DNA of 64,000 nt, from positions 23,422 to 87,421 of the IMG/VR virus record IMGVR_UViG_3300031669_000010; one strand, given 5' to 3'. Of the stretch, positions 1 through 64,000 are shown piece by piece (position 1 is the stretch's first letter; every line of letters starts with the position of its first letter). The position numbers and the translations under genes are program-made. This DNA is from a virus. Taxonomy: Duplodnaviria > Caudoviricetes. Under the pieces are notes generated by a model, which was not told the DNA's origin, did not search any database, and saw only the letters and a list, made by a program, of their open reading frames with translations.

Positions 1-1
1 T

Positions 2-328
2 GTAACAATGGTAATTGGTATATTGCTTCCTGAGATAATAAGAGCAGGAAGATATTACATTGCTCAAACTCCATTGTTTGCTATCAATGAAAAGAAAATA
101 TTTATTCCATTGTGGGATGAAAAGATGTTGAATGCTGCAAGGGATAAGGGAAGAAGCATTACTCGATTTAAGGGATTGGGTGAATTGTCTCCACCCCAAC
201 TGAAAATTTGTTTGTTGGATCCTGGTACAAGGAATCATAATGTAATCTCTTACACTGAGAATATAAATGAACTTGTGAAACTATTTTCAAGCGCCCAAGA
301 GAAAAGAAAGCTTGTAGTAGGAGAATAA
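2..328 (+). CDS. Type IIA topoisomerase B subunit, C-terminal part (5'-truncated by window)
   Basis: GRYYIAQTPLF and ITRFKGLGEL motifs of the GyrB/ParE C-terminus; frame is open to the window edge. Confidence 0.85.
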   Translation, partial: VTMVIGILLPEIIRAGRYYIAQTPLFAINEKKIFIPLWDEKMLNAARDKGRSITRFKGLGELSPPQLKICLLDPGTRNHNVISYTENINELVKLFSSAQEKRKLVVGE

Positions 329-332
329 AACT

Positions 333-713
333 ATGTCTCTATGGACAAAATTACAGAGAAACTATGTTAAAGATATTGAGGATAATTTGAAAGTTACGTT
401 TGATGGGAAACCAACAAGAATTGATGCTGATATATTTATAAAAAAGCACGCCGAAGCTAACAGAGAAGTTAGGCAGAGTCAAAATAAACAGACTCGTCCA
501 ACTGGAAAACAGTTAAGATGGATAAAAGACATTGAAGAAATTCTTGATGTGGAGTTTAAAGGTCGAACTGTTAAAACAGCATCAAAGTTCATTCAGAAAT
601 ACATTACAGAATATAATGCTAGGATGGGCACAGAGAAAAAAATCAAACGATATTACAATGGAGTTGCAGATAAAATAGAGGCTAATCAGCGGAGAAGGAG
701 AACTAGTTTATGA
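333..713 (+). CDS. Hypothetical phage protein
   Basis: 126-aa ORF in operon context; contains PTGKQLRWIKDIE..F.G.T...ASKFI short helical motif. Confidence 0.65.
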   Translation: MSLWTKLQRNYVKDIEDNLKVTFDGKPTRIDADIFIKKHAEANREVRQSQNKQTRPTGKQLRWIKDIEEILDVEFKGRTVKTASKFIQKYITEYNARMGTEKKIKRYYNGVADKIEANQRRRRTSL

Positions 714-862
714 GAAGAAAAGCAGTAACAACCGCATGTGCAGCATGTGATGATATGAAAGTTAATGATAAAAGTCAGATGGTCTGCAATTGGGGTAAAG
801 GTGGTAAGATACTTGAGCCACAAAAGGGTAAGAAACCCCTAACATGTAATTTAAAGAGGTAA
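710..862 (+). CDS. Small Cys-rich protein (50 aa; not in ORF track)
   Basis: ATGA overlap with upstream stop, AAGGAG RBS; MRRKAVTTACAACDD...C...C; fills the 713-867 gap. Confidence 0.55.
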   Translation: MRRKAVTTACAACDDMKVNDKSQMVCNWGKGGKILEPQKGKKPLTCNLKR

Positions 863-866
863 GAGA

Positions 867-1136
867 ATGCCGTATATTATGAAACAAATGAGGCCTGCGT
901 TTGATCCACATTTAAAAGCGATCGGGCCTCACACAACAGATCCAGGCGATTTAAATTATTGTATAACAGTTTTAGTTCATGAGTATGTTAGAGCTCATGG
1001 TCAATCATATGCTGTTATGAATGATTGCATAGGAGTACTTGATGCTGCGAAAGCCGAATTTTATAGACGCGTTGTTGCACCTTATGAGGATGTTAAAATC
1101 CAAGAAAACGGAGACATTGAGATCCTCAGAAAGTAA
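867..1136 (+). CDS. Conserved phage hypothetical protein
   Basis: GDLNY...AKAEFYRRVVAPYEDVKIQENGD signature recalled from a widespread phage family. Confidence 0.7.
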   Translation: MPYIMKQMRPAFDPHLKAIGPHTTDPGDLNYCITVLVHEYVRAHGQSYAVMNDCIGVLDAAKAEFYRRVVAPYEDVKIQENGDIEILRK

Positions 1137-1150
1137 GGAGAAAGAGAAAA

Positions 1151-1630
1151 ATGGGAACGAGAGCTGATTTTTATTTGGAGAGAGACGATAAGAGACTGAT
1201 GTGGATTGGAAGTTTGTATAAAGATGGTCATCCAGTGAACATTCCGATTGAAATATTAATTCAAGTAAATCCTGTGCTGTTTGAAGAACTCACAGTGACT
1301 TATTTAGAATTAAAGGATTCCGCCATAAGACAAAATGGCGATAAATGGCCTTGGCCTTGGGCGGATAGTAGAATGTCTGATTATTCATATATCTTTATGA
1401 TGAATAGAGTTATGGCATATTCACCTGATATAAAACGTCTATATGATCCGATTAAAATACTTCAAGGTGAAGATCTGAATTATGCAGCTCTCCCGTTTGA
1501 TATAAAATTCCCTATCATGTTGAAACAATCTCTAGACATGACAGAGGAACTATTGGATAAATATTCGTTGCAACCCATCTCAGAGGAGATATTAAAACAA
1601 TATGGACTACAACCTTCCAAAACTGTATAA
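1151..1630 (+). CDS. Hypothetical phage protein
   Basis: AAGGAG RBS; MGTRADFY..WIGS..DGHP N-terminus. Confidence 0.7.
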   Translation: MGTRADFYLERDDKRLMWIGSLYKDGHPVNIPIEILIQVNPVLFEELTVTYLELKDSAIRQNGDKWPWPWADSRMSDYSYIFMMNRVMAYSPDIKRLYDPIKILQGEDLNYAALPFDIKFPIMLKQSLDMTEELLDKYSLQPISEEILKQYGLQPSKTV

Positions 1631-2903
1631 GGACTATGGACAGTATTCTAATTATAGAAACTTTCCATTAGATATTGATGGGTTTAAACCTGTTGAAAGG
1701 CGTGTGCTTTTATCAGCATATAAAATTGCTAAAGTTAAGTTTGTAAAATCAAGACAGGTTGACGCTTACACAATTGGTCACTATCATCCACACGGTGAGT
1801 GTTATGGAACTGTAGTTCAAATGGTTCGTCAAGGATTTTTGATTGGTCAAGGAAATTTCGGTACAAATGTTGGAGTTGAGCCGGTTGGACCTGCCGCTCC
1901 TCGTTATACTGAATGTAAAATGGATCCAAGAACTTTAGATTTGGCATTTAAATACGTTGATCATGTTCCATGGATTGACAGTGAGATGGGTGATAAAGAA
2001 CCAGTCTATTTACCAATGATGTATCCCGGTTGTTTACTGGGTAGCGATTATACACAAGGAATTGGATTTGGTTTCAAAACATTTATTCCATGTTATAACA
2101 TAAAGGATCTTCAACAAAGACTATTATGGCTTCTCGGCATACGAAAGAGAAAGCCAATTATTGCACCCATAACCAATTGTAATATTGTAGCTTCTCCAGA
2201 AGAAGTTGACTCATTATTGACAACTGGTAAAGCAAAGATAGCTGTTGAAGGTATTATCATAGAAGAGCCAAGATTAAATACGGTCACATTAAAATCATGG
2301 CCACCAGGTAAGAAGTTTGAGTCTCTCCTTAATAAGTTTTCAAAAGAACTCAACGATGGAATGATTGGTTTTACAGATGTTTCAGTTACTGAGACAGAAA
2401 TCAAATTTCAGGTTTTAAGAGAGAGGAACAGAGATAAAATTTATAAAGATTTTGTTAAGTCGTTAAAAGATGCTATCAGAGGGCAAATTTCATTTGAGAT
2501 AAACCTTACGAATTTAGACCAAAAGGTAATTGTTAAATCGGTAGACAATATGCTGATGGACACATATAAAATGTTTTCTTCTATGAATGAAAACATGCTG
2601 AAGCATGGGATTCAACAATTGACGGAGAAAATTTCGGAGTATAAAGCACTTGAAATTATCCGTGAGCCTCTTGGGGTCTATATAAGTAAGAATCATAATA
2701 TTGAAGATGCCCTTATTCAAATTGAGAAGTCAACAGTTGTATCTGCTGAAACCGCAAAGACGTTGATAAAGAAATACATGATTCATAAAATGTTCACATT
2801 GAATACGGACACAACTGAAATAGATAAGGAAATAAAAATATTAACAGAGCATCTGAATAATTTAGATGCATTTGTACTGGAGCAATATAATGGACTATCG
2901 TGA
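1602..2903 (+). CDS. Type IIA topoisomerase A subunit (no C-terminal pinwheel)
   Basis: DGFKPVERRVL, YHPHGE, GQGNFG, AAPRYTE catalytic Tyr motif. Confidence 0.93.
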   Translation: MDYNLPKLYKDYGQYSNYRNFPLDIDGFKPVERRVLLSAYKIAKVKFVKSRQVDAYTIGHYHPHGECYGTVVQMVRQGFLIGQGNFGTNVGVEPVGPAAPRYTECKMDPRTLDLAFKYVDHVPWIDSEMGDKEPVYLPMMYPGCLLGSDYTQGIGFGFKTFIPCYNIKDLQQRLLWLLGIRKRKPIIAPITNCNIVASPEEVDSLLTTGKAKIAVEGIIIEEPRLNTVTLKSWPPGKKFESLLNKFSKELNDGMIGFTDVSVTETEIKFQVLRERNRDKIYKDFVKSLKDAIRGQISFEINLTNLDQKVIVKSVDNMLMDTYKMFSSMNENMLKHGIQQLTEKISEYKALEIIREPLGVYISKNHNIEDALIQIEKSTVVSAETAKTLIKKYMIHKMFTLNTDTTEIDKEIKILTEHLNNLDAFVLEQYNGLS

Positions 2904-3249
2904 TGAAGATAGGCATACATGTAGAGTGTGTCATGGAAGAAAAGTCATACCAGGCAGTTTTACGATTCGTGATGTATGTCCAAATTGTAATGGTATAGGA
3001 GAAATTGATTGGGTCTGCAACGCTATGGGTGGGGAAGGGAGAAATCCCCATCCAGACCATCAATTTTTATATAATATCGCACAACGAAACATTCAAGAAA
3101 TGATTCAGGAAATAAAGCGTCAAGGAGGTATGTTGGGCATGGTGGTAAACATAGAGGTTCATTTTGAAAGAGAACCTTCATTTGAACAAATGTATCTAAC
3201 AAATCCACGCCCAATGTTGTTTCCTAAAAATACAAAATTTCCAGAATAG
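2890..3249 (+). CDS. Protein with DnaJ-type CxxCxGxG zinc finger
   Basis: CRVCHGRK...CPNCNGIG; start reassigned to the ATG at 2890. Confidence 0.6.
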   Translation: MDYRDEDRHTCRVCHGRKVIPGSFTIRDVCPNCNGIGEIDWVCNAMGGEGRNPHPDHQFLYNIAQRNIQEMIQEIKRQGGMLGMVVNIEVHFEREPSFEQMYLTNPRPMLFPKNTKFPE

Positions 3250-3260
3250 GAGACTATAAT

Positions 3261-3698
3261 ATGTACAGATTATCAAAAGAGTTTAGTTTCGCCATGGGTC
3301 ACAGACTCAGTTATCACGAAGGATTATGTAAAAACTTTCACGGTCACAATTACACAGTTATCGTTGGTGTAAAAAGTGAATTTCTCAATGCAAATGGAAT
3401 GGTTATTGATTTCTCAGATCTTAAAGCTGTTGTTGTTGGATATTTGGATGAGATGGATCATGCTCTAATGGTCAATACTATGGATTGGAAGTTCGTCAAA
3501 ACGATGAAAGACCATTTTCCAGATATGAAAATAATTGAGACTCCTTATGAGCCAACAGCAGAAAATATGGCCAGGGATATATTTCTCAATACAAGAAAGG
3601 TGCTAACCGCAAATCTTGGAGTTAAACTAGGAATTGAAGTCGACTTTGTAACTGTTTATGAAACAGATACATCGCAGGCAACTTATTCAGATGATTAA
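3261..3698 (+). CDS. queD: 6-carboxytetrahydropterin synthase QueD
   Basis: FAMGHRL..HEGLCKNFHGHNY, VIDFSDLK, DHALMVN, PTAENMA, VYET. Confidence 0.94.
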   Translation: MYRLSKEFSFAMGHRLSYHEGLCKNFHGHNYTVIVGVKSEFLNANGMVIDFSDLKAVVVGYLDEMDHALMVNTMDWKFVKTMKDHFPDMKIIETPYEPTAENMARDIFLNTRKVLTANLGVKLGIEVDFVTVYETDTSQATYSDD

Positions 3699-5091
3699 TA
3701 TTATTAAAAGATCTGGGTTGCTAATTTCAAAGGAACATCAGTACGAAGATTGGTATATCAAAGTCAAAGAATTTTTGGAACGGCGAATGAAGTCTTATAA
3801 TTCATCCGCATCTGTAGTCCATGTATTTTATATTGAATCGGAGAAGTTTCTCTTGATACCGAGGAACTTCCCGATTCAACAATACATTTTTGATTATGAT
3901 ATAAAAGATGTAAGGCATGAAGGCCAACCAATTGAAATTGAACATAACATTAAACCCAGAAGTGAAGCACAAGAAAAGGCCATTAATTATATAATGACCA
4001 ATGAAAATGCAACACTACAATTAGCACCTGGAGTTGGTAAAACAGTCATATCAATCTATATGATTGCTGAGAGAAAAAAGAAAGCTCTTATATTTGTTCA
4101 TAGAGACCCACTGGCTAAACAATGGCGAAACAGATTAAAAGAATTTACAAATCTTGAGGATGATGATATTGCTTATCTCAGATCGGCAACATTTGAAACA
4201 GATTTGGATAAGCCAGTAATCATTTCAACAGTTCAAACATTCTTGTCCCTATTAAAAAGAAATCGTAAAGATTTCTTAGTTAAATTAAATGAGGCGGGTG
4301 TGGGTGTATGCGTGGCTGATGAGGTACATACTTCAGTTGGAGCACCAACATTTTCAGAATGTTCGATACACGTTCCTTCAAAATATACATATGGATTAAG
4401 TGCAACTCCATATCGTTATGACGGGAATGGAGATATCATTGAATTTCATCTTGGTGATATATATTCCGATACCGATTTAGAAGGAACGATGGACGCAAAG
4501 GTTGTGGTTTTGATGTTAGATTATCAAATAGATACACCCAACAGATACAAGTATATACGTTGGGGTGGCGATTTCCAAAGAGCACGGTATCTTAATCTAA
4601 TGAAGAAATCAAAACCGTTCACAGAAGCAATGAGGGGTGTGTTGACCCGATTTAAAAATAGGGATCTGATATGTATAGCTGAAAGAATCAAGTTGATCGA
4701 ACAGTTATATGATTGGATGCCGAGTAAAAGTAAAGCTAAATTTTGTGGTTCTGGTGGACTCGAAACTCTTAATTCTAAAATCACATTCGCAACACCTGGT
4801 AAATGTAGAGATGGAATTGATGCAACATGGAAAGATTCAATAATCATGACATCTCCAATCTCAAACATTGAACAATTAACCGGAAGAGTTCTTAGGGATA
4901 GTGAAGGCAAACAAACTCCTATAATAGTTGATATGGTTGATTACGGGTGTAACGATATTGCCAGGACATTTCATAAGCGTCAACAGTTTTATGATGATAA
5001 GAAATGGCCTGTTCAATATTTGATATTTTCAAATGATGGTTTAAAATCAATTGATCGAGAAATTACACACAGAATCCTAAGAGGTGAATAA
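3691..5091 (+). CDS. Superfamily 2 helicase (UvsW/Rad25-like)
   Basis: LAPGVGKT Walker A, ADEVH motif II, GLSATP motif III, EQLTGRVLR motif VI. Confidence 0.88.
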   Translation: MINIIKRSGLLISKEHQYEDWYIKVKEFLERRMKSYNSSASVVHVFYIESEKFLLIPRNFPIQQYIFDYDIKDVRHEGQPIEIEHNIKPRSEAQEKAINYIMTNENATLQLAPGVGKTVISIYMIAERKKKALIFVHRDPLAKQWRNRLKEFTNLEDDDIAYLRSATFETDLDKPVIISTVQTFLSLLKRNRKDFLVKLNEAGVGVCVADEVHTSVGAPTFSECSIHVPSKYTYGLSATPYRYDGNGDIIEFHLGDIYSDTDLEGTMDAKVVVLMLDYQIDTPNRYKYIRWGGDFQRARYLNLMKKSKPFTEAMRGVLTRFKNRDLICIAERIKLIEQLYDWMPSKSKAKFCGSGGLETLNSKITFATPGKCRDGIDATWKDSIIMTSPISNIEQLTGRVLRDSEGKQTPIIVDMVDYGCNDIARTFHKRQQFYDDKKWPVQYLIFSNDGLKSIDREITHRILRGE

Positions 5092-5459
5092 TGAAAATAA
5101 AGACAGACTTTGTAACAAACAGTAGCTCATCCTCATTTGTCGTTATAGGATCCCATATTGATGCAGTGAATATTCCGATTGAAGTATTTCAAAAAATCAA
5201 GGCCAAAGTTCAGGTGACGATTGAAAATATACTTGAAGATCCGTATGAGTATATTGATCCCCTTTTAAGAGGAACGGATTTACAATGGTCTGCCGGATGT
5301 GAATATGACGATGGACTTATGATTGGAATTCCATATACCAGTATGGGTGAGGATGAGACTCTTAAACAATTTAGACAAAGAGTACAAGAAGGAATTAAAC
5401 AATATCTTGGGATAGATACCACACCTGGGCATATCGAAGAATGCTGGATGGACAACTAA
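5091..5459 (+). CDS. MKxKxDFVTNSS-motif protein 1
   Basis: N-terminus MKIKTDFVTNSSSSSF. Confidence 0.75.
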   Translation: MKIKTDFVTNSSSSSFVVIGSHIDAVNIPIEVFQKIKAKVQVTIENILEDPYEYIDPLLRGTDLQWSAGCEYDDGLMIGIPYTSMGEDETLKQFRQRVQEGIKQYLGIDTTPGHIEECWMDN

Positions 5460-5806
5460 TGAAAGTAAAAGCAGACTTCGTAACCAACAGCAGTTCGACT
5501 GCATATATAATTACAAATACCAGTGATAAACATTTAGATCTAGTTGCTTTTGTGAAAGAGAATCCCCAAATAATTGATCAATTTTTAGATGAGTACGATT
5601 GGTATAAAGGGGAAAAAAGGTTTTCACAAAAACATATGATTGAGTCCGCAAAGCAAAACAATAAAACATTTAAACCAGAATATTCTCATTATATTGTCTT
5701 CGGAGATGAAAGTGGGACACTGATCGGTCAGGTGTTTGATTACATGTTAAGAGGCGGAGGGTCATCAAAAAATTTCACATGGAGATTTTGTGAGTATCTG
5801 AGGTAA
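5459..5806 (+). CDS. MKxKxDFVTNSS-motif protein 2
   Basis: TAATG overlap; MKVKADFVTNSSSTAY. Confidence 0.75.
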   Translation: MKVKADFVTNSSSTAYIITNTSDKHLDLVAFVKENPQIIDQFLDEYDWYKGEKRFSQKHMIESAKQNNKTFKPEYSHYIVFGDESGTLIGQVFDYMLRGGGSSKNFTWRFCEYLR

Positions 5807-5811
5807 TTGCT

Positions 5812-6105
5812 ATGAAAATGAAAACAGATTTTGTTACTAATAGTTCATGTGCAAGCTTTGTTATTGAAAAGAAGCATCTAACCAACCTTCAAATAGATTT
5901 AATTTATGAACATCATGAATTTGCTAAACAGTATCACTCACATGCTATTGAATACACACCAGAAAAGAGTGGGTGGGACATCTGCGGAGTTGGAGATACT
6001 ATTAAAGGTACTACGTCTATGGACAACTTTGATATGTTGTGGTTACTTCTTGAGATTGGTATTGATGAAGATCACATAGAATATGAAGGATGTTACGGAG
6101 AATGA
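5812..6105 (+). CDS. MKxKxDFVTNSS-motif protein 3
   Basis: MKMKTDFVTNSSCASF. Confidence 0.75.
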   Translation: MKMKTDFVTNSSCASFVIEKKHLTNLQIDLIYEHHEFAKQYHSHAIEYTPEKSGWDICGVGDTIKGTTSMDNFDMLWLLLEIGIDEDHIEYEGCYGE

Positions 6106-6533
6106 AAATAAAAGCTGATTTTGTCACTAATAGTTCATCTACTGCATATGTTGTTTTTGTACCAAACAATTTCTATGCTGATGAAGAAGAAATTAAAAAA
6201 CTATATAATGATGAATACAAAGAATATGAGACCTTAACAGATGAACAATTATTTAAAAATTTGCCTGACTGTATAGAACTTTTAAAAGAGGGTGACAATG
6301 TTTGGAGTTATGGCTCAGAAGGAATCACTACAAATATATGGAATATGACAGTAGACATCTGCAGACACCACGATTTAGTACTATCGAGCCTTGAAATGAA
6401 TGGTGAAGGCAATAATATCATTCAAGGAGTAAAAGAAGAACAGATTGAAAAAATATTTATGACCAACATTGATATAATGTCAACGTTCAACATGATACAA
6501 AGGAGTCAAAATGTTACTACAAAAACTGAATAA
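6102..6533 (+). CDS. MKxKxDFVTNSS-motif protein 4
   Basis: ATGA overlap, GGAG RBS; MKIKADFVTNSSSTAY. Confidence 0.75.
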   Translation: MKIKADFVTNSSSTAYVVFVPNNFYADEEEIKKLYNDEYKEYETLTDEQLFKNLPDCIELLKEGDNVWSYGSEGITTNIWNMTVDICRHHDLVLSSLEMNGEGNNIIQGVKEEQIEKIFMTNIDIMSTFNMIQRSQNVTTKTE

Positions 6534-6759
6534 TCGAAAAGGATTTACATTGATTGAAGTAATAGTCGTGATAGTTATCCTTGCTATCTTGGCTATGGTT
6601 GTGGTTCCAATGCTTGCTGTAATATATTCCGATTCAGATAGTGAACCGGTTCAAATCATGACACAGAATGAGGAAAAGGCATTAGAGGATAAAGACGAAA
6701 CTCCAAAGCTTCAAGAGCCTGAAGTAGAAAAATCAAAAGGAGATATGAATAAATTATGA
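6511..6759 (+). CDS. Short type IV prepilin/pseudopilin-like protein
   Basis: NRKG|FTLIEVIVVIVILAILAMVVVP class III signal peptide followed by an acidic tail. Confidence 0.82.
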   Translation: MLLQKLNNRKGFTLIEVIVVIVILAILAMVVVPMLAVIYSDSDSEPVQIMTQNEEKALEDKDETPKLQEPEVEKSKGDMNKL

Positions 6760-7781
6760 AGTTTGCATTTATGGCCGACATTCATCTTTCAAAATATGCG
6801 CAAGATAAACTCGAAGATGAATCAAATCTTCCTGAGCGATTACACAGTATTAAAATGGCTTTACACGAAGTAGCAGAGTATTGTATTGGCCATGATATTC
6901 CAACCATCATCATTGGTGGTGATATCCTTCATGGTAAGTCAATCATACATGCAATCGCTCAGGATATAATGCTGGAGTATTTTCAAACATTTGGAAAGAA
7001 AATCAGCTTTGTGGTTATCGATGGAAATCATGATCTGTCTGGCAAGGGAGAAGATGTTGTTTCAGCATTGAGATCTCTTTCGACAGTGCCCGGTGTATCT
7101 TGGGTTCCCCATAATCGAGTAGAGAGGACCAAAGAAGATATATTGTTGGTTCCGTATTCACATAGTGTATCAAAGATTGTAAAAGAAAACAAAGCAAGGA
7201 TTCTGATTTCACACTTCGGCCTTACCGAAGCAATGTTAAGTTCAGGTATGAGTATCGTATCTGATATTAGCGTTTCAGATTTGGTCGGAAAATATGAATT
7301 AGTGTTACTCGGTCATTATCACAAACCTCAAGAAATTATCAAAGAGAACTTCAGGTTGTATTACTCAGGATCATTGATTCAATTAGACTGGGGTGAGAAG
7401 GGCGAGATTAAAAGGTTTCTGGTTGTCGATACAGATTCAATGCAAGTCGATGAAATTCCAATAACTCATTATCGAAAACACATTGAAATTGAATTAACTG
7501 ACTTAAATAAAGATGAAGCATTTAAGGCTGCTAAGGAAGCTACAGATGCAGGACACCATGTTAAAGTTCTTATGAAAGAGAAGGTCGATTTATCAAGAGT
7601 CAAGGGAAACTTTAACATCGTAGACAAAACAGAAACCGATATAACAGACAGGGGTATCACAAGTTCAATGTCTCAGAAGGATCGAATTGATCGCTATATT
7701 GAAATAAAAGAAATTCCTGAACATCTAAGGGATGAATATTCAAAAGAGGCATTAGATATTATTGAAAATTGCGAGGTATGA
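6756..7781 (+). CDS. sbcD: SbcD/Mre11 (T4 gp47-like) nuclease
   Basis: ADIH, GGDILH, GNHD, SHFG, LGHYH metallophosphoesterase motifs; adjacent to SbcC. Confidence 0.9.
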   Translation: MKFAFMADIHLSKYAQDKLEDESNLPERLHSIKMALHEVAEYCIGHDIPTIIIGGDILHGKSIIHAIAQDIMLEYFQTFGKKISFVVIDGNHDLSGKGEDVVSALRSLSTVPGVSWVPHNRVERTKEDILLVPYSHSVSKIVKENKARILISHFGLTEAMLSSGMSIVSDISVSDLVGKYELVLLGHYHKPQEIIKENFRLYYSGSLIQLDWGEKGEIKRFLVVDTDSMQVDEIPITHYRKHIEIELTDLNKDEAFKAAKEATDAGHHVKVLMKEKVDLSRVKGNFNIVDKTETDITDRGITSSMSQKDRIDRYIEIKEIPEHLRDEYSKEALDIIENCEV

Positions 7782-7782
7782 T

Positions 7783-9972
7783 ATGAGGCGAATTGATATT
7801 CAAGAAGTGGGGATGGAGAATTTTGGTCCGTATATCGACCCCATGATTTTAGAATTTAAACCTGACTCCATGGTTTTAATGACTGGTCCAAATGGTATCG
7901 GTAAGACAATGTCCCTTGACGCAATTCCATTTACATTCTATGGTGTTACGAGCAAAGGTGCAAAGGGCGATGATGTGGTAAATAACGTTATCGGCAAAAA
8001 TTGTAAAACATGGGTCAAGTTTGATATTGATAATGACAGATATCTTATTACCCGGTATCAGAAATATACAAAAGCAGGAACCACAGTCATTCTCAACAAA
8101 AACGATGTTGATATTAAAAAGGGTCATAAAGAAGTATTGCCTGAAATTGAAAAATTGATATGTTCAAAGAAATCATTTATGAACACATTGATGTTTGGTC
8201 AGAAGGTAAAAGACTTCTTTACAGATCTACTTGATTCTGATAAAAAGACAATCTTTCGAGAAATATTGGCACTCGAACTTTATCAGGTATATTACAAGAA
8301 GGCTGATGAACGATTGAAAGCTGTCAAGGCTGAACTTGAGGAAATTGAAAAACAGCAAGGAATCAATCATGGGTTGAATGAAGATGCCAATGCTCAAATT
8401 GAGTTGCTACGAGGTCTCCAGAAAAAATGGGAGCAGGAAAAGAAAGAAGCCCTAATCGAACTCAAGAAGTCAATTGATACAAACAAACGTCTATTAGAAA
8501 CTTGGAAAGAGGCATTGAAAGCTCTTAAAAAGGAAGATGTTGATATTGGCGACACATTGAAGGCCTTAGATTATGTTAGATCTGAGTTGAGTACAATCCA
8601 AGAAAGATTTGATGCTGAATTGCAATCAATTGAACAGAGAAAAACTACCAAACTTCTCGAGATACAAAACAAAGCAAATGAAGTATCTAATGAAATTAAG
8701 GCAAGATACAGGATAGAGTATGATCGAATTGATAAAGAGGTAGCGGAGTTAAAAGAATCATCAAACGATCTTGTTAATACAGCTCAGACGAGAAGGCATA
8801 AGGTCGAACTCAAAATTGAAAACATTGAATCTAACATAAGAAATTGGCAGGAACGGGCAAAGGAGATACAAGATAATGTCTTCGAGGCCGGTATTACAGA
8901 GTGCCCCTTATGTCAGCAGGAAGTGTCAGATAAAACTATTGAGTTGTTGGGTGAAAAAGTTGCAGGTTATGATAATGATGTGAGTGAAGCTCTTAAGTTA
9001 GTAATCAAGCAGCAAGAACAGATCAAAGAGATCAACGCCAAAATGATTGCAGGATCAAAGAAACTGACAGGATTCATTGAAGCTCTTCAAGGTACTAAGC
9101 AATTATTAATAAGTAAAGAAATGATAGAAGTGAAAGAACTTGATCTTCGATTAATCCAAGCAACTGAAAAAGTTAATGATTTGGCGGGGAATGAAGCTGG
9201 ACTAAAAGAGATTGCAGTTCAAAAAGCTAAAGATGAACTTGAATCTACAGAGCTGACATTACAGGCGACATATGAGCTTCAGGAAAAAGCTATTGAAAGT
9301 AGAAATGAAGTGCAGGAAAGAGTCGAGAGTTTGAAGCAGGAAATAAGTCGAATGGAAAGTCAGATCAAGGACAAAGAAGAATCCAAGCATGACAAAACCC
9401 AATTGAACTCTTATACGAAACGCTTAATTGATCTTGATAAAGTCCTTCAAGACCTTGAAACAAAGTGGGATGTACTTGATGGTAAGGCACAAAGACTTGA
9501 ATTTTGGAAGTCGGCGTTTTCACCATCAGGAATTCCATCTATGTTGATTGATGAAGCAATTCCATTTATGAATGAGAAGGTTTCATACTATCTCGAAAAA
9601 TTCACAAATGGTCGATATATCGTATCATTTGATACACTAGCAGCAACAAAGGCCGGAGAGTTCAGAGATAAAATTTCGGTCAATGTTGTTGATACATATA
9701 CACGAGCAAATTCAAGGGTTCAATTGTCCGGTGGGCAAACACGAATCATTGATATTGCTACAATCCTAACGCTTGGGGATTTACAATCAAGCATTCAAGA
9801 AGTATCAATAAACATCTTGTTATTTGATGAAATATTTGATAGTCTTGACGAAGAAAACATCGGCTACGTATCTAAAGTATTGTCCCAATTGAAGTTTGGA
9901 AAATCTATTTATTTAATTTCACACAGACATGAGGATCAATTAGAAGTCGATGAAACTCTGACATTGCATTAA
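7783..9972 (+). CDS. sbcC: SbcC/Rad50 (T4 gp46-like) ATPase
   Basis: GPNGIGKT Walker A, coiled coil with CPLC zinc hook, LSGGQ signature, LLFDE Walker B, ISH. Confidence 0.93.
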   Translation: MRRIDIQEVGMENFGPYIDPMILEFKPDSMVLMTGPNGIGKTMSLDAIPFTFYGVTSKGAKGDDVVNNVIGKNCKTWVKFDIDNDRYLITRYQKYTKAGTTVILNKNDVDIKKGHKEVLPEIEKLICSKKSFMNTLMFGQKVKDFFTDLLDSDKKTIFREILALELYQVYYKKADERLKAVKAELEEIEKQQGINHGLNEDANAQIELLRGLQKKWEQEKKEALIELKKSIDTNKRLLETWKEALKALKKEDVDIGDTLKALDYVRSELSTIQERFDAELQSIEQRKTTKLLEIQNKANEVSNEIKARYRIEYDRIDKEVAELKESSNDLVNTAQTRRHKVELKIENIESNIRNWQERAKEIQDNVFEAGITECPLCQQEVSDKTIELLGEKVAGYDNDVSEALKLVIKQQEQIKEINAKMIAGSKKLTGFIEALQGTKQLLISKEMIEVKELDLRLIQATEKVNDLAGNEAGLKEIAVQKAKDELESTELTLQATYELQEKAIESRNEVQERVESLKQEISRMESQIKDKEESKHDKTQLNSYTKRLIDLDKVLQDLETKWDVLDGKAQRLEFWKSAFSPSGIPSMLIDEAIPFMNEKVSYYLEKFTNGRYIVSFDTLAATKAGEFRDKISVNVVDTYTRANSRVQLSGGQTRIIDIATILTLGDLQSSIQEVSINILLFDEIFDSLDEENIGYVSKVLSQLKFGKSIYLISHRHEDQLEVDETLTLH

Positions 9973-9981
9973 GGTGTCGCT

Positions 9982-10362
9982 ATGAAAATAAAAAATGATT
10001 TCGTTACAAATAGTTCTTCCTCATCATTTGTATTTGAAGCATCGGAAAAGATTTTGCGAAAAGATATCGAGAAACATATGAGATTCTATTACGCTGAATG
10101 CTTCCGGTGCTTCACTAACAAAAAGAGTTTAACAGAGTTTACAGAAGCAGGCTACGGAGACTGGGTTTCAAAGGCAAGGGGTGAACCTGCTACATTTTGG
10201 AATATGGATCCATCCTGTTACAGAGAAGCATGTAAGATTTTAAATTGTGGTATGTTTGTCATCTATGCTTCTGTTGACAGGAACGATATGGACAGAGTTG
10301 AGAAGTTCCAGGATCTTGTGGAAGATCGTGGTGGAAGAATAAGAACCAGGAGTGGAGATTAA
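9982..10362 (+). CDS. MKxKxDFVTNSS-motif protein 5
   Basis: MKIKNDFVTNSSSSSF; directly upstream of a radical SAM gene. Confidence 0.75.
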   Translation: MKIKNDFVTNSSSSSFVFEASEKILRKDIEKHMRFYYAECFRCFTNKKSLTEFTEAGYGDWVSKARGEPATFWNMDPSCYREACKILNCGMFVIYASVDRNDMDRVEKFQDLVEDRGGRIRTRSGD

Positions 10363-10363
10363 T

Positions 10364-11410
10364 ATGAGTCAAGTTCGAATCGTAAATTGGCTGCTCACAA
10401 GAAGGTGTAATCTAAAATGTGAGTATTGTGCCATTGTTAAAAACTATAAGGGTAAACCGTCTAGTTATCCGGATATGAGACATTATATCAAACATGAAAT
10501 GCCAACCAATGTAGTCATTAATGCATTAAAGGGATTCAAGATTCATAATCCGAATGTATTTCATATATTCTATGGTGGCGAGCCATTGCTAAGACCTGAT
10601 CTTGCAGACATCATAAATTATTGTAATGAAAATGAAATCTACTATACAGTAATCAGCAACAATACTTCAGGCATTCAAGATCGTATAAGAATGCTATTTG
10701 ACAAAGTTGAATACATTGAGGGGTTCACAAGTTCTGTTGATCCAATCTTCAATGAAATTGGTGCTAAAGAAGACAGAGTCAAAAAGAGTATTGAAGGTCT
10801 GAGGCGATTAAAAGAAATTCAAGCTGCTGGAAAAGTGAAAGATGTTGTTGCTGAAATAACAGTTATGAAACACAATCAAGATCTTTTATACAGACTCATC
10901 CGAGAGTTGAGTGATGAGGAAATATATAGTGATATTACATTCGTTGATATTGCAAAAACTAAGTATTATGATTTTTCAAATGTCTTGGATGAAACATTTT
11001 TAGTTAGACCAACATTTGAACTAGCAGAAGAGTTGATCGACATTATAACTGATAATCGTTTATTGGTTCATATGAAGGACATTCTAATACCTAAGATGTT
11101 CGATACACTTCCATCGAATTTTGACTGTGAGATTGAAAAGGGTTTGCATAACTTGACAATTGATGCTGATGGTTCAATCAGATTGTGTTTAAGAATTAGG
11201 GGTATTGCATCTCCTTCATACAATGTGACTGAACTATTTGATCCAACATATCCTGAACTTATTTCTGCGGATGTGTATAGTGCAATAAAAGGTGATAAGA
11301 AGCACTACTGTTCGTTGTGTAACCATTCCTGTTTAATGATGAGTCAGTATTTTGATACAACTAATGAGGAAGTGGATACACTAATACATTCCGATAAACG
11401 GAGGGAGTAA
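10364..11410 (+). CDS. Radical SAM protein with C-terminal Cys (SPASM/twitch-like) extension
   Basis: CNLKCEYC, YGGEPLLR, C-terminal C...IDADGSIRLC...CSLCNHSC. Confidence 0.88.
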   Translation: MSQVRIVNWLLTRRCNLKCEYCAIVKNYKGKPSSYPDMRHYIKHEMPTNVVINALKGFKIHNPNVFHIFYGGEPLLRPDLADIINYCNENEIYYTVISNNTSGIQDRIRMLFDKVEYIEGFTSSVDPIFNEIGAKEDRVKKSIEGLRRLKEIQAAGKVKDVVAEITVMKHNQDLLYRLIRELSDEEIYSDITFVDIAKTKYYDFSNVLDETFLVRPTFELAEELIDIITDNRLLVHMKDILIPKMFDTLPSNFDCEIEKGLHNLTIDADGSIRLCLRIRGIASPSYNVTELFDPTYPELISADVYSAIKGDKKHYCSLCNHSCLMMSQYFDTTNEEVDTLIHSDKRRE

Positions 11411-11413
11411 ACT

Positions 11414-11755
11414 ATGGCAGACGAACCTACAAAAGATTCTGTAGATAGTGACATAATTGTTAGCGCAATAATGTTCTGGAAAAAGGTATACGAAGAGAAA
11501 GAAGTCATTATCAAATTTATAAAAAAAGATAAGACTAATCGAATCATGAGATGTACCTTAGATTTCAAAAAGATTCCTGTGAAAGATCAACCCAAAAGTG
11601 TCAACATTGAAGTCATTCTAAGATTAATTCAGAAAAACAAAATCATGCATGTTTATGATCTTGATAAAAAAGCATGGCGTTCGGTTCCGTTCGATAGGGT
11701 TGAATATATGGATACAAAGAATCGACGATATTTCACAAAGAAACAACCAGTATAA
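11414..11755 (+). CDS. Small SH3/WYL-like phage protein
   Basis: FIKKDKTNRIMRCTLD...VYDLDKKAWRSVPFDRV pattern. Confidence 0.65.
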   Translation: MADEPTKDSVDSDIIVSAIMFWKKVYEEKEVIIKFIKKDKTNRIMRCTLDFKKIPVKDQPKSVNIEVILRLIQKNKIMHVYDLDKKAWRSVPFDRVEYMDTKNRRYFTKKQPV

Positions 11756-11767
11756 AGGAGAATACAA

Positions 11768-12148
11768 GTGGGAATCTTAAGAGAAATTCTCAAGGAAATC
11801 AAGTCCGACGATAACCTTGAGAAAGTAAGAATACTATGTGATCAAATAATCAAAGAGGAAAAAGATAATGTTGTACATTATCAAATACTTCCGAAAGGTC
11901 CAAATCTATTTCTTGTATTAGAAGTTCCTGGAAGAATTAAAGATGAGATTGCCTTTCTTGCGCTTGAACGTGAGAGCGAAGATCTTTGGTTATGTGTATT
12001 ATTTATTACAACTATGAAGGAGTATGCATTAAGAGAAAAGAATCCTCCTTCAATAAAGAGGCAAAGGGTCTGGGAGATCAATGATCATAGACCAGAAAAG
12101 GTCTTAACTGAATATGCAAAACGTTACAAATTTCTACGAGGTGAATAA
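11768..12148 (+). CDS. Hypothetical protein
   Basis: GTG start with AAGGAG RBS; stop abuts the E2-like gene. Confidence 0.65.
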   Translation: MGILREILKEIKSDDNLEKVRILCDQIIKEEKDNVVHYQILPKGPNLFLVLEVPGRIKDEIAFLALERESEDLWLCVLFITTMKEYALREKNPPSIKRQRVWEINDHRPEKVLTEYAKRYKFLRGE

Positions 12149-14746
12149 ATGTTAAATGGGTATCTAACAGATGAAATCCGAATTAATTCTAAATATGCAC
12201 ATGTATATAGATCTGAATATCCCGATAACCTTGAATCAGATTCTATTCCAATTGTTCATAGACATTCTTTGTTGACAGAAGATTATCTGCGACGCATGAC
12301 AAGTGGAATTTCTGGAAATGGAATGAGTATTCTTCCTCCAAATTGCAGATACATTGAAAATGTAAAACAAGGTAATATTGTGATAATTGAAGAACCTCCT
12401 GCATTTAGAACAATTTCAATCTATATGAGCTTTACTAAGGAAGTTGAAAGATTGAAGGCGGAAGGAAAACTTGCTGAGTATGGTTTTGATGAAGATTTTG
12501 CAAGAGAGTCAATGGCCAAAAGATTCACTCTAGCATTTCCATATGTCATATTTATTTTATACTTCACAAGATACAATGAATTGTCCTGTGGCCAAGCATA
12601 TCTGAGAGTAGCTAGACTTTCAGGCCTATCTGATTACCTTCTAAAAATACCACTCACAAACATTGCAGAGAGTCAGTATATCTGTTTTGGTTCTAAGGCT
12701 GGTGGTTCGGCAGAAACATTAAATGCAGGTGTTGAAAAAGTAATCGACGTATTTTGGGGAGCTGAGTTTAACACCGACTATACATATAACTATACTGCAT
12801 ATAGAGATATTGCCGGCGTAAATTCTTATATGGAATGGCAAGCATTGTCAGCAAGTAATCCCATGTTCATTTATAATGTTGATTGGATGAAGATTCCAAT
12901 GAATATTGGGCAGGCCCTTGATGAAGTAAAACGCCATTATAAACTGTCAAGTTCGTCTGATATACAATATAAAAATCTTTCCAGTATGTTTTCAGTACCT
13001 CTGGATTCAGGAAAGGATGAGGCTCCAACTAAGAGATCTCGAAAGAAATATAGATTGTTTTATGATGTTGCCCAAGGTATATTTCTTGATGAGAATTACT
13101 ATGTCCATGTGGGTGATTCGTTCCAAAACAAAAGTGGGACGATGTTTTTCATCAACTCCTTTATTAGTTTTGCAGACAGTGGTGATGTTAAATATGTCCG
13201 CGTTGAAAGAGAAGACGGAAGACTTATCGTATTAAAATTTACCAAATCAGTCTCACACTATTTAAAAGAGCGAACTAAAGCTCTTCGTTATGAAGCAGAA
13301 GGAATTCTGAAAAATGGTGTTGTCGTTAAAGAGAATGATATTATCAAACTGACAAATGCAATTGGAGATGCGGTATATAAGAAAGTCACTTTCATTCGTA
13401 AATCCCAAGAGGGATTCCACGAAGGACGGTTTGGTGATGGATTTTACATTCTAGAAAACACCGAAGGTGAAGTATATGATGTTACAAATCCAGAATATCG
13501 AGGTATTAAACTGAAGAAAAATACAGATTATCTGTACATGAAAACTGAAAATGAGGTACCATTCAACCAAGGGTGTATTGTAAATTTCACAGGCATAGAA
13601 GCAGATAATCGTGGAAGATTAAATATCGACATGACTCACAAAGACAATGATTTTAGAGGGAGTCCGTACAAAATTCCATTGAATCAGTCAAACTCAAACA
13701 TACGACTGTATGAAATGGATCAAGTTAAACCTCTACCACCTGTTTTCAGACTTGGTCGAAAGTTATTAGTCAACAGAAAGAATGATAGAAATCTGTATGA
13801 AAATTCTGTCTTCGGAACTCCGTATGGTATTATATACGATTCTGGATATGGTAATATGGATAAAGCGAATCCCGATGAAATAAAGAAATACATGCTTGGG
13901 GAAGATAAATTCCAAGTTAAAAGTTTCGATTTAGACATTGAGTTTAATATAGGAGATAAGGTTGTCGTGGCTGATTTTGAAAATCCGATCAATATGCTTT
14001 CAGTGAAAACCATTCAGGGGTTTAAGTTCACAGAAGGAGTTGGAGATATTCATTTCATATTAGCAGATAAACAGGGCAACCTACAACAAGAAGAATATGT
14101 GAAAGGAAGATATGGAACAATTCATACCGGCAGAATTAGAAAGATTTCAAATGTTTTTGGTGAACTGACAGCTGGAACAAAGATCAAATCTAATATAGCT
14201 GGATTCCCACACTTCGCAAAAAAAGACACAAATATTATCATTGGTTTTCTGACTGATACAGGAGGACCAGATCCATTGGTTCTATGCTCCAATTGCTGTA
14301 CAATGTGGTATAGAGATGTGGTGGAATGCTTTAAACATATTCCAATAAAGTCAGCTGAATGGGCGAAAACAGCACATTCTCCAATTGATGTAGCTAAGAT
14401 TAAATATCAACCAGGTGACATTCTTATAGGAACTGGTAGTAGCGATTATAGATCCAATACCGGATGGTTGTTATTTAAGGTCACTGGCTCAAACAGTATT
14501 AAAGCGATGGATTTTAATTACTATAATGCATGGCCAGATTATTTCACTCTGGATAGATATATTACGACTAATTCAAAATTTGATTGTATCCCTAACCCAC
14601 GAATCGGTCCCAAGGCTCAAAGTGAGATGGAAATAATTCGATCATGGCCGAATATGCATGGTTATTATTTTTCATGTGATAAAGCCAAATTCCGATTCCT
14701 AAACGATGAGAGGAGTATGGTGAATGTTCAAAGTAGTTCTGAATGA
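12149..14746 (+). CDS. Prokaryotic E2-like protein (family D/PRTRC-B-like) with long C-terminal extension
   Basis: LAFPYVIF...IPLTNIAESQYICFG (Cys179)...FWGAEFNTD; directly upstream of JAB, E1 and Ubl. Confidence 0.75.
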   Translation: MLNGYLTDEIRINSKYAHVYRSEYPDNLESDSIPIVHRHSLLTEDYLRRMTSGISGNGMSILPPNCRYIENVKQGNIVIIEEPPAFRTISIYMSFTKEVERLKAEGKLAEYGFDEDFARESMAKRFTLAFPYVIFILYFTRYNELSCGQAYLRVARLSGLSDYLLKIPLTNIAESQYICFGSKAGGSAETLNAGVEKVIDVFWGAEFNTDYTYNYTAYRDIAGVNSYMEWQALSASNPMFIYNVDWMKIPMNIGQALDEVKRHYKLSSSSDIQYKNLSSMFSVPLDSGKDEAPTKRSRKKYRLFYDVAQGIFLDENYYVHVGDSFQNKSGTMFFINSFISFADSGDVKYVRVEREDGRLIVLKFTKSVSHYLKERTKALRYEAEGILKNGVVVKENDIIKLTNAIGDAVYKKVTFIRKSQEGFHEGRFGDGFYILENTEGEVYDVTNPEYRGIKLKKNTDYLYMKTENEVPFNQGCIVNFTGIEADNRGRLNIDMTHKDNDFRGSPYKIPLNQSNSNIRLYEMDQVKPLPPVFRLGRKLLVNRKNDRNLYENSVFGTPYGIIYDSGYGNMDKANPDEIKKYMLGEDKFQVKSFDLDIEFNIGDKVVVADFENPINMLSVKTIQGFKFTEGVGDIHFILADKQGNLQQEEYVKGRYGTIHTGRIRKISNVFGELTAGTKIKSNIAGFPHFAKKDTNIIIGFLTDTGGPDPLVLCSNCCTMWYRDVVECFKHIPIKSAEWAKTAHSPIDVAKIKYQPGDILIGTGSSDYRSNTGWLLFKVTGSNSIKAMDFNYYNAWPDYFTLDRYITTNSKFDCIPNPRIGPKAQSEMEIIRSWPNMHGYYFSCDKAKFRFLNDERSMVNVQSSSE

Positions 14747-16310
14747 TGGGCAGAATGAAATGCCCGAAGACGATATTTATTATATTATTGGAAAGGAGGG
14801 TGTGTACCTCAAGAAGAAACTTGGGGTGATGGATAGTCTTGCACCTGTAAAAAATATCTCCATTTTGCAAAGTGTAATTTCATCTGCACAAATGCATATA
14901 ACACCCATACCAGGCATGTGGATTGCCAAAGTTATGAACTTCTTCCGCGAAGTTTATAAAGAGTATAGATCCGAAGCCATTGTTCTGTTGTTTTACAATG
15001 AGGAAACAGGACATCATAAAATTGTTCCCCCTCATCAAAAAGTTGCAGGAGCATCATGTGACTATGATAAAGGGATCACTATAGAAGGTTATACAATGAT
15101 CGGAACCATTCATAGTCACGGAAATATGTCAGCATTTCATTCCGGTACTGATGATAAAGACGAAGAACATTTTGATGGTCTTCATATGACATTTGGTGAT
15201 TTGGACGAAGACTATCCAAGTATATCAGCATCAATTGTGTCAAATGGTTTCCGGCAAATGATTGAACCAGAACAATATATTAAAGATTTGGTTTGTATGG
15301 CCGAGACAAATTCTGTTGATAATAAAGCTGTTAGAACGGTTTATAAATGGGTTGACGGGGTGCTTACTGAAGATGAAGAAGCTGCTCCAAAATATACCTA
15401 TCAATGGAAAAAGTTTGACAGGCGATATGATGTTACGTGCTCAGACCGTGAGAGAATCTTTAACAAGAAGTGGATGCGCATGGTCGAAAAGGGTACCTAT
15501 ACTTACAAGAGTTACAATGCTGGTTCCGGTTACAGAAGTCTATATGGATGGACTGGTCATGGATGGGGTCAAAATTATGATCGTGGTGCATGGTCCCAAG
15601 CTGGTCGACTCCTACCACCCGGAGCACAAACACAAACGAAAGGTGTACCTCCTCAGAACGTTGGCGTTACAGTTAAACCTCTTGAATTTCCCCCGCATAC
15701 ACAAGATGGAGACTTTATGCCTTGCGTGACATGTACTCATAGAATGTGCAAACTTACCTCTGAAATTGAAGAGGATGATTTTGAAGAAATGTATTATTGT
15801 GAGAAGTGTGGAGAGATTGTTAAGGAGGACGCAGATTTGGTCATTATATGTTCAACATGTAAAACCGATGATCATCTTATTCTCTTAGATAAAGATGATC
15901 TATTGACCAATCAATATATACCAGGTGATGAATACGACCACATGTTTGACAGGGATTCTGCTGGAGTTATCAGACAAGAAGAAACCCTTTATGTTAAATG
16001 CAAAGAATGTGGTAATGGTTTCCATATGTTTGAGGACGATTCTATATGTCCTTTCTGTTATGCCCAAGTAAACGAGAGTTATTCCTCGGAAGATGCCTTA
16101 GAGGTTCAAACCGAAAACGATTCAGGGGCCTTTCTCAATCAAGAAACAGAAGACGCAAACAATGCAGCATTATTGGAAGCGGCGAATCGAGAAGATGAAA
16201 CGCTCGAAAGAATACCCGAACCAGGATCAAATGTAATACCGATACCTGAAAAGAAAGACACCGGTTTAGCAGCAATGTTCCGGAAAGTCTTCTCAAAGGA
16301 AAGAATATAA
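14724..16310 (+). CDS. JAB/JAMM metallopeptidase (PRTRC-A-like) with Cys-rich C-terminal region
   Basis: E84 plus H130-S-H132-x7-S140-xx-D143 JAMM motif; five CxxC pairs in the C-terminal half. Confidence 0.9.
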   Translation: MFKVVLNDGQNEMPEDDIYYIIGKEGVYLKKKLGVMDSLAPVKNISILQSVISSAQMHITPIPGMWIAKVMNFFREVYKEYRSEAIVLLFYNEETGHHKIVPPHQKVAGASCDYDKGITIEGYTMIGTIHSHGNMSAFHSGTDDKDEEHFDGLHMTFGDLDEDYPSISASIVSNGFRQMIEPEQYIKDLVCMAETNSVDNKAVRTVYKWVDGVLTEDEEAAPKYTYQWKKFDRRYDVTCSDRERIFNKKWMRMVEKGTYTYKSYNAGSGYRSLYGWTGHGWGQNYDRGAWSQAGRLLPPGAQTQTKGVPPQNVGVTVKPLEFPPHTQDGDFMPCVTCTHRMCKLTSEIEEDDFEEMYYCEKCGEIVKEDADLVIICSTCKTDDHLILLDKDDLLTNQYIPGDEYDHMFDRDSAGVIRQEETLYVKCKECGNGFHMFEDDSICPFCYAQVNESYSSEDALEVQTENDSGAFLNQETEDANNAALLEAANREDETLERIPEPGSNVIPIPEKKDTGLAAMFRKVFSKERI

Positions 16311-17002
16311 TGAGCGATACTACTGAGCTTTATATTTCTGTTATTGGTCTTGGTGGGGTTGGAACTATTTTAATCGAAAGATTATGTAGATTCCTAAACT
16401 ATTCAAAAGATCTTACCGCAGAATTCCTTCTGGTGGACGGAGATGAGTATGAGCAGAAGAATTATGAAAGGCAGGAGTTTTCAAGAATTGGAAACAAAGC
16501 CGATATAAAAGCCACCGAGTTGGAAATGAAGTTTAAAGATTTGCGGTTCGATACGCTCGAAGCCTTCATAGACGAATCAAATATTGAGAACGTTATTAAA
16601 GAAGGTGATATTGTTTTTCTATGTGTTGATAATCACAAATCCAGAATGATTGTTTCAAATTACTGTAAAAAATTACAAGATGTTATTTTAATTTCTGGCG
16701 GGAATGATTTCACAGATGGTAATGTACAGATTTACGTCCGGAAGGCGGGGGCCGATTTAACTCCGGATCTATGTGCATATCATCCTGAAATTGCAAATCC
16801 CGATGATAGGTTACCGCAAGAAATGAGCTGTCAAGAGCTCGCAAACTCAGATCCTCAGCTATACTTTGCTAATTTGGGGGTCGCTACTCTTATGTGTTGG
16901 GCTTTCTACAACGCTGTTGTTAGAGGGCAATATGAACGGTCTGAGGTTTACTTCGATCTTACAAGTATGACCACAGATGCAAAAATCCGAATGGTGAAAT
17001 AA
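16310..17002 (+). CDS. E1-like ThiF/MoeB adenylating enzyme
   Basis: GLGGVG, DGDEYEQKNYERQ, LCVDNHKSR, SGGN, SCQE (Cys174, putative catalytic) followed by QLYFAN. Confidence 0.9.
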   Translation: MSDTTELYISVIGLGGVGTILIERLCRFLNYSKDLTAEFLLVDGDEYEQKNYERQEFSRIGNKADIKATELEMKFKDLRFDTLEAFIDESNIENVIKEGDIVFLCVDNHKSRMIVSNYCKKLQDVILISGGNDFTDGNVQIYVRKAGADLTPDLCAYHPEIANPDDRLPQEMSCQELANSDPQLYFANLGVATLMCWAFYNAVVRGQYERSEVYFDLTSMTTDAKIRMVK

Positions 17003-17028
17003 AATAGAGAAGTAAGGAGATTAAAATC

Positions 17029-17493
17029 ATGGCTAGAAGTTTTTCGAGAGAAGCACTGGAAGAAAAGACGTCCAAGGAACTTAAAAGAATGTGTGTTGAT
17101 GAGCTCAATATCGTCGGCGTCACCAAGAAACCCAAGGACGATGTTATCAACGCCATTATGGCACAGTACGGCGCGGCATCTAAACCCGCTGCAATCGCCA
17201 AAGATACGAAGCTGACCGGTATCAAATTCACGGGTCAAAGTACCCTGACGAAACCGGATTCTCCGTTTGGCTCCCGTACAACCACAACCATTCATGTTTC
17301 CTGTGGTGCATCCTCAGGTAACTTCCCAGTAGCCGGCAAAACAGTGAAAGACGTTGGGGACTTCCTTCGTGAGGTTCTGAACGTGGATCGTCTGTCCACC
17401 GGACTGGTCAATGGTAAAGAAGTCGGCGCAGACTATATTCTGAGCTCCGGCGACAACCTGGAATTCCTGAAACCAGCAGGAAAAAAGGGTTAA
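17029..17493 (+). CDS. Ubiquitin-like (beta-grasp) protein with N-terminal Rho_N/HeH-like module
   Basis: C-terminal VSCGA...GKTVKDV...LVNGKEV..DYILSSGDNLEFLKPAGKKG*; N-terminal LEEKTSKELKRMC.DELNI.G.TK.PKDDVINAI. Confidence 0.85.
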   Translation: MARSFSREALEEKTSKELKRMCVDELNIVGVTKKPKDDVINAIMAQYGAASKPAAIAKDTKLTGIKFTGQSTLTKPDSPFGSRTTTTIHVSCGASSGNFPVAGKTVKDVGDFLREVLNVDRLSTGLVNGKEVGADYILSSGDNLEFLKPAGKKG

Positions 17494-17502
17494 AATAAAT
17501 GC

Positions 17503-17526
17503 GGAGGGAGCCTTCGGGTTCCCTCC
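17503..17526. other. Stable cUUCGg hairpin right after the Ubl gene
   Basis: GGAGGGAGCC-TTCG-GGTTCCCTCC; no U-tract on the + strand, so possibly a stabilising/processing hairpin or a minus-strand terminator. Confidence 0.7.
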
Positions 17527-17546
17527 CATACAAAGGACTGAAAAAT

Positions 17547-18146
17547 ATGAATCCAAATACACAAAGAATTCTTGCTGAGAATAGCATTGATAAAATTTCT
17601 TTTTATTTCATCAATAGCCCCATTGTAAATAATGCATTTACAGTGTGTATTCTCATAAACTCTTTTGAGAAGAGAATCGAAGCAAGAGGAGTTTCTATTT
17701 GTTCTCTCATGGATACTTTTTCCAAATCCGAAGGTAAGAATAAAGCGTTTGGACGTGCAGTTAAAGCTATCGCAAGGAGAGAAAATAACTGGAAGATTAA
17801 TGGGTCCGGTCGAGATGATGAATTTGTTCCACGGTCGTTCAAAGTGAAAACAGAAAAAGATGATGATGGTTTTAGGGGCGGAGTTGCACCCGAACTTCAA
17901 CGAATAAATCCACACCTGCCAATCAGAGTTCAAGATAGTGGTAGGTTTAAAAAATATTCATTTGAAATTCCTGCAAGTTATCCCATGAGACTGGCAAACT
18001 CTTTATTCAAATATAAGTCACACTACCGACCTGTTCCAGTTGGAGATGAAGAGAACGAGCTTCTTAAGAGGCTAACTATATTTACAGAACCAATCGAAAA
18101 TGAAAGTTCCAATTTACTTGTTTCAACATTTGGAATCGAAGATTAA
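17547..18146 (+). CDS. Hypothetical phage protein
   Basis: AAGGA RBS; ARGVSICSLMDTFSKSEGKNKAFGRA motif recalled from small phage proteins. Confidence 0.7.
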   Translation: MNPNTQRILAENSIDKISFYFINSPIVNNAFTVCILINSFEKRIEARGVSICSLMDTFSKSEGKNKAFGRAVKAIARRENNWKINGSGRDDEFVPRSFKVKTEKDDDGFRGGVAPELQRINPHLPIRVQDSGRFKKYSFEIPASYPMRLANSLFKYKSHYRPVPVGDEENELLKRLTIFTEPIENESSNLLVSTFGIED

Positions 18147-18160
18147 GGTTCTTAGTTCGA

Positions 18161-18195
18161 GGGGGGTTTCTAACAACCCCCCACATTTATTTTTT
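18161..18195 (+). terminator. Putative intrinsic terminator
   Basis: GGGGGGTT-TCTAAC-AACCCCCC followed by a T-rich tract. Confidence 0.7.
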
Positions 18196-18213
18196 AAAAG
18201 GAGACTATAAAAC

Positions 18214-19074
18214 GTGGTGTACAAAAATGTAGTAATAATTGGTCTCGGTACACTTGGTGGGTATATCGCAGAGGCTGTAACCAATTTAGACAGCACCGAA
18301 AAAATAGTAATAATAGACCACGATATAGTTGAACAGAAGAATTTGAAAAATTCCATATACAGGCAAATTGATATAGGAAGTCCTAAGGTAGAAGCTTTGA
18401 AAGATATTCTTCAACATGAACAACCAGATGTTGAAGTATGGGCGTTTCATGCAAAGTATGAAGAAGGCAAGACAAAAATTCCAAAAGAAGATTTGGTTAT
18501 TGATTGCAGGGACTTTACCTATAATAGACAAAGTGAAATTGATGCAAGATTCTATATATCATCAAGATATTTAATGGCTGATTTTAGAAAGAATATTAAA
18601 TACAAACAGCAGCAAGTAGGAAAATACATTTTACAATTATCAAGAAATGATTTGAGACATGCTGCGTCAATTGGTTCTATGTTAATTCATAGTAATACAA
18701 TTGAATCTCTAATAAAAAGCCAATCTGTTCAAAAATATGAACTCGATTATGTCAAACACACGGACAATTGTAGATATGACGTTGTGTATGAAAATGTAGT
18801 GGGGGAAGAAAAGTTTGTTAATCTCCCCGATAAGATCGTCCCAATTATGGAGATGAATCAAAAAGGGGATTTAACCATCTTTCTCGGAAGTAGAGTATAT
18901 CCAATTTCTGAATCAGTGATACCAATTAAAAGTTTGGTAAACAGTTCTGATGTGATCTCGAGTCTTGCATCTGTAGTTGCTTGCCAAACAGATTTCAATA
19001 ATTTTGTGATATCTATATTCAAGGAAAATAGTAATGTTTTTATTGAACTTATACCTGATACTGGAGCTGCGTGA
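18214..19074 (+). CDS. Second, divergent ThiF/E1-like protein
   Basis: IIGLGTLGG, DHDIVEQKNL, GSPKVEAL, VIDCRD; lacks the NLxRQ Arg. Confidence 0.78.
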   Translation: MVYKNVVIIGLGTLGGYIAEAVTNLDSTEKIVIIDHDIVEQKNLKNSIYRQIDIGSPKVEALKDILQHEQPDVEVWAFHAKYEEGKTKIPKEDLVIDCRDFTYNRQSEIDARFYISSRYLMADFRKNIKYKQQQVGKYILQLSRNDLRHAASIGSMLIHSNTIESLIKSQSVQKYELDYVKHTDNCRYDVVYENVVGEEKFVNLPDKIVPIMEMNQKGDLTIFLGSRVYPISESVIPIKSLVNSSDVISSLASVVACQTDFNNFVISIFKENSNVFIELIPDTGAA

Positions 19075-19448
19075 TGGAGATAATTAATCATGAGATAACA
19101 GACTATATCAGACCAAGGAAGTTGATTTTTAAAAATGAGATATTTACAATCACCAAATTAGCACAGAAGTTTGAAATTGCTAGTTATGTGATAAAAACTG
19201 TCAATGAAAAAATTGACATGGTTATATTAAACAATCCACATCCAAATGCAATACCAAGGAGTGGTGAGTTTTGTATACCAAATAACTTACGAAAATATGA
19301 GTTGACTCAAAACTCTAAAAATATGATTACTAGCATGTTATCATGCTTCAACTTAGACGATTGTTACTTCACACCTTGGGATGAAATAGAATATGAAAAA
19401 CAAGAGGTGATAGGAGCATATGGAAGAAAATCAGAAGATAACCAATGA
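19071..19448 (+). CDS. Small E2/UBC-like protein (putative)
   Basis: HPN(57-59)-x8-C68 (HPNAIPRSGEFC); overlaps the stop codon of the E1-like gene. Confidence 0.55.
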   Translation: MMEIINHEITDYIRPRKLIFKNEIFTITKLAQKFEIASYVIKTVNEKIDMVILNNPHPNAIPRSGEFCIPNNLRKYELTQNSKNMITSMLSCFNLDDCYFTPWDEIEYEKQEVIGAYGRKSEDNQ

Positions 19449-19641
19449 ACAAATAACAGGTCAGGTCGGATCTATTATTGATGAACTTGCTTCAGCTGGT
19501 AAAAAAGCGATTAGATCGTTCTTTAATTTGATGGTTGAAAGAACGGCTGATACAGCAGGTGATCTAGCTGACAAAGGTGTTGATAAACTGAAACAGACTA
19601 TTGACAAAAAGGTGTCAAATGACAAGATCAAGAAGCATTAG
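19420..19641 (+). CDS. Hypothetical small protein
   Basis: GGAG RBS, operon context. Confidence 0.65.
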   Translation: MEENQKITNEQITGQVGSIIDELASAGKKAIRSFFNLMVERTADTAGDLADKGVDKLKQTIDKKVSNDKIKKH

Positions 19642-19852
19642 TATTGAACAACCATCATTATTGGAGCAAGAAATAGTCCGAATAGTTGATAAAGCTATGA
19701 AAGACTCAAAGGTTCAATTAACAGCAGAAGATATAAGAATAATAGCGCAAGATATTATGCCCGATTTGGACAGAATAATTGCAGATAAGGTTAGTCTACA
19801 TTTTCTTGCTATCGGACAATTTCTAATTGAAAAATTCAGTATGGGAGATTAA
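19619..19852 (+). CDS. Hypothetical small helical protein upstream of RNAP beta'
   Basis: AAGGTG RBS, operon context. Confidence 0.6.
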   Translation: MTRSRSISIEQPSLLEQEIVRIVDKAMKDSKVQLTAEDIRIIAQDIMPDLDRIIADKVSLHFLAIGQFLIEKFSMGD

Positions 19853-19854
19853 GA

Positions 19855-22566
19855 ATGCCTAAAATACTAAATTATGCAGATTTCTGTGAAAACTTAGACG
19901 AAGTGACGTCTCTAAAAACATTTGGTAAGAAAAAGTTTCACCCAGCAGGATTATTCTCTGAGCAAATATTTGGCCCAGTGAGAAATTATACATGTCAGTG
20001 TGGAATTTATCATGGGGTATCAAAGTCCGGTGGTAAATGTGCTGAATGCGGAGTCGCGGTTATCAACAGCGATTCGAGAAGAAAAACATTTGCAAAAATT
20101 GTAATTCCAATCCAAGTTGTGAATCCTCTATTCTACGACTTGCTGGTAGATCTAGCCGGAAGGGGTTTTAAGAAAGCACTTGACGATCTCATGAGGAATG
20201 ACAAAAGTGTTCTATACATAGATAGTGACGAATTTGTTACCACGGATGAAGGTAGTGTTCCACAAGGGGTCCAAAAATGGGAACGAGCTGAAGCGATCAA
20301 AGTTCTTGTTGAAGGATATGCAAATGATATGGTCGAATACGGGGCGCCTGAATGGCAACTCGTATTAGATAACATTAGCAATCTTCTTATAGATACAATT
20401 ATTGTATTGCCCCCTGATCTAAGACCTACATCAAAGAGTTCAGGGGAAACAAAACAATTGATGGACAAAATCAATCGTTACTATGTCCAAATACTCACTA
20501 AGAAGGAGATAATGAGAGAAACAGTTGTAGATGTTCAAAGAGATAAAGCTCTCTATTATACCTACTTCAAACAATTACAAAAAGACGTAAGTGAGTTATA
20601 CACACGAATACTGGAAAAGATGGCAAAAAAAGAGGGGTTGATTAGAGGGAATATTCTCGGTAAGAGAATTGACTTTTCAGGTCGCGCAGTCATCATACCA
20701 GATCCAACGCTTTCATTAACTGAATGTAAGCTTCCATATTTAATGGTACTTGAAATATTCAAACTACCGATCGCCAAACGAATCATTCAACTTGGAAAAT
20801 TCAAGTTACTCAATAAGGCAATTGATTATGTTAATAAGTGTATTGAAGACAGATCTCCAGTTTTATTGAGAGTTTGTGAAGAGGTAACAAACGATCAGTA
20901 TTGTATACTGAACAGACAACCATCTCTTCATAAACTGGGTATGCTTGGTTTTAAGATACTGATTACATTAGATCAAGTAATCAAAATACATCCACTTGCA
21001 TGTCCTCCATTCAATGCAGATTTTGATGGGGATCAAATGGCGGTATATATACCAATTTCAAATGAGGCCAAAGAGGAGATCATCGCTAAGATATTGATAT
21101 CCAAAAATCTTAGTAGTCCTGCAAATGAAAGTCTGACAACAACACCAAGTCAAGATATAATTCTTGGAATTTACTATTTAACATCAATGGAATTCTCAGA
21201 CAGGACAGTTAAATACAAAGGGAAGACAATCCCAATTGGTCAGGCTGAGTTCAATCGACAACTTCCAGAGAATTATCCTTTGGTTGAAGGAACAATTTCA
21301 GAGAAAGAACTCCTATTTGTGCTGAATAATATTAAGAATAGATACACAGAAGATGAAACAGTTGAAGTTCTTGATAATATAAAAAAGACTGGATTCAAAT
21401 TTGCAACTTTGTACGGATCAACTCTGTCACTGAAAGATTTTCCAATTGAGGGAGCGGAAGCGATAAGGGATGATATTTACTCACGTACCGAGTTACGAGA
21501 TCAACTTATTGCATTTTCAGATCCAAGTCTTATTTCAGAGTTGAAAGAAAAATTCAAATACTCATATATGATTGAGTCTGGCGCAAGAGGTAGCTGGGAT
21601 CAGGTAAAACAACTTATTCTATCGAGAGGATTCATTTCAAATTTCGATGGAGAGATTTTACCTCATCCAATTAAAAACTCTTTGGTTGATGGTTTGACAC
21701 AAAAAGAGTTTTTCTATTCAACATATGGTTGCCGAAAGGGACTTCTTGATGTTGCATTGAATACAGGAACGTCTGGGTATCTATCAAGAAAGTTAATTTT
21801 CACATGCGCCAATTTACAAATTGACGAAGATGTTGATGACTGTGGTACAGAAGATTTATTAGAGGTTGATGTTAAAACAAAACGAAAGGCCAGAATGTTA
21901 CTTAACAGATGGACTCTCAATGAAGAAGACAACACCCTTTATAAAATTACACATGAAAACTATAAGGACATCATTGGTAAGATGATTTATATACGAAGCC
22001 CAATTTTATGTAAAGATCCAAAAATCTGTAAAAAGTGCTACGGTGATTTATATAAAAATTTAAATAGCCGCTTCATTGGTATTCTCGCAGCTCAAACATT
22101 GGGTGAGCGTGGAACCCAATTGGTTTTAAGAACTTTCCATACTTCAGGATCAGCAGTTATTAAGGGGCAGAATAGCGAAGATAATGCTAGTTCATCCATG
22201 AAACAGAGAGATATTATTGGAGATCTTGCATCCGTTGCTGAACTTTTGCACAAATTTAAAGGCAAGACATATACAATGATAGTCGATGAATTATTTGATG
22301 TGTATGATAAAGAAATCCATCATGTTCATTTTGAATGTGTTGTCGCTCAATTGATGTGGAAGGACCATATGAAATGGCGTCTATTAGAAGATCGTGAAAA
22401 GATAGAACCGAATTATTATAGTATTCAATCTGTACCGAATCAAGAGAGTTGGATACTGGCAATGGCATTCTCTAATCCAAAGAGATCAATATTACAAGGT
22501 ATTCTGTATGAAGGTAGATATTCGGGCGTCATGGATAAAATCCTTAAAGGAGAAAAAATCACATGA
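19855..22566 (+). CDS. rpoC: Phage multisubunit RNA polymerase beta'-like subunit
   Basis: GLFSEQIFGP, CQCG..CAECG zinc site, GKRIDFSGRAVI, LNRQPSLH, NADFDGDQMAV catalytic loop, TSGYLSRKL, GTQLVLRTFH. Confidence 0.96.
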   Translation: MPKILNYADFCENLDEVTSLKTFGKKKFHPAGLFSEQIFGPVRNYTCQCGIYHGVSKSGGKCAECGVAVINSDSRRKTFAKIVIPIQVVNPLFYDLLVDLAGRGFKKALDDLMRNDKSVLYIDSDEFVTTDEGSVPQGVQKWERAEAIKVLVEGYANDMVEYGAPEWQLVLDNISNLLIDTIIVLPPDLRPTSKSSGETKQLMDKINRYYVQILTKKEIMRETVVDVQRDKALYYTYFKQLQKDVSELYTRILEKMAKKEGLIRGNILGKRIDFSGRAVIIPDPTLSLTECKLPYLMVLEIFKLPIAKRIIQLGKFKLLNKAIDYVNKCIEDRSPVLLRVCEEVTNDQYCILNRQPSLHKLGMLGFKILITLDQVIKIHPLACPPFNADFDGDQMAVYIPISNEAKEEIIAKILISKNLSSPANESLTTTPSQDIILGIYYLTSMEFSDRTVKYKGKTIPIGQAEFNRQLPENYPLVEGTISEKELLFVLNNIKNRYTEDETVEVLDNIKKTGFKFATLYGSTLSLKDFPIEGAEAIRDDIYSRTELRDQLIAFSDPSLISELKEKFKYSYMIESGARGSWDQVKQLILSRGFISNFDGEILPHPIKNSLVDGLTQKEFFYSTYGCRKGLLDVALNTGTSGYLSRKLIFTCANLQIDEDVDDCGTEDLLEVDVKTKRKARMLLNRWTLNEEDNTLYKITHENYKDIIGKMIYIRSPILCKDPKICKKCYGDLYKNLNSRFIGILAAQTLGERGTQLVLRTFHTSGSAVIKGQNSEDNASSSMKQRDIIGDLASVAELLHKFKGKTYTMIVDELFDVYDKEIHHVHFECVVAQLMWKDHMKWRLLEDREKIEPNYYSIQSVPNQESWILAMAFSNPKRSILQGILYEGRYSGVMDKILKGEKIT

Positions 22567-22748
22567 GAGACCCAGCCCGAATTGAACGAATACTGGGTTT
22601 AATCAGGAAGGTCTGGTATGATGCTCCAGACCTTCGCCTGACCCAACTTATTATGAATGAACTGAGAATGCATAGCGATCCTTATTATATTGAGGATGAC
22701 GTTCTCGAAAAAGCATTGAAAGCATACTGCAAAGATAGGAGGATTTAA
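22563..22748 (+). CDS. Small conserved phage protein
   Basis: MRDPARIERILGLIRKVW...PDLRLTQL signature; inserted between the RNAP genes. Confidence 0.7.
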   Translation: MRDPARIERILGLIRKVWYDAPDLRLTQLIMNELRMHSDPYYIEDDVLEKALKAYCKDRRI

Positions 22749-22751
22749 AAC

Positions 22752-25700
22752 TTGAAAATAATTAATCCAATAGCTGCAATACAAGACGAAGATAATAACA
22801 TCTTCACAATCAGACAAAGAGACTATGACAATATTTTACCTATCGTGCAAGAAATAGTTAAACCTGTTGAGGAAATTGGTTTCACAATCAATGATATTAG
22901 TTTGAAAGATTCACGTTTTTCATCGGGAGAGCTTGCCAAGACTCTTAAACAAACATTGGCTATAAAATTACAAAAAGGAACTTCTGAAATTGATCTTAGT
23001 ATTTTCATTCCCAAGCTTGTTGATGGAAACTATATTTATATCAACGGACGAAGAAAAATTCCTTTACTACAGCTTTTTGACATTCCGATTGTAACAAGAG
23101 GAGAAAGCATAAAGCTTCGCACAAATGTAGCAACCATAATGGTATTTTCAGATAAAGAAGCCCCATTCATTCGGATTAGCTTCTTGGGTAAAAAGATACC
23201 ACTTTCTTTGATACTGCTTGCGTATCATGGAATAGAACTTTGTAAAATCAAATATGATTTAGATGGTGATATTGACGAAGAGAGCGAAAACCTTTTTGAA
23301 ATACTCAGATATGATTTGAGAAGTTATATTGAAGAATCAGTTGGATATGCTCCTGATGATTTTTTATTAGAACTCGGAAGGATGTATTCAAGATATAATG
23401 CAAAATCAAAGGGGGAAGATGTACTATATGCACTTGATTTAATTCCAAAAGTTGATATAATCACAGCACGATTTATGACTTACCCAACAATCTTGGAAGA
23501 GATTTGTGAAATATTAAAGACAGGTGAAGTCGATGATATGGAGTACACAAACAAACGGGTGAGATGTTTTGAGTATATGGTAATTGCAAGAATTTCAAAG
23601 ATCATATTCGATTTGTGTTTTTCAAATCGAACTGCAAGACAACCGAAGTTCAATATCAACTCAACACAAATCTTATCAGATTGTAATGTTTCAGATATTG
23701 TTCAATTTGATTTCTCAATCAACCCAATTGAGGAATTGACAAAACTATCAAGAATAAGTCTTCTTGGTCCCGGCGGATTTAAAAGGGAAAACATTCCCAA
23801 GCATTTGAGAGATATTTGCCCAAGTATGTTTGGCCGTCTATGTCCTGTTGATACTCCAGATAGAGATAACTGTGGGGTTCTTCAAAATGTTGTCCCGAAT
23901 GTACATCTTGATCAAAATTTGAAATTTGAAGCAGAGGTTCAGGATAAATTTCCTCTCTCAATTCCTGTTTCAATGACTCCATTCTTAAAGCATGACGACC
24001 AAACAAGATTACAAATGGCTGCATCCCAAATGAGGCAGGCGATCATGCTGAGAGAATTTGATGTTCCTCTTATCAGTTCAGGGTCAGAAGGACTATATAC
24101 ACCACACACTCAATTTGTCAAGATGGCTAAAAAACCTGGAGAGGTTGTTCATATTGACAAAGAGTATATTATAGTGGTATATGATGATAAAGATGCTGAC
24201 ATATTTGATATTCGTTATAGAAAAATTTATGTTGAACACATGGATTTCATGAATATCTATGTTAAACCAGGAGACCGGTTTAGTGCAGGAGACATTTTAG
24301 CAGAAAGTAATTTCTGTAAAAATGGAAAAATTAACATTGGCAAAAATCTTCTGACTGGTGTTATGGTTTATTATGGTAACAACTATGAGGATGGAATCGT
24401 TATTTCAGATAGACTTGTCAATGAGGACACCCTAACGTCAGTACACTATAAGGATTTATCATTCACAGTAACCCCAGATAAAGTTCTTCTATCATTAAAG
24501 GATGGTGAATATAAACCACTACCAGATGAACTTGAAACAATTGAAAAGGGTGATACATATGCCATTTTGCAAAAGCTTAACTCTGACGAACAATATTCGG
24601 TATTTGCCGAGAAGGTACTGTTAGAAACCCGGAAAAAGTATATCGTTTCCGAAGTTAATTTATATGGTAACTCTTGGAACGAAGAGGTGCCTGAATATAA
24701 AGAGTGGCTTGAATCCAAACTCTCGAAGCAACAAGACAAAGAGAAGTATCTTCAAAAAGTCCTGAAAGATGTTATGTCGAAAGACGAAGCAATGAAACTT
24801 ATCAGGGAAAAGAGTCTTGACAAATTCTCATTCACCGGTAAGTATAAAGAGAAGCGTGAGAGAATTAACGGATTATATGTTGAAATGTATGGAGTTCATT
24901 TCAGGAGAGTTCAGGTTGGTGATAAATTAGCTAATAGGCATGGCAATAAAGGAGTCATATCTAGAATTGTTCCTCATGATAAAATGCCACAGCTACCTGA
25001 TGGACGCCACATGGATATTTGCATCAATCCACTTGGTATCATATCGAGAATGAATATTGGTCAATTATATGAAATGCATTTGGCCATGGCGGTTGATGCA
25101 TTGAAGCAAAACATATTAAAGATGTTAGATAAAGATGTTGAGCAGAGCGAGATAAAAGAATACCTGCTGGGGTTCATAAAGATTGTTGATCGGACAGAGG
25201 ACAATTGGTATTATACACAATTCTCCGAACAGATGCCGGAACAACTATCATTGGACTTCATCAAAAATCTTACAATCATCCAAGCTCCATTTCAATCTTG
25301 CAAATTACAGCAGGTTGATGAAGCAATGCAATATGTTGGAAGCGATTTTAAATTTCCAATATATGATCCATTGTCAAAAGTTAAATTGGCAAATCCTGTT
25401 GCAGCTGGTTTCATTTACTTCTTCAGGATGGTTCATATTGCAGAGGAAAAACTTGCTGCAAGAGGGATTGGTGCATATGCAAGACGAACCCTCCAACCAT
25501 TAGGTGGTCGAAAGAATAAGGGTGGTCAGAGATGTGGTGAAATGGAAACTGCGTGTTTGATTGGGCATGATGCTCCAATTAATCTACATGAGTTTCTTAC
25601 AACCAAGTCCGATTGTATTGATTTGAAAAATAATTACATTCGCAATTTCATCGATCCAAATTTAACAGATGAAAGCAAAGAATTAGATACAACACCCGAG

Positions 25701-25754
25701 TCAGTTAAACTGCTTAATTCATATCTAATAGTGATAGGAGTTGATCAAAGATGA
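22752..25754 (+). CDS. rpoB: Phage multisubunit RNA polymerase beta-like subunit
   Basis: GRLCPVDTPD..NCG, HDDQTRLQMAASQMRQA, NYEDG, GDKLANRHGNKG, GGQRCGEME; TTG start. Confidence 0.95.
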   Translation: MKIINPIAAIQDEDNNIFTIRQRDYDNILPIVQEIVKPVEEIGFTINDISLKDSRFSSGELAKTLKQTLAIKLQKGTSEIDLSIFIPKLVDGNYIYINGRRKIPLLQLFDIPIVTRGESIKLRTNVATIMVFSDKEAPFIRISFLGKKIPLSLILLAYHGIELCKIKYDLDGDIDEESENLFEILRYDLRSYIEESVGYAPDDFLLELGRMYSRYNAKSKGEDVLYALDLIPKVDIITARFMTYPTILEEICEILKTGEVDDMEYTNKRVRCFEYMVIARISKIIFDLCFSNRTARQPKFNINSTQILSDCNVSDIVQFDFSINPIEELTKLSRISLLGPGGFKRENIPKHLRDICPSMFGRLCPVDTPDRDNCGVLQNVVPNVHLDQNLKFEAEVQDKFPLSIPVSMTPFLKHDDQTRLQMAASQMRQAIMLREFDVPLISSGSEGLYTPHTQFVKMAKKPGEVVHIDKEYIIVVYDDKDADIFDIRYRKIYVEHMDFMNIYVKPGDRFSAGDILAESNFCKNGKINIGKNLLTGVMVYYGNNYEDGIVISDRLVNEDTLTSVHYKDLSFTVTPDKVLLSLKDGEYKPLPDELETIEKGDTYAILQKLNSDEQYSVFAEKVLLETRKKYIVSEVNLYGNSWNEEVPEYKEWLESKLSKQQDKEKYLQKVLKDVMSKDEAMKLIREKSLDKFSFTGKYKEKRERINGLYVEMYGVHFRRVQVGDKLANRHGNKGVISRIVPHDKMPQLPDGRHMDICINPLGIISRMNIGQLYEMHLAMAVDALKQNILKMLDKDVEQSEIKEYLLGFIKIVDRTEDNWYYTQFSEQMPEQLSLDFIKNLTIIQAPFQSCKLQQVDEAMQYVGSDFKFPIYDPLSKVKLANPVAAGFIYFFRMVHIAEEKLAARGIGAYARRTLQPLGGRKNKGGQRCGEMETACLIGHDAPINLHEFLTTKSDCIDLKNNYIRNFIDPNLTDESKELDTTPESVKLLNSYLIVIGVDQR

Positions 25755-25945
25755 ATGAAGAGGATTATATGATGGGTTCATGGACTTATACTAATTACAC
25801 CTCTTCCACTGACAGTACTTCTGGTTATTGGATGAAACCCCAAAAAGTTTCTCTTAGAGATGTTATCGAAGAGGTCAGTAAGGAGCAGGAAGAAGATATA
25901 GAAAAACACTTACCCATATTCGACCCAAAGGATTTAGACATATGA
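25751..25945 (+). CDS. Acidic 64-aa protein ending FDPKDLDI
   Basis: GGAG RBS, ATGA overlap. Confidence 0.6.
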   Translation: MNEEDYMMGSWTYTNYTSSTDSTSGYWMKPQKVSLRDVIEEVSKEQEEDIEKHLPIFDPKDLDI

Positions 25946-26136
25946 GTAGAGCAGACAGTGGACCGGAGGTCATAGTTACACATCCCGATCCCGATGATCT
26001 ATGGGATATTGATGTTGATTTTGGTGAAGAAGGGCACACCCATGAAGATGAGTATTATAATAGTGAAGTAAAAGCTGCCTATAAAGAAAAGTCAGTAAAA
26101 CAACAACTCTTCGACATCAAGGATCTGGACTTATGA
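25942..26136 (+). CDS. Acidic 64-aa protein ending FDIKDLDL
   Basis: ATGA overlap; shares the C-terminal motif with the upstream ORF. Confidence 0.6.
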   Translation: MSRADSGPEVIVTHPDPDDLWDIDVDFGEEGHTHEDEYYNSEVKAAYKEKSVKQQLFDIKDLDL

Positions 26137-26408
26137 AAAAAATGTATTGTTCAGAATGTGGTGGCGAAATTATCGTCACCCGAGAAGTTCCGTCCCACTC
26201 CTTTGAAATTAACATTGATTCATTGAAGTGTATTGACAATTTTGGTTTCTTGGGAGGGGATCCGGAACTTATATTTCATTGTAGTAATGATAGAGAGCAC
26301 AACATTGAACCAAAACCAGATTATGGTAACGTCTCACCCATTGACTTTGAAAAATGGAAGGATGAAGTTGAGGAATTTATCAGTGTTAATGTGCTACCAA
26401 ATTTATAG
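26133..26408 (+). CDS. Small zinc-ribbon protein
   Basis: YCSECGG...CSNDREH. Confidence 0.6.
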   Translation: MKKMYCSECGGEIIVTREVPSHSFEINIDSLKCIDNFGFLGGDPELIFHCSNDREHNIEPKPDYGNVSPIDFEKWKDEVEEFISVNVLPNL

Positions 26409-26419
26409 GAGGAAAGTTT

Positions 26420-27325
26420 ATGACAAAAGATTGCTTACCAGACGTTCAATGTACACCACCAAACATTAATATCCCAATTATGCAAGTAGGGGTTGAGAAT
26501 GTTGAAGTACCATTTAAACTTGAGACAAGGGGACATACAGGATTTCATCAAATGATTGCAAATGTTGCTATCAGAACAAGCCTTGACTCTGACACAAAAG
26601 GTATTTCGATGTCTCGACTCTTACTTACATTGAAACCATATTTGGATCTACCTTTAAAGAGTACGTTAATTAAAGAGATCCTTGAAAAGATTATTAAAAA
26701 TGTTGGCCCGAGTGAGACTTTCGGAAATAGTGCTGCATATATAACATTCGATTTCAGAATGCCAATTACCAGGCAATCAGTTGTATCCGATAATCAATTT
26801 CCAATTTATTACAAATGCAGATTTGAAGGGCAGATCTATGATATTCAAATGACTAAACCCGATGGCAAGAAAGAAAGGCAGTGGCATTTCAGATTCTTTC
26901 AAGGTGCAAAAATTCAATATGCATCTTATTGCCCATGCTCTGCTGAATTGTGTAGTGTTCTCGACAGTCGGGGATTCCCACATAATCAAAGATCGTTTGC
27001 TGATGTAATGGTTGAGGTTGACGCATATAGCAGTAAGTATGTTTGGTTGGAAGACATTATCGAGTCTGTTGAAAATGTTATTCCTACCCTACCATATCCG
27101 ATCATCAAAAGGGTTGATGAACAGGAGATTGCCAGAATTGCTGGAGAGAATCCAATGTTTGTTGAAGATGCAATTAGATCAATATCTAATTCTTTGATGA
27201 ATCTAGATGGAATTGTTGATTGGATAGTTAAGTGTAGACATGAAGAATCAATACATACATCTGAAGCAATTGCAGTCAATTGGAAGGGAGTTCACGGAGG
27301 GTTTGACGAAAGGCGATATTTATGA
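26420..27325 (+). CDS. folE2: GTP cyclohydrolase I type B (FolE2)
   Basis: LPDVQ, QVGVENV, KGISMSRL, SYCPCS, PHNQRS, NPMFVEDAIR, HEESIH. Confidence 0.93.
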   Translation: MTKDCLPDVQCTPPNINIPIMQVGVENVEVPFKLETRGHTGFHQMIANVAIRTSLDSDTKGISMSRLLLTLKPYLDLPLKSTLIKEILEKIIKNVGPSETFGNSAAYITFDFRMPITRQSVVSDNQFPIYYKCRFEGQIYDIQMTKPDGKKERQWHFRFFQGAKIQYASYCPCSAELCSVLDSRGFPHNQRSFADVMVEVDAYSSKYVWLEDIIESVENVIPTLPYPIIKRVDEQEIARIAGENPMFVEDAIRSISNSLMNLDGIVDWIVKCRHEESIHTSEAIAVNWKGVHGGFDERRYL

Positions 27326-28044
27326 TTGAAGTTGCAATTTCATATGGATTCGGTGCAGACAATAGATATAATCTTGAAGAGATTCCACCGAAAATACAAC
27401 TAGCAAGTTATAAGTTTGATCCATTGATAGAGAATCAAGATAAAATTATTGACACATTAGAAAAAGCAGGAACTAACTTGTTGGTTGTTCACCTACCTCT
27501 TGATGTACTTCACCAAGACAAAGATGAAATACTTGATGTAATATTTACATTCAATCAGACATTTGCCTGCAATCATTTTGTAATACACCCTAACAAGGGA
27601 ATTGAGGATTTTCTTGATTACTATTTGGAAAATAAATTGATGAAGCTTCCAGTCAAATATGACTATAGCTTATGTATCGAGACTTTTCAATGGAGAAAGA
27701 AAAAGAAAATACGAAGTCCTCTGGATATTATGGAGTATTGTATTAAGAATCCAGAATTTAGCATGTGTATTGATACTAGTCATATTGAATCTATATGGTT
27801 CGATCATAAAATCATGCGCACTCTTTTGAAATACACAAGCGTTATTCATCTTTCAAATCGTGCAAAGGGGCACGGTTCTCATATGCCATTCAATTCACCA
27901 CATGGAGATTTAAATCTTGTTGGATTTATTAAAGATTTGAAACATATATATAAGTGGAATGGTATTATTGTTCTTGAATACATGCCAGAACATCAAGATA
28001 AATTACTTAAAAATTACTATTACGCAAAGAGGTTATTGGAATAA
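27322..28044 (+). CDS. Xylose-isomerase/AP-endonuclease-2-like TIM barrel protein
   Basis: VHLP, VIHP, IET, CIDTSH, IHLS, HMP, VLEY metal-ligand pattern. Confidence 0.75.
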   Translation: MIEVAISYGFGADNRYNLEEIPPKIQLASYKFDPLIENQDKIIDTLEKAGTNLLVVHLPLDVLHQDKDEILDVIFTFNQTFACNHFVIHPNKGIEDFLDYYLENKLMKLPVKYDYSLCIETFQWRKKKKIRSPLDIMEYCIKNPEFSMCIDTSHIESIWFDHKIMRTLLKYTSVIHLSNRAKGHGSHMPFNSPHGDLNLVGFIKDLKHIYKWNGIIVLEYMPEHQDKLLKNYYYAKRLLE

Positions 28045-28664
28045 TGGAACCTTGGGAACATGAAGCATTTAATGATCACTATAATGGACAATGTTATCGC
28101 AATGGGAAATTTTACCAATCAAATCACCCAACTCGATATGAAACAGTTCCTGACTCACAAAGATTGGCATCAAGAAAAGGCGATATTATTAAATTCGGTT
28201 CTGGTTATTATAAAACTAAATTAGGAGATTGGAGAGATTGGTTTCCTGAGAAGAAAGACATGTATAAATTTTGGAGAAGAAACAGAACAATTCCAAATTA
28301 TGCTATGGACGAATATGCTTTTATTGCCAATCGTTATAGATGGATCAAATATAAGTGGAAAGATTATAAAGATTATGGTGCTATCGCAATGATGGCAACG
28401 GGTCCCAAACCTTGCCGAATAAGAAAGTATTATACCACTCGACCATTTCATATAGTATCTGCATTTCCACACAAGAAATTTAGAAGTGGGAATATATATG
28501 TGAAAATGAAAAAACCATTTTCCATTCGTAGTTGTGTATGGTTTTTATTTGATTTCAATCTATCAGAGTTTATTGAAGGACTGTTAAACAAATACGGAGA
28601 TGGAGAAAACTCCAGAGATATGTTTCTCAAGAAAATAAAACAAGTTTGGGAGACCAATTTATGA
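28044..28664 (+). CDS. Hypothetical basic, aromatic-rich protein
   Basis: TAATG overlap, operon context. Confidence 0.6.
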   Translation: MEPWEHEAFNDHYNGQCYRNGKFYQSNHPTRYETVPDSQRLASRKGDIIKFGSGYYKTKLGDWRDWFPEKKDMYKFWRRNRTIPNYAMDEYAFIANRYRWIKYKWKDYKDYGAIAMMATGPKPCRIRKYYTTRPFHIVSAFPHKKFRSGNIYVKMKKPFSIRSCVWFLFDFNLSEFIEGLLNKYGDGENSRDMFLKKIKQVWETNL

Positions 28665-29056
28665 GCAATTCAAAAGAAGTTGACATTATGAAACTCTACT
28701 TCAAAGAACGTGACTATGAAGTCAATGTATTTGGAGAGTATTCAGATGACAAATCGCTAAGCTTTCCCAGTTTTCTACTATTTTTAAAAACGTATGTTGA
28801 TAAAGCTATTGCAGCATACACAGGAAAATGGGAAAGAGAATTACCTCCATGGTTAATATCGTGCAAAGAGCATGAGAATCATGGAGTAGCACCAATAAAG
28901 GCATACGAAGAAGTTATTAAAATTCTGGCCCTTTCAGGAGCCGCGCTTGAAACATATACAAAAATTAATGCCGATAAGTGGAGAGAGAATTCCGAAGAGG
29001 ATTCTAAAAAATGGAAAGATCCAGAAGACTATGTACAAAACTGGATAGATCGCTAA
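28661..29056 (+). CDS. Possible MazG-like all-helical NTP pyrophosphatase
   Basis: AYEEVIKILALSGAALE resembles the MazG-like helical signature; weak match. Confidence 0.4.
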   Translation: MSNSKEVDIMKLYFKERDYEVNVFGEYSDDKSLSFPSFLLFLKTYVDKAIAAYTGKWERELPPWLISCKEHENHGVAPIKAYEEVIKILALSGAALETYTKINADKWRENSEEDSKKWKDPEDYVQNWIDR

Positions 29057-29077
29057 TTTAAAGGAGAAGTAACTAAC

Positions 29078-29830
29078 ATGAATGAAAATTTATCCCAAAT
29101 GGTAAGAGAAGGGCAAGGAGAAGAGGCAGTCGTATTTTCAGAGGATCAACTTGACCTTCCGGTACAGGAAGAGACCCCGGCAGCAGAAACCGGTGTGGTA
29201 GAAGCACAAACAAATGTGATTGCTATTACATCTTTATCGAATTGGTTTGAAGCGAACTGCTCATCCTTCGATAACATCAATCAGGTGAAAGTGGCGATTC
29301 GTGGTGTCAATGGAGAACAGACACTTATCATGGCAGTGAAGGATGCTGACGGCGAGCAAGATACCGAAGGTAATGCCAAGAGAAGTCTTCGCGTATTTGA
29401 AAACGCCGATGTGCATCCAGTACTGAACATTCCCGGAGCTTCAATGGAAGTTTATAACAACGGTTTTCAGATTGTTTATGGAATCGAGAATAATATTTTC
29501 ATCAAATGTTACGGAGTGCGAACAGGCCTCATAGCTGTTTTCTGTAACAACATTGATGGAAAACTGATCCCATATGCAACAACCCGCATCAAGAAAAAAG
29601 ACACCGAGCTGGAGATTGAAACAAGTGATCCAGCAGCGGTATCGGCAAAACTATTGGCCGGTGCAGATCTAGAAGCCTTACAGCTTCTTTATAAGCAAAG
29701 TGCCAAAGCAATTGAGGAACTAACATCCAATCAGGATGTTGTGAATTGGTTGCTTGACAGACAAGCTGAGGTCACGGACATTAACCATCATCTTCAAATT
29801 GATGGTGTTCTTATTGACATCTTAGCGTAA
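29078..29830 (+). CDS. Hypothetical protein with acidic N-terminus
   Basis: AAAGGAG RBS, 250 aa. Confidence 0.75.
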   Translation: MNENLSQMVREGQGEEAVVFSEDQLDLPVQEETPAAETGVVEAQTNVIAITSLSNWFEANCSSFDNINQVKVAIRGVNGEQTLIMAVKDADGEQDTEGNAKRSLRVFENADVHPVLNIPGASMEVYNNGFQIVYGIENNIFIKCYGVRTGLIAVFCNNIDGKLIPYATTRIKKKDTELEIETSDPAAVSAKLLAGADLEALQLLYKQSAKAIEELTSNQDVVNWLLDRQAEVTDINHHLQIDGVLIDILA

Positions 29831-29832
29831 GG

Positions 29833-29900
29833 AGTGTGGGGGACAGGATGTATGCTTCGGACCTAGATGGGACAAGCGAGTGCCTAGTCCCCCATTCACT
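29833..29900 (+). other. GC-rich structured intergenic element
   Basis: Outer stem TGGGGGAC(AGG)/(CCT)AGTCCCCCA enclosing about 35 nt. Confidence 0.5.
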
Positions 29901-29905
29901 TAATT

Positions 29906-30637
29906 ATGAATATTAATGAAAATGTAAAACTCGTTTTAAGAGATGTTTATTTATATGATATTGAAGCGTGTCATTATACAATCATGACAAAACTCGGAAT
30001 GGATTTAGCAGGTGTTGATAGAGATAACAAATCAGAAAGAAATATTCACATTGGTAAAATGATGAGAAAGAATCCGAAGCTAACATCTATTCTACGAAAC
30101 ACAACCCGATCAATAATTGATGAATATATATCACGCAATAACATCAAAGAGAGTGACATTATCCTTAGACAGTACGATGGTATTATTACAACCAAAACTT
30201 TAAGAGAAACCAACATACAGCATATACCATTAAACATAAGGCAACATTTTCAAATATTCATTTGTTCTTTTGATCGAAAAAAGTACATCGCATTTGATAG
30301 TCAAAATGAAACAACCATAAAAGGTATTGCATTTAGATATGATGCCATGGACAAAATATACGAACAGATTTGTAGAATCAATTACGCCAATAAAGATTCT
30401 ATATTCAGAAATCTACAAAGAATAAAAGATAAATTCATGACAACACAAAATGCTAGAATGTTTGCTATTCCATTGAAGAATGGAAAGGTAAATATCTTTC
30501 TGAGAGATTATGGTGAGATGGAGATTTCACCGCAGACATTAAAAATCATAGACACAGACGATATTGATAAGGAAAGGTATTTCAAGTTTTATATTGAACC
30601 ATTCACTAAAAGTATTGTCACAGAATTTGTGAGGTAA
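29906..30637 (+). CDS. Compact DNA-polymerase palm-like protein
   Basis: YDIEACHYTI (motif A-like), ERNIHIGKMMRKN, RQYDGII (motif C-like); only 243 aa. Confidence 0.55.
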   Translation: MNINENVKLVLRDVYLYDIEACHYTIMTKLGMDLAGVDRDNKSERNIHIGKMMRKNPKLTSILRNTTRSIIDEYISRNNIKESDIILRQYDGIITTKTLRETNIQHIPLNIRQHFQIFICSFDRKKYIAFDSQNETTIKGIAFRYDAMDKIYEQICRINYANKDSIFRNLQRIKDKFMTTQNARMFAIPLKNGKVNIFLRDYGEMEISPQTLKIIDTDDIDKERYFKFYIEPFTKSIVTEFVR

Positions 30638-30641
30638 AAAC

Positions 30642-31244
30642 ATGCTTATATTAAACTTAGCAGCAGGAAAAATCAAGCCTTTAATTGAAGGCAAAACTCC
30701 GGGTCCACATGTTCTGTTAAATCTGGATACTTCATATTATTCATATATGGATCCGGATGTTATTGAAGAAACCATTAACCTGGTTCAAGAAAGAGGACAC
30801 ACAAAAGACTTTGAATACTTTACCAATGAGGATGCTTTTACATTCATGGAAAGAACAACTCTGATATTTGATAGAGTTTGTATCTATAGATTCCTTGAAC
30901 ATATTCCATTTGAAAAAGTTCCCTATTTCATATATCTTCTATCAACTATTACAACGCCAGGTGATGATATAGTTGACGTAATTGTGCCGAACTATGAAAT
31001 CTTGGCAAAAATGATTTTGGGTGAGAGTCCTTTGAGTGACTTAGTAAACTTTGAGGCACATAACATTCTATTGACAACAGAACTTTTGAATGAGCCAGGA
31101 TGCCCACATGCTTCAATCTGGACCGAAGCAAGAGCAGAATACTTTTTCAATTTAGAAGGTAGATTTGAAATAATTGAAACTGATCCGAATTACTCATTTG
31201 ACGGTCGTAATATCTATCTAAGATTTAAGGCACGACGAATATGA
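30642..31244 (+). CDS. Class I SAM-dependent methyltransferase-like protein
   Basis: ILNLAAG motif-I variant, DAFTFM, FDRV..YRFLEHIP. Confidence 0.65.
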   Translation: MLILNLAAGKIKPLIEGKTPGPHVLLNLDTSYYSYMDPDVIEETINLVQERGHTKDFEYFTNEDAFTFMERTTLIFDRVCIYRFLEHIPFEKVPYFIYLLSTITTPGDDIVDVIVPNYEILAKMILGESPLSDLVNFEAHNILLTTELLNEPGCPHASIWTEARAEYFFNLEGRFEIIETDPNYSFDGRNIYLRFKARRI

Positions 31245-31543
31245 TACTTCAGTCAAAATCATCAGGAGATGGAGGTGGTGGTTGTGGATATAGTATCAAA
31301 CAACCAACCCATCGTGAAACCCTTTATCGTTCAACTTTAGCATTATATGTTGATTATCAAAACGGAGTCCAGATTCACAAAAATAAATACAGTAATATTA
31401 CTGGAAAACCTACCACAGAACAGTTGGTTGATATTATGTGTCGTGTATTTGTGGAACACGCCTTCGACGGTAGAATGAAACTATTTCAGGCAGGAATGGA
31501 AGAAAAATTGAAACGGGCGGTTAATGAAATAATAAAGGAGTAG
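31241..31543 (+). CDS. Hypothetical protein
   Basis: ATGA overlap, operon context. Confidence 0.55.
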   Translation: MILQSKSSGDGGGGCGYSIKQPTHRETLYRSTLALYVDYQNGVQIHKNKYSNITGKPTTEQLVDIMCRVFVEHAFDGRMKLFQAGMEEKLKRAVNEIIKE

Positions 31544-31545
31544 GT

Positions 31546-32472
31546 ATGACACCATTTAATGAACGAGCAGCAGTAATGGGTCTTGATTCATCTCTCGCAT
31601 ATAAAGGTATGTTTTCATATAGCGATAGATACGGCGAAGTCGTTTACCGCCAACTTTCAACACAGTTTGTAGACATTCAAGATCCAAATGGACATCCAAC
31701 AGACGGCCTTCCAATTTCAAAGTATGGAATATATACGAAGGGCCCTGATTGGCAAGACTATTTGTATGCAGGGAACGTTTCCGATATGTACAAGTTCATC
31801 GGAAATGATGTTTTGAATCAAAGGATAAGGGATGCTATTACTTCTATTGGTATGCCAATTATGACAGAGAATGCAGTACCAAGTTTGCTTCTGACTAAAC
31901 TCAGGAATGAAATTATCATTCAAAGTTCTCAGCAAGCTCCTGATGTTGGTGATATCTTACCGGTTATGATTGTCAATAACAGTTATGATGGAACAAGAGC
32001 AGCATCAGTTGCTTTTGGTATTGCCACAAGCTATCGTGGTGACAGAGTTATCTTTGGTTTTAGTCTCGGTGAAATGCGACAAGTTCATATCGAGAGTTCA
32101 ACCACAAGCATGTCATCTGCAATCGCATCATATATGCAAGTGTTTTCGGACAACATTCTCGACATGATAACGGGAAGTTTTAATAGCACCTTAACCGAAG
32201 ATGAAATGATGGCAACTCTAGATGTTATTGAAGGAATGGGCAAAAAGAGAAGGGAAGGAGTTTCAAACCTTCTTCAAGAAATGATGCCTGCTCCTATTGA
32301 AGGACAACCACCACCATTACCAACAGCGTGGTTGGTCTTCTTGGCAATTGTACGATATAGCAGTTTTGAACCCAACCTGAATATGAAAAGGTTGATGGAG
32401 AATGCTGCAGAATCCGTACTTGTCATTCCCGCACGGATGTATGAAGTCCTTGAAAGACTTCCTGTATCATAA
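31546..32472 (+). CDS. DUF932-like protein
   Basis: IVNNSYDGTRAASVAFG resembles the NSxDG motif of DUF932. Confidence 0.55.
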   Translation: MTPFNERAAVMGLDSSLAYKGMFSYSDRYGEVVYRQLSTQFVDIQDPNGHPTDGLPISKYGIYTKGPDWQDYLYAGNVSDMYKFIGNDVLNQRIRDAITSIGMPIMTENAVPSLLLTKLRNEIIIQSSQQAPDVGDILPVMIVNNSYDGTRAASVAFGIATSYRGDRVIFGFSLGEMRQVHIESSTTSMSSAIASYMQVFSDNILDMITGSFNSTLTEDEMMATLDVIEGMGKKRREGVSNLLQEMMPAPIEGQPPPLPTAWLVFLAIVRYSSFEPNLNMKRLMENAAESVLVIPARMYEVLERLPVS

Positions 32473-32480
32473 GAATTAGA

Positions 32481-32511
32481 ATAGAGCGATACTGACCGGG
32501 TATCGCTCTAT
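32481..32511. terminator. Perfect 12-bp hairpin ending the replication/accessory block
   Basis: ATAGAGCGATAC-TGACCGG-GTATCGCTCTAT; T-rich sequence downstream. Confidence 0.75.
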
Positions 32512-32538
32512 CCTACAACTTTTATGTCTATTTTTTTT

Positions 32539-32554
32539 GGAACAAAAAAATAAA
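32539..32554 (+). promoter_or_regulatory. Putative late-type promoter (GAACAAAA..TAAA)
   Basis: Motif recurs upstream of six mostly structural transcription units. Confidence 0.5.
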
Positions 32555-32563
32555 GGAGCTAGA

Positions 32564-33841
32564 ATGCCAGAGGAAAAAAGAGTATATACCCCAAGTAGAT
32601 CGTATGATATCCAGGTTAAGATAAAGAATCTGGATTATACAAATGATATGATCCGTGTGGTGTTCGCCTCATCGCTATCAACTGCATATCAAGTTGTAAC
32701 ATTGCAGATGAATATCGATCCAAACGATGTTATATTAGAGGACATATTCGGAGGCCAACCCATTAAATTGAGTATTACTCTGCATAGAGAGCAAGTATAT
32801 CCTGGCCCAAGAATTGATGTTGAATTGATGTATGTTTCTTCGGATTTTCAATTAACTGAAAAAAGTGAGATGTCAACTGGGTCTCAAAAAGACAGAACTA
32901 CTTTGAATATAGTTACAGTTGTAAGAAATTCATATAAAATTATGAACTCTCTTGTTAATAGAGTATTCATAGGAACAAATCTTTCATCTATAATATCGGC
33001 CTTAGCTAGTGATGTTGGAGCAACATTACAGTATGATTCTAACGGAAGAAATAATGCATCAATTGATCAAGTTTGTATTCCTCCAACAACATTCTATAAT
33101 ATAATTAAGGAGCATACAAGAAATTCTGCTGATGTATTTGATGGATATTTAGATCAACGATTTGGTTTGTTCAATGGAGTACCTGGGGTGTTCTGTCAAC
33201 ATGATAGTAAAGTTTATATTATGAATTTAACTGCAAAACTAAGTAAAGATCAAACATTCACAGTATATGAACTTTCAGCTTTAAAAGACAAAAAAGAACT
33301 AGAAAGAATCGCAAGTGAAACACTGAACGGTAACGTCTTTTATACATACAACACAGTAGATACAGATTACTCTGGCAATGCAAAATTTGCAAAGTTAGCA
33401 ACTACATTGAATCATCTTGTACGACCAAATGATACACTAACTGCCACTATATCTCAGGAATTAAGAAGTGTTGCGAAAGATTATTCACTTGTTTATTTGA
33501 CTCAATCGACAACTCCAAATTTACATATAGATTCAGCAGTTGATAGAATAAGATACTACAATGAAGACACTGGCTTCAATACAGAAACAGCTATCTTTAA
33601 TTCCAGATTTTCAAGAACAATTGCTGATTTATCGACAATATCATTAGACATTGAAAGAAATCTTCCAGTGTTGAATTTAATTCAGGTGGGTGAGTGTGTG
33701 AAGTTTAAACCTAAGACTGTGGAATATGCTGATTTAGAAGGAAAGTATATTTTATGGAGTTCAGTAATAGAATTTTCAAGAAACGTTGATTGGGAAACTA
33801 CAGCAAGAATAAATTTAGTTAGAACAAATAAGAAGAATTAG
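32564..33841 (+). CDS. Baseplate hub-like protein (gp27/GpD-like)
   Basis: C-terminal IQVGECV..EGKYILWSSVIEF...TTARINL pattern; location; start reassigned to the ATG after AAGGAG. Confidence 0.55.
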   Translation: MPEEKRVYTPSRSYDIQVKIKNLDYTNDMIRVVFASSLSTAYQVVTLQMNIDPNDVILEDIFGGQPIKLSITLHREQVYPGPRIDVELMYVSSDFQLTEKSEMSTGSQKDRTTLNIVTVVRNSYKIMNSLVNRVFIGTNLSSIISALASDVGATLQYDSNGRNNASIDQVCIPPTTFYNIIKEHTRNSADVFDGYLDQRFGLFNGVPGVFCQHDSKVYIMNLTAKLSKDQTFTVYELSALKDKKELERIASETLNGNVFYTYNTVDTDYSGNAKFAKLATTLNHLVRPNDTLTATISQELRSVAKDYSLVYLTQSTTPNLHIDSAVDRIRYYNEDTGFNTETAIFNSRFSRTIADLSTISLDIERNLPVLNLIQVGECVKFKPKTVEYADLEGKYILWSSVIEFSRNVDWETTARINLVRTNKKN

Positions 33842-33853
33842 GGGCAAAGCCCC
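33841..33853. terminator. Hairpin between convergent genes
   Basis: GGGGC-AAA-GCCCC, extendable with AAGA/TCTT. Confidence 0.55.
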
Positions 33854-33872
33854 CACTCTTATTATTACCACG

Positions 33873-33938
33873 TCAGCAAAGAATTGAAATAAAAAATAAT
33901 TTAACACTACTTGAAACTCCTAATCCGCTCTTCTTCAT
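33873..33938 (-). CDS. 21-aa micro-ORF MKKSGLGVSSSVKLFFISILC
   Basis: AAGGAG 5 nt before the ATG; lies downstream of a CTATATATATTAAT motif and upstream of a hairpin. Confidence 0.5.
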   Translation of the reverse strand: MKKSGLGVSSSVKLFFISILC

Positions 33939-33983
33939 TTTTTCTCCTTTTCAAAGTTGATTGTTAAAAAATTCACAATTTCT

Positions 33984-34006
33984 CTTTCATTAATTAATAT
34001 ATATAG
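33984..34006 (-). promoter_or_regulatory. Putative early-type promoter CTATATATATTAATWARTGAA
   Basis: One of four copies with an identical 14-nt core. Confidence 0.7.
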
Positions 34007-34028
34007 ACCGAGATGCCTATCTAAAATT

Positions 34029-34043
34029 AGAACAAAAATAAAA
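34029..34043 (+). promoter_or_regulatory. Putative late-type promoter upstream of terminase
   Basis: AGAACAAAAATAAAA. Confidence 0.55.
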
Positions 34044-34053
34044 GGAGCATAGT

Positions 34054-35712
34054 ATGCCAAAACTTGAAGTCAGTGAAATGCATGATATGGCAGATGAGTA
34101 TATAACAGAATATCTCAAATGCAAAGCGGATTTTGACTACTTCTGCCGTAAGTATATATACATTGAAATTCCTGGCAAGGACGTTCTCCTACAACCATAC
34201 AAGAAACAGGTTGAACTTGTTAACCTTGTGGAAAAGAAACATTATGTGCTCGTACTCAAGAGTCGACAGATAGGAATCTCTACAATCATCCAGGCATATT
34301 CTGCTTGGTTAACGATTTTCTTTGATAATGCAGTTATTGGTATTATTTCAAAGGATGGAAAAGAAGCTACCGACTTTGCTCGTGCAATTAGAGGTATGGT
34401 CGAAAAACTTCCGGAATGGATGAAGCCACCGAGAGGCCCCTTGGGAAGAGGTTTCGCAAAGAGAACAGAGCAATCATTTATTCTTACAAATGGAAGTAAA
34501 GTATTTGCTTCACCTGTTAATCCCAATGCTCCTGATAAGACGCTTCGTGGTAAGGCCATTACTTTCTTGGTTATTGATGAGGCGGCATTCGTTCATCATA
34601 TTGATACAGCATGGACTTCACTTGTACCAGCTTTATCAACTAACCAGATGCAAGCTAAAAAAGCACAAGTACCATACGGAACTGTTGTTCTTTCAACTCC
34701 AAACAAAACAAATGGAGTTGGTGAATGGTATTTCAGACGATATAGTAAAGCAGTTTCAAGAGATGATATTTTCGAACCATTTGTAATTCATTGGAAAATG
34801 ATTCCTGAATTAGCAGACGATCCAGAATGGTATGACACCCAATGTAGACTATTTGACCATGATCAACGAAAAATCGCTCAGGAGTTGGAGTTAAAATTCT
34901 TACCAACAGAAGGTTCATTTTTTGAAACAGATACTGTTGAACAACTTCAAAATTCTGTTAAAGAACCAACTGAAAGATTAAGACTGTTCAATGGTGAAAT
35001 GTGGAGATTTAGTAGTCCAGTTCCTCAAAGATATTATATAATGGGAGTTGATACAGCACCAGAACATGGAGAGGATAAATCAGCTGTAACAGTTTGGGAT
35101 TATGAAACTCTTGAACAGGTCGCTGAATATCAAGGTAAGTGTAAAGTACTTGATTTTGTGAAAGTTGTCAAAGTACTTGCAATACAATACCCAGGAACAA
35201 TTGTCATAGAATCGAACTCATATGGTAACCAGGTTGTTGAACAATTAAACAACAGTGAATTTTCATATATGGTGTATCAAGAAAGGCGAGGTAAACAAAC
35301 AGTTCTTCCGGGATTATCGACTAATTCAAAAACAAGACCTTTAATGATTGATGCTTTATATTCATATGTAACACAATACCCAGAATGTATTAAATCTGAA
35401 AGATTAGCACTTGAACTAACTGGTCTTGTTACAAAATCAAATGGTAAAGTTGAAGCAGATCATGGATGTCATGACGATTTAGCCTTGGCTACTTCATGTG
35501 TTCATTATGTACGAAAATACGATCCACCATTGTTAATTGATACTAAAGAATATTCTTCATTCTCAAATGAAATGGCCGGAATAATAGCCGGAAACTCAGA
35601 GCTTTCAAATAATTTCACTAACGAAGGTGTTATGAAACATGTAAAAGAGCGTGTTGGTAGTGGTGAACTGAGTGGATTTGTTGATATACTAAGTTTGTAT
35701 GACCAACGATAA
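34054..35712 (+). CDS. terL: Terminase large subunit (T4 gp17-like)
   Basis: VLKSRQIGIST Walker A, LVIDEAAF Walker B, STP coupling motif, GVDTA, IESN, HDD nuclease residues. Confidence 0.95.
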   Translation: MPKLEVSEMHDMADEYITEYLKCKADFDYFCRKYIYIEIPGKDVLLQPYKKQVELVNLVEKKHYVLVLKSRQIGISTIIQAYSAWLTIFFDNAVIGIISKDGKEATDFARAIRGMVEKLPEWMKPPRGPLGRGFAKRTEQSFILTNGSKVFASPVNPNAPDKTLRGKAITFLVIDEAAFVHHIDTAWTSLVPALSTNQMQAKKAQVPYGTVVLSTPNKTNGVGEWYFRRYSKAVSRDDIFEPFVIHWKMIPELADDPEWYDTQCRLFDHDQRKIAQELELKFLPTEGSFFETDTVEQLQNSVKEPTERLRLFNGEMWRFSSPVPQRYYIMGVDTAPEHGEDKSAVTVWDYETLEQVAEYQGKCKVLDFVKVVKVLAIQYPGTIVIESNSYGNQVVEQLNNSEFSYMVYQERRGKQTVLPGLSTNSKTRPLMIDALYSYVTQYPECIKSERLALELTGLVTKSNGKVEADHGCHDDLALATSCVHYVRKYDPPLLIDTKEYSSFSNEMAGIIAGNSELSNNFTNEGVMKHVKERVGSGELSGFVDILSLYDQR

Positions 35713-36637
35713 GGAGATGTTAAATATGGATGACCAAACCACGCAGATTTCCGAATTATTTGCTGCACCAAGAGGAGATCTCAAAATAGCAGCGAATTTT
35801 GGTGGAGTCAAAATATATACATCCACAGTATTACAACAGAATTTTATAAAAGCAATGGTAAAGACTTCAAGAGTTTCTCCTATCGTACCAACATTAATAA
35901 AGCTAATGCAGAAAGGGGAATTTATTCCTTGTTACTTAACTGATAAAATTCTAAAAACAATTCTTAAAAGACAACCTCCTGAGTTTAAAGGATATGCAGG
36001 ATTAACTCTCGGAAAGTTTATATTAACATTTGTTGACAATGAAACTAACATATTTGGATTTACTTCAAACAACGAACTATCTGTAACAACTTTACACGAA
36101 CTTATACACAAAGCATCTAATAAAAATCCAAAGTTATTTTATCAAACATTTAAAACAGAATTTACTTTGTTTTATAATTTTTATTGGTCACGAGTTTTTT
36201 CGGTTGAAAGAAGTGGGTTGGGTGTTAAAGAAACACAAAATCTAGTAGAATTTATTTATTTTACAACTGAATCAGGAGACCGATCAAACAAAGCATTATC
36301 AACTTATTACAGAAAGTTGTTAGAAACTTTCCAGGATATAACAACATTAAATAAAGAAGAGTTAGATAAACTGGTTACCCAATATATCATTCTCATAAAA
36401 ATTATATGGAAAGCGATGTCTTCAAGTGCTCCAACATTAATTGAAAAAGCAGTTTTCGCAAATCGTTCTATTATTGTTCCTTTATACACAGCTTATAAAA
36501 CTGCGTTTGGAATAAATGTAAAGAGCATTAAAGAATTATGTTATCAAGAACTTTATGCACCATCTGAAGTTATTTCGCTTCCCGCATTAGTAAAACGTCC
36601 AAGTGCAAAAGTATATAAAATGGTTAACACACTGTAA
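35699..36637 (+). CDS. Putative zincin (HExxH) protein
   Basis: TLHELIHK; possible third ligand in YQELYAPSE. Confidence 0.5.
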   Translation: MTNDKEMLNMDDQTTQISELFAAPRGDLKIAANFGGVKIYTSTVLQQNFIKAMVKTSRVSPIVPTLIKLMQKGEFIPCYLTDKILKTILKRQPPEFKGYAGLTLGKFILTFVDNETNIFGFTSNNELSVTTLHELIHKASNKNPKLFYQTFKTEFTLFYNFYWSRVFSVERSGLGVKETQNLVEFIYFTTESGDRSNKALSTYYRKLLETFQDITTLNKEELDKLVTQYIILIKIIWKAMSSSAPTLIEKAVFANRSIIVPLYTAYKTAFGINVKSIKELCYQELYAPSEVISLPALVKRPSAKVYKMVNTL

Positions 36638-36650
36638 GGAGATACACTAG

Positions 36651-39600
36651 ATGGCAGACAATGAAAACATTAGACCAAGTGCAGATCTGCTAAATGATAC
36701 AAGTATAAACATGGCAAGCGATAGAGCCCGCCGTATCAGTAGTTTACACAGAACATCTGAAGATCTCGTTCGACAGTCAAATACTAAAAGACTGCAAGTA
36801 TCAAGTGAGATCAGTGCGATTACGAAGCAACAACAAAAAATGAAGGCAACACTTGAACTTGAACGTGGAGAAATGACAACCGATATAGCTAGTGGCTATA
36901 GTGAAGTATTAAAAGGTTTAGGACGTACAATTAATTCTCTTGCAACCGGTGTGAAGAATATAACTATAGACACAGGTAAAGCAACATCTGATGCAATCAG
37001 CCAATATGGTAAGGCTGTTGGTGAAGATATAAGTATTAACAAAACCAACACTATAGCAATGGCCCTGTCAAGATCAACCCCTTTGTTTGGATACTTTGCG
37101 GCAAAATTCATGGAGACAGATGTCTTCAAAAATGCAGCCACTGGAATAAAAGATAGAGTTACTGATGCAATGAAAGAGGGTGTGTCAAGAGCTGGAAGTG
37201 GTATTGCTAACGTATTCAGACGTGGTAAAGAAAAACTAGATGAAAGCAAGGAAGTACATCCAGCCACAGTGTCCGATTTGGCACAACTCAAAAGAGATAT
37301 GGCAGGTGAAATGCCAAAGCTTCAAGAGGGTGGTTATGTTAAACAAGGCGGTGTGGTTGAAGTTCATGCTGCTGAAGTTGTAACTCCAATTGATAAACTT
37401 CTTAAACAAATTGATGAAGCAAAATCTTCTGATATATCAAGAAAATTAGACAAGACATTGTCTATGATGTCTCAAAGTCTAACAAGATTAGAAACTGTAG
37501 TTGTACAACGAGAAGATAGTCAAAAGGGACTTGTACAAACATTCATTCAGGAGTTTATGAATGCTAAAAATACAAGAGAATCAGCATATCAAGAAAGATT
37601 GTTAAAAGCTATTCTTGAGTTGAAAGTTGGTCTTATTGGTATGACGTCTAGAATTAGAATTGCATGGCAGAGAACATTGCTTCAGCATCCACTGTTTAGA
37701 AATATTTTATTCTTTTCTGATTTAGTTCAAACCGCTATGTTAAGTCCTATTAAATTTCTTTTTGGAGTTAGAGGCGGATATGCTGGAGATGTTAGGGGTG
37801 CAACCAGAACAAATAATGTATTCTTAAAAATATCAAATCTGCTGGCAATGACATATACAACTTTAATGCCAAAGCTTGATGATATTGCTTTATATACAAA
37901 GGCTACCGCCGAGGGAATTGTTGGTGGGCCTGTTGAAGGAGCAACACAACAAGGATACACAATGTTCGGCAAAATAAAAGAGATGCTAACCACAAGATCA
38001 ATTCAATCGCCCGGTGAAAAAATATTTGATATGCTGATTGATAGGCTTGGTCTTGACCGTGGTGCAATGGAAGAAGCTGGAATTACAGGAATTGGTGGGT
38101 TTGCTCATCCTGGTCGTATTATGAGAAACATGGGAGCATCAGGAGAGAATCTTAGAGCAACTGCGTTTGGTGAAAGTAGGGATAGAAGACCTGAAGATAA
38201 TCCTATTTATAAAGTATACGCTTATTCAAGAGATAAAGCTGAAAACGTTTGGCATTATATGTCAAACAAACTTAGTGAATTGTCAAACATGAAAAGGGAT
38301 CAAGAAGACAGAGAGGGTCCTCATTCGCCAAGTATGGCAGAGAACATTGCAAAGACAGCAGGGCTTACTGAAGATAGATTAGAGGATGCTAAAAATTCTG
38401 ATGAGCAGGCAAACAAAATTCGTAAATCCCAACTTGGTTTAACCAAAAGAATGGGAAAACGATTAAGAAAAATGGGAAGTCAGATTTGGGATTGGCTCCT
38501 ATTTGGTTTTACTTTTCTTAAAGACATGTTCTTTAAAGGAATAGGAACATTAAAAACATTCTTACAACCATTGATTACAGCAGCTCTAACTGCTGGTGGA
38601 GCAGCCTTATCTAAAATAGGCGGAGTCGGAGGATTGGCAGGAGGTATGAGTCTCGCTGCTGGTGTTGCGATGGGTGTTTATGATGGTATGCGGGCTGTTG
38701 CATTATCAGATGAATGGAAAACCAGTAAAGCTTCAGCAGCAGTAGGAGGATTCCTCGGAGGTACTGATAAGGGAGTATCTGGTGCTGCTAAAGGTGCTTT
38801 AAAAGGTGGACTGATTGGAGCAGGTATTGGTTCATTCTTCCCAGTTGTCGGTACAGCAATTGGTGGCGCAATCGGTGCAATTGCTGGTGGTATTCTTGGA
38901 TTTATTGGTGGTGAGAATATTGCTTCAGGAATTGATGCTTTAGCAGGATATCTTAAAAAGTTTATCATGGCAGCTTGGGGTATTATCAAGTGGCCGTTTG
39001 AAATGATAGGAAAAGGATTCACTTGGTTGAAAGAGAATCTAACTTGGGAAAATATTAAAGCCTGGGCAATTACAGGATGGGATACGTATTGGTCATTCAT
39101 TACATGGCCATACAAAAAAGCAAAGGAAGGAATTGACTGGGTTTATAAGAAAGCCAAAGAATTCCTTACAACGGGATGGTTGGGTGAAAATTTAGATACA
39201 ATAACTTCATTCATTACATGGCCATATAGAAAAATTAAAGAATTGTGGACATCAGTAAAAGAGTTTTTTACATCTGATGAGCCTCTTTCGGTTAAAGCAC
39301 AAAAAGTAATTGATTTTGTTACATGGCCAGTAAGAAAGATATTGGAAGTTAAAGATTGGGTTATGGAAAAAATCTCATCGCTATTATCAGATACTTGGTT
39401 AGGTCAAAAGGTACAGAAAGTGATTGATTTTGTTACATGGCCATATAGAAAAATTAAAGAATTAAGTCAATCAGTAAAAGACTTTTTTACATCTGATGAA
39501 CCTCTTTCGGTTAAAGTACAGAAAATAACTGATTTTATTACATGGCCAATGCGAAAAATAATGGAACTAAAAGATTGGGCAAAAAATAAAATTAAATCAT

Positions 39601-40355
39601 TCTTTTCAGGTAAATGGTTAGATGGGGAATCATCAAAAATTTCTTCGTTTATTTCATGGCCAATGAGAAAGATAACAGAATTAAAAGATGCCGCAATGGA
39701 CTGGATTGATAAAAAATTTGGTGCTGGTACTAGTGAAAAAGCAATGAAAACAGTAACAGATATACTTACAGCTCCATATGATTCTTTAATGAATGTATTT
39801 AGCTGGTTCGGAAATCTCTTTGATAAGATTAAAGAATGGGCAGCAAATAAAATCAAAAAATCATGGCTTGGGAGATTCTTCAGTGATGATGAAATTGATG
39901 AAAAACCGAAACCAGTATCATCAGCGTCAAATGCAATTCCATTTGAAGTATACGGTACCCATAGTGGAAAGAAAGAGTCGATGGCAAAAGCTATATCAAC
40001 ACTATCTGAAACTGATATAATTCCATCCGAAGTATATGGTACACATGCTCCAAAAGAAGCTGCTACTAAAAAGTCAGACGCTGCAATGAAAAAAATGACA
40101 GCAGAAGCACAAGCCAGAGCAATTGAAAATGAAAAAGAAATGGCAGCAGTAGAAGCATTTGAGAAAATAGGAAATAAACTTCAATCATCTCATAATCAAA
40201 CAACAGCTGCTGTAATACAAAATACAAATGTAATATCTTCATCAAACAAGAACAGTATAGTTAATGGTGGAGGCGGAAGCGGAAGCGGAGGAAGAAAATC
40301 ATTTTCTTCTGGTCCTAATTTTGCAGGTGATGTAGTAGCATGCAACATCAAGTAA
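36651..40355 (+). CDS. Tape measure protein
   Basis: 1234 aa, helical; Gly/Ala-rich hydrophobic segment; Trp-periodic (T/S)WP repeats. Confidence 0.8.
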   Translation: MADNENIRPSADLLNDTSINMASDRARRISSLHRTSEDLVRQSNTKRLQVSSEISAITKQQQKMKATLELERGEMTTDIASGYSEVLKGLGRTINSLATGVKNITIDTGKATSDAISQYGKAVGEDISINKTNTIAMALSRSTPLFGYFAAKFMETDVFKNAATGIKDRVTDAMKEGVSRAGSGIANVFRRGKEKLDESKEVHPATVSDLAQLKRDMAGEMPKLQEGGYVKQGGVVEVHAAEVVTPIDKLLKQIDEAKSSDISRKLDKTLSMMSQSLTRLETVVVQREDSQKGLVQTFIQEFMNAKNTRESAYQERLLKAILELKVGLIGMTSRIRIAWQRTLLQHPLFRNILFFSDLVQTAMLSPIKFLFGVRGGYAGDVRGATRTNNVFLKISNLLAMTYTTLMPKLDDIALYTKATAEGIVGGPVEGATQQGYTMFGKIKEMLTTRSIQSPGEKIFDMLIDRLGLDRGAMEEAGITGIGGFAHPGRIMRNMGASGENLRATAFGESRDRRPEDNPIYKVYAYSRDKAENVWHYMSNKLSELSNMKRDQEDREGPHSPSMAENIAKTAGLTEDRLEDAKNSDEQANKIRKSQLGLTKRMGKRLRKMGSQIWDWLLFGFTFLKDMFFKGIGTLKTFLQPLITAALTAGGAALSKIGGVGGLAGGMSLAAGVAMGVYDGMRAVALSDEWKTSKASAAVGGFLGGTDKGVSGAAKGALKGGLIGAGIGSFFPVVGTAIGGAIGAIAGGILGFIGGENIASGIDALAGYLKKFIMAAWGIIKWPFEMIGKGFTWLKENLTWENIKAWAITGWDTYWSFITWPYKKAKEGIDWVYKKAKEFLTTGWLGENLDTITSFITWPYRKIKELWTSVKEFFTSDEPLSVKAQKVIDFVTWPVRKILEVKDWVMEKISSLLSDTWLGQKVQKVIDFVTWPYRKIKELSQSVKDFFTSDEPLSVKVQKITDFITWPMRKIMELKDWAKNKIKSFFSGKWLDGESSKISSFISWPMRKITELKDAAMDWIDKKFGAGTSEKAMKTVTDILTAPYDSLMNVFSWFGNLFDKIKEWAANKIKKSWLGRFFSDDEIDEKPKPVSSASNAIPFEVYGTHSGKKESMAKAISTLSETDIIPSEVYGTHAPKEAATKKSDAAMKKMTAEAQARAIENEKEMAAVEAFEKIGNKLQSSHNQTTAAVIQNTNVISSSNKNSIVNGGGGSGSGGRKSFSSGPNFAGDVVACNIK
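39214..39651 (+). repeat. Imperfect 219-nt (73-aa) tandem duplication inside the tape measure gene
   Basis: TTACATGGCCATATAGAAAAATTAAAGAATT at 39214 and 39433; ATCAGTAAAAGA at 39251 and 39470. Confidence 0.85.
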
Positions 40356-40366
40356 GGAGATAAAAA

Positions 40367-41662
40367 ATGGCACAAAAAATAAACCTAGATCCCTTTATGG
40401 GGGTGTATGGGTTACCTCCGTCTACATGGCTAAGCGATGATATGATTGTTAATAGTATGCCAGTGTTTGACATTATACCTGCTAAACCCGAGTTTTCAGA
40501 AGGCTTGAACTTATTTAGAGTAGAAGATGATTCAGAAAGGTATTTAAAAATTCTTGCTACTCATGGTTATACAACAGCAATCCCAATTCGTGTAGCATTC
40601 TTAGCAGACAACTTTCCTACTGATTCATTTACAAATGACTACGGAGAGACATTCCTTCAAAAATTTACAGATGTTGCATCACAAGGTATGTCACAGCTTG
40701 CTCAAATGACAGGATCACAAACAGGAACAGAAGCACTACGAAATATAGGTGGTTCTCTTTCTGATCTTGGTGAAGATATGGGGGGAATGATGGGCGGCGC
40801 ACTAAGCGGTGTTGGTGGTGCAGCATCAGGAGCTGGTAGTGGAATAGAAAAATTACTTCGTAGAATGGAAAGTAATGATGCTGGCGGAGTAACTAATGTT
40901 ATGGGTGGAGGAGTTCAACTTATCAACAAAATGGTTGCTGGACATAGAGTAGACTTTCCACAAGTCTGGAGAAACAGCGGATTTTCTCCATCATACACAG
41001 CAACTGTAAGATTATACAACCCAAATCCATCAAGTGATAAAGCAACGGAACAATATATAATTGGTCCTCTTGCTGTACTATTGGCTTTAGCCCTTCCAAC
41101 ATCAGATGATGGAAAAACATATAATTGGCCATTCTTTCATAAAATAAAGTCGCCAGGAATTTATGGTTTGGATCCAGCAGTTATTACAAATATGACTGTG
41201 GTTAAGGGTGGGGATCAACAACAAATTGCATATAATCAAAGACTTGGTATGGTGGATGTAAGAATTGACTTTACAAGTTTGTATAATACTTTGCTTGCTG
41301 AGGAAGGAACAGGAAACATTACAAACAGACCCACATTGAAAAGTTATCTTAAAGCAATGAAGGATATAGATCCTTCTCTATCAAGAAATAGACAAGTAAT
41401 GAGAGCCGGAATAGCCCCTCGTGCCGGAGTACAACCAGGTGGGACGAGATTTAGTTCTAGAACTGGAAGCGAGGATTCATCAAGTGTAGCAAGAAGAAAT
41501 TTAATTGCAAAAAATGAAGCAGCAAGACAAAGACAGGCTCCAAAGATAACAGAAGTTCTTGCGCGTACTAGAGTTCCTGTTGCAATTACTAATCAACAAA
41601 GAACCTTAGTAATAGATTCTGATCGAACCTTCATTGAGATTAATCCTGATGTTATTGTTTAA
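40367..41662 (+). CDS. Tail/baseplate junction protein (tube-fold-like, putative)
   Basis: Follows the tape measure gene; FPQVW...SYTATVRLYNP...VITNMTVVKG...VDVRIDF. Confidence 0.45.
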   Translation: MAQKINLDPFMGVYGLPPSTWLSDDMIVNSMPVFDIIPAKPEFSEGLNLFRVEDDSERYLKILATHGYTTAIPIRVAFLADNFPTDSFTNDYGETFLQKFTDVASQGMSQLAQMTGSQTGTEALRNIGGSLSDLGEDMGGMMGGALSGVGGAASGAGSGIEKLLRRMESNDAGGVTNVMGGGVQLINKMVAGHRVDFPQVWRNSGFSPSYTATVRLYNPNPSSDKATEQYIIGPLAVLLALALPTSDDGKTYNWPFFHKIKSPGIYGLDPAVITNMTVVKGGDQQQIAYNQRLGMVDVRIDFTSLYNTLLAEEGTGNITNRPTLKSYLKAMKDIDPSLSRNRQVMRAGIAPRAGVQPGGTRFSSRTGSEDSSSVARRNLIAKNEAARQRQAPKITEVLARTRVPVAITNQQRTLVIDSDRTFIEINPDVIV

Positions 41663-42771
41663 CAAACAGTATTTTTCAATACCATAGTCAAATAGTAGGC
41701 GAGATATAAATTAATAAGGAATTGAGTTTGGCTTGTTTGACTTGTATATTTCTTTTTATAATCTATTTCATCGAGAATGTTCATTAGGAGAACATTGATT
41801 TGTTGTTTAAAATAAATTTTCATTCTTGTTCTTTTAATGGACATCAATTGTCTAACGTAGGACTCGTATTTGCTTCCACAGAGAGACTTAGCATCTGTTA
41901 AATCCCTCATATACATTCTATAAATAACTCTTAAATTATCTGAGTATTTGGTGTTATTTAACTTCGATACGATTTGAGTCGCAAGTGACGCATTGATTTT
42001 TGCAAGACGTCTGGCATCTTCTTGTGATTTACGATCGACGAATCTATAAACTGTTATTTTCTTTGTTATAGTATCTGCAAGAGTAATTCCTTTATCAGCT
42101 GCTTTTATCTGATAAACATTTTCATCATCCTCAGATGGTTCAACATCACTTCTTATACCAGTTCCTTCTTCAGTTGCTTTATAATATGTTTGCGCAAAAC
42201 TTTTCATACTCTGAGAAACTCTGGTTCTGCTATCCTGCATAAACTTTGAAATATCATCAAGATCCCCACCACGAATACCTTTAGTCCATCGTCTAACCAT
42301 CTCAGATGCAAGATAAAAAATAGCATTTGAAATTGTTTTCTCTCTGGCAAATAAATGGGTTTTAGTTAAAACTTCTAATGCATATTTAAAAGCTTCTTCG
42401 TTACAAAACTTAAATGATTTATGCATTAGATTTGCATAATGTCTAATCATAAAGAAAACCATCATATATCTGTATGCAGTTTTATCTCCCTTTTTTAGAA
42501 AATACTGCATAAGAAGAACATAAAAATTTGCAATAGCATTGCTTTGTGTTGCAAATTTAGCTTCTTTCCTTCCCTTCCAACGTCTTTTAGCAAATTCTCT
42601 TATATCCTTTTCTTCAAGACCTGTCAATTTTAGAAATGAATATAAATCCTTTTTGACTTCCGGATAGTAACATGGTTCAGATAGAGAACTTAAATTTTTA
42701 GCAACGGTTCTTGTCAAATGGCTCTTTAATTGTGAGTCATTGATTTTTGCTTTAGCAAGTAACTGATCCAT
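41659..42771 (-). CDS. Helical basic protein; candidate sigma-like RNAP specificity subunit
   Basis: 370 aa; DDISKFMQDSRTRVSQSMKSFAQTYYKATEEG recalls jumbo-phage promoter-specificity subunits (from memory, unverified). Confidence 0.35.
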   Translation of the reverse strand: MDQLLAKAKINDSQLKSHLTRTVAKNLSSLSEPCYYPEVKKDLYSFLKLTGLEEKDIREFAKRRWKGRKEAKFATQSNAIANFYVLLMQYFLKKGDKTAYRYMMVFFMIRHYANLMHKSFKFCNEEAFKYALEVLTKTHLFAREKTISNAIFYLASEMVRRWTKGIRGGDLDDISKFMQDSRTRVSQSMKSFAQTYYKATEEGTGIRSDVEPSEDDENVYQIKAADKGITLADTITKKITVYRFVDRKSQEDARRLAKINASLATQIVSKLNNTKYSDNLRVIYRMYMRDLTDAKSLCGSKYESYVRQLMSIKRTRMKIYFKQQINVLLMNILDEIDYKKKYTSQTSQTQFLINLYLAYYLTMVLKNTVC

Positions 42772-42774
42772 ATA

Positions 42775-45264
42775 TTATACCACCCTAACTGTAATAGTAT
42801 CTTCTGTAAAATAAACATACTCCGGTCCATATCTTAATAGTTGATCTTCGGTTAATTCTAATAATTTAAAATTAAAGAATATACTTGTTTCAGGTTTTCT
42901 TAATCTACAATGGTTTACTCCTTCAACATCCTGAACAACATCAATGATTTCAGATCTATAAATTTCTGCTGCAGTTCCAAACCTATCTTGGAATGCCTCA
43001 AGAAGTGCAAGTCTAACAGTATTTTGTAATGAGGATAAAGTTCCACTAAATGATGAATCCCTAAACACCTCAACTTCAATTTGAAGAGGAATGTTATAAA
43101 GAGGCATTGGAATCCACCCACCTTCCGAATAAATATAATTTTCTCCCTCGCTTACAATATAACAAATAGAATCAGCAACTGCTTCTTCATAAACAAATGT
43201 CAATGCTGTTGCATCTGTACATCTAATAATACTATCCTGGTGCGGATCATTTCTATCGCAAGGAGCAAAAATATATCTATCACCAACAGAACATGAACCC
43301 GGCAAAGTTTCAACCAGATCAAGAACTTCTGAAATCGTAGGTTGATTAAGAAGCATTGAACTCAATATACCAAACGTGTTTGTGAACTTGATATTTGAAA
43401 AGTCAGTTAACATTCGAGCATCTGCAAGATCAGCAGAACTGATTAAGGTCTGAAGAACTTGAAGTTCAAATGATTTCTGGTTGATAGCATCGTAGTAGTC
43501 TTTTTCAATAACCGGAACATCAAACACAATTGCTGATGTACCATCTATTTCGATATTTGATCTCATGAATGTACTTAAATCAGCCCTGAATGTGGCCTTA
43601 TTTGAATATAAAGAAACTTCAGCATTGCTAGGATCTCTAATTGTAAATTCATATGTTTGTTCACCTGATGGAATATCAGTATATGGATCAAATGTGTAAA
43701 TATAATACCCACCCGTTGAATCTGTAGTCATTGTCTTTGTTGATCCACTTGATCTAATAACCATTTCACACGTTGTTAATTCAGAATCAGATTCAGTTGA
43801 TTTATAATGAAGCTTAAATATTCCTTGTGTACCGATTCTTTCAATTTCTAATAGATCTGCGTAGACATCATATGTTGATGTATAGCTAGTTTCCAAAGCA
43901 GGCAGAACCTCAATCTCAAAAATGATATATTCGTATTCACCAACTGTATTATGAAGGTCAAGATCTATTTCAAAGATATTATAATATTGATGATCCCCAA
44001 TTGTTATAAGTTCATTTCTATATAGTCTTGTGGTTGTTATAGGAACTGTCCATTCTGCATTTCTAGTAGGTACTAAATTCTCAATATCAGTTGTTCCTGA
44101 TCCAAACAATAAAGCACTGAACAGCTCGATTTCATTAACTTGTAAATCAGATCGTTTAAGTACAGGTAGTGCATTTTGAGCAAATGGTAGTGAAGGGACT
44201 ACAACATTGATATCTTCATAATCCCCACCTGTGACCAGACGTTCTAATGTTCTAATACTAGCAATTGAATTTCGTCTGACTTCCTCAAGAGATTCTTCAT
44301 CCACACCACCAAATGCAGAAGAAGCATTTATGACTTCATAGTCAACAACTTGATTAAGTCCAGTGATGGTGCTTGTCAAATAAATTCTTTCACCATCTCT
44401 TATTGAACCAGTAATTACATTTCCATCTGCTCCAAGCGTCGTAAGAGTCGTTACAAAAACAGTTGATCCGGGAGTTGGTTGAACTCCAACAAGATCATTA
44501 CCAAATGTTAGCCTTCTACCTGTATCAGTTCTCCTCGATACATATCCCTTATCAGTAGGATTCATTAGAAAAAGACTTGGAAACTCTGTCCATAAAACTG
44601 TTCCTGAACTGCCAGGATCTTGTATGCGAACTTCTAACCCAGCAACCTCTCCAGAAATAGGAATATCCAATGTAATAAATTGATATTGTTGTGTATCAGA
44701 ATCAATCTGAAATTCCTGCTCTATAATTTTAGTTTGTGTTAATGGTAATACAAAACTGAATGATTCTGTTGTTATATCCACAGGTAGATTATATCTTTTA
44801 TTACCCTCAAGAACTTGTACCGTAACATTTGCATTATTGTTTACGTTTATAGTTGTTGTATAATAGGTTACAAATTCTGCATTCCCATCAGCACTGAATT
44901 TAAACTCCTCAGGAATTGAGAATTGTACAATCGGGTCATCGAAACCAAATGGAATTGTCATAAGAACATTAACTGTAGAAGGAGTTGCTTCAACTGTATT
45001 ATAACCAAGAAATGCGGAAAGGTTTAAAATTGACTCAGGTAATTGCGCTTTTGTTAAGAAGAACTCACGGTATGTTGAAATTTGATAAAATAAAAGGTTA
45101 CCGGTTATAGTAGAGACTGTATCAATTAAAAAACTAAGGAATGACGACTTCGTTAAATCCACATTCTCAAGTTCTAAATATCTCTTTACTTCATCAGCTA
45201 TAAGTTCACGGTACGAATCTCTAGACAGATATATCTGTTCTGATAATAATGTATCGGTTGCCAT
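42775..45264 (-). CDS. Baseplate wedge protein (T4 gp6/baseplate J-like)
   Basis: ESILNLSAFLGY, TLGADGN, GGVDEESLEEVRRN, RLVTGGDY. Confidence 0.88.
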   Translation of the reverse strand: MATDTLLSEQIYLSRDSYRELIADEVKRYLELENVDLTKSSFLSFLIDTVSTITGNLLFYQISTYREFFLTKAQLPESILNLSAFLGYNTVEATPSTVNVLMTIPFGFDDPIVQFSIPEEFKFSADGNAEFVTYYTTTINVNNNANVTVQVLEGNKRYNLPVDITTESFSFVLPLTQTKIIEQEFQIDSDTQQYQFITLDIPISGEVAGLEVRIQDPGSSGTVLWTEFPSLFLMNPTDKGYVSRRTDTGRRLTFGNDLVGVQPTPGSTVFVTTLTTLGADGNVITGSIRDGERIYLTSTITGLNQVVDYEVINASSAFGGVDEESLEEVRRNSIASIRTLERLVTGGDYEDINVVVPSLPFAQNALPVLKRSDLQVNEIELFSALLFGSGTTDIENLVPTRNAEWTVPITTTRLYRNELITIGDHQYYNIFEIDLDLHNTVGEYEYIIFEIEVLPALETSYTSTYDVYADLLEIERIGTQGIFKLHYKSTESDSELTTCEMVIRSSGSTKTMTTDSTGGYYIYTFDPYTDIPSGEQTYEFTIRDPSNAEVSLYSNKATFRADLSTFMRSNIEIDGTSAIVFDVPVIEKDYYDAINQKSFELQVLQTLISSADLADARMLTDFSNIKFTNTFGILSSMLLNQPTISEVLDLVETLPGSCSVGDRYIFAPCDRNDPHQDSIIRCTDATALTFVYEEAVADSICYIVSEGENYIYSEGGWIPMPLYNIPLQIEVEVFRDSSFSGTLSSLQNTVRLALLEAFQDRFGTAAEIYRSEIIDVVQDVEGVNHCRLRKPETSIFFNFKLLELTEDQLLRYGPEYVYFTEDTITVRVV

Positions 45265-45275
45265 CCTTTATCTCC

Positions 45276-45953
45276 TTAGCAAGGAATTGGAATTCTTGGT
45301 GTAAAATAAAATCCAACTCTATTGTCAAACAATGTATCCTTTAAAATTGGTTTCAAAAGCGAATCTTTATACAGTAGTCTTGATATAAATTGAGCATCAG
45401 CAAGAGTGTGTATTTGTTTATCATATTCAACAAATGAATATGTATTCTCAACTTGAGCATCCACAGCTTCAAGAGTTTCACTTTGAAATACTTGACATTT
45501 TAATCTCCAATATCTTCTATCTGTATTGGGATGTATCTCTACTCCAGTTACTTGATAAAGAGGATATACATTATTCTTTGGCTGTAAATACTCTTGTTCA
45601 AGCTTTATAATATCATGGGGATAGGGTTTGAAATTATATGTGCTTGGGATAACGATTGTAGTTTCTGTATTTTTATTGTATCCGATTTCTTCACCATCAA
45701 ATGATGTAGTGATTTCTTCCGGATAATATACGGGTAATAATAAAATCTTGTTTCTTTTTATTCCTGTTAAATCGCCCGTTTGTTCATATGCACCACCAAA
45801 TACATCCTCATCTTCCCAAATAGTTTGTCCGATATCTAAATTGTAATAAGTTACCAAATATCTAACGACGGATTTGCTATAATAATCATAAAGTAGCTTT
45901 TGATACTCATGAACGTATTCATATAACCGTTCATAATTTTGCATATATTCCAT
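45276..45953 (-). CDS. Virion structural protein (possible neck/head-closure protein)
   Basis: Structural module location; beta-rich; KPYPHDII...LYQVTGVE. Confidence 0.4.
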   Translation of the reverse strand: MEYMQNYERLYEYVHEYQKLLYDYYSKSVVRYLVTYYNLDIGQTIWEDEDVFGGAYEQTGDLTGIKRNKILLLPVYYPEEITTSFDGEEIGYNKNTETTIVIPSTYNFKPYPHDIIKLEQEYLQPKNNVYPLYQVTGVEIHPNTDRRYWRLKCQVFQSETLEAVDAQVENTYSFVEYDKQIHTLADAQFISRLLYKDSLLKPILKDTLFDNRVGFYFTPRIPIPC

Positions 45954-47128
45954 TATGAATTACCTTTTGCTTCTTTTGCTTTCCTCATCTCTGATTTTAA
46001 TACTGAATTGAATTTTATTTTTCTCTCAACCTCTCTTTGCTTCCAATCTTCAAGCATTGTGTAAAGTTTCTTTTTACATTTGACAGGATTGTTAGATTTA
46101 CCACATTTTTTCAATTGTGTATTTAACATTACAACAGCATATTTTGCTGATAAATAACCACATTGATTAATGCACAAGGTCTTGCTATATTTACTTTGTT
46201 TCATGCATTTGCCTACACATGCAATGCTTTGTTTCTTTATAATATAGTTTACAACATCATTTAAAAATGGAACTGGAACAACCCATAGACCCATGTATAA
46301 TGCTTGTCTTGCATATTTTTCTTTTTGAGGATCAATCTTTACAGGTGCAATATCTGGTTCTGAGTTACTGTTATCTTTTTTTTTAAATGAAAATTCACTT
46401 AGAGCATGATAAACTTTTAAGTGTGTTCTGAATGTGAGATTTTCTCTAACTCTTTTATCCTCAGAAACTAGATTAAATACTTTAGATACAGGAATTTGAT
46501 AACTTGCAGCAATGGTTTTAGCTTTTTTGGCTAACTCTTTTGCTCTTTTCTTTCTTATCTTTTCTTCTACTCCCAACTTTGCCTGATTCAATTTGACCAT
46601 CTGAGATTGTAATCTTCTTGACCATTTGATAAATTCTTTTCTTAGACTCTTTTCACATTTAGTAGGATTAGAAAATGCACGGCATTTTGATATTTCTGAT
46701 CTAAGATCAGATACAATTTTTTGAACCGCATTTACTTGACACTCATAACGACAGATTTTTCTTTGATTTGATAGTGGTATTCTACCAAGACACGATCTCG
46801 AACAAGTATCAGTTAACTTTCTGAAGATATAAAGAATGAACATAGCAACTGGAGGTCCTGGTCCTAAAAAGGTACCCACTATTCCACCCGCAATTGCTGC
46901 AAAACTATACTTCAAAAATTTCTTAAACTTACTTTCAAATTCTTTTATATCTTCTGTGATAGTTAATCCTATAACATCTTCATAACTAAGAGATGAAATA
47001 AAGTTACATAAGTTAACATGTTCCTTAAACGTAAGTTTGCTTTTTAATGCTTGACTATCAAGAGTCGCTTCTAGTATATATTTTCTTCCAACGTCTCTTA
47101 AAATATTTCTGTCCTCTTGAGAAATCAT
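45953..47128 (-). CDS. Cys-rich basic virion-associated protein with two repeated modules
   Basis: Two hydrophobic segments, each followed by C-xxx-C...C-xxx-C...KC-x7-KC. Confidence 0.6.
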   Translation of the reverse strand: MISQEDRNILRDVGRKYILEATLDSQALKSKLTFKEHVNLCNFISSLSYEDVIGLTITEDIKEFESKFKKFLKYSFAAIAGGIVGTFLGPGPPVAMFILYIFRKLTDTCSRSCLGRIPLSNQRKICRYECQVNAVQKIVSDLRSEISKCRAFSNPTKCEKSLRKEFIKWSRRLQSQMVKLNQAKLGVEEKIRKKRAKELAKKAKTIAASYQIPVSKVFNLVSEDKRVRENLTFRTHLKVYHALSEFSFKKKDNSNSEPDIAPVKIDPQKEKYARQALYMGLWVVPVPFLNDVVNYIIKKQSIACVGKCMKQSKYSKTLCINQCGYLSAKYAVVMLNTQLKKCGKSNNPVKCKKKLYTMLEDWKQREVERKIKFNSVLKSEMRKAKEAKGNS

Positions 47129-47131
47129 TTA

Positions 47132-47572
47132 TTACACCTCTGTTGATTCAAAGAATTTAAAGTAAAGGGCTTCGTCAATAACAACTGCTAATTGACCAAC
47201 ATTACCATCATAATTAACATCGACGGCAACAGTAAAACCTTTTTGATTTGGAAAAAACGTAACATCCACATTTTCAATACTTGCTCGATCATCATATTTC
47301 AATAGATTATTTGTAACCTCGTCAATAACTTTATTGACAGTAACTTCATCAGCAGGTTCAAAAATCATTTTGTATAAATTGCTTCCATACTCAGGATCAA
47401 ACATATAAGTTCTTCTTGGAGTAATCAAAATATTATTCCATGAACTAATGAGAACTTCGATATCTTTGATTCTTTTGAAGTCACCTTTTGGAGCAACAAC
47501 TGAAGTATAATCAGCTAATTTAGAATTTGAACCAGCAACTGTTTCATTAAATCTATCTAACAAATTAGCCAT
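47132..47572 (-). CDS. Baseplate wedge gp25-like protein
   Basis: ISSWNNILITPRRTYMFDPEYGSNLYKMIFEP...YDDRASIENVDV. Confidence 0.9.
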   Translation of the reverse strand: MANLLDRFNETVAGSNSKLADYTSVVAPKGDFKRIKDIEVLISSWNNILITPRRTYMFDPEYGSNLYKMIFEPADEVTVNKVIDEVTNNLLKYDDRASIENVDVTFFPNQKGFTVAVDVNYDGNVGQLAVVIDEALYFKFFESTEV

Positions 47573-47584
47573 ATTGATTTCCTA

Positions 47585-47719
47585 TTACCGTTTTTTACTT
47601 TCTTCTGCGAATCTTTTTTGTTTTTCTTCCTCTAACTGTGTTTTCCACTTGAGGTAGTCCTGAAATCTTTTGAGTGGCATGAGCAGAACATCAGTGTAAG
47701 ATTGTCCACTCATTTCCAT
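47585..47719 (-). CDS. Short ORF, or frameshift extension of the upstream tail chaperone (gp51/GT-like)
   Basis: MEMSGQSYTDVLLMPLKRFQDYLKWK...; the frame stays open upstream to the TTTTTTC at 47789-47795. Confidence 0.6.
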   Translation of the reverse strand: MEMSGQSYTDVLLMPLKRFQDYLKWKTQLEEEKQKRFAEESKKR

Positions 47720-47768
47720 ACATGCAAAAATGTTCTCAGCGATAGTTTCCTTAAATTCTGAAATAGAA

Positions 47769-48560
47769 TTATGCTGAGAACAATGCGCGAAAAAAGCTTT
47801 CCACTAAATCAATGTCGTAAGTATCTGGCTTACCACAGCTCGTACAATGACTTTGCATTTTAAGTTCAATACCGTAATCTCCAAAGCTTTTTGCATATGC
47901 TTTGTAGATTGCTCTTTTATCTCGAGCAGGCAGTGATAAGTAAGCATCAATAATATCAGCTCCGTCAGTATATTTAACAGGTTCTTTCTTCTCTTCAATA
48001 TCTTGTTCAAAGCTATCAATGATTAGTGTTTCGGTAATTAATTCAATTGAACTTCCAGGTCTGTTTATTAATGATGAGACTCCGTGAATTTCATCAAGTA
48101 GAGTCGGTTGTTTAACAGTTACAAAAACTCCCTTTGATACTGGTAATTCAACTTTGTTTCTATCACTTATAACATCATCACCTGGATAAGGATTAAAGTT
48201 AAATGTACTTGATGCCTGAACGGTTACAGGATATTCCGTTCCACAAGATTTACATTTTAACTGATAATTTCTAATTTCCTCGTATGTAATATGATATAGA
48301 CCATACAGTAAAGCGTCTCTATCTTTCAATGTTGTAGTTCGAAGAAATGAATCAAGATCTACAACCTCTTTTGGTTTGGTGGCAAGTGAGTTAAAAATAC
48401 ATGTATTTAGATGTTCCGCAATTTTAGTTGGAGTAATTAAACTCCCTTTTAATTTTTCTTCTTCCTGAACGTTGAGTGATCTCAAAGTAAAGGATTTTTT
48501 AGTCTGTGGTGTTATTACTTCATACTCTGGATAATCTACTGCAAAACCTTTGAATGTCAT
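47769..48560 (-). CDS. Baseplate hub assembly/tail chaperone (T4 gp26-like)
   Basis: LRSLNVQEEEKL, DRDALLYGL, CKSC and CTSC pairs. Confidence 0.7.
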   Translation of the reverse strand: MTFKGFAVDYPEYEVITPQTKKSFTLRSLNVQEEEKLKGSLITPTKIAEHLNTCIFNSLATKPKEVVDLDSFLRTTTLKDRDALLYGLYHITYEEIRNYQLKCKSCGTEYPVTVQASSTFNFNPYPGDDVISDRNKVELPVSKGVFVTVKQPTLLDEIHGVSSLINRPGSSIELITETLIIDSFEQDIEEKKEPVKYTDGADIIDAYLSLPARDKRAIYKAYAKSFGDYGIELKMQSHCTSCGKPDTYDIDLVESFFRALFSA

Positions 48561-48597
48561 TTTCTTAATCTCCTTTCATTCACATTCTAATTAATAA

Positions 48598-49083
48598 TTA
48601 TTTGGGCAGACTTGCTTTCATAGCTTTCTTTTTGTCTGCTTGTTGTTTCTGATGTGCTTGGTAAGCTTTAGATTGTTTACCATGTTTGGATATATCTTTA
48701 ACACATGCTTTATAGTGATCACTTGTTTTATCTGGAAACATACTCCTACACTTCTTCATTGCTGAAATTTTGTAAGCAGCCCATGTTCCTGCGACTGCTG
48801 CAGCTGCGACACCAAGCAGCGGAAGTTCAGTTAAAGCATGTAGCGATGCTTTCTTTAAAGTTTCATTAACATTTGATGTTAAAAATCTATCATCAATGAT
48901 CTGTTTTGAATTTTCATCAAGCGACTCTTTGGTGATAATTTCACCATCCATTGCAAGAACTTTAATTTGATGCTCATTGGCTTTTTCAATGAACTTTATA
49001 AGTTGAAGTTTTGCCTCTTTTGATAGTTTTTCATTTTCTGAAAAAATACTAACAAGACCCAACTTCATTCTATTTGTATCCAT
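48598..49083 (-). CDS. Small virion-associated protein, paralog family of 45953-47128
   Basis: LKFIEKANEHQIKVL..DGEI; hydrophobic segment then KC...AC. Confidence 0.6.
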   Translation of the reverse strand: MDTNRMKLGLVSIFSENEKLSKEAKLQLIKFIEKANEHQIKVLAMDGEIITKESLDENSKQIIDDRFLTSNVNETLKKASLHALTELPLLGVAAAAVAGTWAAYKISAMKKCRSMFPDKTSDHYKACVKDISKHGKQSKAYQAHQKQQADKKKAMKASLPK

Positions 49084-49098
49084 TTGTAACTATCCTCC

Positions 49099-49578
49099 TT
49101 AATATGATCTATCTCTCTGAATTTGTTTTTCAATTTTTCTCATGTGATCTGCAAACATTTTACGACATTTATTTGCGTCATTTGTTTGATTGCATTTAGT
49201 TGCTTCTTTTCTTAAAGCTGCTAATTTGGCATAATTGGCTTTTAATTTATAGTTTTTGATGCACATTTTCTTATCATCACCCTTTCTTCCAGCACAAGCC
49301 TTTACAGCCGGTCCAAAGAATTTATTATATGCAAGCTTCCCTGCTGTAATGGCAGCGCGAACTACCATAACAGGAGGAAGGTATTTTAAAACAGCTTCAT
49401 CCACAACTTCATCTGCGCCAACTTTTCTTATTTTTCCTTCTAACAGAAATACTCGCATTTGATCTTCAGACGCTTCATTCTCAATAAATCGAAGCGTCTG
49501 AATTTTAGCGTATTTTGATAGTGCAGATTCATAAACCACACACGCAGCTATAAATTTAAGATAAGATCTTTGTAACAT
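49099..49578 (-). CDS. Small virion-associated protein, paralog family of 45953-47128
   Basis: LRFIENEASEDQMRVF.LEGKI; AC...MC...KC-x7-KC. Confidence 0.6.
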   Translation of the reverse strand: MLQRSYLKFIAACVVYESALSKYAKIQTLRFIENEASEDQMRVFLLEGKIRKVGADEVVDEAVLKYLPPVMVVRAAITAGKLAYNKFFGPAVKACAGRKGDDKKMCIKNYKLKANYAKLAALRKEATKCNQTNDANKCRKMFADHMRKIEKQIQRDRSY

Positions 49579-49590
49579 TTTTTACCTCAA

Positions 49591-50322
49591 TTAACCTGAC
49601 TCTGTCACGCCATAACTCTTAACACGATCTTTATTTGTCTTGCTGAAATTGTTAGAGAATGACTGACATTTTGAAAGAACCCAAGGTTCGTGCCATGCAT
49701 AATCCACATTAAACTCAATTTCAAGATCTAACCTTCCAACAGTTTCAACATCGCTTGTAAACAAGTCTTGTGGATCTTTTGCTGGAAATACTCCATCATA
49801 ACAGGCGTAATATTCTACTGTTTTTGCATCGGGTGCTGTAGTCCAGTAGTACATTAATCCGGCATATGTTTTCTTTGTGTAACCTTCGCCTTCATTTCCA
49901 TCATCCAGATCTGTTGCACCAGTTCTATAGTCACGAATCAACTTAACCCAATAATGAAAAATGTCTAAAAGCGGTGTTTTGTTGAATTCTAGGAATTTGA
50001 CTGATACGGTATTTCCGTAGTCAATATTTCCTGGAACTGCCCATTTCACTCCGCCAAGGCCAGTATATTCAATCTTATTCAGAGTTCCACCTGGTGGTGT
50101 AACTGATAAACATGACGCAGCCAACACAGATTGAATTTCACCAATTGCTGTGATTCCAGAATTACCATCTGAAACATAAGCTGGTAGTCCGGGTGGTAGC
50201 TTATCAAACCAAATAAAATGATAGCCAGTTACGTAAGGATCGGCCACTCCTGCAGTTGTTCCACCAAACTTTCTTGTTAAAATGTTTTGACCTAGTTCGG
50301 CAAACGAGTATTTCATACCCAT
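49591..50322 (-). CDS. Tail tube protein (gp19-like)
   Basis: SVTPPGGTL...WAVPGNIDYGNTVSVKFLE...YYACYDGVFP...LEIEFNVD. Confidence 0.8.
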   Translation of the reverse strand: MGMKYSFAELGQNILTRKFGGTTAGVADPYVTGYHFIWFDKLPPGLPAYVSDGNSGITAIGEIQSVLAASCLSVTPPGGTLNKIEYTGLGGVKWAVPGNIDYGNTVSVKFLEFNKTPLLDIFHYWVKLIRDYRTGATDLDDGNEGEGYTKKTYAGLMYYWTTAPDAKTVEYYACYDGVFPAKDPQDLFTSDVETVGRLDLEIEFNVDYAWHEPWVLSKCQSFSNNFSKTNKDRVKSYGVTESG

Positions 50323-50341
50323 GTTAGTATCCTCCTAGTTG

Positions 50342-50866
50342 CTAAGCAACTTTATACTTAATACGTTTCTTTATTACACTAAGAACCGCTTTCCAATCGC
50401 CATTAGAAATATTAATAGCTTTGTCGTCAATATAAAAATCCGCTGCAAGTTTCTCAGCGGTAATTCGATCAAAATAAACGCCATGATCTGTTAACCACTT
50501 AGAAACCATCTTGATCTGTTCTTTGTGGTCACCACCAAATTCATTGGCATTTTCTTCTGATGCTCTCGTGGTAAATATAACTATTTCGTATCCCTTGTCC
50601 CTCAACCAGTTTATAACTTCTTTTGCACCATCAAAGACACCATCATAAACTGTTCCATCTTTATATCCCTTTGAATACTTATGAAGTGTCAAATCAAGAT
50701 CAATCATTGCTCGTTTTGGCAAAGCTTCATTCTTATTCTCTGGATAAACGGTTCTTATTATTTGTCGTTTCTTCTTCTTCCGGCTGCTGGGAAATGAGTC
50801 AATTGCAAAACCCCCGACTGACTCAGTATCTTTAATTTTTTCCAGTATCTTGTCTATATAATTCAT
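50342..50866 (-). CDS. HAD-family phosphatase
   Basis: MIDLDLTL motif I, IFTTR motif II, K..ADFYIDDKA motifs III/IV; start reassigned. Confidence 0.8.
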   Translation of the reverse strand: MNYIDKILEKIKDTESVGGFAIDSFPSSRKKKKRQIIRTVYPENKNEALPKRAMIDLDLTLHKYSKGYKDGTVYDGVFDGAKEVINWLRDKGYEIVIFTTRASEENANEFGGDHKEQIKMVSKWLTDHGVYFDRITAEKLAADFYIDDKAINISNGDWKAVLSVIKKRIKYKVA

Positions 50867-50884
50867 TCTATTACCGGCGATCAA

Positions 50885-50900
50885 TTTTATATTTTGTTCT
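50885..50900 (-). promoter_or_regulatory. Putative late-type promoter
   Basis: AGAACAAAATATAAAA on the minus strand. Confidence 0.6.
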
Positions 50901-50931
50901 AAACTATGTGGCACATTGTTCATAGTTTTAT

Positions 50932-50953
50932 CTATATATATTAATAAATGAAG
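50932..50953 (+). promoter_or_regulatory. Putative early-type promoter
   Basis: CTATATATATTAATAAATGAAG. Confidence 0.7.
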
Positions 50954-50996
50954 ATAGAGTATTTGCTAACTAATTTTTTTATGAGGGAGAGTAAAC

Positions 50997-51410
50997 ATGT
51001 CGAAAAAGAGTAGCGGTTTTATTTTTAGTTGGCCAATGATATTGGCCCTCATCGTTGGATACAATTTTCTTTTTGACGACGATGACGAAAAGGATAACAA
51101 GACTATATCAGTCACAGTGGAGGAGGGTGAGATTATCAAAGAAAAACAACCATCTATAGATGAAAGGATAAGTAAGATAGTAGAGAAGGGAACAACTATA
51201 ATTGAAGATGGCGTGTCTGTCCTTGAAGAAAAAATAGAGGATCTGGACAAGGCATTGACAGAAACAGAAAAGGAGGAACCAAAAGTTGACAAGACACAAG
51301 ATATCAAACCGGAAGAAGAAGAAACTATTGAAACCAAAAACGAAGTGGAAACTATCAAACCTTTGGAAAAGAAAGAAAAAGCCAAAGGATTCGGAATGAA
51401 AAAGCTATGA
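50997..51410 (+). CDS. Membrane-anchored acidic protein
   Basis: N-terminal hydrophobic helix, charged tail. Confidence 0.7.
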   Translation: MSKKSSGFIFSWPMILALIVGYNFLFDDDDEKDNKTISVTVEEGEIIKEKQPSIDERISKIVEKGTTIIEDGVSVLEEKIEDLDKALTETEKEEPKVDKTQDIKPEEEETIETKNEVETIKPLEKKEKAKGFGMKKL

Positions 51411-52390
51411 TGTTTAATAAAGCGTTTAGAAACCAAGACTATGAAATTTACTTCAATACAGTATCAGGCGTTGAAGTCATGCAGGGAAGAGATGGAAAAG
51501 AAGATCCATTTGCGTTGGATCTCCCCTCACTTCTTGATGTTGGTATTATGGGTCACTGTAAGCATAAGTGTCGATTCTGTTATCAAGGCCATGAAAATGA
51601 ACCGAATATGAAGCTTGAAGATTTCAAATCTATTATAGATCAAGTAAAGCATCATACGAATCAAGTTGCTTTAGGTGGTCGTGGTGATCCCAATCATCAT
51701 GAAGATTTTGAGGAAATCGTTAAATATGCTCGATCAAATGGTGTTGTGCCAAACTACACAACCAGTGGAATTGACCTCACACCTGAGCATATTGAAATAT
51801 CAAAACTGTGTGGTGCGGTTGCAGTTAGTGACTATTATCAAAGTTACACATATGATGCATTGAATAAATTTATGAACGCAGGGATAAAAACCAACATTCA
51901 TCTTATTTTTCACTATGGTTCATATGGTTCAGTCATGAAAATATTATACGGGTATGATCCTTGGGTGGGTCTTGTTGATCTTGATCGACTGAATGCTGTA
52001 ATCTTTCTATTATTTAAACCAGCAGGAGCAGGGGAAAAGCTTCCATGGAAACCTCTTGAAGATGAACTGGATAACTTCTCCAACCTCGTATTCAACAACA
52101 AAGCAAAGTTCAAAATTGGCATGGATAGTTGTTTGATCAATCATGTTTTGAAAAGGATTGAACCAAATGAGATTCAGCGTATGTCAATTGACTCATGTGA
52201 GGCGGCAAGGATGTCAGGATACATTACACCTGATATGAGGTTCATGCCTTGTAGTTTCGCCGACAAAGAGAAATGGGCTATTCCTATAACCAAGAAAAAG
52301 GACATTGAATACATATGGAATCGCTCAAGACCATTCAAACAATTCAGACAAATGCTTAAAAAAAATCAATGTTGCCCACTGGGCCTATGA
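51407..52390 (+). CDS. Radical SAM protein with twitch-like C-terminus
   Basis: CKHKCRFC, VALGGRGDP, NYTTSG, CEAARMSGYITPDMRFMPC. Confidence 0.9.
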   Translation: MMFNKAFRNQDYEIYFNTVSGVEVMQGRDGKEDPFALDLPSLLDVGIMGHCKHKCRFCYQGHENEPNMKLEDFKSIIDQVKHHTNQVALGGRGDPNHHEDFEEIVKYARSNGVVPNYTTSGIDLTPEHIEISKLCGAVAVSDYYQSYTYDALNKFMNAGIKTNIHLIFHYGSYGSVMKILYGYDPWVGLVDLDRLNAVIFLLFKPAGAGEKLPWKPLEDELDNFSNLVFNNKAKFKIGMDSCLINHVLKRIEPNEIQRMSIDSCEAARMSGYITPDMRFMPCSFADKEKWAIPITKKKDIEYIWNRSRPFKQFRQMLKKNQCCPLGL

Positions 52391-52402
52391 AAAGGAGATA
52401 CT

Positions 52403-52756
52403 ATGGAATCTATGAAATTAACAAAACAGAATTATGTTGGATTGGCAATGATGGTTGGTATTCTGGTAGTCGGAATCATCGGAGGATATGGTAAACAACA
52501 ATGGGCTGAAAACATCTATACGTTTCTATCCGTTGTTCTGATGATCATCTTCATGGGAGCGGCGTTGTTTAAAAGTAAATTCAAACCCATCAAACAATTC
52601 ATGGCCGTTTATTTTATACATGTGCTATTCTGTGTATCACTTGGATGGTGGTGGGTTATGCTATGGTGGATTCTTACTTGTGTTTCAGTTGGAGTTTCAA
52701 TGAGCAATTACCTAGACGCCATGAAAGGAGCTGTGGAAAGTGAAGCTAAAGGCTGA
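52403..52756 (+). CDS. Multi-pass small membrane protein
   Basis: 3-4 hydrophobic segments; AAGGAG RBS. Confidence 0.7.
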   Translation: MESMKLTKQNYVGLAMMVGILVVGIIGGYGKQQWAENIYTFLSVVLMIIFMGAALFKSKFKPIKQFMAVYFIHVLFCVSLGWWWVMLWWILTCVSVGVSMSNYLDAMKGAVESEAKG

Positions 52757-53243
52757 TTTTGTAACTAACTCAAGCTCTTCGTCATTTATTGTAATTTGGC
52801 CATGTAGAATTAAAAGTCAAGACGATGTTTCTAAATATATACATCGTCTTGACTTTCAGCCTATTATTTTTAGAGATGCAGTTAAACAGAAGGCAAAAAA
52901 AGTCGGTCCTTCCTGTATCAAAAAAATGGCAACTGAACTAAAATGTGGTTGTGTTCGTGGATTAATTGACCACTGGGAATATGAAAAACAATTCTGCAAA
53001 AGAGAGGGTATAGAACAACTAAATCTCTATAAAAATCGAGCATGGCGAGATCAGTTCCATGAAGAATATGAAATTCATAGTTCTGCTCAGGCAAAGGAAA
53101 TGGCGGAGAAGTTTATAAACGAAAGCGGGGATGGTTATGTCTACTATTTTAGCTACGGTGATGAAGACGGTGGAATCTTTTCTGCACTGGAACACGAAAA
53201 CAACTGGGGAGGACTTCCAAAGATCCACATTAGCCAACACTAG
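52740..53243 (+). CDS. MKxKxDFVTNSS-motif protein 6
   Basis: GTG start; MKLKADFVTNSSSSSF. Confidence 0.75.
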   Translation: MKLKADFVTNSSSSSFIVIWPCRIKSQDDVSKYIHRLDFQPIIFRDAVKQKAKKVGPSCIKKMATELKCGCVRGLIDHWEYEKQFCKREGIEQLNLYKNRAWRDQFHEEYEIHSSAQAKEMAEKFINESGDGYVYYFSYGDEDGGIFSALEHENNWGGLPKIHISQH

Positions 53244-53250
53244 GAGGAAT

Positions 53251-53775
53251 ATGAAGGTAGCAGATTTTGATAGTGTTAGAGAAAAAAATACGCATGTTAA
53301 AAACTATGTTATGGCAGAGTTTGTCGCAGTTCCCCCAGACTTTGACTGCATAAGTCATCTATCTATGAGAGAGCATATTGGTATGTTTGCTATCAAAGAT
53401 ATAGATAAGGATCAAGTTAAAATAATATCAGATGCAGTTGCGGGGTCCGCTGTATTCACTACTATGAACAATGCATTGCTTAATCCTACATCATGCTTCT
53501 TCTTTCTTCAATTGATGACTGAATTAAATTTGATCCTAAAGAAGATTGATAATCCTCTTAGAAGAAGTCAAGACGAATATAAAAGATTCGCACAACGATA
53601 CGAAGAGAGCAGAATGTCTTATATTGCTGGGCAAGAGGTTGAACGTATAAGTTTTCTCATTGTCAACATAGTACCATTATTGAATCAAAGCATAATTGAT
53701 GAAGCATGGGATTCAATCCTTGAGCTGAGTCAATTTCAAAAGGAGTTAAACGAAACCAACTATAAATTCGATTAA
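53251..53775 (+). CDS. Hypothetical protein
   Basis: AGGAGG RBS before the ATG at 53251. Confidence 0.65.
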   Translation: MKVADFDSVREKNTHVKNYVMAEFVAVPPDFDCISHLSMREHIGMFAIKDIDKDQVKIISDAVAGSAVFTTMNNALLNPTSCFFFLQLMTELNLILKKIDNPLRRSQDEYKRFAQRYEESRMSYIAGQEVERISFLIVNIVPLLNQSIIDEAWDSILELSQFQKELNETNYKFD

Positions 53776-53784
53776 GGAGGATGT

Positions 53785-54282
53785 ATGAAGAAATTTTTGA
53801 AATGGACAGGCATCGTAATCTTCGTTCTTAGCACTTTCATACTTGTGGCGATTGCTCAGGCAGGTGTTGATGCAGTTCAGATTGGTGAAGTCACTTGTAT
53901 CAAAAGAATGATTGATGGGAATGATGTTATTAAAATAATTCGAGTTCAGGATCCCGAGAATCCATTCGTTTCCATCTTCTTCACAACTGTAAAAAGTGGC
54001 AAAGTATTCGCTCTGGCAGATCCCAGCAACACTTCAATTGCTGCCAGACTGACCGGAGACATTCCTGTTGATAAAGATGGTAAACAGATCATCAATAAAG
54101 AAGCGAATAAAGACATTGCTCACATAAGCAAATCAATTGGATCTAAGGTCATGAAGATTGCAAGGTTTTATGATGTGAAGATGAACACTCTAACTTACCT
54201 GGTCTATACAACCAAACTGTTAGATGGTTCATTAAAACATTCGTTATCAGTTGTGCCGTTAGGAAAACCCCTGGCTCCCTGA
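53785..54282 (+). CDS. creA: CreA-family exported protein
   Basis: Signal peptide; IGEV...ND.IKI..VQDPE...DPSNTSIAAR..G...KSIGSKVMKIARFYD..MNTLTYLVYTTKLLDGSLKHSLSVVP. Confidence 0.88.
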   Translation: MKKFLKWTGIVIFVLSTFILVAIAQAGVDAVQIGEVTCIKRMIDGNDVIKIIRVQDPENPFVSIFFTTVKSGKVFALADPSNTSIAARLTGDIPVDKDGKQIINKEANKDIAHISKSIGSKVMKIARFYDVKMNTLTYLVYTTKLLDGSLKHSLSVVPLGKPLAP

Positions 54283-54291
54283 TCAACGACG

Positions 54292-54336
54292 GCAAAAAGG
54301 AGTCACCCTGATACTATGGGCGACTCCTTTTTTTGC
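54292..54336. terminator. Bidirectional terminator between creA and the sheath gene
   Basis: AAAAAGGAGTCACCC-9 nt-GGGCGACTCCTTTTTTT. Confidence 0.88.
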
Positions 54337-54351
54337 TTGTCGGGCTCAACT

Positions 54352-56304
54352 TTATACGATAAAGAAGTTCAGTTCAATCTGCTCAACAGTTCTGGTAGGC
54401 TCTAAGGTTACGTTGACGTGGAATCTCTTCGTACGTCTTTCGTAATCTGTTGCGCTTACTTCCACTGAGTAGTTTGTTAGACCACGTTTCATTCTGATAA
54501 CTTCAAGGAAGTCAATCAGTCTACCTGAAACAAGACTCCAGGTAATTTCATCATTTTGCTCAAAGATGAAGAAACGGCAGAAGTCCTCAAATGCTCTCTT
54601 GATGTACAGAACAAGTCGAACGATGTTCAGATCTTGTAGAGCACTTGCCTTAGCTTGAGATGTTAACTGACCCCATACAACATAACCCGGATTGAATTTC
54701 ACAATTGGGTTCAGCTGTTTTAGATACAGTTGGTCTCTCTGACCAAGACGAGGATTATAACGAAGTTCTTTAATTGTGTCGATTGCAGCTCTATTGAAAC
54801 CAGCTGCTGCGAACCAAAGCTCAGCAACAGTATCGTTTCTTGGTAGGATATAAGACATATGATAAATCGGTGAGAACCATACATCTTGTCCTGTAAATGC
54901 GTCATATACTTTATTGTAACATTCATATAGAGCAACGAAGTAATTATTGAATGTATTGACATTAGTTCTTGTTGAAAGTGCTAGATTCGAAGTAGAATTG
55001 TCGCCATTGTCAAGAATACCAACACAGTCACGTCTTGTCTGACAAAGTGTACTGATTGCAGTTTTTACATCTGATGGATAACCGCAATCAAATACCATTG
55101 AGAAGTAAGTATTTTCATTGTCGAGTACGTTATCGTCAATGATACCACTATAGGCTTGGTTCAGTAATTGTGTAGCTTCTGCAGAATCTAATGATCCGTC
55201 AGCTTGTAATAGATCACCATCACTACCTTTTCTCATTGGCACAGGATCAGCATTTGTGAATGCTGCGGCAACAGATCCGTATGATTTCTTAATACGATAC
55301 TCAATTTGAGAAGCATCATCGAAATCAGTTACGTTACCATTCCATGAATTAGTTGATAATGAAACTTCTGAATAAACAGAAACTTCTTCACTATCAATAC
55401 CGCCTGCAAGACCCATCCAACCCCAGATTTCAACTCCTCTTGCATCCTTAGCAACAACAACATATTCTCCTGTTCCTGTTCCTTCCCAGTCAGCAAAGTT
55501 TTGTTTGATATCTGTGATAGTTGCAGAACCAGCTGTAGTAACAGCAGTGACATTTGTATCAATGTCTTTATCATAGAATCTAATATTTTCATCATATCCA
55601 GCAGATAGACGATCCGTATCTTGATCAATCCACATCTCTGCCCTTAACACCGCTGAATATGTGTTTAGCACATCGACAATCCAGATTGATTCCCCCGCTG
55701 TGTCTCGAGCAAATTGCTCAAATGAAACTCCAAAGGATTCAATAATTGCATCTTGTCCATCTGTTTGTCTCTCGTAGATGTCGATGATATACTGATCCCA
55801 GAGGGTTGGGTTAGACACTTCTGTAAGTCTGATTCCTAATTTGTTATACCATTGACCTCTTCCGATTGGATACAAGAAACAAATTGGATATGCAGTACCA
55901 TCTTGCTGTAGATTGGTTTGAAGTTCATCTGTGTCATTCATTCCTTCTACAAATGTAATTTGGTATCCTGCAGTTGAGTCGCCTGGTGCAACTGTGGCAT
56001 CGATCCTAATGTTTGAATACGTAGCATTATCAGGAAGAGTTCTCATGAAATATAAAGATCCCGATTCTCCTAAATAGTTGTACGCACAATAAGGACCTTG
56101 TCCATAATTTTTACCATACGTCGAAATGTTTGGCTCTCCAAACTCTGAAATAAAATCAGATCTTGAACCAACGAACTTTAAAACGTTGTCTTCCCCCTTT
56201 TCGGTAAGGGCGGCAATAAAGCCGATAGTGGAAGGTACTGCTTGGACGAATTGCGAAAGGTCAATAATTTTGCTGAATACGCCCGGAGATACATTAGCAG
56301 CCAT
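54352..56304 (-). CDS. Contractile tail sheath protein
   Basis: MAANVSPGVFSKIID, LWFAAAGFNRA, LYLKQLNPI, VWGQLT, LNIVRLVLYIKR, LEPTRTVEQIELNF. Confidence 0.95.
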   Translation of the reverse strand: MAANVSPGVFSKIIDLSQFVQAVPSTIGFIAALTEKGEDNVLKFVGSRSDFISEFGEPNISTYGKNYGQGPYCAYNYLGESGSLYFMRTLPDNATYSNIRIDATVAPGDSTAGYQITFVEGMNDTDELQTNLQQDGTAYPICFLYPIGRGQWYNKLGIRLTEVSNPTLWDQYIIDIYERQTDGQDAIIESFGVSFEQFARDTAGESIWIVDVLNTYSAVLRAEMWIDQDTDRLSAGYDENIRFYDKDIDTNVTAVTTAGSATITDIKQNFADWEGTGTGEYVVVAKDARGVEIWGWMGLAGGIDSEEVSVYSEVSLSTNSWNGNVTDFDDASQIEYRIKKSYGSVAAAFTNADPVPMRKGSDGDLLQADGSLDSAEATQLLNQAYSGIIDDNVLDNENTYFSMVFDCGYPSDVKTAISTLCQTRRDCVGILDNGDNSTSNLALSTRTNVNTFNNYFVALYECYNKVYDAFTGQDVWFSPIYHMSYILPRNDTVAELWFAAAGFNRAAIDTIKELRYNPRLGQRDQLYLKQLNPIVKFNPGYVVWGQLTSQAKASALQDLNIVRLVLYIKRAFEDFCRFFIFEQNDEITWSLVSGRLIDFLEVIRMKRGLTNYSVEVSATDYERRTKRFHVNVTLEPTRTVEQIELNFFIV

Positions 56305-56427
56305 ATCAGTTTCCTCCTAGTTAATTTTTCTAGTGTATAGTGTAATAATCTCTATAATTCTTTATTTTCCTTTCTCTCCAGGTCTATAGTATAAAATCAT
56401 TTTCAAGAGTCTAAAATCCTTTTGTAA

Positions 56428-57123
56428 TTAGACGTATAAGAACCAAGAAAAGATCAGTCTTCGATCAGCTGTTTTAACAATGGACGGGAATGTAACTCTT
56501 GAAAAAATTGTATAATTTCTAGGGTCCTGTCCTCCCAAGGCGGATTGACATGTAAATAAACCTGCCTCGCTTAACTGTTTATCGTTAGCATATGTAACTC
56601 CCGCTGTAGTAACAATTTTGATAACTAACCATTTATCGTCATTAAGTGCATCTTGTTCAAATTCAATTGAATCAAATGGAATCTTGTAATAACCCGTTTC
56701 TGGATGTTCAGCATCTGGGATTAAATAATAATCAGAAGCAGACGAATCTGATGCGGTTATCATAACTTGAGAATTTAAATTTGTATCTGTTAATGTTGGA
56801 GGTGCTGGATTCAATGGGTCACCTGGAATGACACCACCATCTCCAAGACCAAACCAACTAATAAACTCATCTTTGTCTGAAGTAACATTTGAATTATCAA
56901 AATTAACTATTCTTTGCGCCAACCATTCTCTACCAATATAAAGAACTAGATTGTGTTTTCCAACTAGTTTCTTATTACCAGATTCATCCACCTCATAGAT
57001 TTCCACATAACCTTGTGGATTTCCGAGTTTGTTTCTTGACGGTTTACCAACTGAATCATTTAAACAGTTGTCGCCATAAAAATCCCTTGCGACAATCTCT
57101 ATTGTCTCGATTTTCTTATCCAT
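56428..57123 (-). CDS. Tail/baseplate structural protein
   Basis: HNLVLYIGRE..AQRI, FGLGDG, LSEAGLF, FSRVTFPSIVK pattern. Confidence 0.65.
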   Translation of the reverse strand: MDKKIETIEIVARDFYGDNCLNDSVGKPSRNKLGNPQGYVEIYEVDESGNKKLVGKHNLVLYIGREWLAQRIVNFDNSNVTSDKDEFISWFGLGDGGVIPGDPLNPAPPTLTDTNLNSQVMITASDSSASDYYLIPDAEHPETGYYKIPFDSIEFEQDALNDDKWLVIKIVTTAGVTYANDKQLSEAGLFTCQSALGGQDPRNYTIFSRVTFPSIVKTADRRLIFSWFLYV

Positions 57124-57152
57124 GTTTTGGTTTCCTTCTAAAGGTGGTATAC

Positions 57153-57167
57153 TTTATATTTTGTTCT
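57153..57167 (-). promoter_or_regulatory. Putative late-type promoter
   Basis: AGAACAAAATATAAA on the minus strand. Confidence 0.6.
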
Positions 57168-57188
57168 AATTATTGAGTAGGTTTGGTA

Positions 57189-57210
57189 CTATATATATTA
57201 ATAAGTGAAG
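57189..57210 (+). promoter_or_regulatory. Putative early-type promoter
   Basis: CTATATATATTAATAAGTGAAG. Confidence 0.7.
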
Positions 57211-57242
57211 AATGATACAAATCTTTAAATCGGGGGAAAACA

Positions 57243-57452
57243 ATGTTTAAATTATATAGAGAAGATTTAATTGAAGAGAATCCAAAAGTATTGGGAATTT
57301 ATTTCTCACAAGTTGCGGCTCACGAAGCAGCAGAAGGTATGGTAGACATTACTAAATTCAAATTGACCAACATGAATGGTAAAAAAGCAATGTTTGCTTA
57401 TCGTGTGACAAAAGGATGTCCGTATATTAAATGGAGAATGAAAAATATTTAA
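57243..57452 (+). CDS. Small hypothetical protein (single-gene island)
   Basis: GGGGG RBS; has its own promoter motif and a downstream hairpin. Confidence 0.65.
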   Translation: MFKLYREDLIEENPKVLGIYFSQVAAHEAAEGMVDITKFKLTNMNGKKAMFAYRVTKGCPYIKWRMKNI

Positions 57453-57462
57453 CGTAAAATAG

Positions 57463-57508
57463 GGTACCAGGGAGTGAAAACCTACATATTAGTTTTCACT
57501 CAAGTACC
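57463..57508. terminator. Hairpin between convergent genes
   Basis: GAGTGAAAAC-10 nt-GTTTTCACTC, flanked by GGTAC/GTACC. Confidence 0.65.
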
Positions 57509-57543
57509 TGGTGGCCTCTATTTACACTCGCACGATTTTTTGT

Positions 57544-58377
57544 TTATTCTAAGAATGTTCCACAAGAAGGACAAAATTTAAAATTAGATTTAGATTTTGT
57601 CCCACAAGATGAACACACAAGTTTAGTTGATACTGTTACTGGTTGTTGTATTTGAGAACCAGTTCCATTCAAACCCTTGAGTTGAATTGTAATAACTTGA
57701 GATTGTTCTAATTCTCCAATAGCTCCATATCTAAATGATTGGTTACATTCAGATCCTTTGACAGTAATTCCTTCATCGTCAAGAGGTTGACCAAGAGATT
57801 CAACTTGAACCATATTGATATTTGGAGCATCAAAACTGCGAGAATTCTCAGCCATTCCTTTAACTTGATCTCCTGAATTTGACATTGTAAAATTATCGCC
57901 TGCTGATCCGTATTTAACAGTTGAGTCTCCAGTGAACCAATTATTATGATTCCAATGAAATGGAGGAATTTGGTGATGGTAAACATCGTGATGCTCAGTG
58001 ATGATTACTTTCTTTCCAATGACAGGATCAGGTTTCTCAAATGCAAATTCAACTCGAATTAATCCATCGTCAACTCTATCGCCTCTATGAGCTTGAATCT
58101 CTTTTGTTTTGTGAATGAATCTAAAATGATTTCTAACAATCGAACCGCTAAGAAATCCTTGAAGTTCAGTACTAGAATTTGAATCAAGAATTAGAGAACT
58201 GTAGTCGAGAACATCCTGTCCGTCGATACTGACCTTTGCTGATGCTCTTCTTGAGTTGAGGTTTTTGAGAAGAAGTGTGTATTCACTTCCATAAGGTAGG
58301 CGAACTTCTCCATGAGTGACTCTGAGGATGTGCCCCTCACATTTTACTTCTACTACGAAATTGTCTTTATACGTCAT
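57544..58377 (-). CDS. Conserved hypothetical protein with C-terminal zinc ribbon
   Basis: LPYGSEYTLLLKN..SRRASAKVSIDGQDV; CSSCG...CPSCG. Confidence 0.75.
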   Translation of the reverse strand: MTYKDNFVVEVKCEGHILRVTHGEVRLPYGSEYTLLLKNLNSRRASAKVSIDGQDVLDYSSLILDSNSSTELQGFLSGSIVRNHFRFIHKTKEIQAHRGDRVDDGLIRVEFAFEKPDPVIGKKVIITEHHDVYHHQIPPFHWNHNNWFTGDSTVKYGSAGDNFTMSNSGDQVKGMAENSRSFDAPNINMVQVESLGQPLDDEGITVKGSECNQSFRYGAIGELEQSQVITIQLKGLNGTGSQIQQPVTVSTKLVCSSCGTKSKSNFKFCPSCGTFLE

Positions 58378-58460
58378 GATAGTATCTCCTTTTTCAGGTC
58401 ACAGACTAAGACCTCGTTTTTGTATTTAAAGTCTGTTGGTTTATATCGTGCGAGAGTTTC

Positions 58461-58474
58461 ATTTAATTTGTTCT
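58461..58474 (-). promoter_or_regulatory. Putative late-type promoter (variant)
   Basis: AGAACAAATTAAAT on the minus strand. Confidence 0.45.
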
Positions 58475-58476
58475 TA

Positions 58477-58499
58477 CTATATATATTAATAAGTGAAAG
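58477..58499 (+). promoter_or_regulatory. Putative early-type promoter
   Basis: CTATATATATTAATAAGTGAAAG. Confidence 0.7.
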
Positions 58500-58538
58500 A
58501 ATACAACTAACCATTTTTACTATAGGAGGGTACCACTC

Positions 58539-58886
58539 ATGGATGAAAAATTCGTTCTTGAAAATGAGGATTTGTCAACATTCGATTCAGGAGAAATAGT
58601 ATCGGTTAACGGTCGGGACAACATGGATGAGATCAAAGCAAGATACCCCAAATTGGAAATCATCATTGGGAAAGCAACTCCTGAAGACAAACCGGTCAGA
58701 CTGAACTTGCTTCAAATGGAATATGAAAGGGCACAGATATTCGACGCAGCCACCGATTCCATCTTGGGAAAACGAATTGATAGATTGGAAAAGGATCAGC
58801 CATTCCCATTCTCCGCAGTTACATTTATATTGGGCGCCATGCTTTCAGCATCGGTCTGGCTTTACTTCGGAAAAGTGTTTTATTAA
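58539..58886 (+). CDS. Small protein with C-terminal transmembrane helix
   Basis: AGGAGG RBS; hydrophobic C-terminus. Confidence 0.7.
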   Translation: MDEKFVLENEDLSTFDSGEIVSVNGRDNMDEIKARYPKLEIIIGKATPEDKPVRLNLLQMEYERAQIFDAATDSILGKRIDRLEKDQPFPFSAVTFILGAMLSASVWLYFGKVFY

Positions 58887-58960
58887 TAAGATTGAAGAAG
58901 CGGTATGATACCATTTGATATTGAATTATTCAATGTCCTGGTATCATACTTAATCTTCAT

Positions 58961-59055
58961 AAAGAAAGTGGGGAGCTAAGCCTGTGGGGATTCTTGGGTC
59001 GAGTCGCCTGAGGCCCGTTCCAGGAAAGCGATGACTCACCCCACTTTCTTTTTTT
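58961..59055. other. Multi-stem GC-rich structured element/terminator
   Basis: 13-bp outer stem AAAGAAAGTGGGG/CCCCACTTTCTTT plus internal GAGTC/GACTC and CCTG/CAGG stems. Confidence 0.6.
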
Positions 59056-59060
59056 GCCTG

Positions 59061-59987
59061 CTATATCGTTTTGCCGTAATATTTACCATTGAACATAAAT
59101 GATCCTTCGATTATGATAATGGTATATAGATTGAAGAAACCTGTGGCAGGCAAATGCTCTACAATTCCAAAACCGTTAACCCAATGGGTAGGAGCATTTT
59201 TCTTATAGTCCGGCTCAATATTACATAAACATGGAAGAGATGTTGCCATATGATATCCCCTTGAATCAACAGGTGAAATCTTTGTAAACATCTGCGGATT
59301 GTGAACATGGGCATATGCAATATTACCTTCAAATTCTTCTGCATGTTTTTTAGCATGATACATACCCCAATATCGTCCATGAATAATCATTAATTTTCCA
59401 ACCCTATGAACTCCATTGAAAGGAATAACCTTATACCCTCTATCATATAAGTTCAAATTAGTTTCGATGTCTAACATTCCTTCAAGTTCAGGACGTTCAT
59501 CGACATATGTTTTTATGCGATATTCATGATTTCCAATCATAAAAGTTCTTCGTATATCAGGTCTAGTCAAGTTTTCATGAACATTCAATATTTCCTTATT
59601 AAAATTATTATAATCTTTTATTAATCTTTGACCTTCTTTCAATAGAGGACGATTGCGATTCCAAAATGAAATACAATCAAGAGATAATTGATCTCCCATA
59701 TAGACCAACTCATCCGGATCATAATCAAAAATAAATTCATTCACAACTTCCATAGTTCTTTTATCACAGAAAGGATGATGAATATCTGGTAATAATACAG
59801 TCTTCTGAACTTGCCATGCAGTATCATCTAAATCTGTTTTTGCTTTGGTTCTTGTAATATATGTACCTGCATATTTAAGAACAGTCTTTTCTGAACATCC
59901 AACAATCTTAGCAATCTCTCTATTTGTTAGAGCAGTTGTCTCTGCTAGTTTCAATATCTCTGAACTATACTGACTCGATTGTGCCAT
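59061..59987 (-). CDS. HTH-fused calcineurin-like metallophosphoesterase
   Basis: TNREIAKIVGCSEKTV HTH; PDIHHP, MGD, GNHE, IHG, AHVH. Confidence 0.85.
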   Translation of the reverse strand: MAQSSQYSSEILKLAETTALTNREIAKIVGCSEKTVLKYAGTYITRTKAKTDLDDTAWQVQKTVLLPDIHHPFCDKRTMEVVNEFIFDYDPDELVYMGDQLSLDCISFWNRNRPLLKEGQRLIKDYNNFNKEILNVHENLTRPDIRRTFMIGNHEYRIKTYVDERPELEGMLDIETNLNLYDRGYKVIPFNGVHRVGKLMIIHGRYWGMYHAKKHAEEFEGNIAYAHVHNPQMFTKISPVDSRGYHMATSLPCLCNIEPDYKKNAPTHWVNGFGIVEHLPATGFFNLYTIIIIEGSFMFNGKYYGKTI

Positions 59988-60028
59988 AATACAATTTCTC
60001 CTAAAAAATAGTTAATTTAAGAAAGGCA

Positions 60029-60043
60029 TTTATATTATGTTCT
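60029..60043 (-). promoter_or_regulatory. Putative late-type promoter
   Basis: AGAACATAATATAAA on the minus strand. Confidence 0.5.
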
Positions 60044-60131
60044 CAAAAATAAAGTTATTGACCGAAAAAACGCTGAGATAATAAAAGGTTACAAGATTTG
60101 AACGAAGGAATGGTTAGAAACTGTGGGGGGG

Positions 60132-62837
60132 TTATAGTCGGATTCTGAAGCCGTCTTCTTGCAGGATGTAATCTAGATTAAACGGATCAGCACTTTCTTG
60201 TTGTAGAAATGCAAGATCATCAATTATTTCGATTTGAACAAGATCAAAACCGTGAGTACAATCAAAGATACCTTGTGTACCTTCAACATACACATAAGAT
60301 GTTCCATCTAACGCAGGCACACCATCAAAGTTTTCAAAACCACCTGATTGATAGTATTTATATTCTTCTGCTATGAGAGTTGCATCAAGAGGTTGAGACC
60401 ACATTAACGCATAATTAGGTGAATCTATTGGACTATCAAATTTTACCCTGAATCCATCAATGGCTTTATCAACTACAACAAAAGGAATGATTGATGAAGT
60501 TGAATCAACTGTATTTAATAGCGTAAGACTTACACCATAACTATCATTGACTTCAAATTGACTACCAGGAAATGCAACGAACACTTCAGTCCAACCAGGC
60601 ATAAGAGGTTCGACCCCTTGTTGAGCATGAGAAATTAAAATCCAATTTAGATAATAATTATTACTATCTATATCACCTGAGAATTTAACTGTAAAATGAG
60701 TTGATGTCCTTTCTACAATTGAATAAAAGTAAAATGATGGGTTTGCATCTACAGTATTTTCAAGACTCAAAGCAACTGTATATGCTGTACTGTCAATTGT
60801 TTCCGGTGGAGTAACAGCTATGGTTATACGATTGGTTCCGTCAGGAACATGTTCAATTCCTGAAAGAGTTGCATCGTCACTGTGATCATATGAAATTGAA
60901 TAAAATTCAGAATCCATAACATCTGAAAATTTTGCCGTAAATGATCCAGGAGATTTATCTGTAATAACATGCCCATATGTTGACACATTAGAATCCGGAT
61001 CATCGTCATTAAACATATTTATAGTTAAAGCATACCCGGGTAATGGTATAGTTCTGAATGTACCACTAACAATATCCGACCCATCATCAATGTTTGCAAT
61101 ATCAAATTCCATCGGAACATAATTAATTAATTCAGATGTAACAATTGGCGCAAAAGGAGCACCTAAATTACTTGCGTCATATACATCACCATAATATGCA
61201 GGACATCTTAAAGCAGTATGAATATCATCTTGAATTTCAATGAATAGTTCCTGTGGCATATCAGTAACAGCACCAATATCATGCCACGAACCACAATCAT
61301 ATGTTTCTCTTGAATAGAAAAGATTTGTAGATGTTGAATCAATACACACTGGAGTCGTTGAATCAATACCTTGATTTGTACAACATGGCATACTATCACC
61401 AGTAACAAAATCATGTATATCTTGCTCAACATCAAAAGAAAAACTATCTTCCACAATAATTGAATTGAATAGTCTATTTCTAAATTGAATAGTCTCAAGA
61501 GGAACTAATCTAGCTCTATATGGTTTCCAAAAATCAATCACATCTGATAGTGTAGCAAAGAATGAATCAAGACCGAATAGAATATAGCTCATATTAATAA
61601 AGCCATAACTAATATTGTTTCTTACCCATTCTCCAAGATCTCTAAGTAACGTACCCAATACAGTAATGTTATCCGCCGCAAGACCATCAAGTTGTGTTTT
61701 CACAGATGGATTAAGTATAGCTAAAACATCTCCGGCGTCTTCATGTGCTCGTAAGAAATTTTCATTAATAGCTCTTGAAAATGTTTCTACATAGAGGTCC
61801 CATCTAGCTCTCCATTCTGCTCTACTTGTAGCCTTCACCCCTGTTATTTCCGCAAACTCATCCATAATATCTGCTGCATCAACACTGGTTCCATCATAAC
61901 AAACAAAACGCTTAGAATCAGGTTTTTCTCCAACAGTAAACTCTTTGTTAAATGTATAAATGGTTGATAAATAAAGAGTTAACATTGATACGGTTTCGCC
62001 AAGAATGGTTATCACTGCATCTTGAGGAAGAACAGCAATAGTACCCTCATCTGGTTGTCCTGCATCATCCCATGTTTCATGTTGATCCTGAACTCGGCGT
62101 ACTAAGATACCGGTTGCAGCATCTGTAGCTTCCTCGTCAAACAATGGTTTAACTGAAAAGTATGGAGATTGAGATGGAAAGTTTATAATGTTTTGATTGT
62201 ATAGATTTCTTATTTGTGCTTCTGTTTGTAGCCAATGTGGATCACTATCAGTTAAGAATCTAAATGGTAGATATATTGGAGATTTATCCCCAGTTGTACC
62301 GGCTACAACTTTACCTTTGAAAACTAAATCAGACAGATTTTTAGATTCTCGTTCTTCAAATTGTAATTGCAATTCATAAACATCAACATCAGTAATTCCA
62401 TAATATTGAAGAACTTCAACTAATGCTTGAGGTGTACCTTTTCTTTTATAAAGGTTTACAAGATCAAGGAAAAACTCTGGCTTACCAGAAGGGGCTTCGT
62501 TGTTTGTCGGATCCCTTAAAATGGATGATAAATCATATCCAAAGCTTCTAAACAATTCATCTAATTGATCATTTGGAAGTTGATAAGGATCTGAAACATT
62601 GGCTTGAAAAGTTGTGAGAGTTCGATGAGTTGCATACCAATCTCGGAGAAAGTTCTTTGTTCTTTCCCAGTCTGGAGAATTATACGCAATTTGATCAATA
62701 ACGATATCCATTAGTCTCTGAGAAGTTGTTCTTTCGTTCTTAGCTATAGCTTTAACAGCTTCCGTAAGATCTGTGGTTTCGCCTTGAATCTCTCTGAGTA
62801 TTTCCCAGAATGCAGCCAAGTCAATACTATTTGCCAT
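60132..62837 (-). CDS. Baseplate/tail protein (P2 gpI-like core) with three C-terminal beta repeats
   Basis: LVNLYKRKGTPQALVEVL; three roughly 70-aa Y..(S/T)L...F..KF...DS..Y...(W/Y) repeats. Confidence 0.7.
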   Translation of the reverse strand: MANSIDLAAFWEILREIQGETTDLTEAVKAIAKNERTTSQRLMDIVIDQIAYNSPDWERTKNFLRDWYATHRTLTTFQANVSDPYQLPNDQLDELFRSFGYDLSSILRDPTNNEAPSGKPEFFLDLVNLYKRKGTPQALVEVLQYYGITDVDVYELQLQFEERESKNLSDLVFKGKVVAGTTGDKSPIYLPFRFLTDSDPHWLQTEAQIRNLYNQNIINFPSQSPYFSVKPLFDEEATDAATGILVRRVQDQHETWDDAGQPDEGTIAVLPQDAVITILGETVSMLTLYLSTIYTFNKEFTVGEKPDSKRFVCYDGTSVDAADIMDEFAEITGVKATSRAEWRARWDLYVETFSRAINENFLRAHEDAGDVLAILNPSVKTQLDGLAADNITVLGTLLRDLGEWVRNNISYGFINMSYILFGLDSFFATLSDVIDFWKPYRARLVPLETIQFRNRLFNSIIVEDSFSFDVEQDIHDFVTGDSMPCCTNQGIDSTTPVCIDSTSTNLFYSRETYDCGSWHDIGAVTDMPQELFIEIQDDIHTALRCPAYYGDVYDASNLGAPFAPIVTSELINYVPMEFDIANIDDGSDIVSGTFRTIPLPGYALTINMFNDDDPDSNVSTYGHVITDKSPGSFTAKFSDVMDSEFYSISYDHSDDATLSGIEHVPDGTNRITIAVTPPETIDSTAYTVALSLENTVDANPSFYFYSIVERTSTHFTVKFSGDIDSNNYYLNWILISHAQQGVEPLMPGWTEVFVAFPGSQFEVNDSYGVSLTLLNTVDSTSSIIPFVVVDKAIDGFRVKFDSPIDSPNYALMWSQPLDATLIAEEYKYYQSGGFENFDGVPALDGTSYVYVEGTQGIFDCTHGFDLVQIEIIDDLAFLQQESADPFNLDYILQEDGFRIRL

Positions 62838-62849
62838 CGTCTCTCCTTA

Positions 62850-63509
62850 TTAAGTAGTAGGGCAATTGTATAATAAATCAGGTCTTCGTTCTATCATAAA
62901 ACAAAAATATTGATCAATAAGATATGATTCATAACATGTTTCAAGAAGCCCACCTGTTGTTATGATCTGATCATTGTTGTACTCTTCAAATCTGCCATAT
63001 AATTTTAAGGTTAAATACAAGTATATCATCTTAGATAACTCTGTTGTGAGCGCGTCTAAGCTCGCATAAAGGATGTATATTCCGGCCGTTGCATCACCAA
63101 TGAAACTTACAGAAGTTGAATCAATAACTGTTAATGCAGTCCCGTCATTTCTGTATGCTAATAAAGCATCCAATGTTGCAAAGTCATCTGCTTGTAAATT
63201 AAAAATGTTTGAACCGTCAGGATCTAATTTCAAATACACAGCATATCCCGGATAAACTTGAAGTCGAGTAGCCGCAACTCTTGGTATACAAAATGCATTT
63301 GTTTCAGCAAGATAATTATACTCATAATCTGATTGCATGTATTCGTCATTAAATAACATACAAATAAATGAGTTTAATCCAAGGTATTCTACCGGAATAT
63401 TTACAGGAGGGGGAACTCGATATTTGTTAATCTTCGAGTTAACTACGAAGTTGTGGAACCAATGTTGCAACTCTGGCACCAATGAATAGGATGTTAAGGC
63501 TGTAGCCAT
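62850..63509 (-). CDS. Hypothetical structural-module protein
   Basis: GGAG RBS; co-oriented with baseplate genes. Confidence 0.65.
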   Translation of the reverse strand: MATALTSYSLVPELQHWFHNFVVNSKINKYRVPPPVNIPVEYLGLNSFICMLFNDEYMQSDYEYNYLAETNAFCIPRVAATRLQVYPGYAVYLKLDPDGSNIFNLQADDFATLDALLAYRNDGTALTVIDSTSVSFIGDATAGIYILYASLDALTTELSKMIYLYLTLKLYGRFEEYNNDQIITTGGLLETCYESYLIDQYFCFMIERRPDLLYNCPTT

Positions 63510-63512
63510 TCA

Positions 63513-64000
63513 TTACTCCCTCACGTCTGTTTGAATTAGATCAGCAGTACTCATCATATCAAGCATGTGAGTAAAAAGTGTCTCTGGATTATAATCGCTA
63601 AATGTAAAGGGTTTATCCTTTGGAACATCTGTGCTCCACTGTCCAGAGTGAAATCTGATCGCTTCTTCCATGACAAAGAATTGTTCCTCAGATAAAATCT
63701 TTTGGAATGTCTCTTTGTTTTGTGAAACCATATCCGCAGCATTCTTATCATGCGCTTTATCTGTATGTTTTCTGGTTCCTAATTCTCCATATTTCAAAGA
63801 GTCATGAAGCGCCACAGCAAATAAAAGTTTATCAGCATCTGTTGTTTTTGTAGTAATATTAAACATTCTAAACAGTTTAACTGTTGAAAACAACATATGA
63901 TAAACGTGCTCAGCTTGGACCGGAACATCGCCGTTATGTTTTTTATGATATTTACCGGTCGATGAAGTTGGTTTTGTCCAAGCGTCAGGCAATCTTGAGT
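63513..64000 (-). CDS. HD-domain hydrolase (5'-truncated by window)
   Basis: SSTGKYH, EHV, ALHDSLKYG, IRFHSGQW, DMMS. Confidence 0.85.
   Translation of the reverse strand, partial: SRLPDAWTKPTSSTGKYHKKHNGDVPVQAEHVYHMLFSTVKLFRMFNITTKTTDADKLLFAVALHDSLKYGELGTRKHTDKAHDKNAADMVSQNKETFQKILSEEQFFVMEEAIRFHSGQWSTDVPKDKPFTFSDYNPETLFTHMLDMMSTADLIQTDVRE

Follow-up and report, generated by a model that had tools for sequence, protein, structure and literature searches.

The window, a stretch of 64,000 nucleotides, carries directly ahead of the phage RNA polymerase genes a pair of genes coding for a ThiF/E1-family protein (E1b) and a protein with an E2 signature (E2b). A G+C-rich hairpin divides E1b from the upstream E2-JAB-E1a-Ubl-p215 genes, while E1b and E2b are translationally coupled by a TGATG overlap (Table 1). 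The start of E2b was placed at ATG 19074, and not at GTG 19071, because the relatives begin with M-E/K-I. Of the 125-residue overlapping protein with an HPN-x8-C motif described in the first-pass annotation, the overlap and the motif were thus retained, whereas its length was corrected to 124 aa; with the shifted start, the cysteine numbered 68 in that annotation is Cys67 here.

Table 1 Features of the E1b-E2b locus and the adjoining RNA polymerase genes
Feature	Position	Strand	Basis and remarks
G+C-rich hairpin GGGGGG...CCCCCC with T-rich tail	18161..18195	+	8 pairs, 6 of them G-C; stem 18161-18182; terminator-like
Shine-Dalgarno GGAG of E1b	18200..18203	+	Read from sequence, inside AAAGGAGA
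E1b, 286 aa, ThiF/E1-family, GTG start at 18214	18214..19074	+	Pfam ThiF, E 4e-17
E1b adenylation domain, residues 1 to about 189	18214..18780	+	Structure model
Length-variable low-confidence linker, residues about 180-198	18751..18807	+	pLDDT and alignment
E1b C-terminal domain, ~85 aa, residues about 199-286	18808..19071	+	AF2 whole-protein model
Invariant tail T283-G284-A285-A286, stop codon next	19060..19071	+	43-sequence alignment
E2b, 124 aa, minimal E2-like protein, ATG 19074	19074..19448	+	TGATG overlap with E1b stop
Candidate active site H56-P57-N58, eight residues, Cys67	19239..19274	+	Invariant in 43 sequences
Second cysteine Cys97 in N-L-D-D-C-Y-F-T-P-W	19362..19364	+	Invariant in 43 loci
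Small ORF s73	19420..19641	+	In only part of the relatives; no above-threshold family match
Small ORF s83, probable start ATG 19619	19601..19852	+	In most relatives, directly 5' of beta'; no above-threshold family match
RNA polymerase beta'-like, 903 aa, unsplit	19855..22566	+	Pfam RNA_pol_Rpb1 domains 2, 3 and 5 above cut-offs
RNA polymerase beta-like, 1000 aa, unsplit	22752..25754	+	Pfam RNA_pol_Rpb2 domains 3, 6 and 7; position conserved

The annotation had placed a terminator at 18161 and a new ribosome-binding site ahead of the pair, and two small ORFs followed by rpoC/rpoB without an obvious terminator behind it. This layout was borne out, with no terminator-like site found on the + strand from 18183 to 25987. 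Most of 45 distinct related loci have an equivalent G/C hairpin just 5' of the E1b ribosome-binding site, often without the U-tract, and the AAAGGAGA motif upstream of E1b is kept in relatives. Among the upstream genes, the free Ubl gene (17029-17493) codes for a product ending in ...AGKKG, and E1a carries NxxRQ and an invariant Cys174; JAB and E1a matched PRTRC_A and PRTRC_ThiF (NCBIfam), all NCBIfam scores being far under the family cut-offs. No alpha-like RNA polymerase subunit gene was recognised near beta'/beta by Pfam, no sulfurtransferase or rhodanese gene and no CD-NTase family match were seen in the block, and the scanned neighbours gave no DUF6527 match.

Homologues were found for E1b (274, of conserved length) and for E2b (116), the E2b family amounting to 318 clusters at 50% identity. 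All relatives of either protein come from metagenomic or viral contigs, and a pattern-seeded search of 185,579 prokaryotic reference genomes (GTDB) yielded none. The pair lies in the same place in 52/52 IMG/VR loci and in 5 other contigs, and in all 57 loci the order is bigE2-JAB-E1a-Ubl-(p215)-E1b-E2b-small ORFs-beta'-beta, with E1a and E1b found together and beta' downstream of E2b each time; the synteny with rpoC on which the earlier reading had depended is therefore universal in these relatives. Both are real genes, conserved far beyond chance, and the E1b-E2b pair belongs to the core gene set of an uncultivated jumbo-phage clade. Since the whole 25-kb block keeps its gene order, the position of the pair next to the polymerase genes says little about a functional link. 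In many relatives E1b follows immediately after the Ubl gene because p215 is absent there, and the six ubiquitin-system-like genes then form one cluster.

No DNA match to the window was found among GenBank phages; E1b gave weak N-terminal Rossmann matches only and beta' about 30% identity at most. None of these deposited phages belongs to the clade carrying the pair. The clade was seen in sediment, soil and aquatic metagenomes. A literature search for a description of the E1b-E2b pair found none.

Adenylation domain and C-terminal tail of E1b

E1b is a genuine E1/ThiF-family adenylation-domain protein. Pfam ThiF (PF00899) was matched over residues 5-116 with 62.6 bits (cut-off 28.1), and in the AF2 model (mean pLDDT 83.6) an E1-type Rossmann-like adenylation fold is complete within residues 1-189 and is nearest to Cap2. 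In the defence library, too, the best HMM matches of E1b, reaching E 4e-14, were to PADLOC Cap2-type 'E1-E2' models. By sequence, the Rossmann half matched MoeB (E 4.5e-9) and ThiF (1.5e-8) best, and MoeB, ThiF, MccB and PaaA were among the best matches of E1b in sequence and structure alike.

The residues marking the domain are G10xG12xxG15, D35, N43, K58, D97-C-R99-D100, R105, R112, D123 and Y138. Both motifs noted earlier for the ThiF-like protein are present, namely the GxGxxG loop (G10-L-G-T-L-G15) and N43-L-K-N-S47 at the position where MoeB/ThiF have N-L-x-R-Q. All 43 sequences keep the GxGxxG loop, D35, K58 and D97 unchanged, and these residues align to their MoeB counterparts; the invariant nucleotide-binding residues speak against an inactive E1-like protein, which the first-pass annotation had named in its refuting outcome. 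Decayed paralogues were likewise rejected, the pair being conserved and its catalytic-type residues invariant. The E1b family has no invariant catalytic cysteine: the sole near-invariant one is C98 within D-C-R-D, and position 124 is Cys in 81% of the relatives and Phe in the window. An invariant tyrosine, Y138, lies in the low-confidence loop 124-143.

Behind the adenylation domain, pLDDT falls below 50 at residues 180-187, 189-191 and 193-198, where relatives have insertions and deletions. The C-terminal domain that follows is predicted as helix, beta-hairpin, helix, beta-hairpin and free tail (AF2: H208-217, E220-225, E230-236, H244-255, E264-271, E274-281). It gave no sequence match in Pfam, a PDB profile search or the ESM Atlas, and hhalign against the Ubl of the same phage returned a probability of 0.1%; short proteins homologous to the domain alone were also searched for, and none was found.

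E1b always ends in ...E-T-G-A-A-stop. The terminal T-G-A-A is the same in 43/43 distinct sequences, down to 34% identity and including ones from a different search pattern, and is directly followed by the stop codon in each. The tail is exposed in the model, with pLDDT below 50 at 284-286. All four synonymous codons are in use at each of the four positions while the residues are identical; the tail is under selection at the protein level. For the same reason, conservation as a by-product of a downstream Shine-Dalgarno sequence was ruled out. Another operon protein as donor of the tail was also ruled out, as none has a conserved C-terminus; elsewhere in the block only the free Ubl has one. A role of this tail in docking or autoinhibition would be equally compatible with its invariance. 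The C-terminal domain with its invariant tail and the Ubl-adjacent cluster of the relatives go beyond what had been annotated before.

The E2-like partner

HPN and Cys do not vary among 43 sequences of E2b, with identities as low as 20%, and the spacing between HPN and Cys is 6-8 residues; in a wider set of 132 sequences H56 and C67 remain invariant and P57 and N58 are at least 90% conserved. Cys97 is not kept in this wider family. The AF2 model, built with no templates (pLDDT 91.7), was searched with Foldseek, and the best 50 matches were all E2 structures, with weak scores. In an all-against-all VIA search about 30 of 50 rows were of E2/UBC type, including 13 of the first 15, while the best BFVD match was a giant-virus E2 at E 0.22, a level at which unrelated proteins score similarly. 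PDB profile matches to E2s, among them Pex4p and 1yrv, reached E 0.35-0.8 with HPN...C aligned residue for residue. UQ_con was matched below threshold by 2 of the 132 relatives (best E 0.0033), and was the only Pfam family matched by more than one of them.

Of the E1-like/E2-like pair annotated earlier, the E1 family and the E2 signature thus stand, and the UBC fold is weakly matched, mostly by E2 structures. E2b may adopt a minimal UBC-like fold and would act as a thioester-forming E2. Like the eukaryotic-type E2s (UQ_con; Pex4p, UBE2K, UbcH5), it has H-P-N, then 6-8 residues, then Cys, the spacing in Pex4p and 1yrv being eight residues, and it shares with them the beta-meander, the active-site loop and the following helix. 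Unlike them, it has 124 aa and not about 150, and its model lacks three helices of E2s, one N-terminal and two C-terminal. A complex prediction for E1b and E2b from custom-built alignments (score 0.01, mark 0.32) spoke neither for nor against binding.

A candidate second conjugation module and its relation to known systems

The reading that we favour, tentatively and at somewhat less than even chances, is a second self-contained module: E1b would activate the C-terminus of its own tail and transfer it to Cys67 of E2b. On this view E1b would be catalytically active, an adenylating enzyme of the Cap2/MoeB type that works with no catalytic cysteine and bears its own substrate tethered at the C-terminus. 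The tail of one protomer would be adenylated at Ala286 after entering an adenylation site, either that of an E1b dimer or the protomer's own; the activated carboxylate would go to Cys67 of E2b, directly or, in the manner of Bub E1s, by way of the invariant loop residue Tyr138, and E2b would hand the tail on to a target lysine. The module would be transcribed together with the beta'/beta RNA polymerase genes. That adenylation acts on the tail, that E2b forms the thioester and that a protein target exists are our inferences; RNA polymerase or its small partners as this target is a guess from position only. That E1b is a self-modifier, the whole enzyme or a released domain of ~90 aa being attached as a ubiquitin-like tag to lysines of a target such as the phage's RNA polymerase or a host protein, seems rather unlikely.

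With a C-terminal domain on E1b itself that ends in an invariant T-G-A-A, a built-in modifier or tail is the most economical substrate. E1-like genes, E2-like genes and conserved tails (...AGKKG and ...ETGAA), of which the cluster holds two each, also fit two parallel cascades. Alanine is acceptable as terminal residue, since Cap2 systems, the closest relatives that have been characterised, conjugate a conserved C-terminal Gly or Ala, conserved only where E1/E2 are present (PMC10097602). A cysteine-free E1b is plausible with Bub E1s as precedent: in the Bub (6E/DUF6527) pathways, with BubCD as E1, BubB as E2 and BubA as Ubl, the E1 is minimal, of homodimer type and without catalytic Cys, and an invariant Tyr is the sole conserved crossover-loop residue (bioRxiv 10.1101/2024.11.21.623953). 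In E1b, the invariant Y138 lies in a comparable flexible loop.

Several results count against a self-contained module. The tail ends in G-A-A and not in Gly or Gly-Gly as in Ubl modifiers, the C-terminal domain has no sequence similarity to ThiS, MoaD or ubiquitin, Arg at the NLxRQ Arg position occurs in none of 43 E1b relatives, the window E2b gave no match in Pfam, PHROGs, NCBIfam or PADLOC, and no precedent was found for an E1 that conjugates itself to targets.

Cap2 of type II CBASS (PDB 7TSQ/7TO3; PMC10097602) is an E2-E1 fusion conjugating the C-terminus of the CD-NTase. Its substrate is an enzyme C-terminus and not a free Ubl, and the candidate tail of E1b is likewise on an enzyme; here, however, the tail is on the E1 itself. 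Unlike Cap2, E1b and E2b are separate genes, E2b has no sequence match to Cap2 models, and there is neither a CD-NTase nor an effector beside the pair, next to which lie small ORFs and RNA polymerase genes; the pair belongs to phage core genes and not to a bacterial defence island. In contrast to the thioester-forming E1s (UBA1, UBA5, Cap2, BilD), E1b is without the conserved crossover-loop catalytic Cys. With Bub, where BubAB is a fusion, it would share that a pathway component is joined to the modifier. In Bub, however, the Ubl is fused to the E2 and has to be cleaved by a peptidase, whereas the candidate modifier here is the E1b C-terminus with its tail already free, and the scanned neighbours lack a DUF6527 protease; moreover, the Bub E2 uses Ser-His, E2b HPN...Cys.

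The tail pattern of E1b, a hydrophobic strand followed by small residues, resembles MoaD/ThiS. Unlike the present pair, the MoeB/ThiF-MoaD/ThiS and PRTRC cassettes are without an E2-like partner and a fused C-terminal domain, and the sulfur-transfer partners of the MoeB/ThiF systems are missing here. Ubl domains fused to ThiF proteins have been described at the N-terminus of some of them, not at the C-terminus with a free tail (Iyer et al. 2006).

Competing explanations and biological meaning

E1b might instead serve, much as in the first option of the first-pass annotation, as a second branch on the free Ubl, activating it and passing it to E2b, with the tail docking E2b and the C-terminal domain as counterpart of the canonical E1 ubiquitin-fold domain or of the UBA5 C-terminal E2-binding peptide; we regard this as unlikely. 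Canonical E1s bear their ubiquitin-fold domain at the same place as the E1b C-terminal domain, and the predicted helix/hairpin/helix/hairpin could equally be a recruiting beta-grasp domain. The proximity of E1b and Ubl in many relatives, in a six-gene cluster with one obvious modifier, points the same way. Yet a canonical-looking E1a is already there for the Ubl, and a conserved hairpin stands between the Ubl gene and E1b. The tail, moreover, consists of small residues, and a docking peptide need not be exactly C-terminal, yet the stop follows T-G-A-A in 43/43 sequences. A heterodimeric E1, with E1a as the catalytic half and E1b as the auxiliary half bringing E2b, in the manner of SAE1/UBA2 or the tandem IAD-AAD of BilD, would account for the presence of E1a and E1b together in every locus and for the NLxRQ Arg and catalytic Cys being present in E1a and missing from E1b. 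It is nevertheless very improbable. Inactive adenylation domains normally lose the GxGxxG/Asp/Lys/Asp residues of the nucleotide site, whereas E1b retains all of them (GxGxxG, D35, K58, D97); homodimeric E1s (Cap2, MoeB) fit E1b equally well or better, E1a and E1b lie in different translational units with the hairpin between them, and the tail is left unexplained.

The presence of MoeB, ThiF, MccB and PaaA among the best E1b matches, the lack of the catalytic Cys and the two E2b cysteines that are invariant among 43 close relatives would agree with non-conjugating chemistry of the MoeB/ThiF or MccB/PaaA type. E1b would then adenylate a C-terminus, yielding a thiocarboxylate or a peptide end that is modified or cyclised, and the role of E2b would be that of a cysteine (persulfide) carrier or some other accessory. 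Alternatively, given the strict co-location with beta'/beta and the lack of a recognised alpha-like gene nearby, the two could be non-enzymatic RNA polymerase subunits. We hold these possibilities, taken together, to be decidedly unlikely. The invariant HPN...Cys and the structural match list consisting of E2s only point to acyl transfer of the E2 type, Cys97 is lost in the wider E2b family, and no recognised sulfurtransferase or rhodanese gene accompanies the block; the invariant catalytic-site residues speak against a purely structural role.

The ubiquitin-like conjugation systems of bacteria (CBASS Cap2, Bil, Bub) are, to our knowledge, so far known as anti-phage defences. In this large jumbo-phage clade the role appears reversed: two candidate ubiquitin-like modules are carried as invariant core genes, one of them heading the RNA polymerase operon. 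New are the minimal E2-like family, unnamed, of 318 clusters and without a Pfam model, and an E1 architecture with an invariant C-terminal tail. Were the tail not a substrate, the genes would still provide a very small, tractable E1/E2 pair for studying the mechanism of cysteine-free E1s. The self-modifier, if true, would be the first E1 acting as modifier and the first conjugation cascade among the core genes of a phage transcription operon. Should the tail prove to be the substrate that is activated, the Cap2 principle, under which the right C-terminus suffices to make any protein a potential modifier, would reach the E1 itself, and these phages would use conjugation for their own programme, possibly for the control of transcription.

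Gene order and distribution

The synteny set comprised five contigs retrieved via E2b relatives (up to 310 kb) and 52 IMG/VR loci retrieved via E1b. Mapping with tblastn gave one invariant gene order in every locus: SMC-like, radical SAM, WYL_2, p126, big E2-like protein, JAB, E1a, Ubl (free ubiquitin-like protein), (p215), E1b, E2b, (s73), s83, beta', (s61), beta, ..., FolE2. The first-pass annotation had placed two small ORFs and then beta' and beta behind the E1-like/E2-like pair, with no obvious terminator; this order was confirmed, and no terminator-like site was found on the plus strand from the E1b hairpin up to 25988. The pair was linked to beta'/beta in all loci mapped, and the linkage is universal. 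p215 is missing from roughly half of the related loci and is therefore an accessory insertion within an otherwise fixed block; where it is absent, the Ubl gene directly precedes E1b, so that six ubiquitin-system-like genes form one cluster in many relatives. Among the small ORFs around beta', s83 was present in most relatives and s73 and s61 were each detected in roughly half; all three are without a family match and could be additional subunits of the polymerase.

Coordinates of features in the window
Feature	Position	Remark
Radical SAM gene	10352-11410	upstream of Ubl operon
Big E2-like protein	12149-14746	marginal Prok-E2_D match, E 0.018
JAB peptidase	14724-16310	
E1a	16310-17002	230-aa ThiF protein
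Ubl	17029-17493	
p215	17499-18146	215 aa; no family match
GGGGGG...CCCCCC-type hairpin	18161-18195	just before E1b ribosome-binding site
E1b	18214-19074 (+)	286 aa, ThiF/E1 family
E1b position 124	18583-18585	
E2b	19074-19448 (+)	124 aa
Small ORFs bracketing beta'	19420-19852; 22563-22748	
beta'/beta RNA polymerase genes	19855-25754	unsplit
FolE2-type GTP cyclohydrolase I	26420-27325	E 3.9e-58; downstream of polymerase genes
Terminase large subunit match	34054-35712	weak, sub-threshold

The window is phage DNA of about 35% G+C and was present in soil-labelled and marine-sediment metagenomes. Homologues of E1b (n = 274, of almost constant length) and E2b (n = 116) were collected, and an E2b profile search of 1.84 billion representatives returned 318 clusters at 50% identity; of the 150 listed, most measured about 100-160 aa, and some were longer or tandem doubles. 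No relatives were found among deposited phages, and pattern-seeded searches of 185,579 species-representative prokaryotic genomes found neither protein. The two genes are thus genuine and occur widely. With the NCBIfam PRTRC system models, JAB matched PRTRC_A (E 9.6e-11) and E1a matched PRTRC_ThiF over nearly its full length (E 7e-10), which appears to link the Ubl operon to ParB/ThiF-related cassettes of plasmids and ICEs. The FolE2 and radical SAM genes were kept in all relatives and taken together may indicate a pathway for 7-deazaguanine-type modification of nucleotides or DNA.

The terminator and new ribosome-binding site reported ahead of E1b were both recovered, as a hairpin with a T-rich tail at 18161-18182 and GGAG at 18200-18203, followed by a GTG start at 18214. 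In most relatives a G/C-rich hairpin lies directly 5' of the conserved E1b ribosome-binding site AAAGGAGA, about 30-70 nt 5' of the E1b start in L006-L057, and is kept whether p215 or the Ubl gene precedes. Because the U-tract is often missing, the hairpin may serve to terminate the phage polymerase, to mark a site of RNA processing or to stabilise the RNA.

The E2-like protein

The small gene does overlap E1b, as first annotated; its start was moved from GTG 19071 to ATG 19074, to which the relatives point and which shares the sequence TGATG with the stop codon of E1b. The protein is thus 124 aa long, and the described HPN, eight residues and Cys were found, with Cys67 as active-site candidate. 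Its AF2 model, built with no templates, was confident (pLDDT 91.7) and consisted of five strands, the HPN loop, Cys67, a short helix, a longer helix (80-90) and two more strands. Profiles from 36 and from 132 family members were searched against the PDB; Pex4p and the E2 1yrv were within the three best matches of each (E 0.35-0.8), with HPN...Cys aligned residue for residue and eight intervening residues in all. No Pfam family other than UQ_con was matched by two or more of these 132, and the UQ_con scores were sub-threshold. P14, I26, H56, P57, N58, C67 and C97 were invariant in 43 sequences; in the set of 132, P14, H56 and C67 were invariant, and P57, N58 and I26 were kept in at least 90%. 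The HPN-to-Cys spacing ranges from 6 to 8. Some distant metagenomic relatives are tandem doubles with one copy lacking the Cys, and in one single-domain relative with a long C-terminal extension Asp replaces Cys (P0250, P0318, P0329, P0379, P0342 for these variants); the tandem and Cys-less forms resemble active/inactive E2-UEV pairs. E2b is probably either a minimal, highly divergent E2-superfamily member or an analogue of that superfamily.

The E1-like protein and its tail

The ThiF-family assignment of E1b held, including G10xG12xxG15 and N-L-K-N-S in place of N-L-x-R-Q. Across 43 sequences with identity down to 34%, invariant residues included G10, G12, G15, D35, D37, N43, K58, D97, R99, R105, R112, D123 and Y138. 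HMM alignments to MoeB and ThiF equated K58 with MoeB K86 and D97 with D130, and the Arg of NLxRQ was absent from the whole family. No invariant cysteine was found among the relatives aligned; C98 sits within D-C-R-D, as in MoeB. E1a, by contrast, keeps N-x-x-R-Q and has an invariant Cys174. Directly after D123, 81% of relatives have Cys at position 124; the window phage and its closest kin have Phe, which would mean loss of a catalytic Cys in this sub-lineage if Cys124 is catalytic in the others. Judged from these alignments, E1b appears to be an active adenylating enzyme of the cysteine-free kind. In the AF2 model (mean pLDDT 83.6), Tyr138 falls within a low-confidence loop (124-143); as a lead, this recalls the Bub E1, in which a catalytic Tyr, forming an oxyester, is the sole residue of the crossover loop to be invariant (bioRxiv 10.1101/2024.11.21.623953).

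After a low-confidence linker of variable length (about 180-198), residues 208-281 were predicted as helix, hairpin, helix, hairpin, and the tail had pLDDT below 50. All 43 distinct sequences end in ...E-L-[IL]-[PE]-[ED]-T-G-A-A followed at once by the stop; this set takes in a divergent branch found via a GTLGG pattern, not the tail pattern. That branch (L038-L054, 34-38% identity to E1b) carries 15-20 inserted residues in the C-terminal domain of E1b, an E2b N-terminal extension of 30-40 residues, the E2b motif Y-Y-L-D-D-C-F-Y and the tail E-L-L-E-E-T-G-A-A, with Glu where other sequences have Pro. All four synonymous codons occur at each of the last four positions, so the tail is conserved as protein and not as a by-product of the overlapping E2b ribosome-binding site. 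The free Ubl is the one other protein of the block whose C-terminus is fixed to a similar degree (...L-E-F-L-K-P-A-G-K-K-G; almost invariant across L001-L057 as ...L-E-F-L-K-P-A-G-[KRSQ]-K-G). Roughly a third of its orthologues carry one extra Cys after the terminal Gly; this Cys would have to be removed, perhaps by the JAB peptidase. No conserved C-terminus was found in beta', beta, the small ORFs, E1a, JAB, the big E2-like protein or E2b.

Candidate conjugation pathways

E1-like genes, E2-like genes and invariant C-terminal tails each occur twice in the cluster, beside a single JAB; two parallel cascades are the simplest reading. E1a and the big E2-like protein would act on the free Ubl, and E1b and E2b on E1b's own tail. 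The nearest characterised relative of E1b is Cap2 of type II CBASS, where the conjugated entity is an enzyme, not a beta-grasp Ubl. The last residue of that enzyme is conserved, as Gly or Ala, only where the operon also encodes Cap2 and Cap3; the CD-NTase of E. cloacae, which is conjugated, has a terminal Ala (PMC10097602). It is on this precedent that the E1b tail is proposed as substrate. From adenylation onward, we infer that Ala286 of the tethered tail would be adenylated, probably in trans within a dimer, passed to Cys67 of E2b directly or via Tyr138, and finally attached to a target lysine.

The C-terminal domain of E1b, for which Pfam, ESM Atlas, PDB profile, hhalign against the phage Ubl and stand-alone homologue searches detected no sequence relatives, could also be a UFD-like or UBA5-like E2-recruiting element, the pair then acting on the free Ubl, which we consider unlikely. 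A heterodimer of E1a and E1b, as in eukaryotic E1s or BilD, is improbable. Non-conjugating chemistry (thiocarboxylate or peptide modification), or co-option of the pair as a polymerase accessory, is doubtful. Adjacency to the polymerase genes is by itself weak evidence of a functional link, because the whole block is equally conserved, and RNA polymerase as target of the E1b-E2b transfer is suggested solely by the shared transcription unit. The earlier interpretation, a second Ubl branch or a module modifying or regulating the polymerase, is partly supported; the underlying observation stands.

No published description of the phage pair was found in the literature. Iyer et al. 2006 report N-terminally fused Ubl domains in some ThiF proteins, and many E1/E2/JAB fusions; the passages covered mention no E1 with a C-terminal tail-bearing domain. 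The E1/E2 machinery type is known; what is new is the invariant C-terminal tail of this E1 and the family of minimal E2-like proteins, which has no name. The E1b-E2b pair belongs to the core genes of an uncultivated jumbo-phage clade and heads its RNA polymerase operon.
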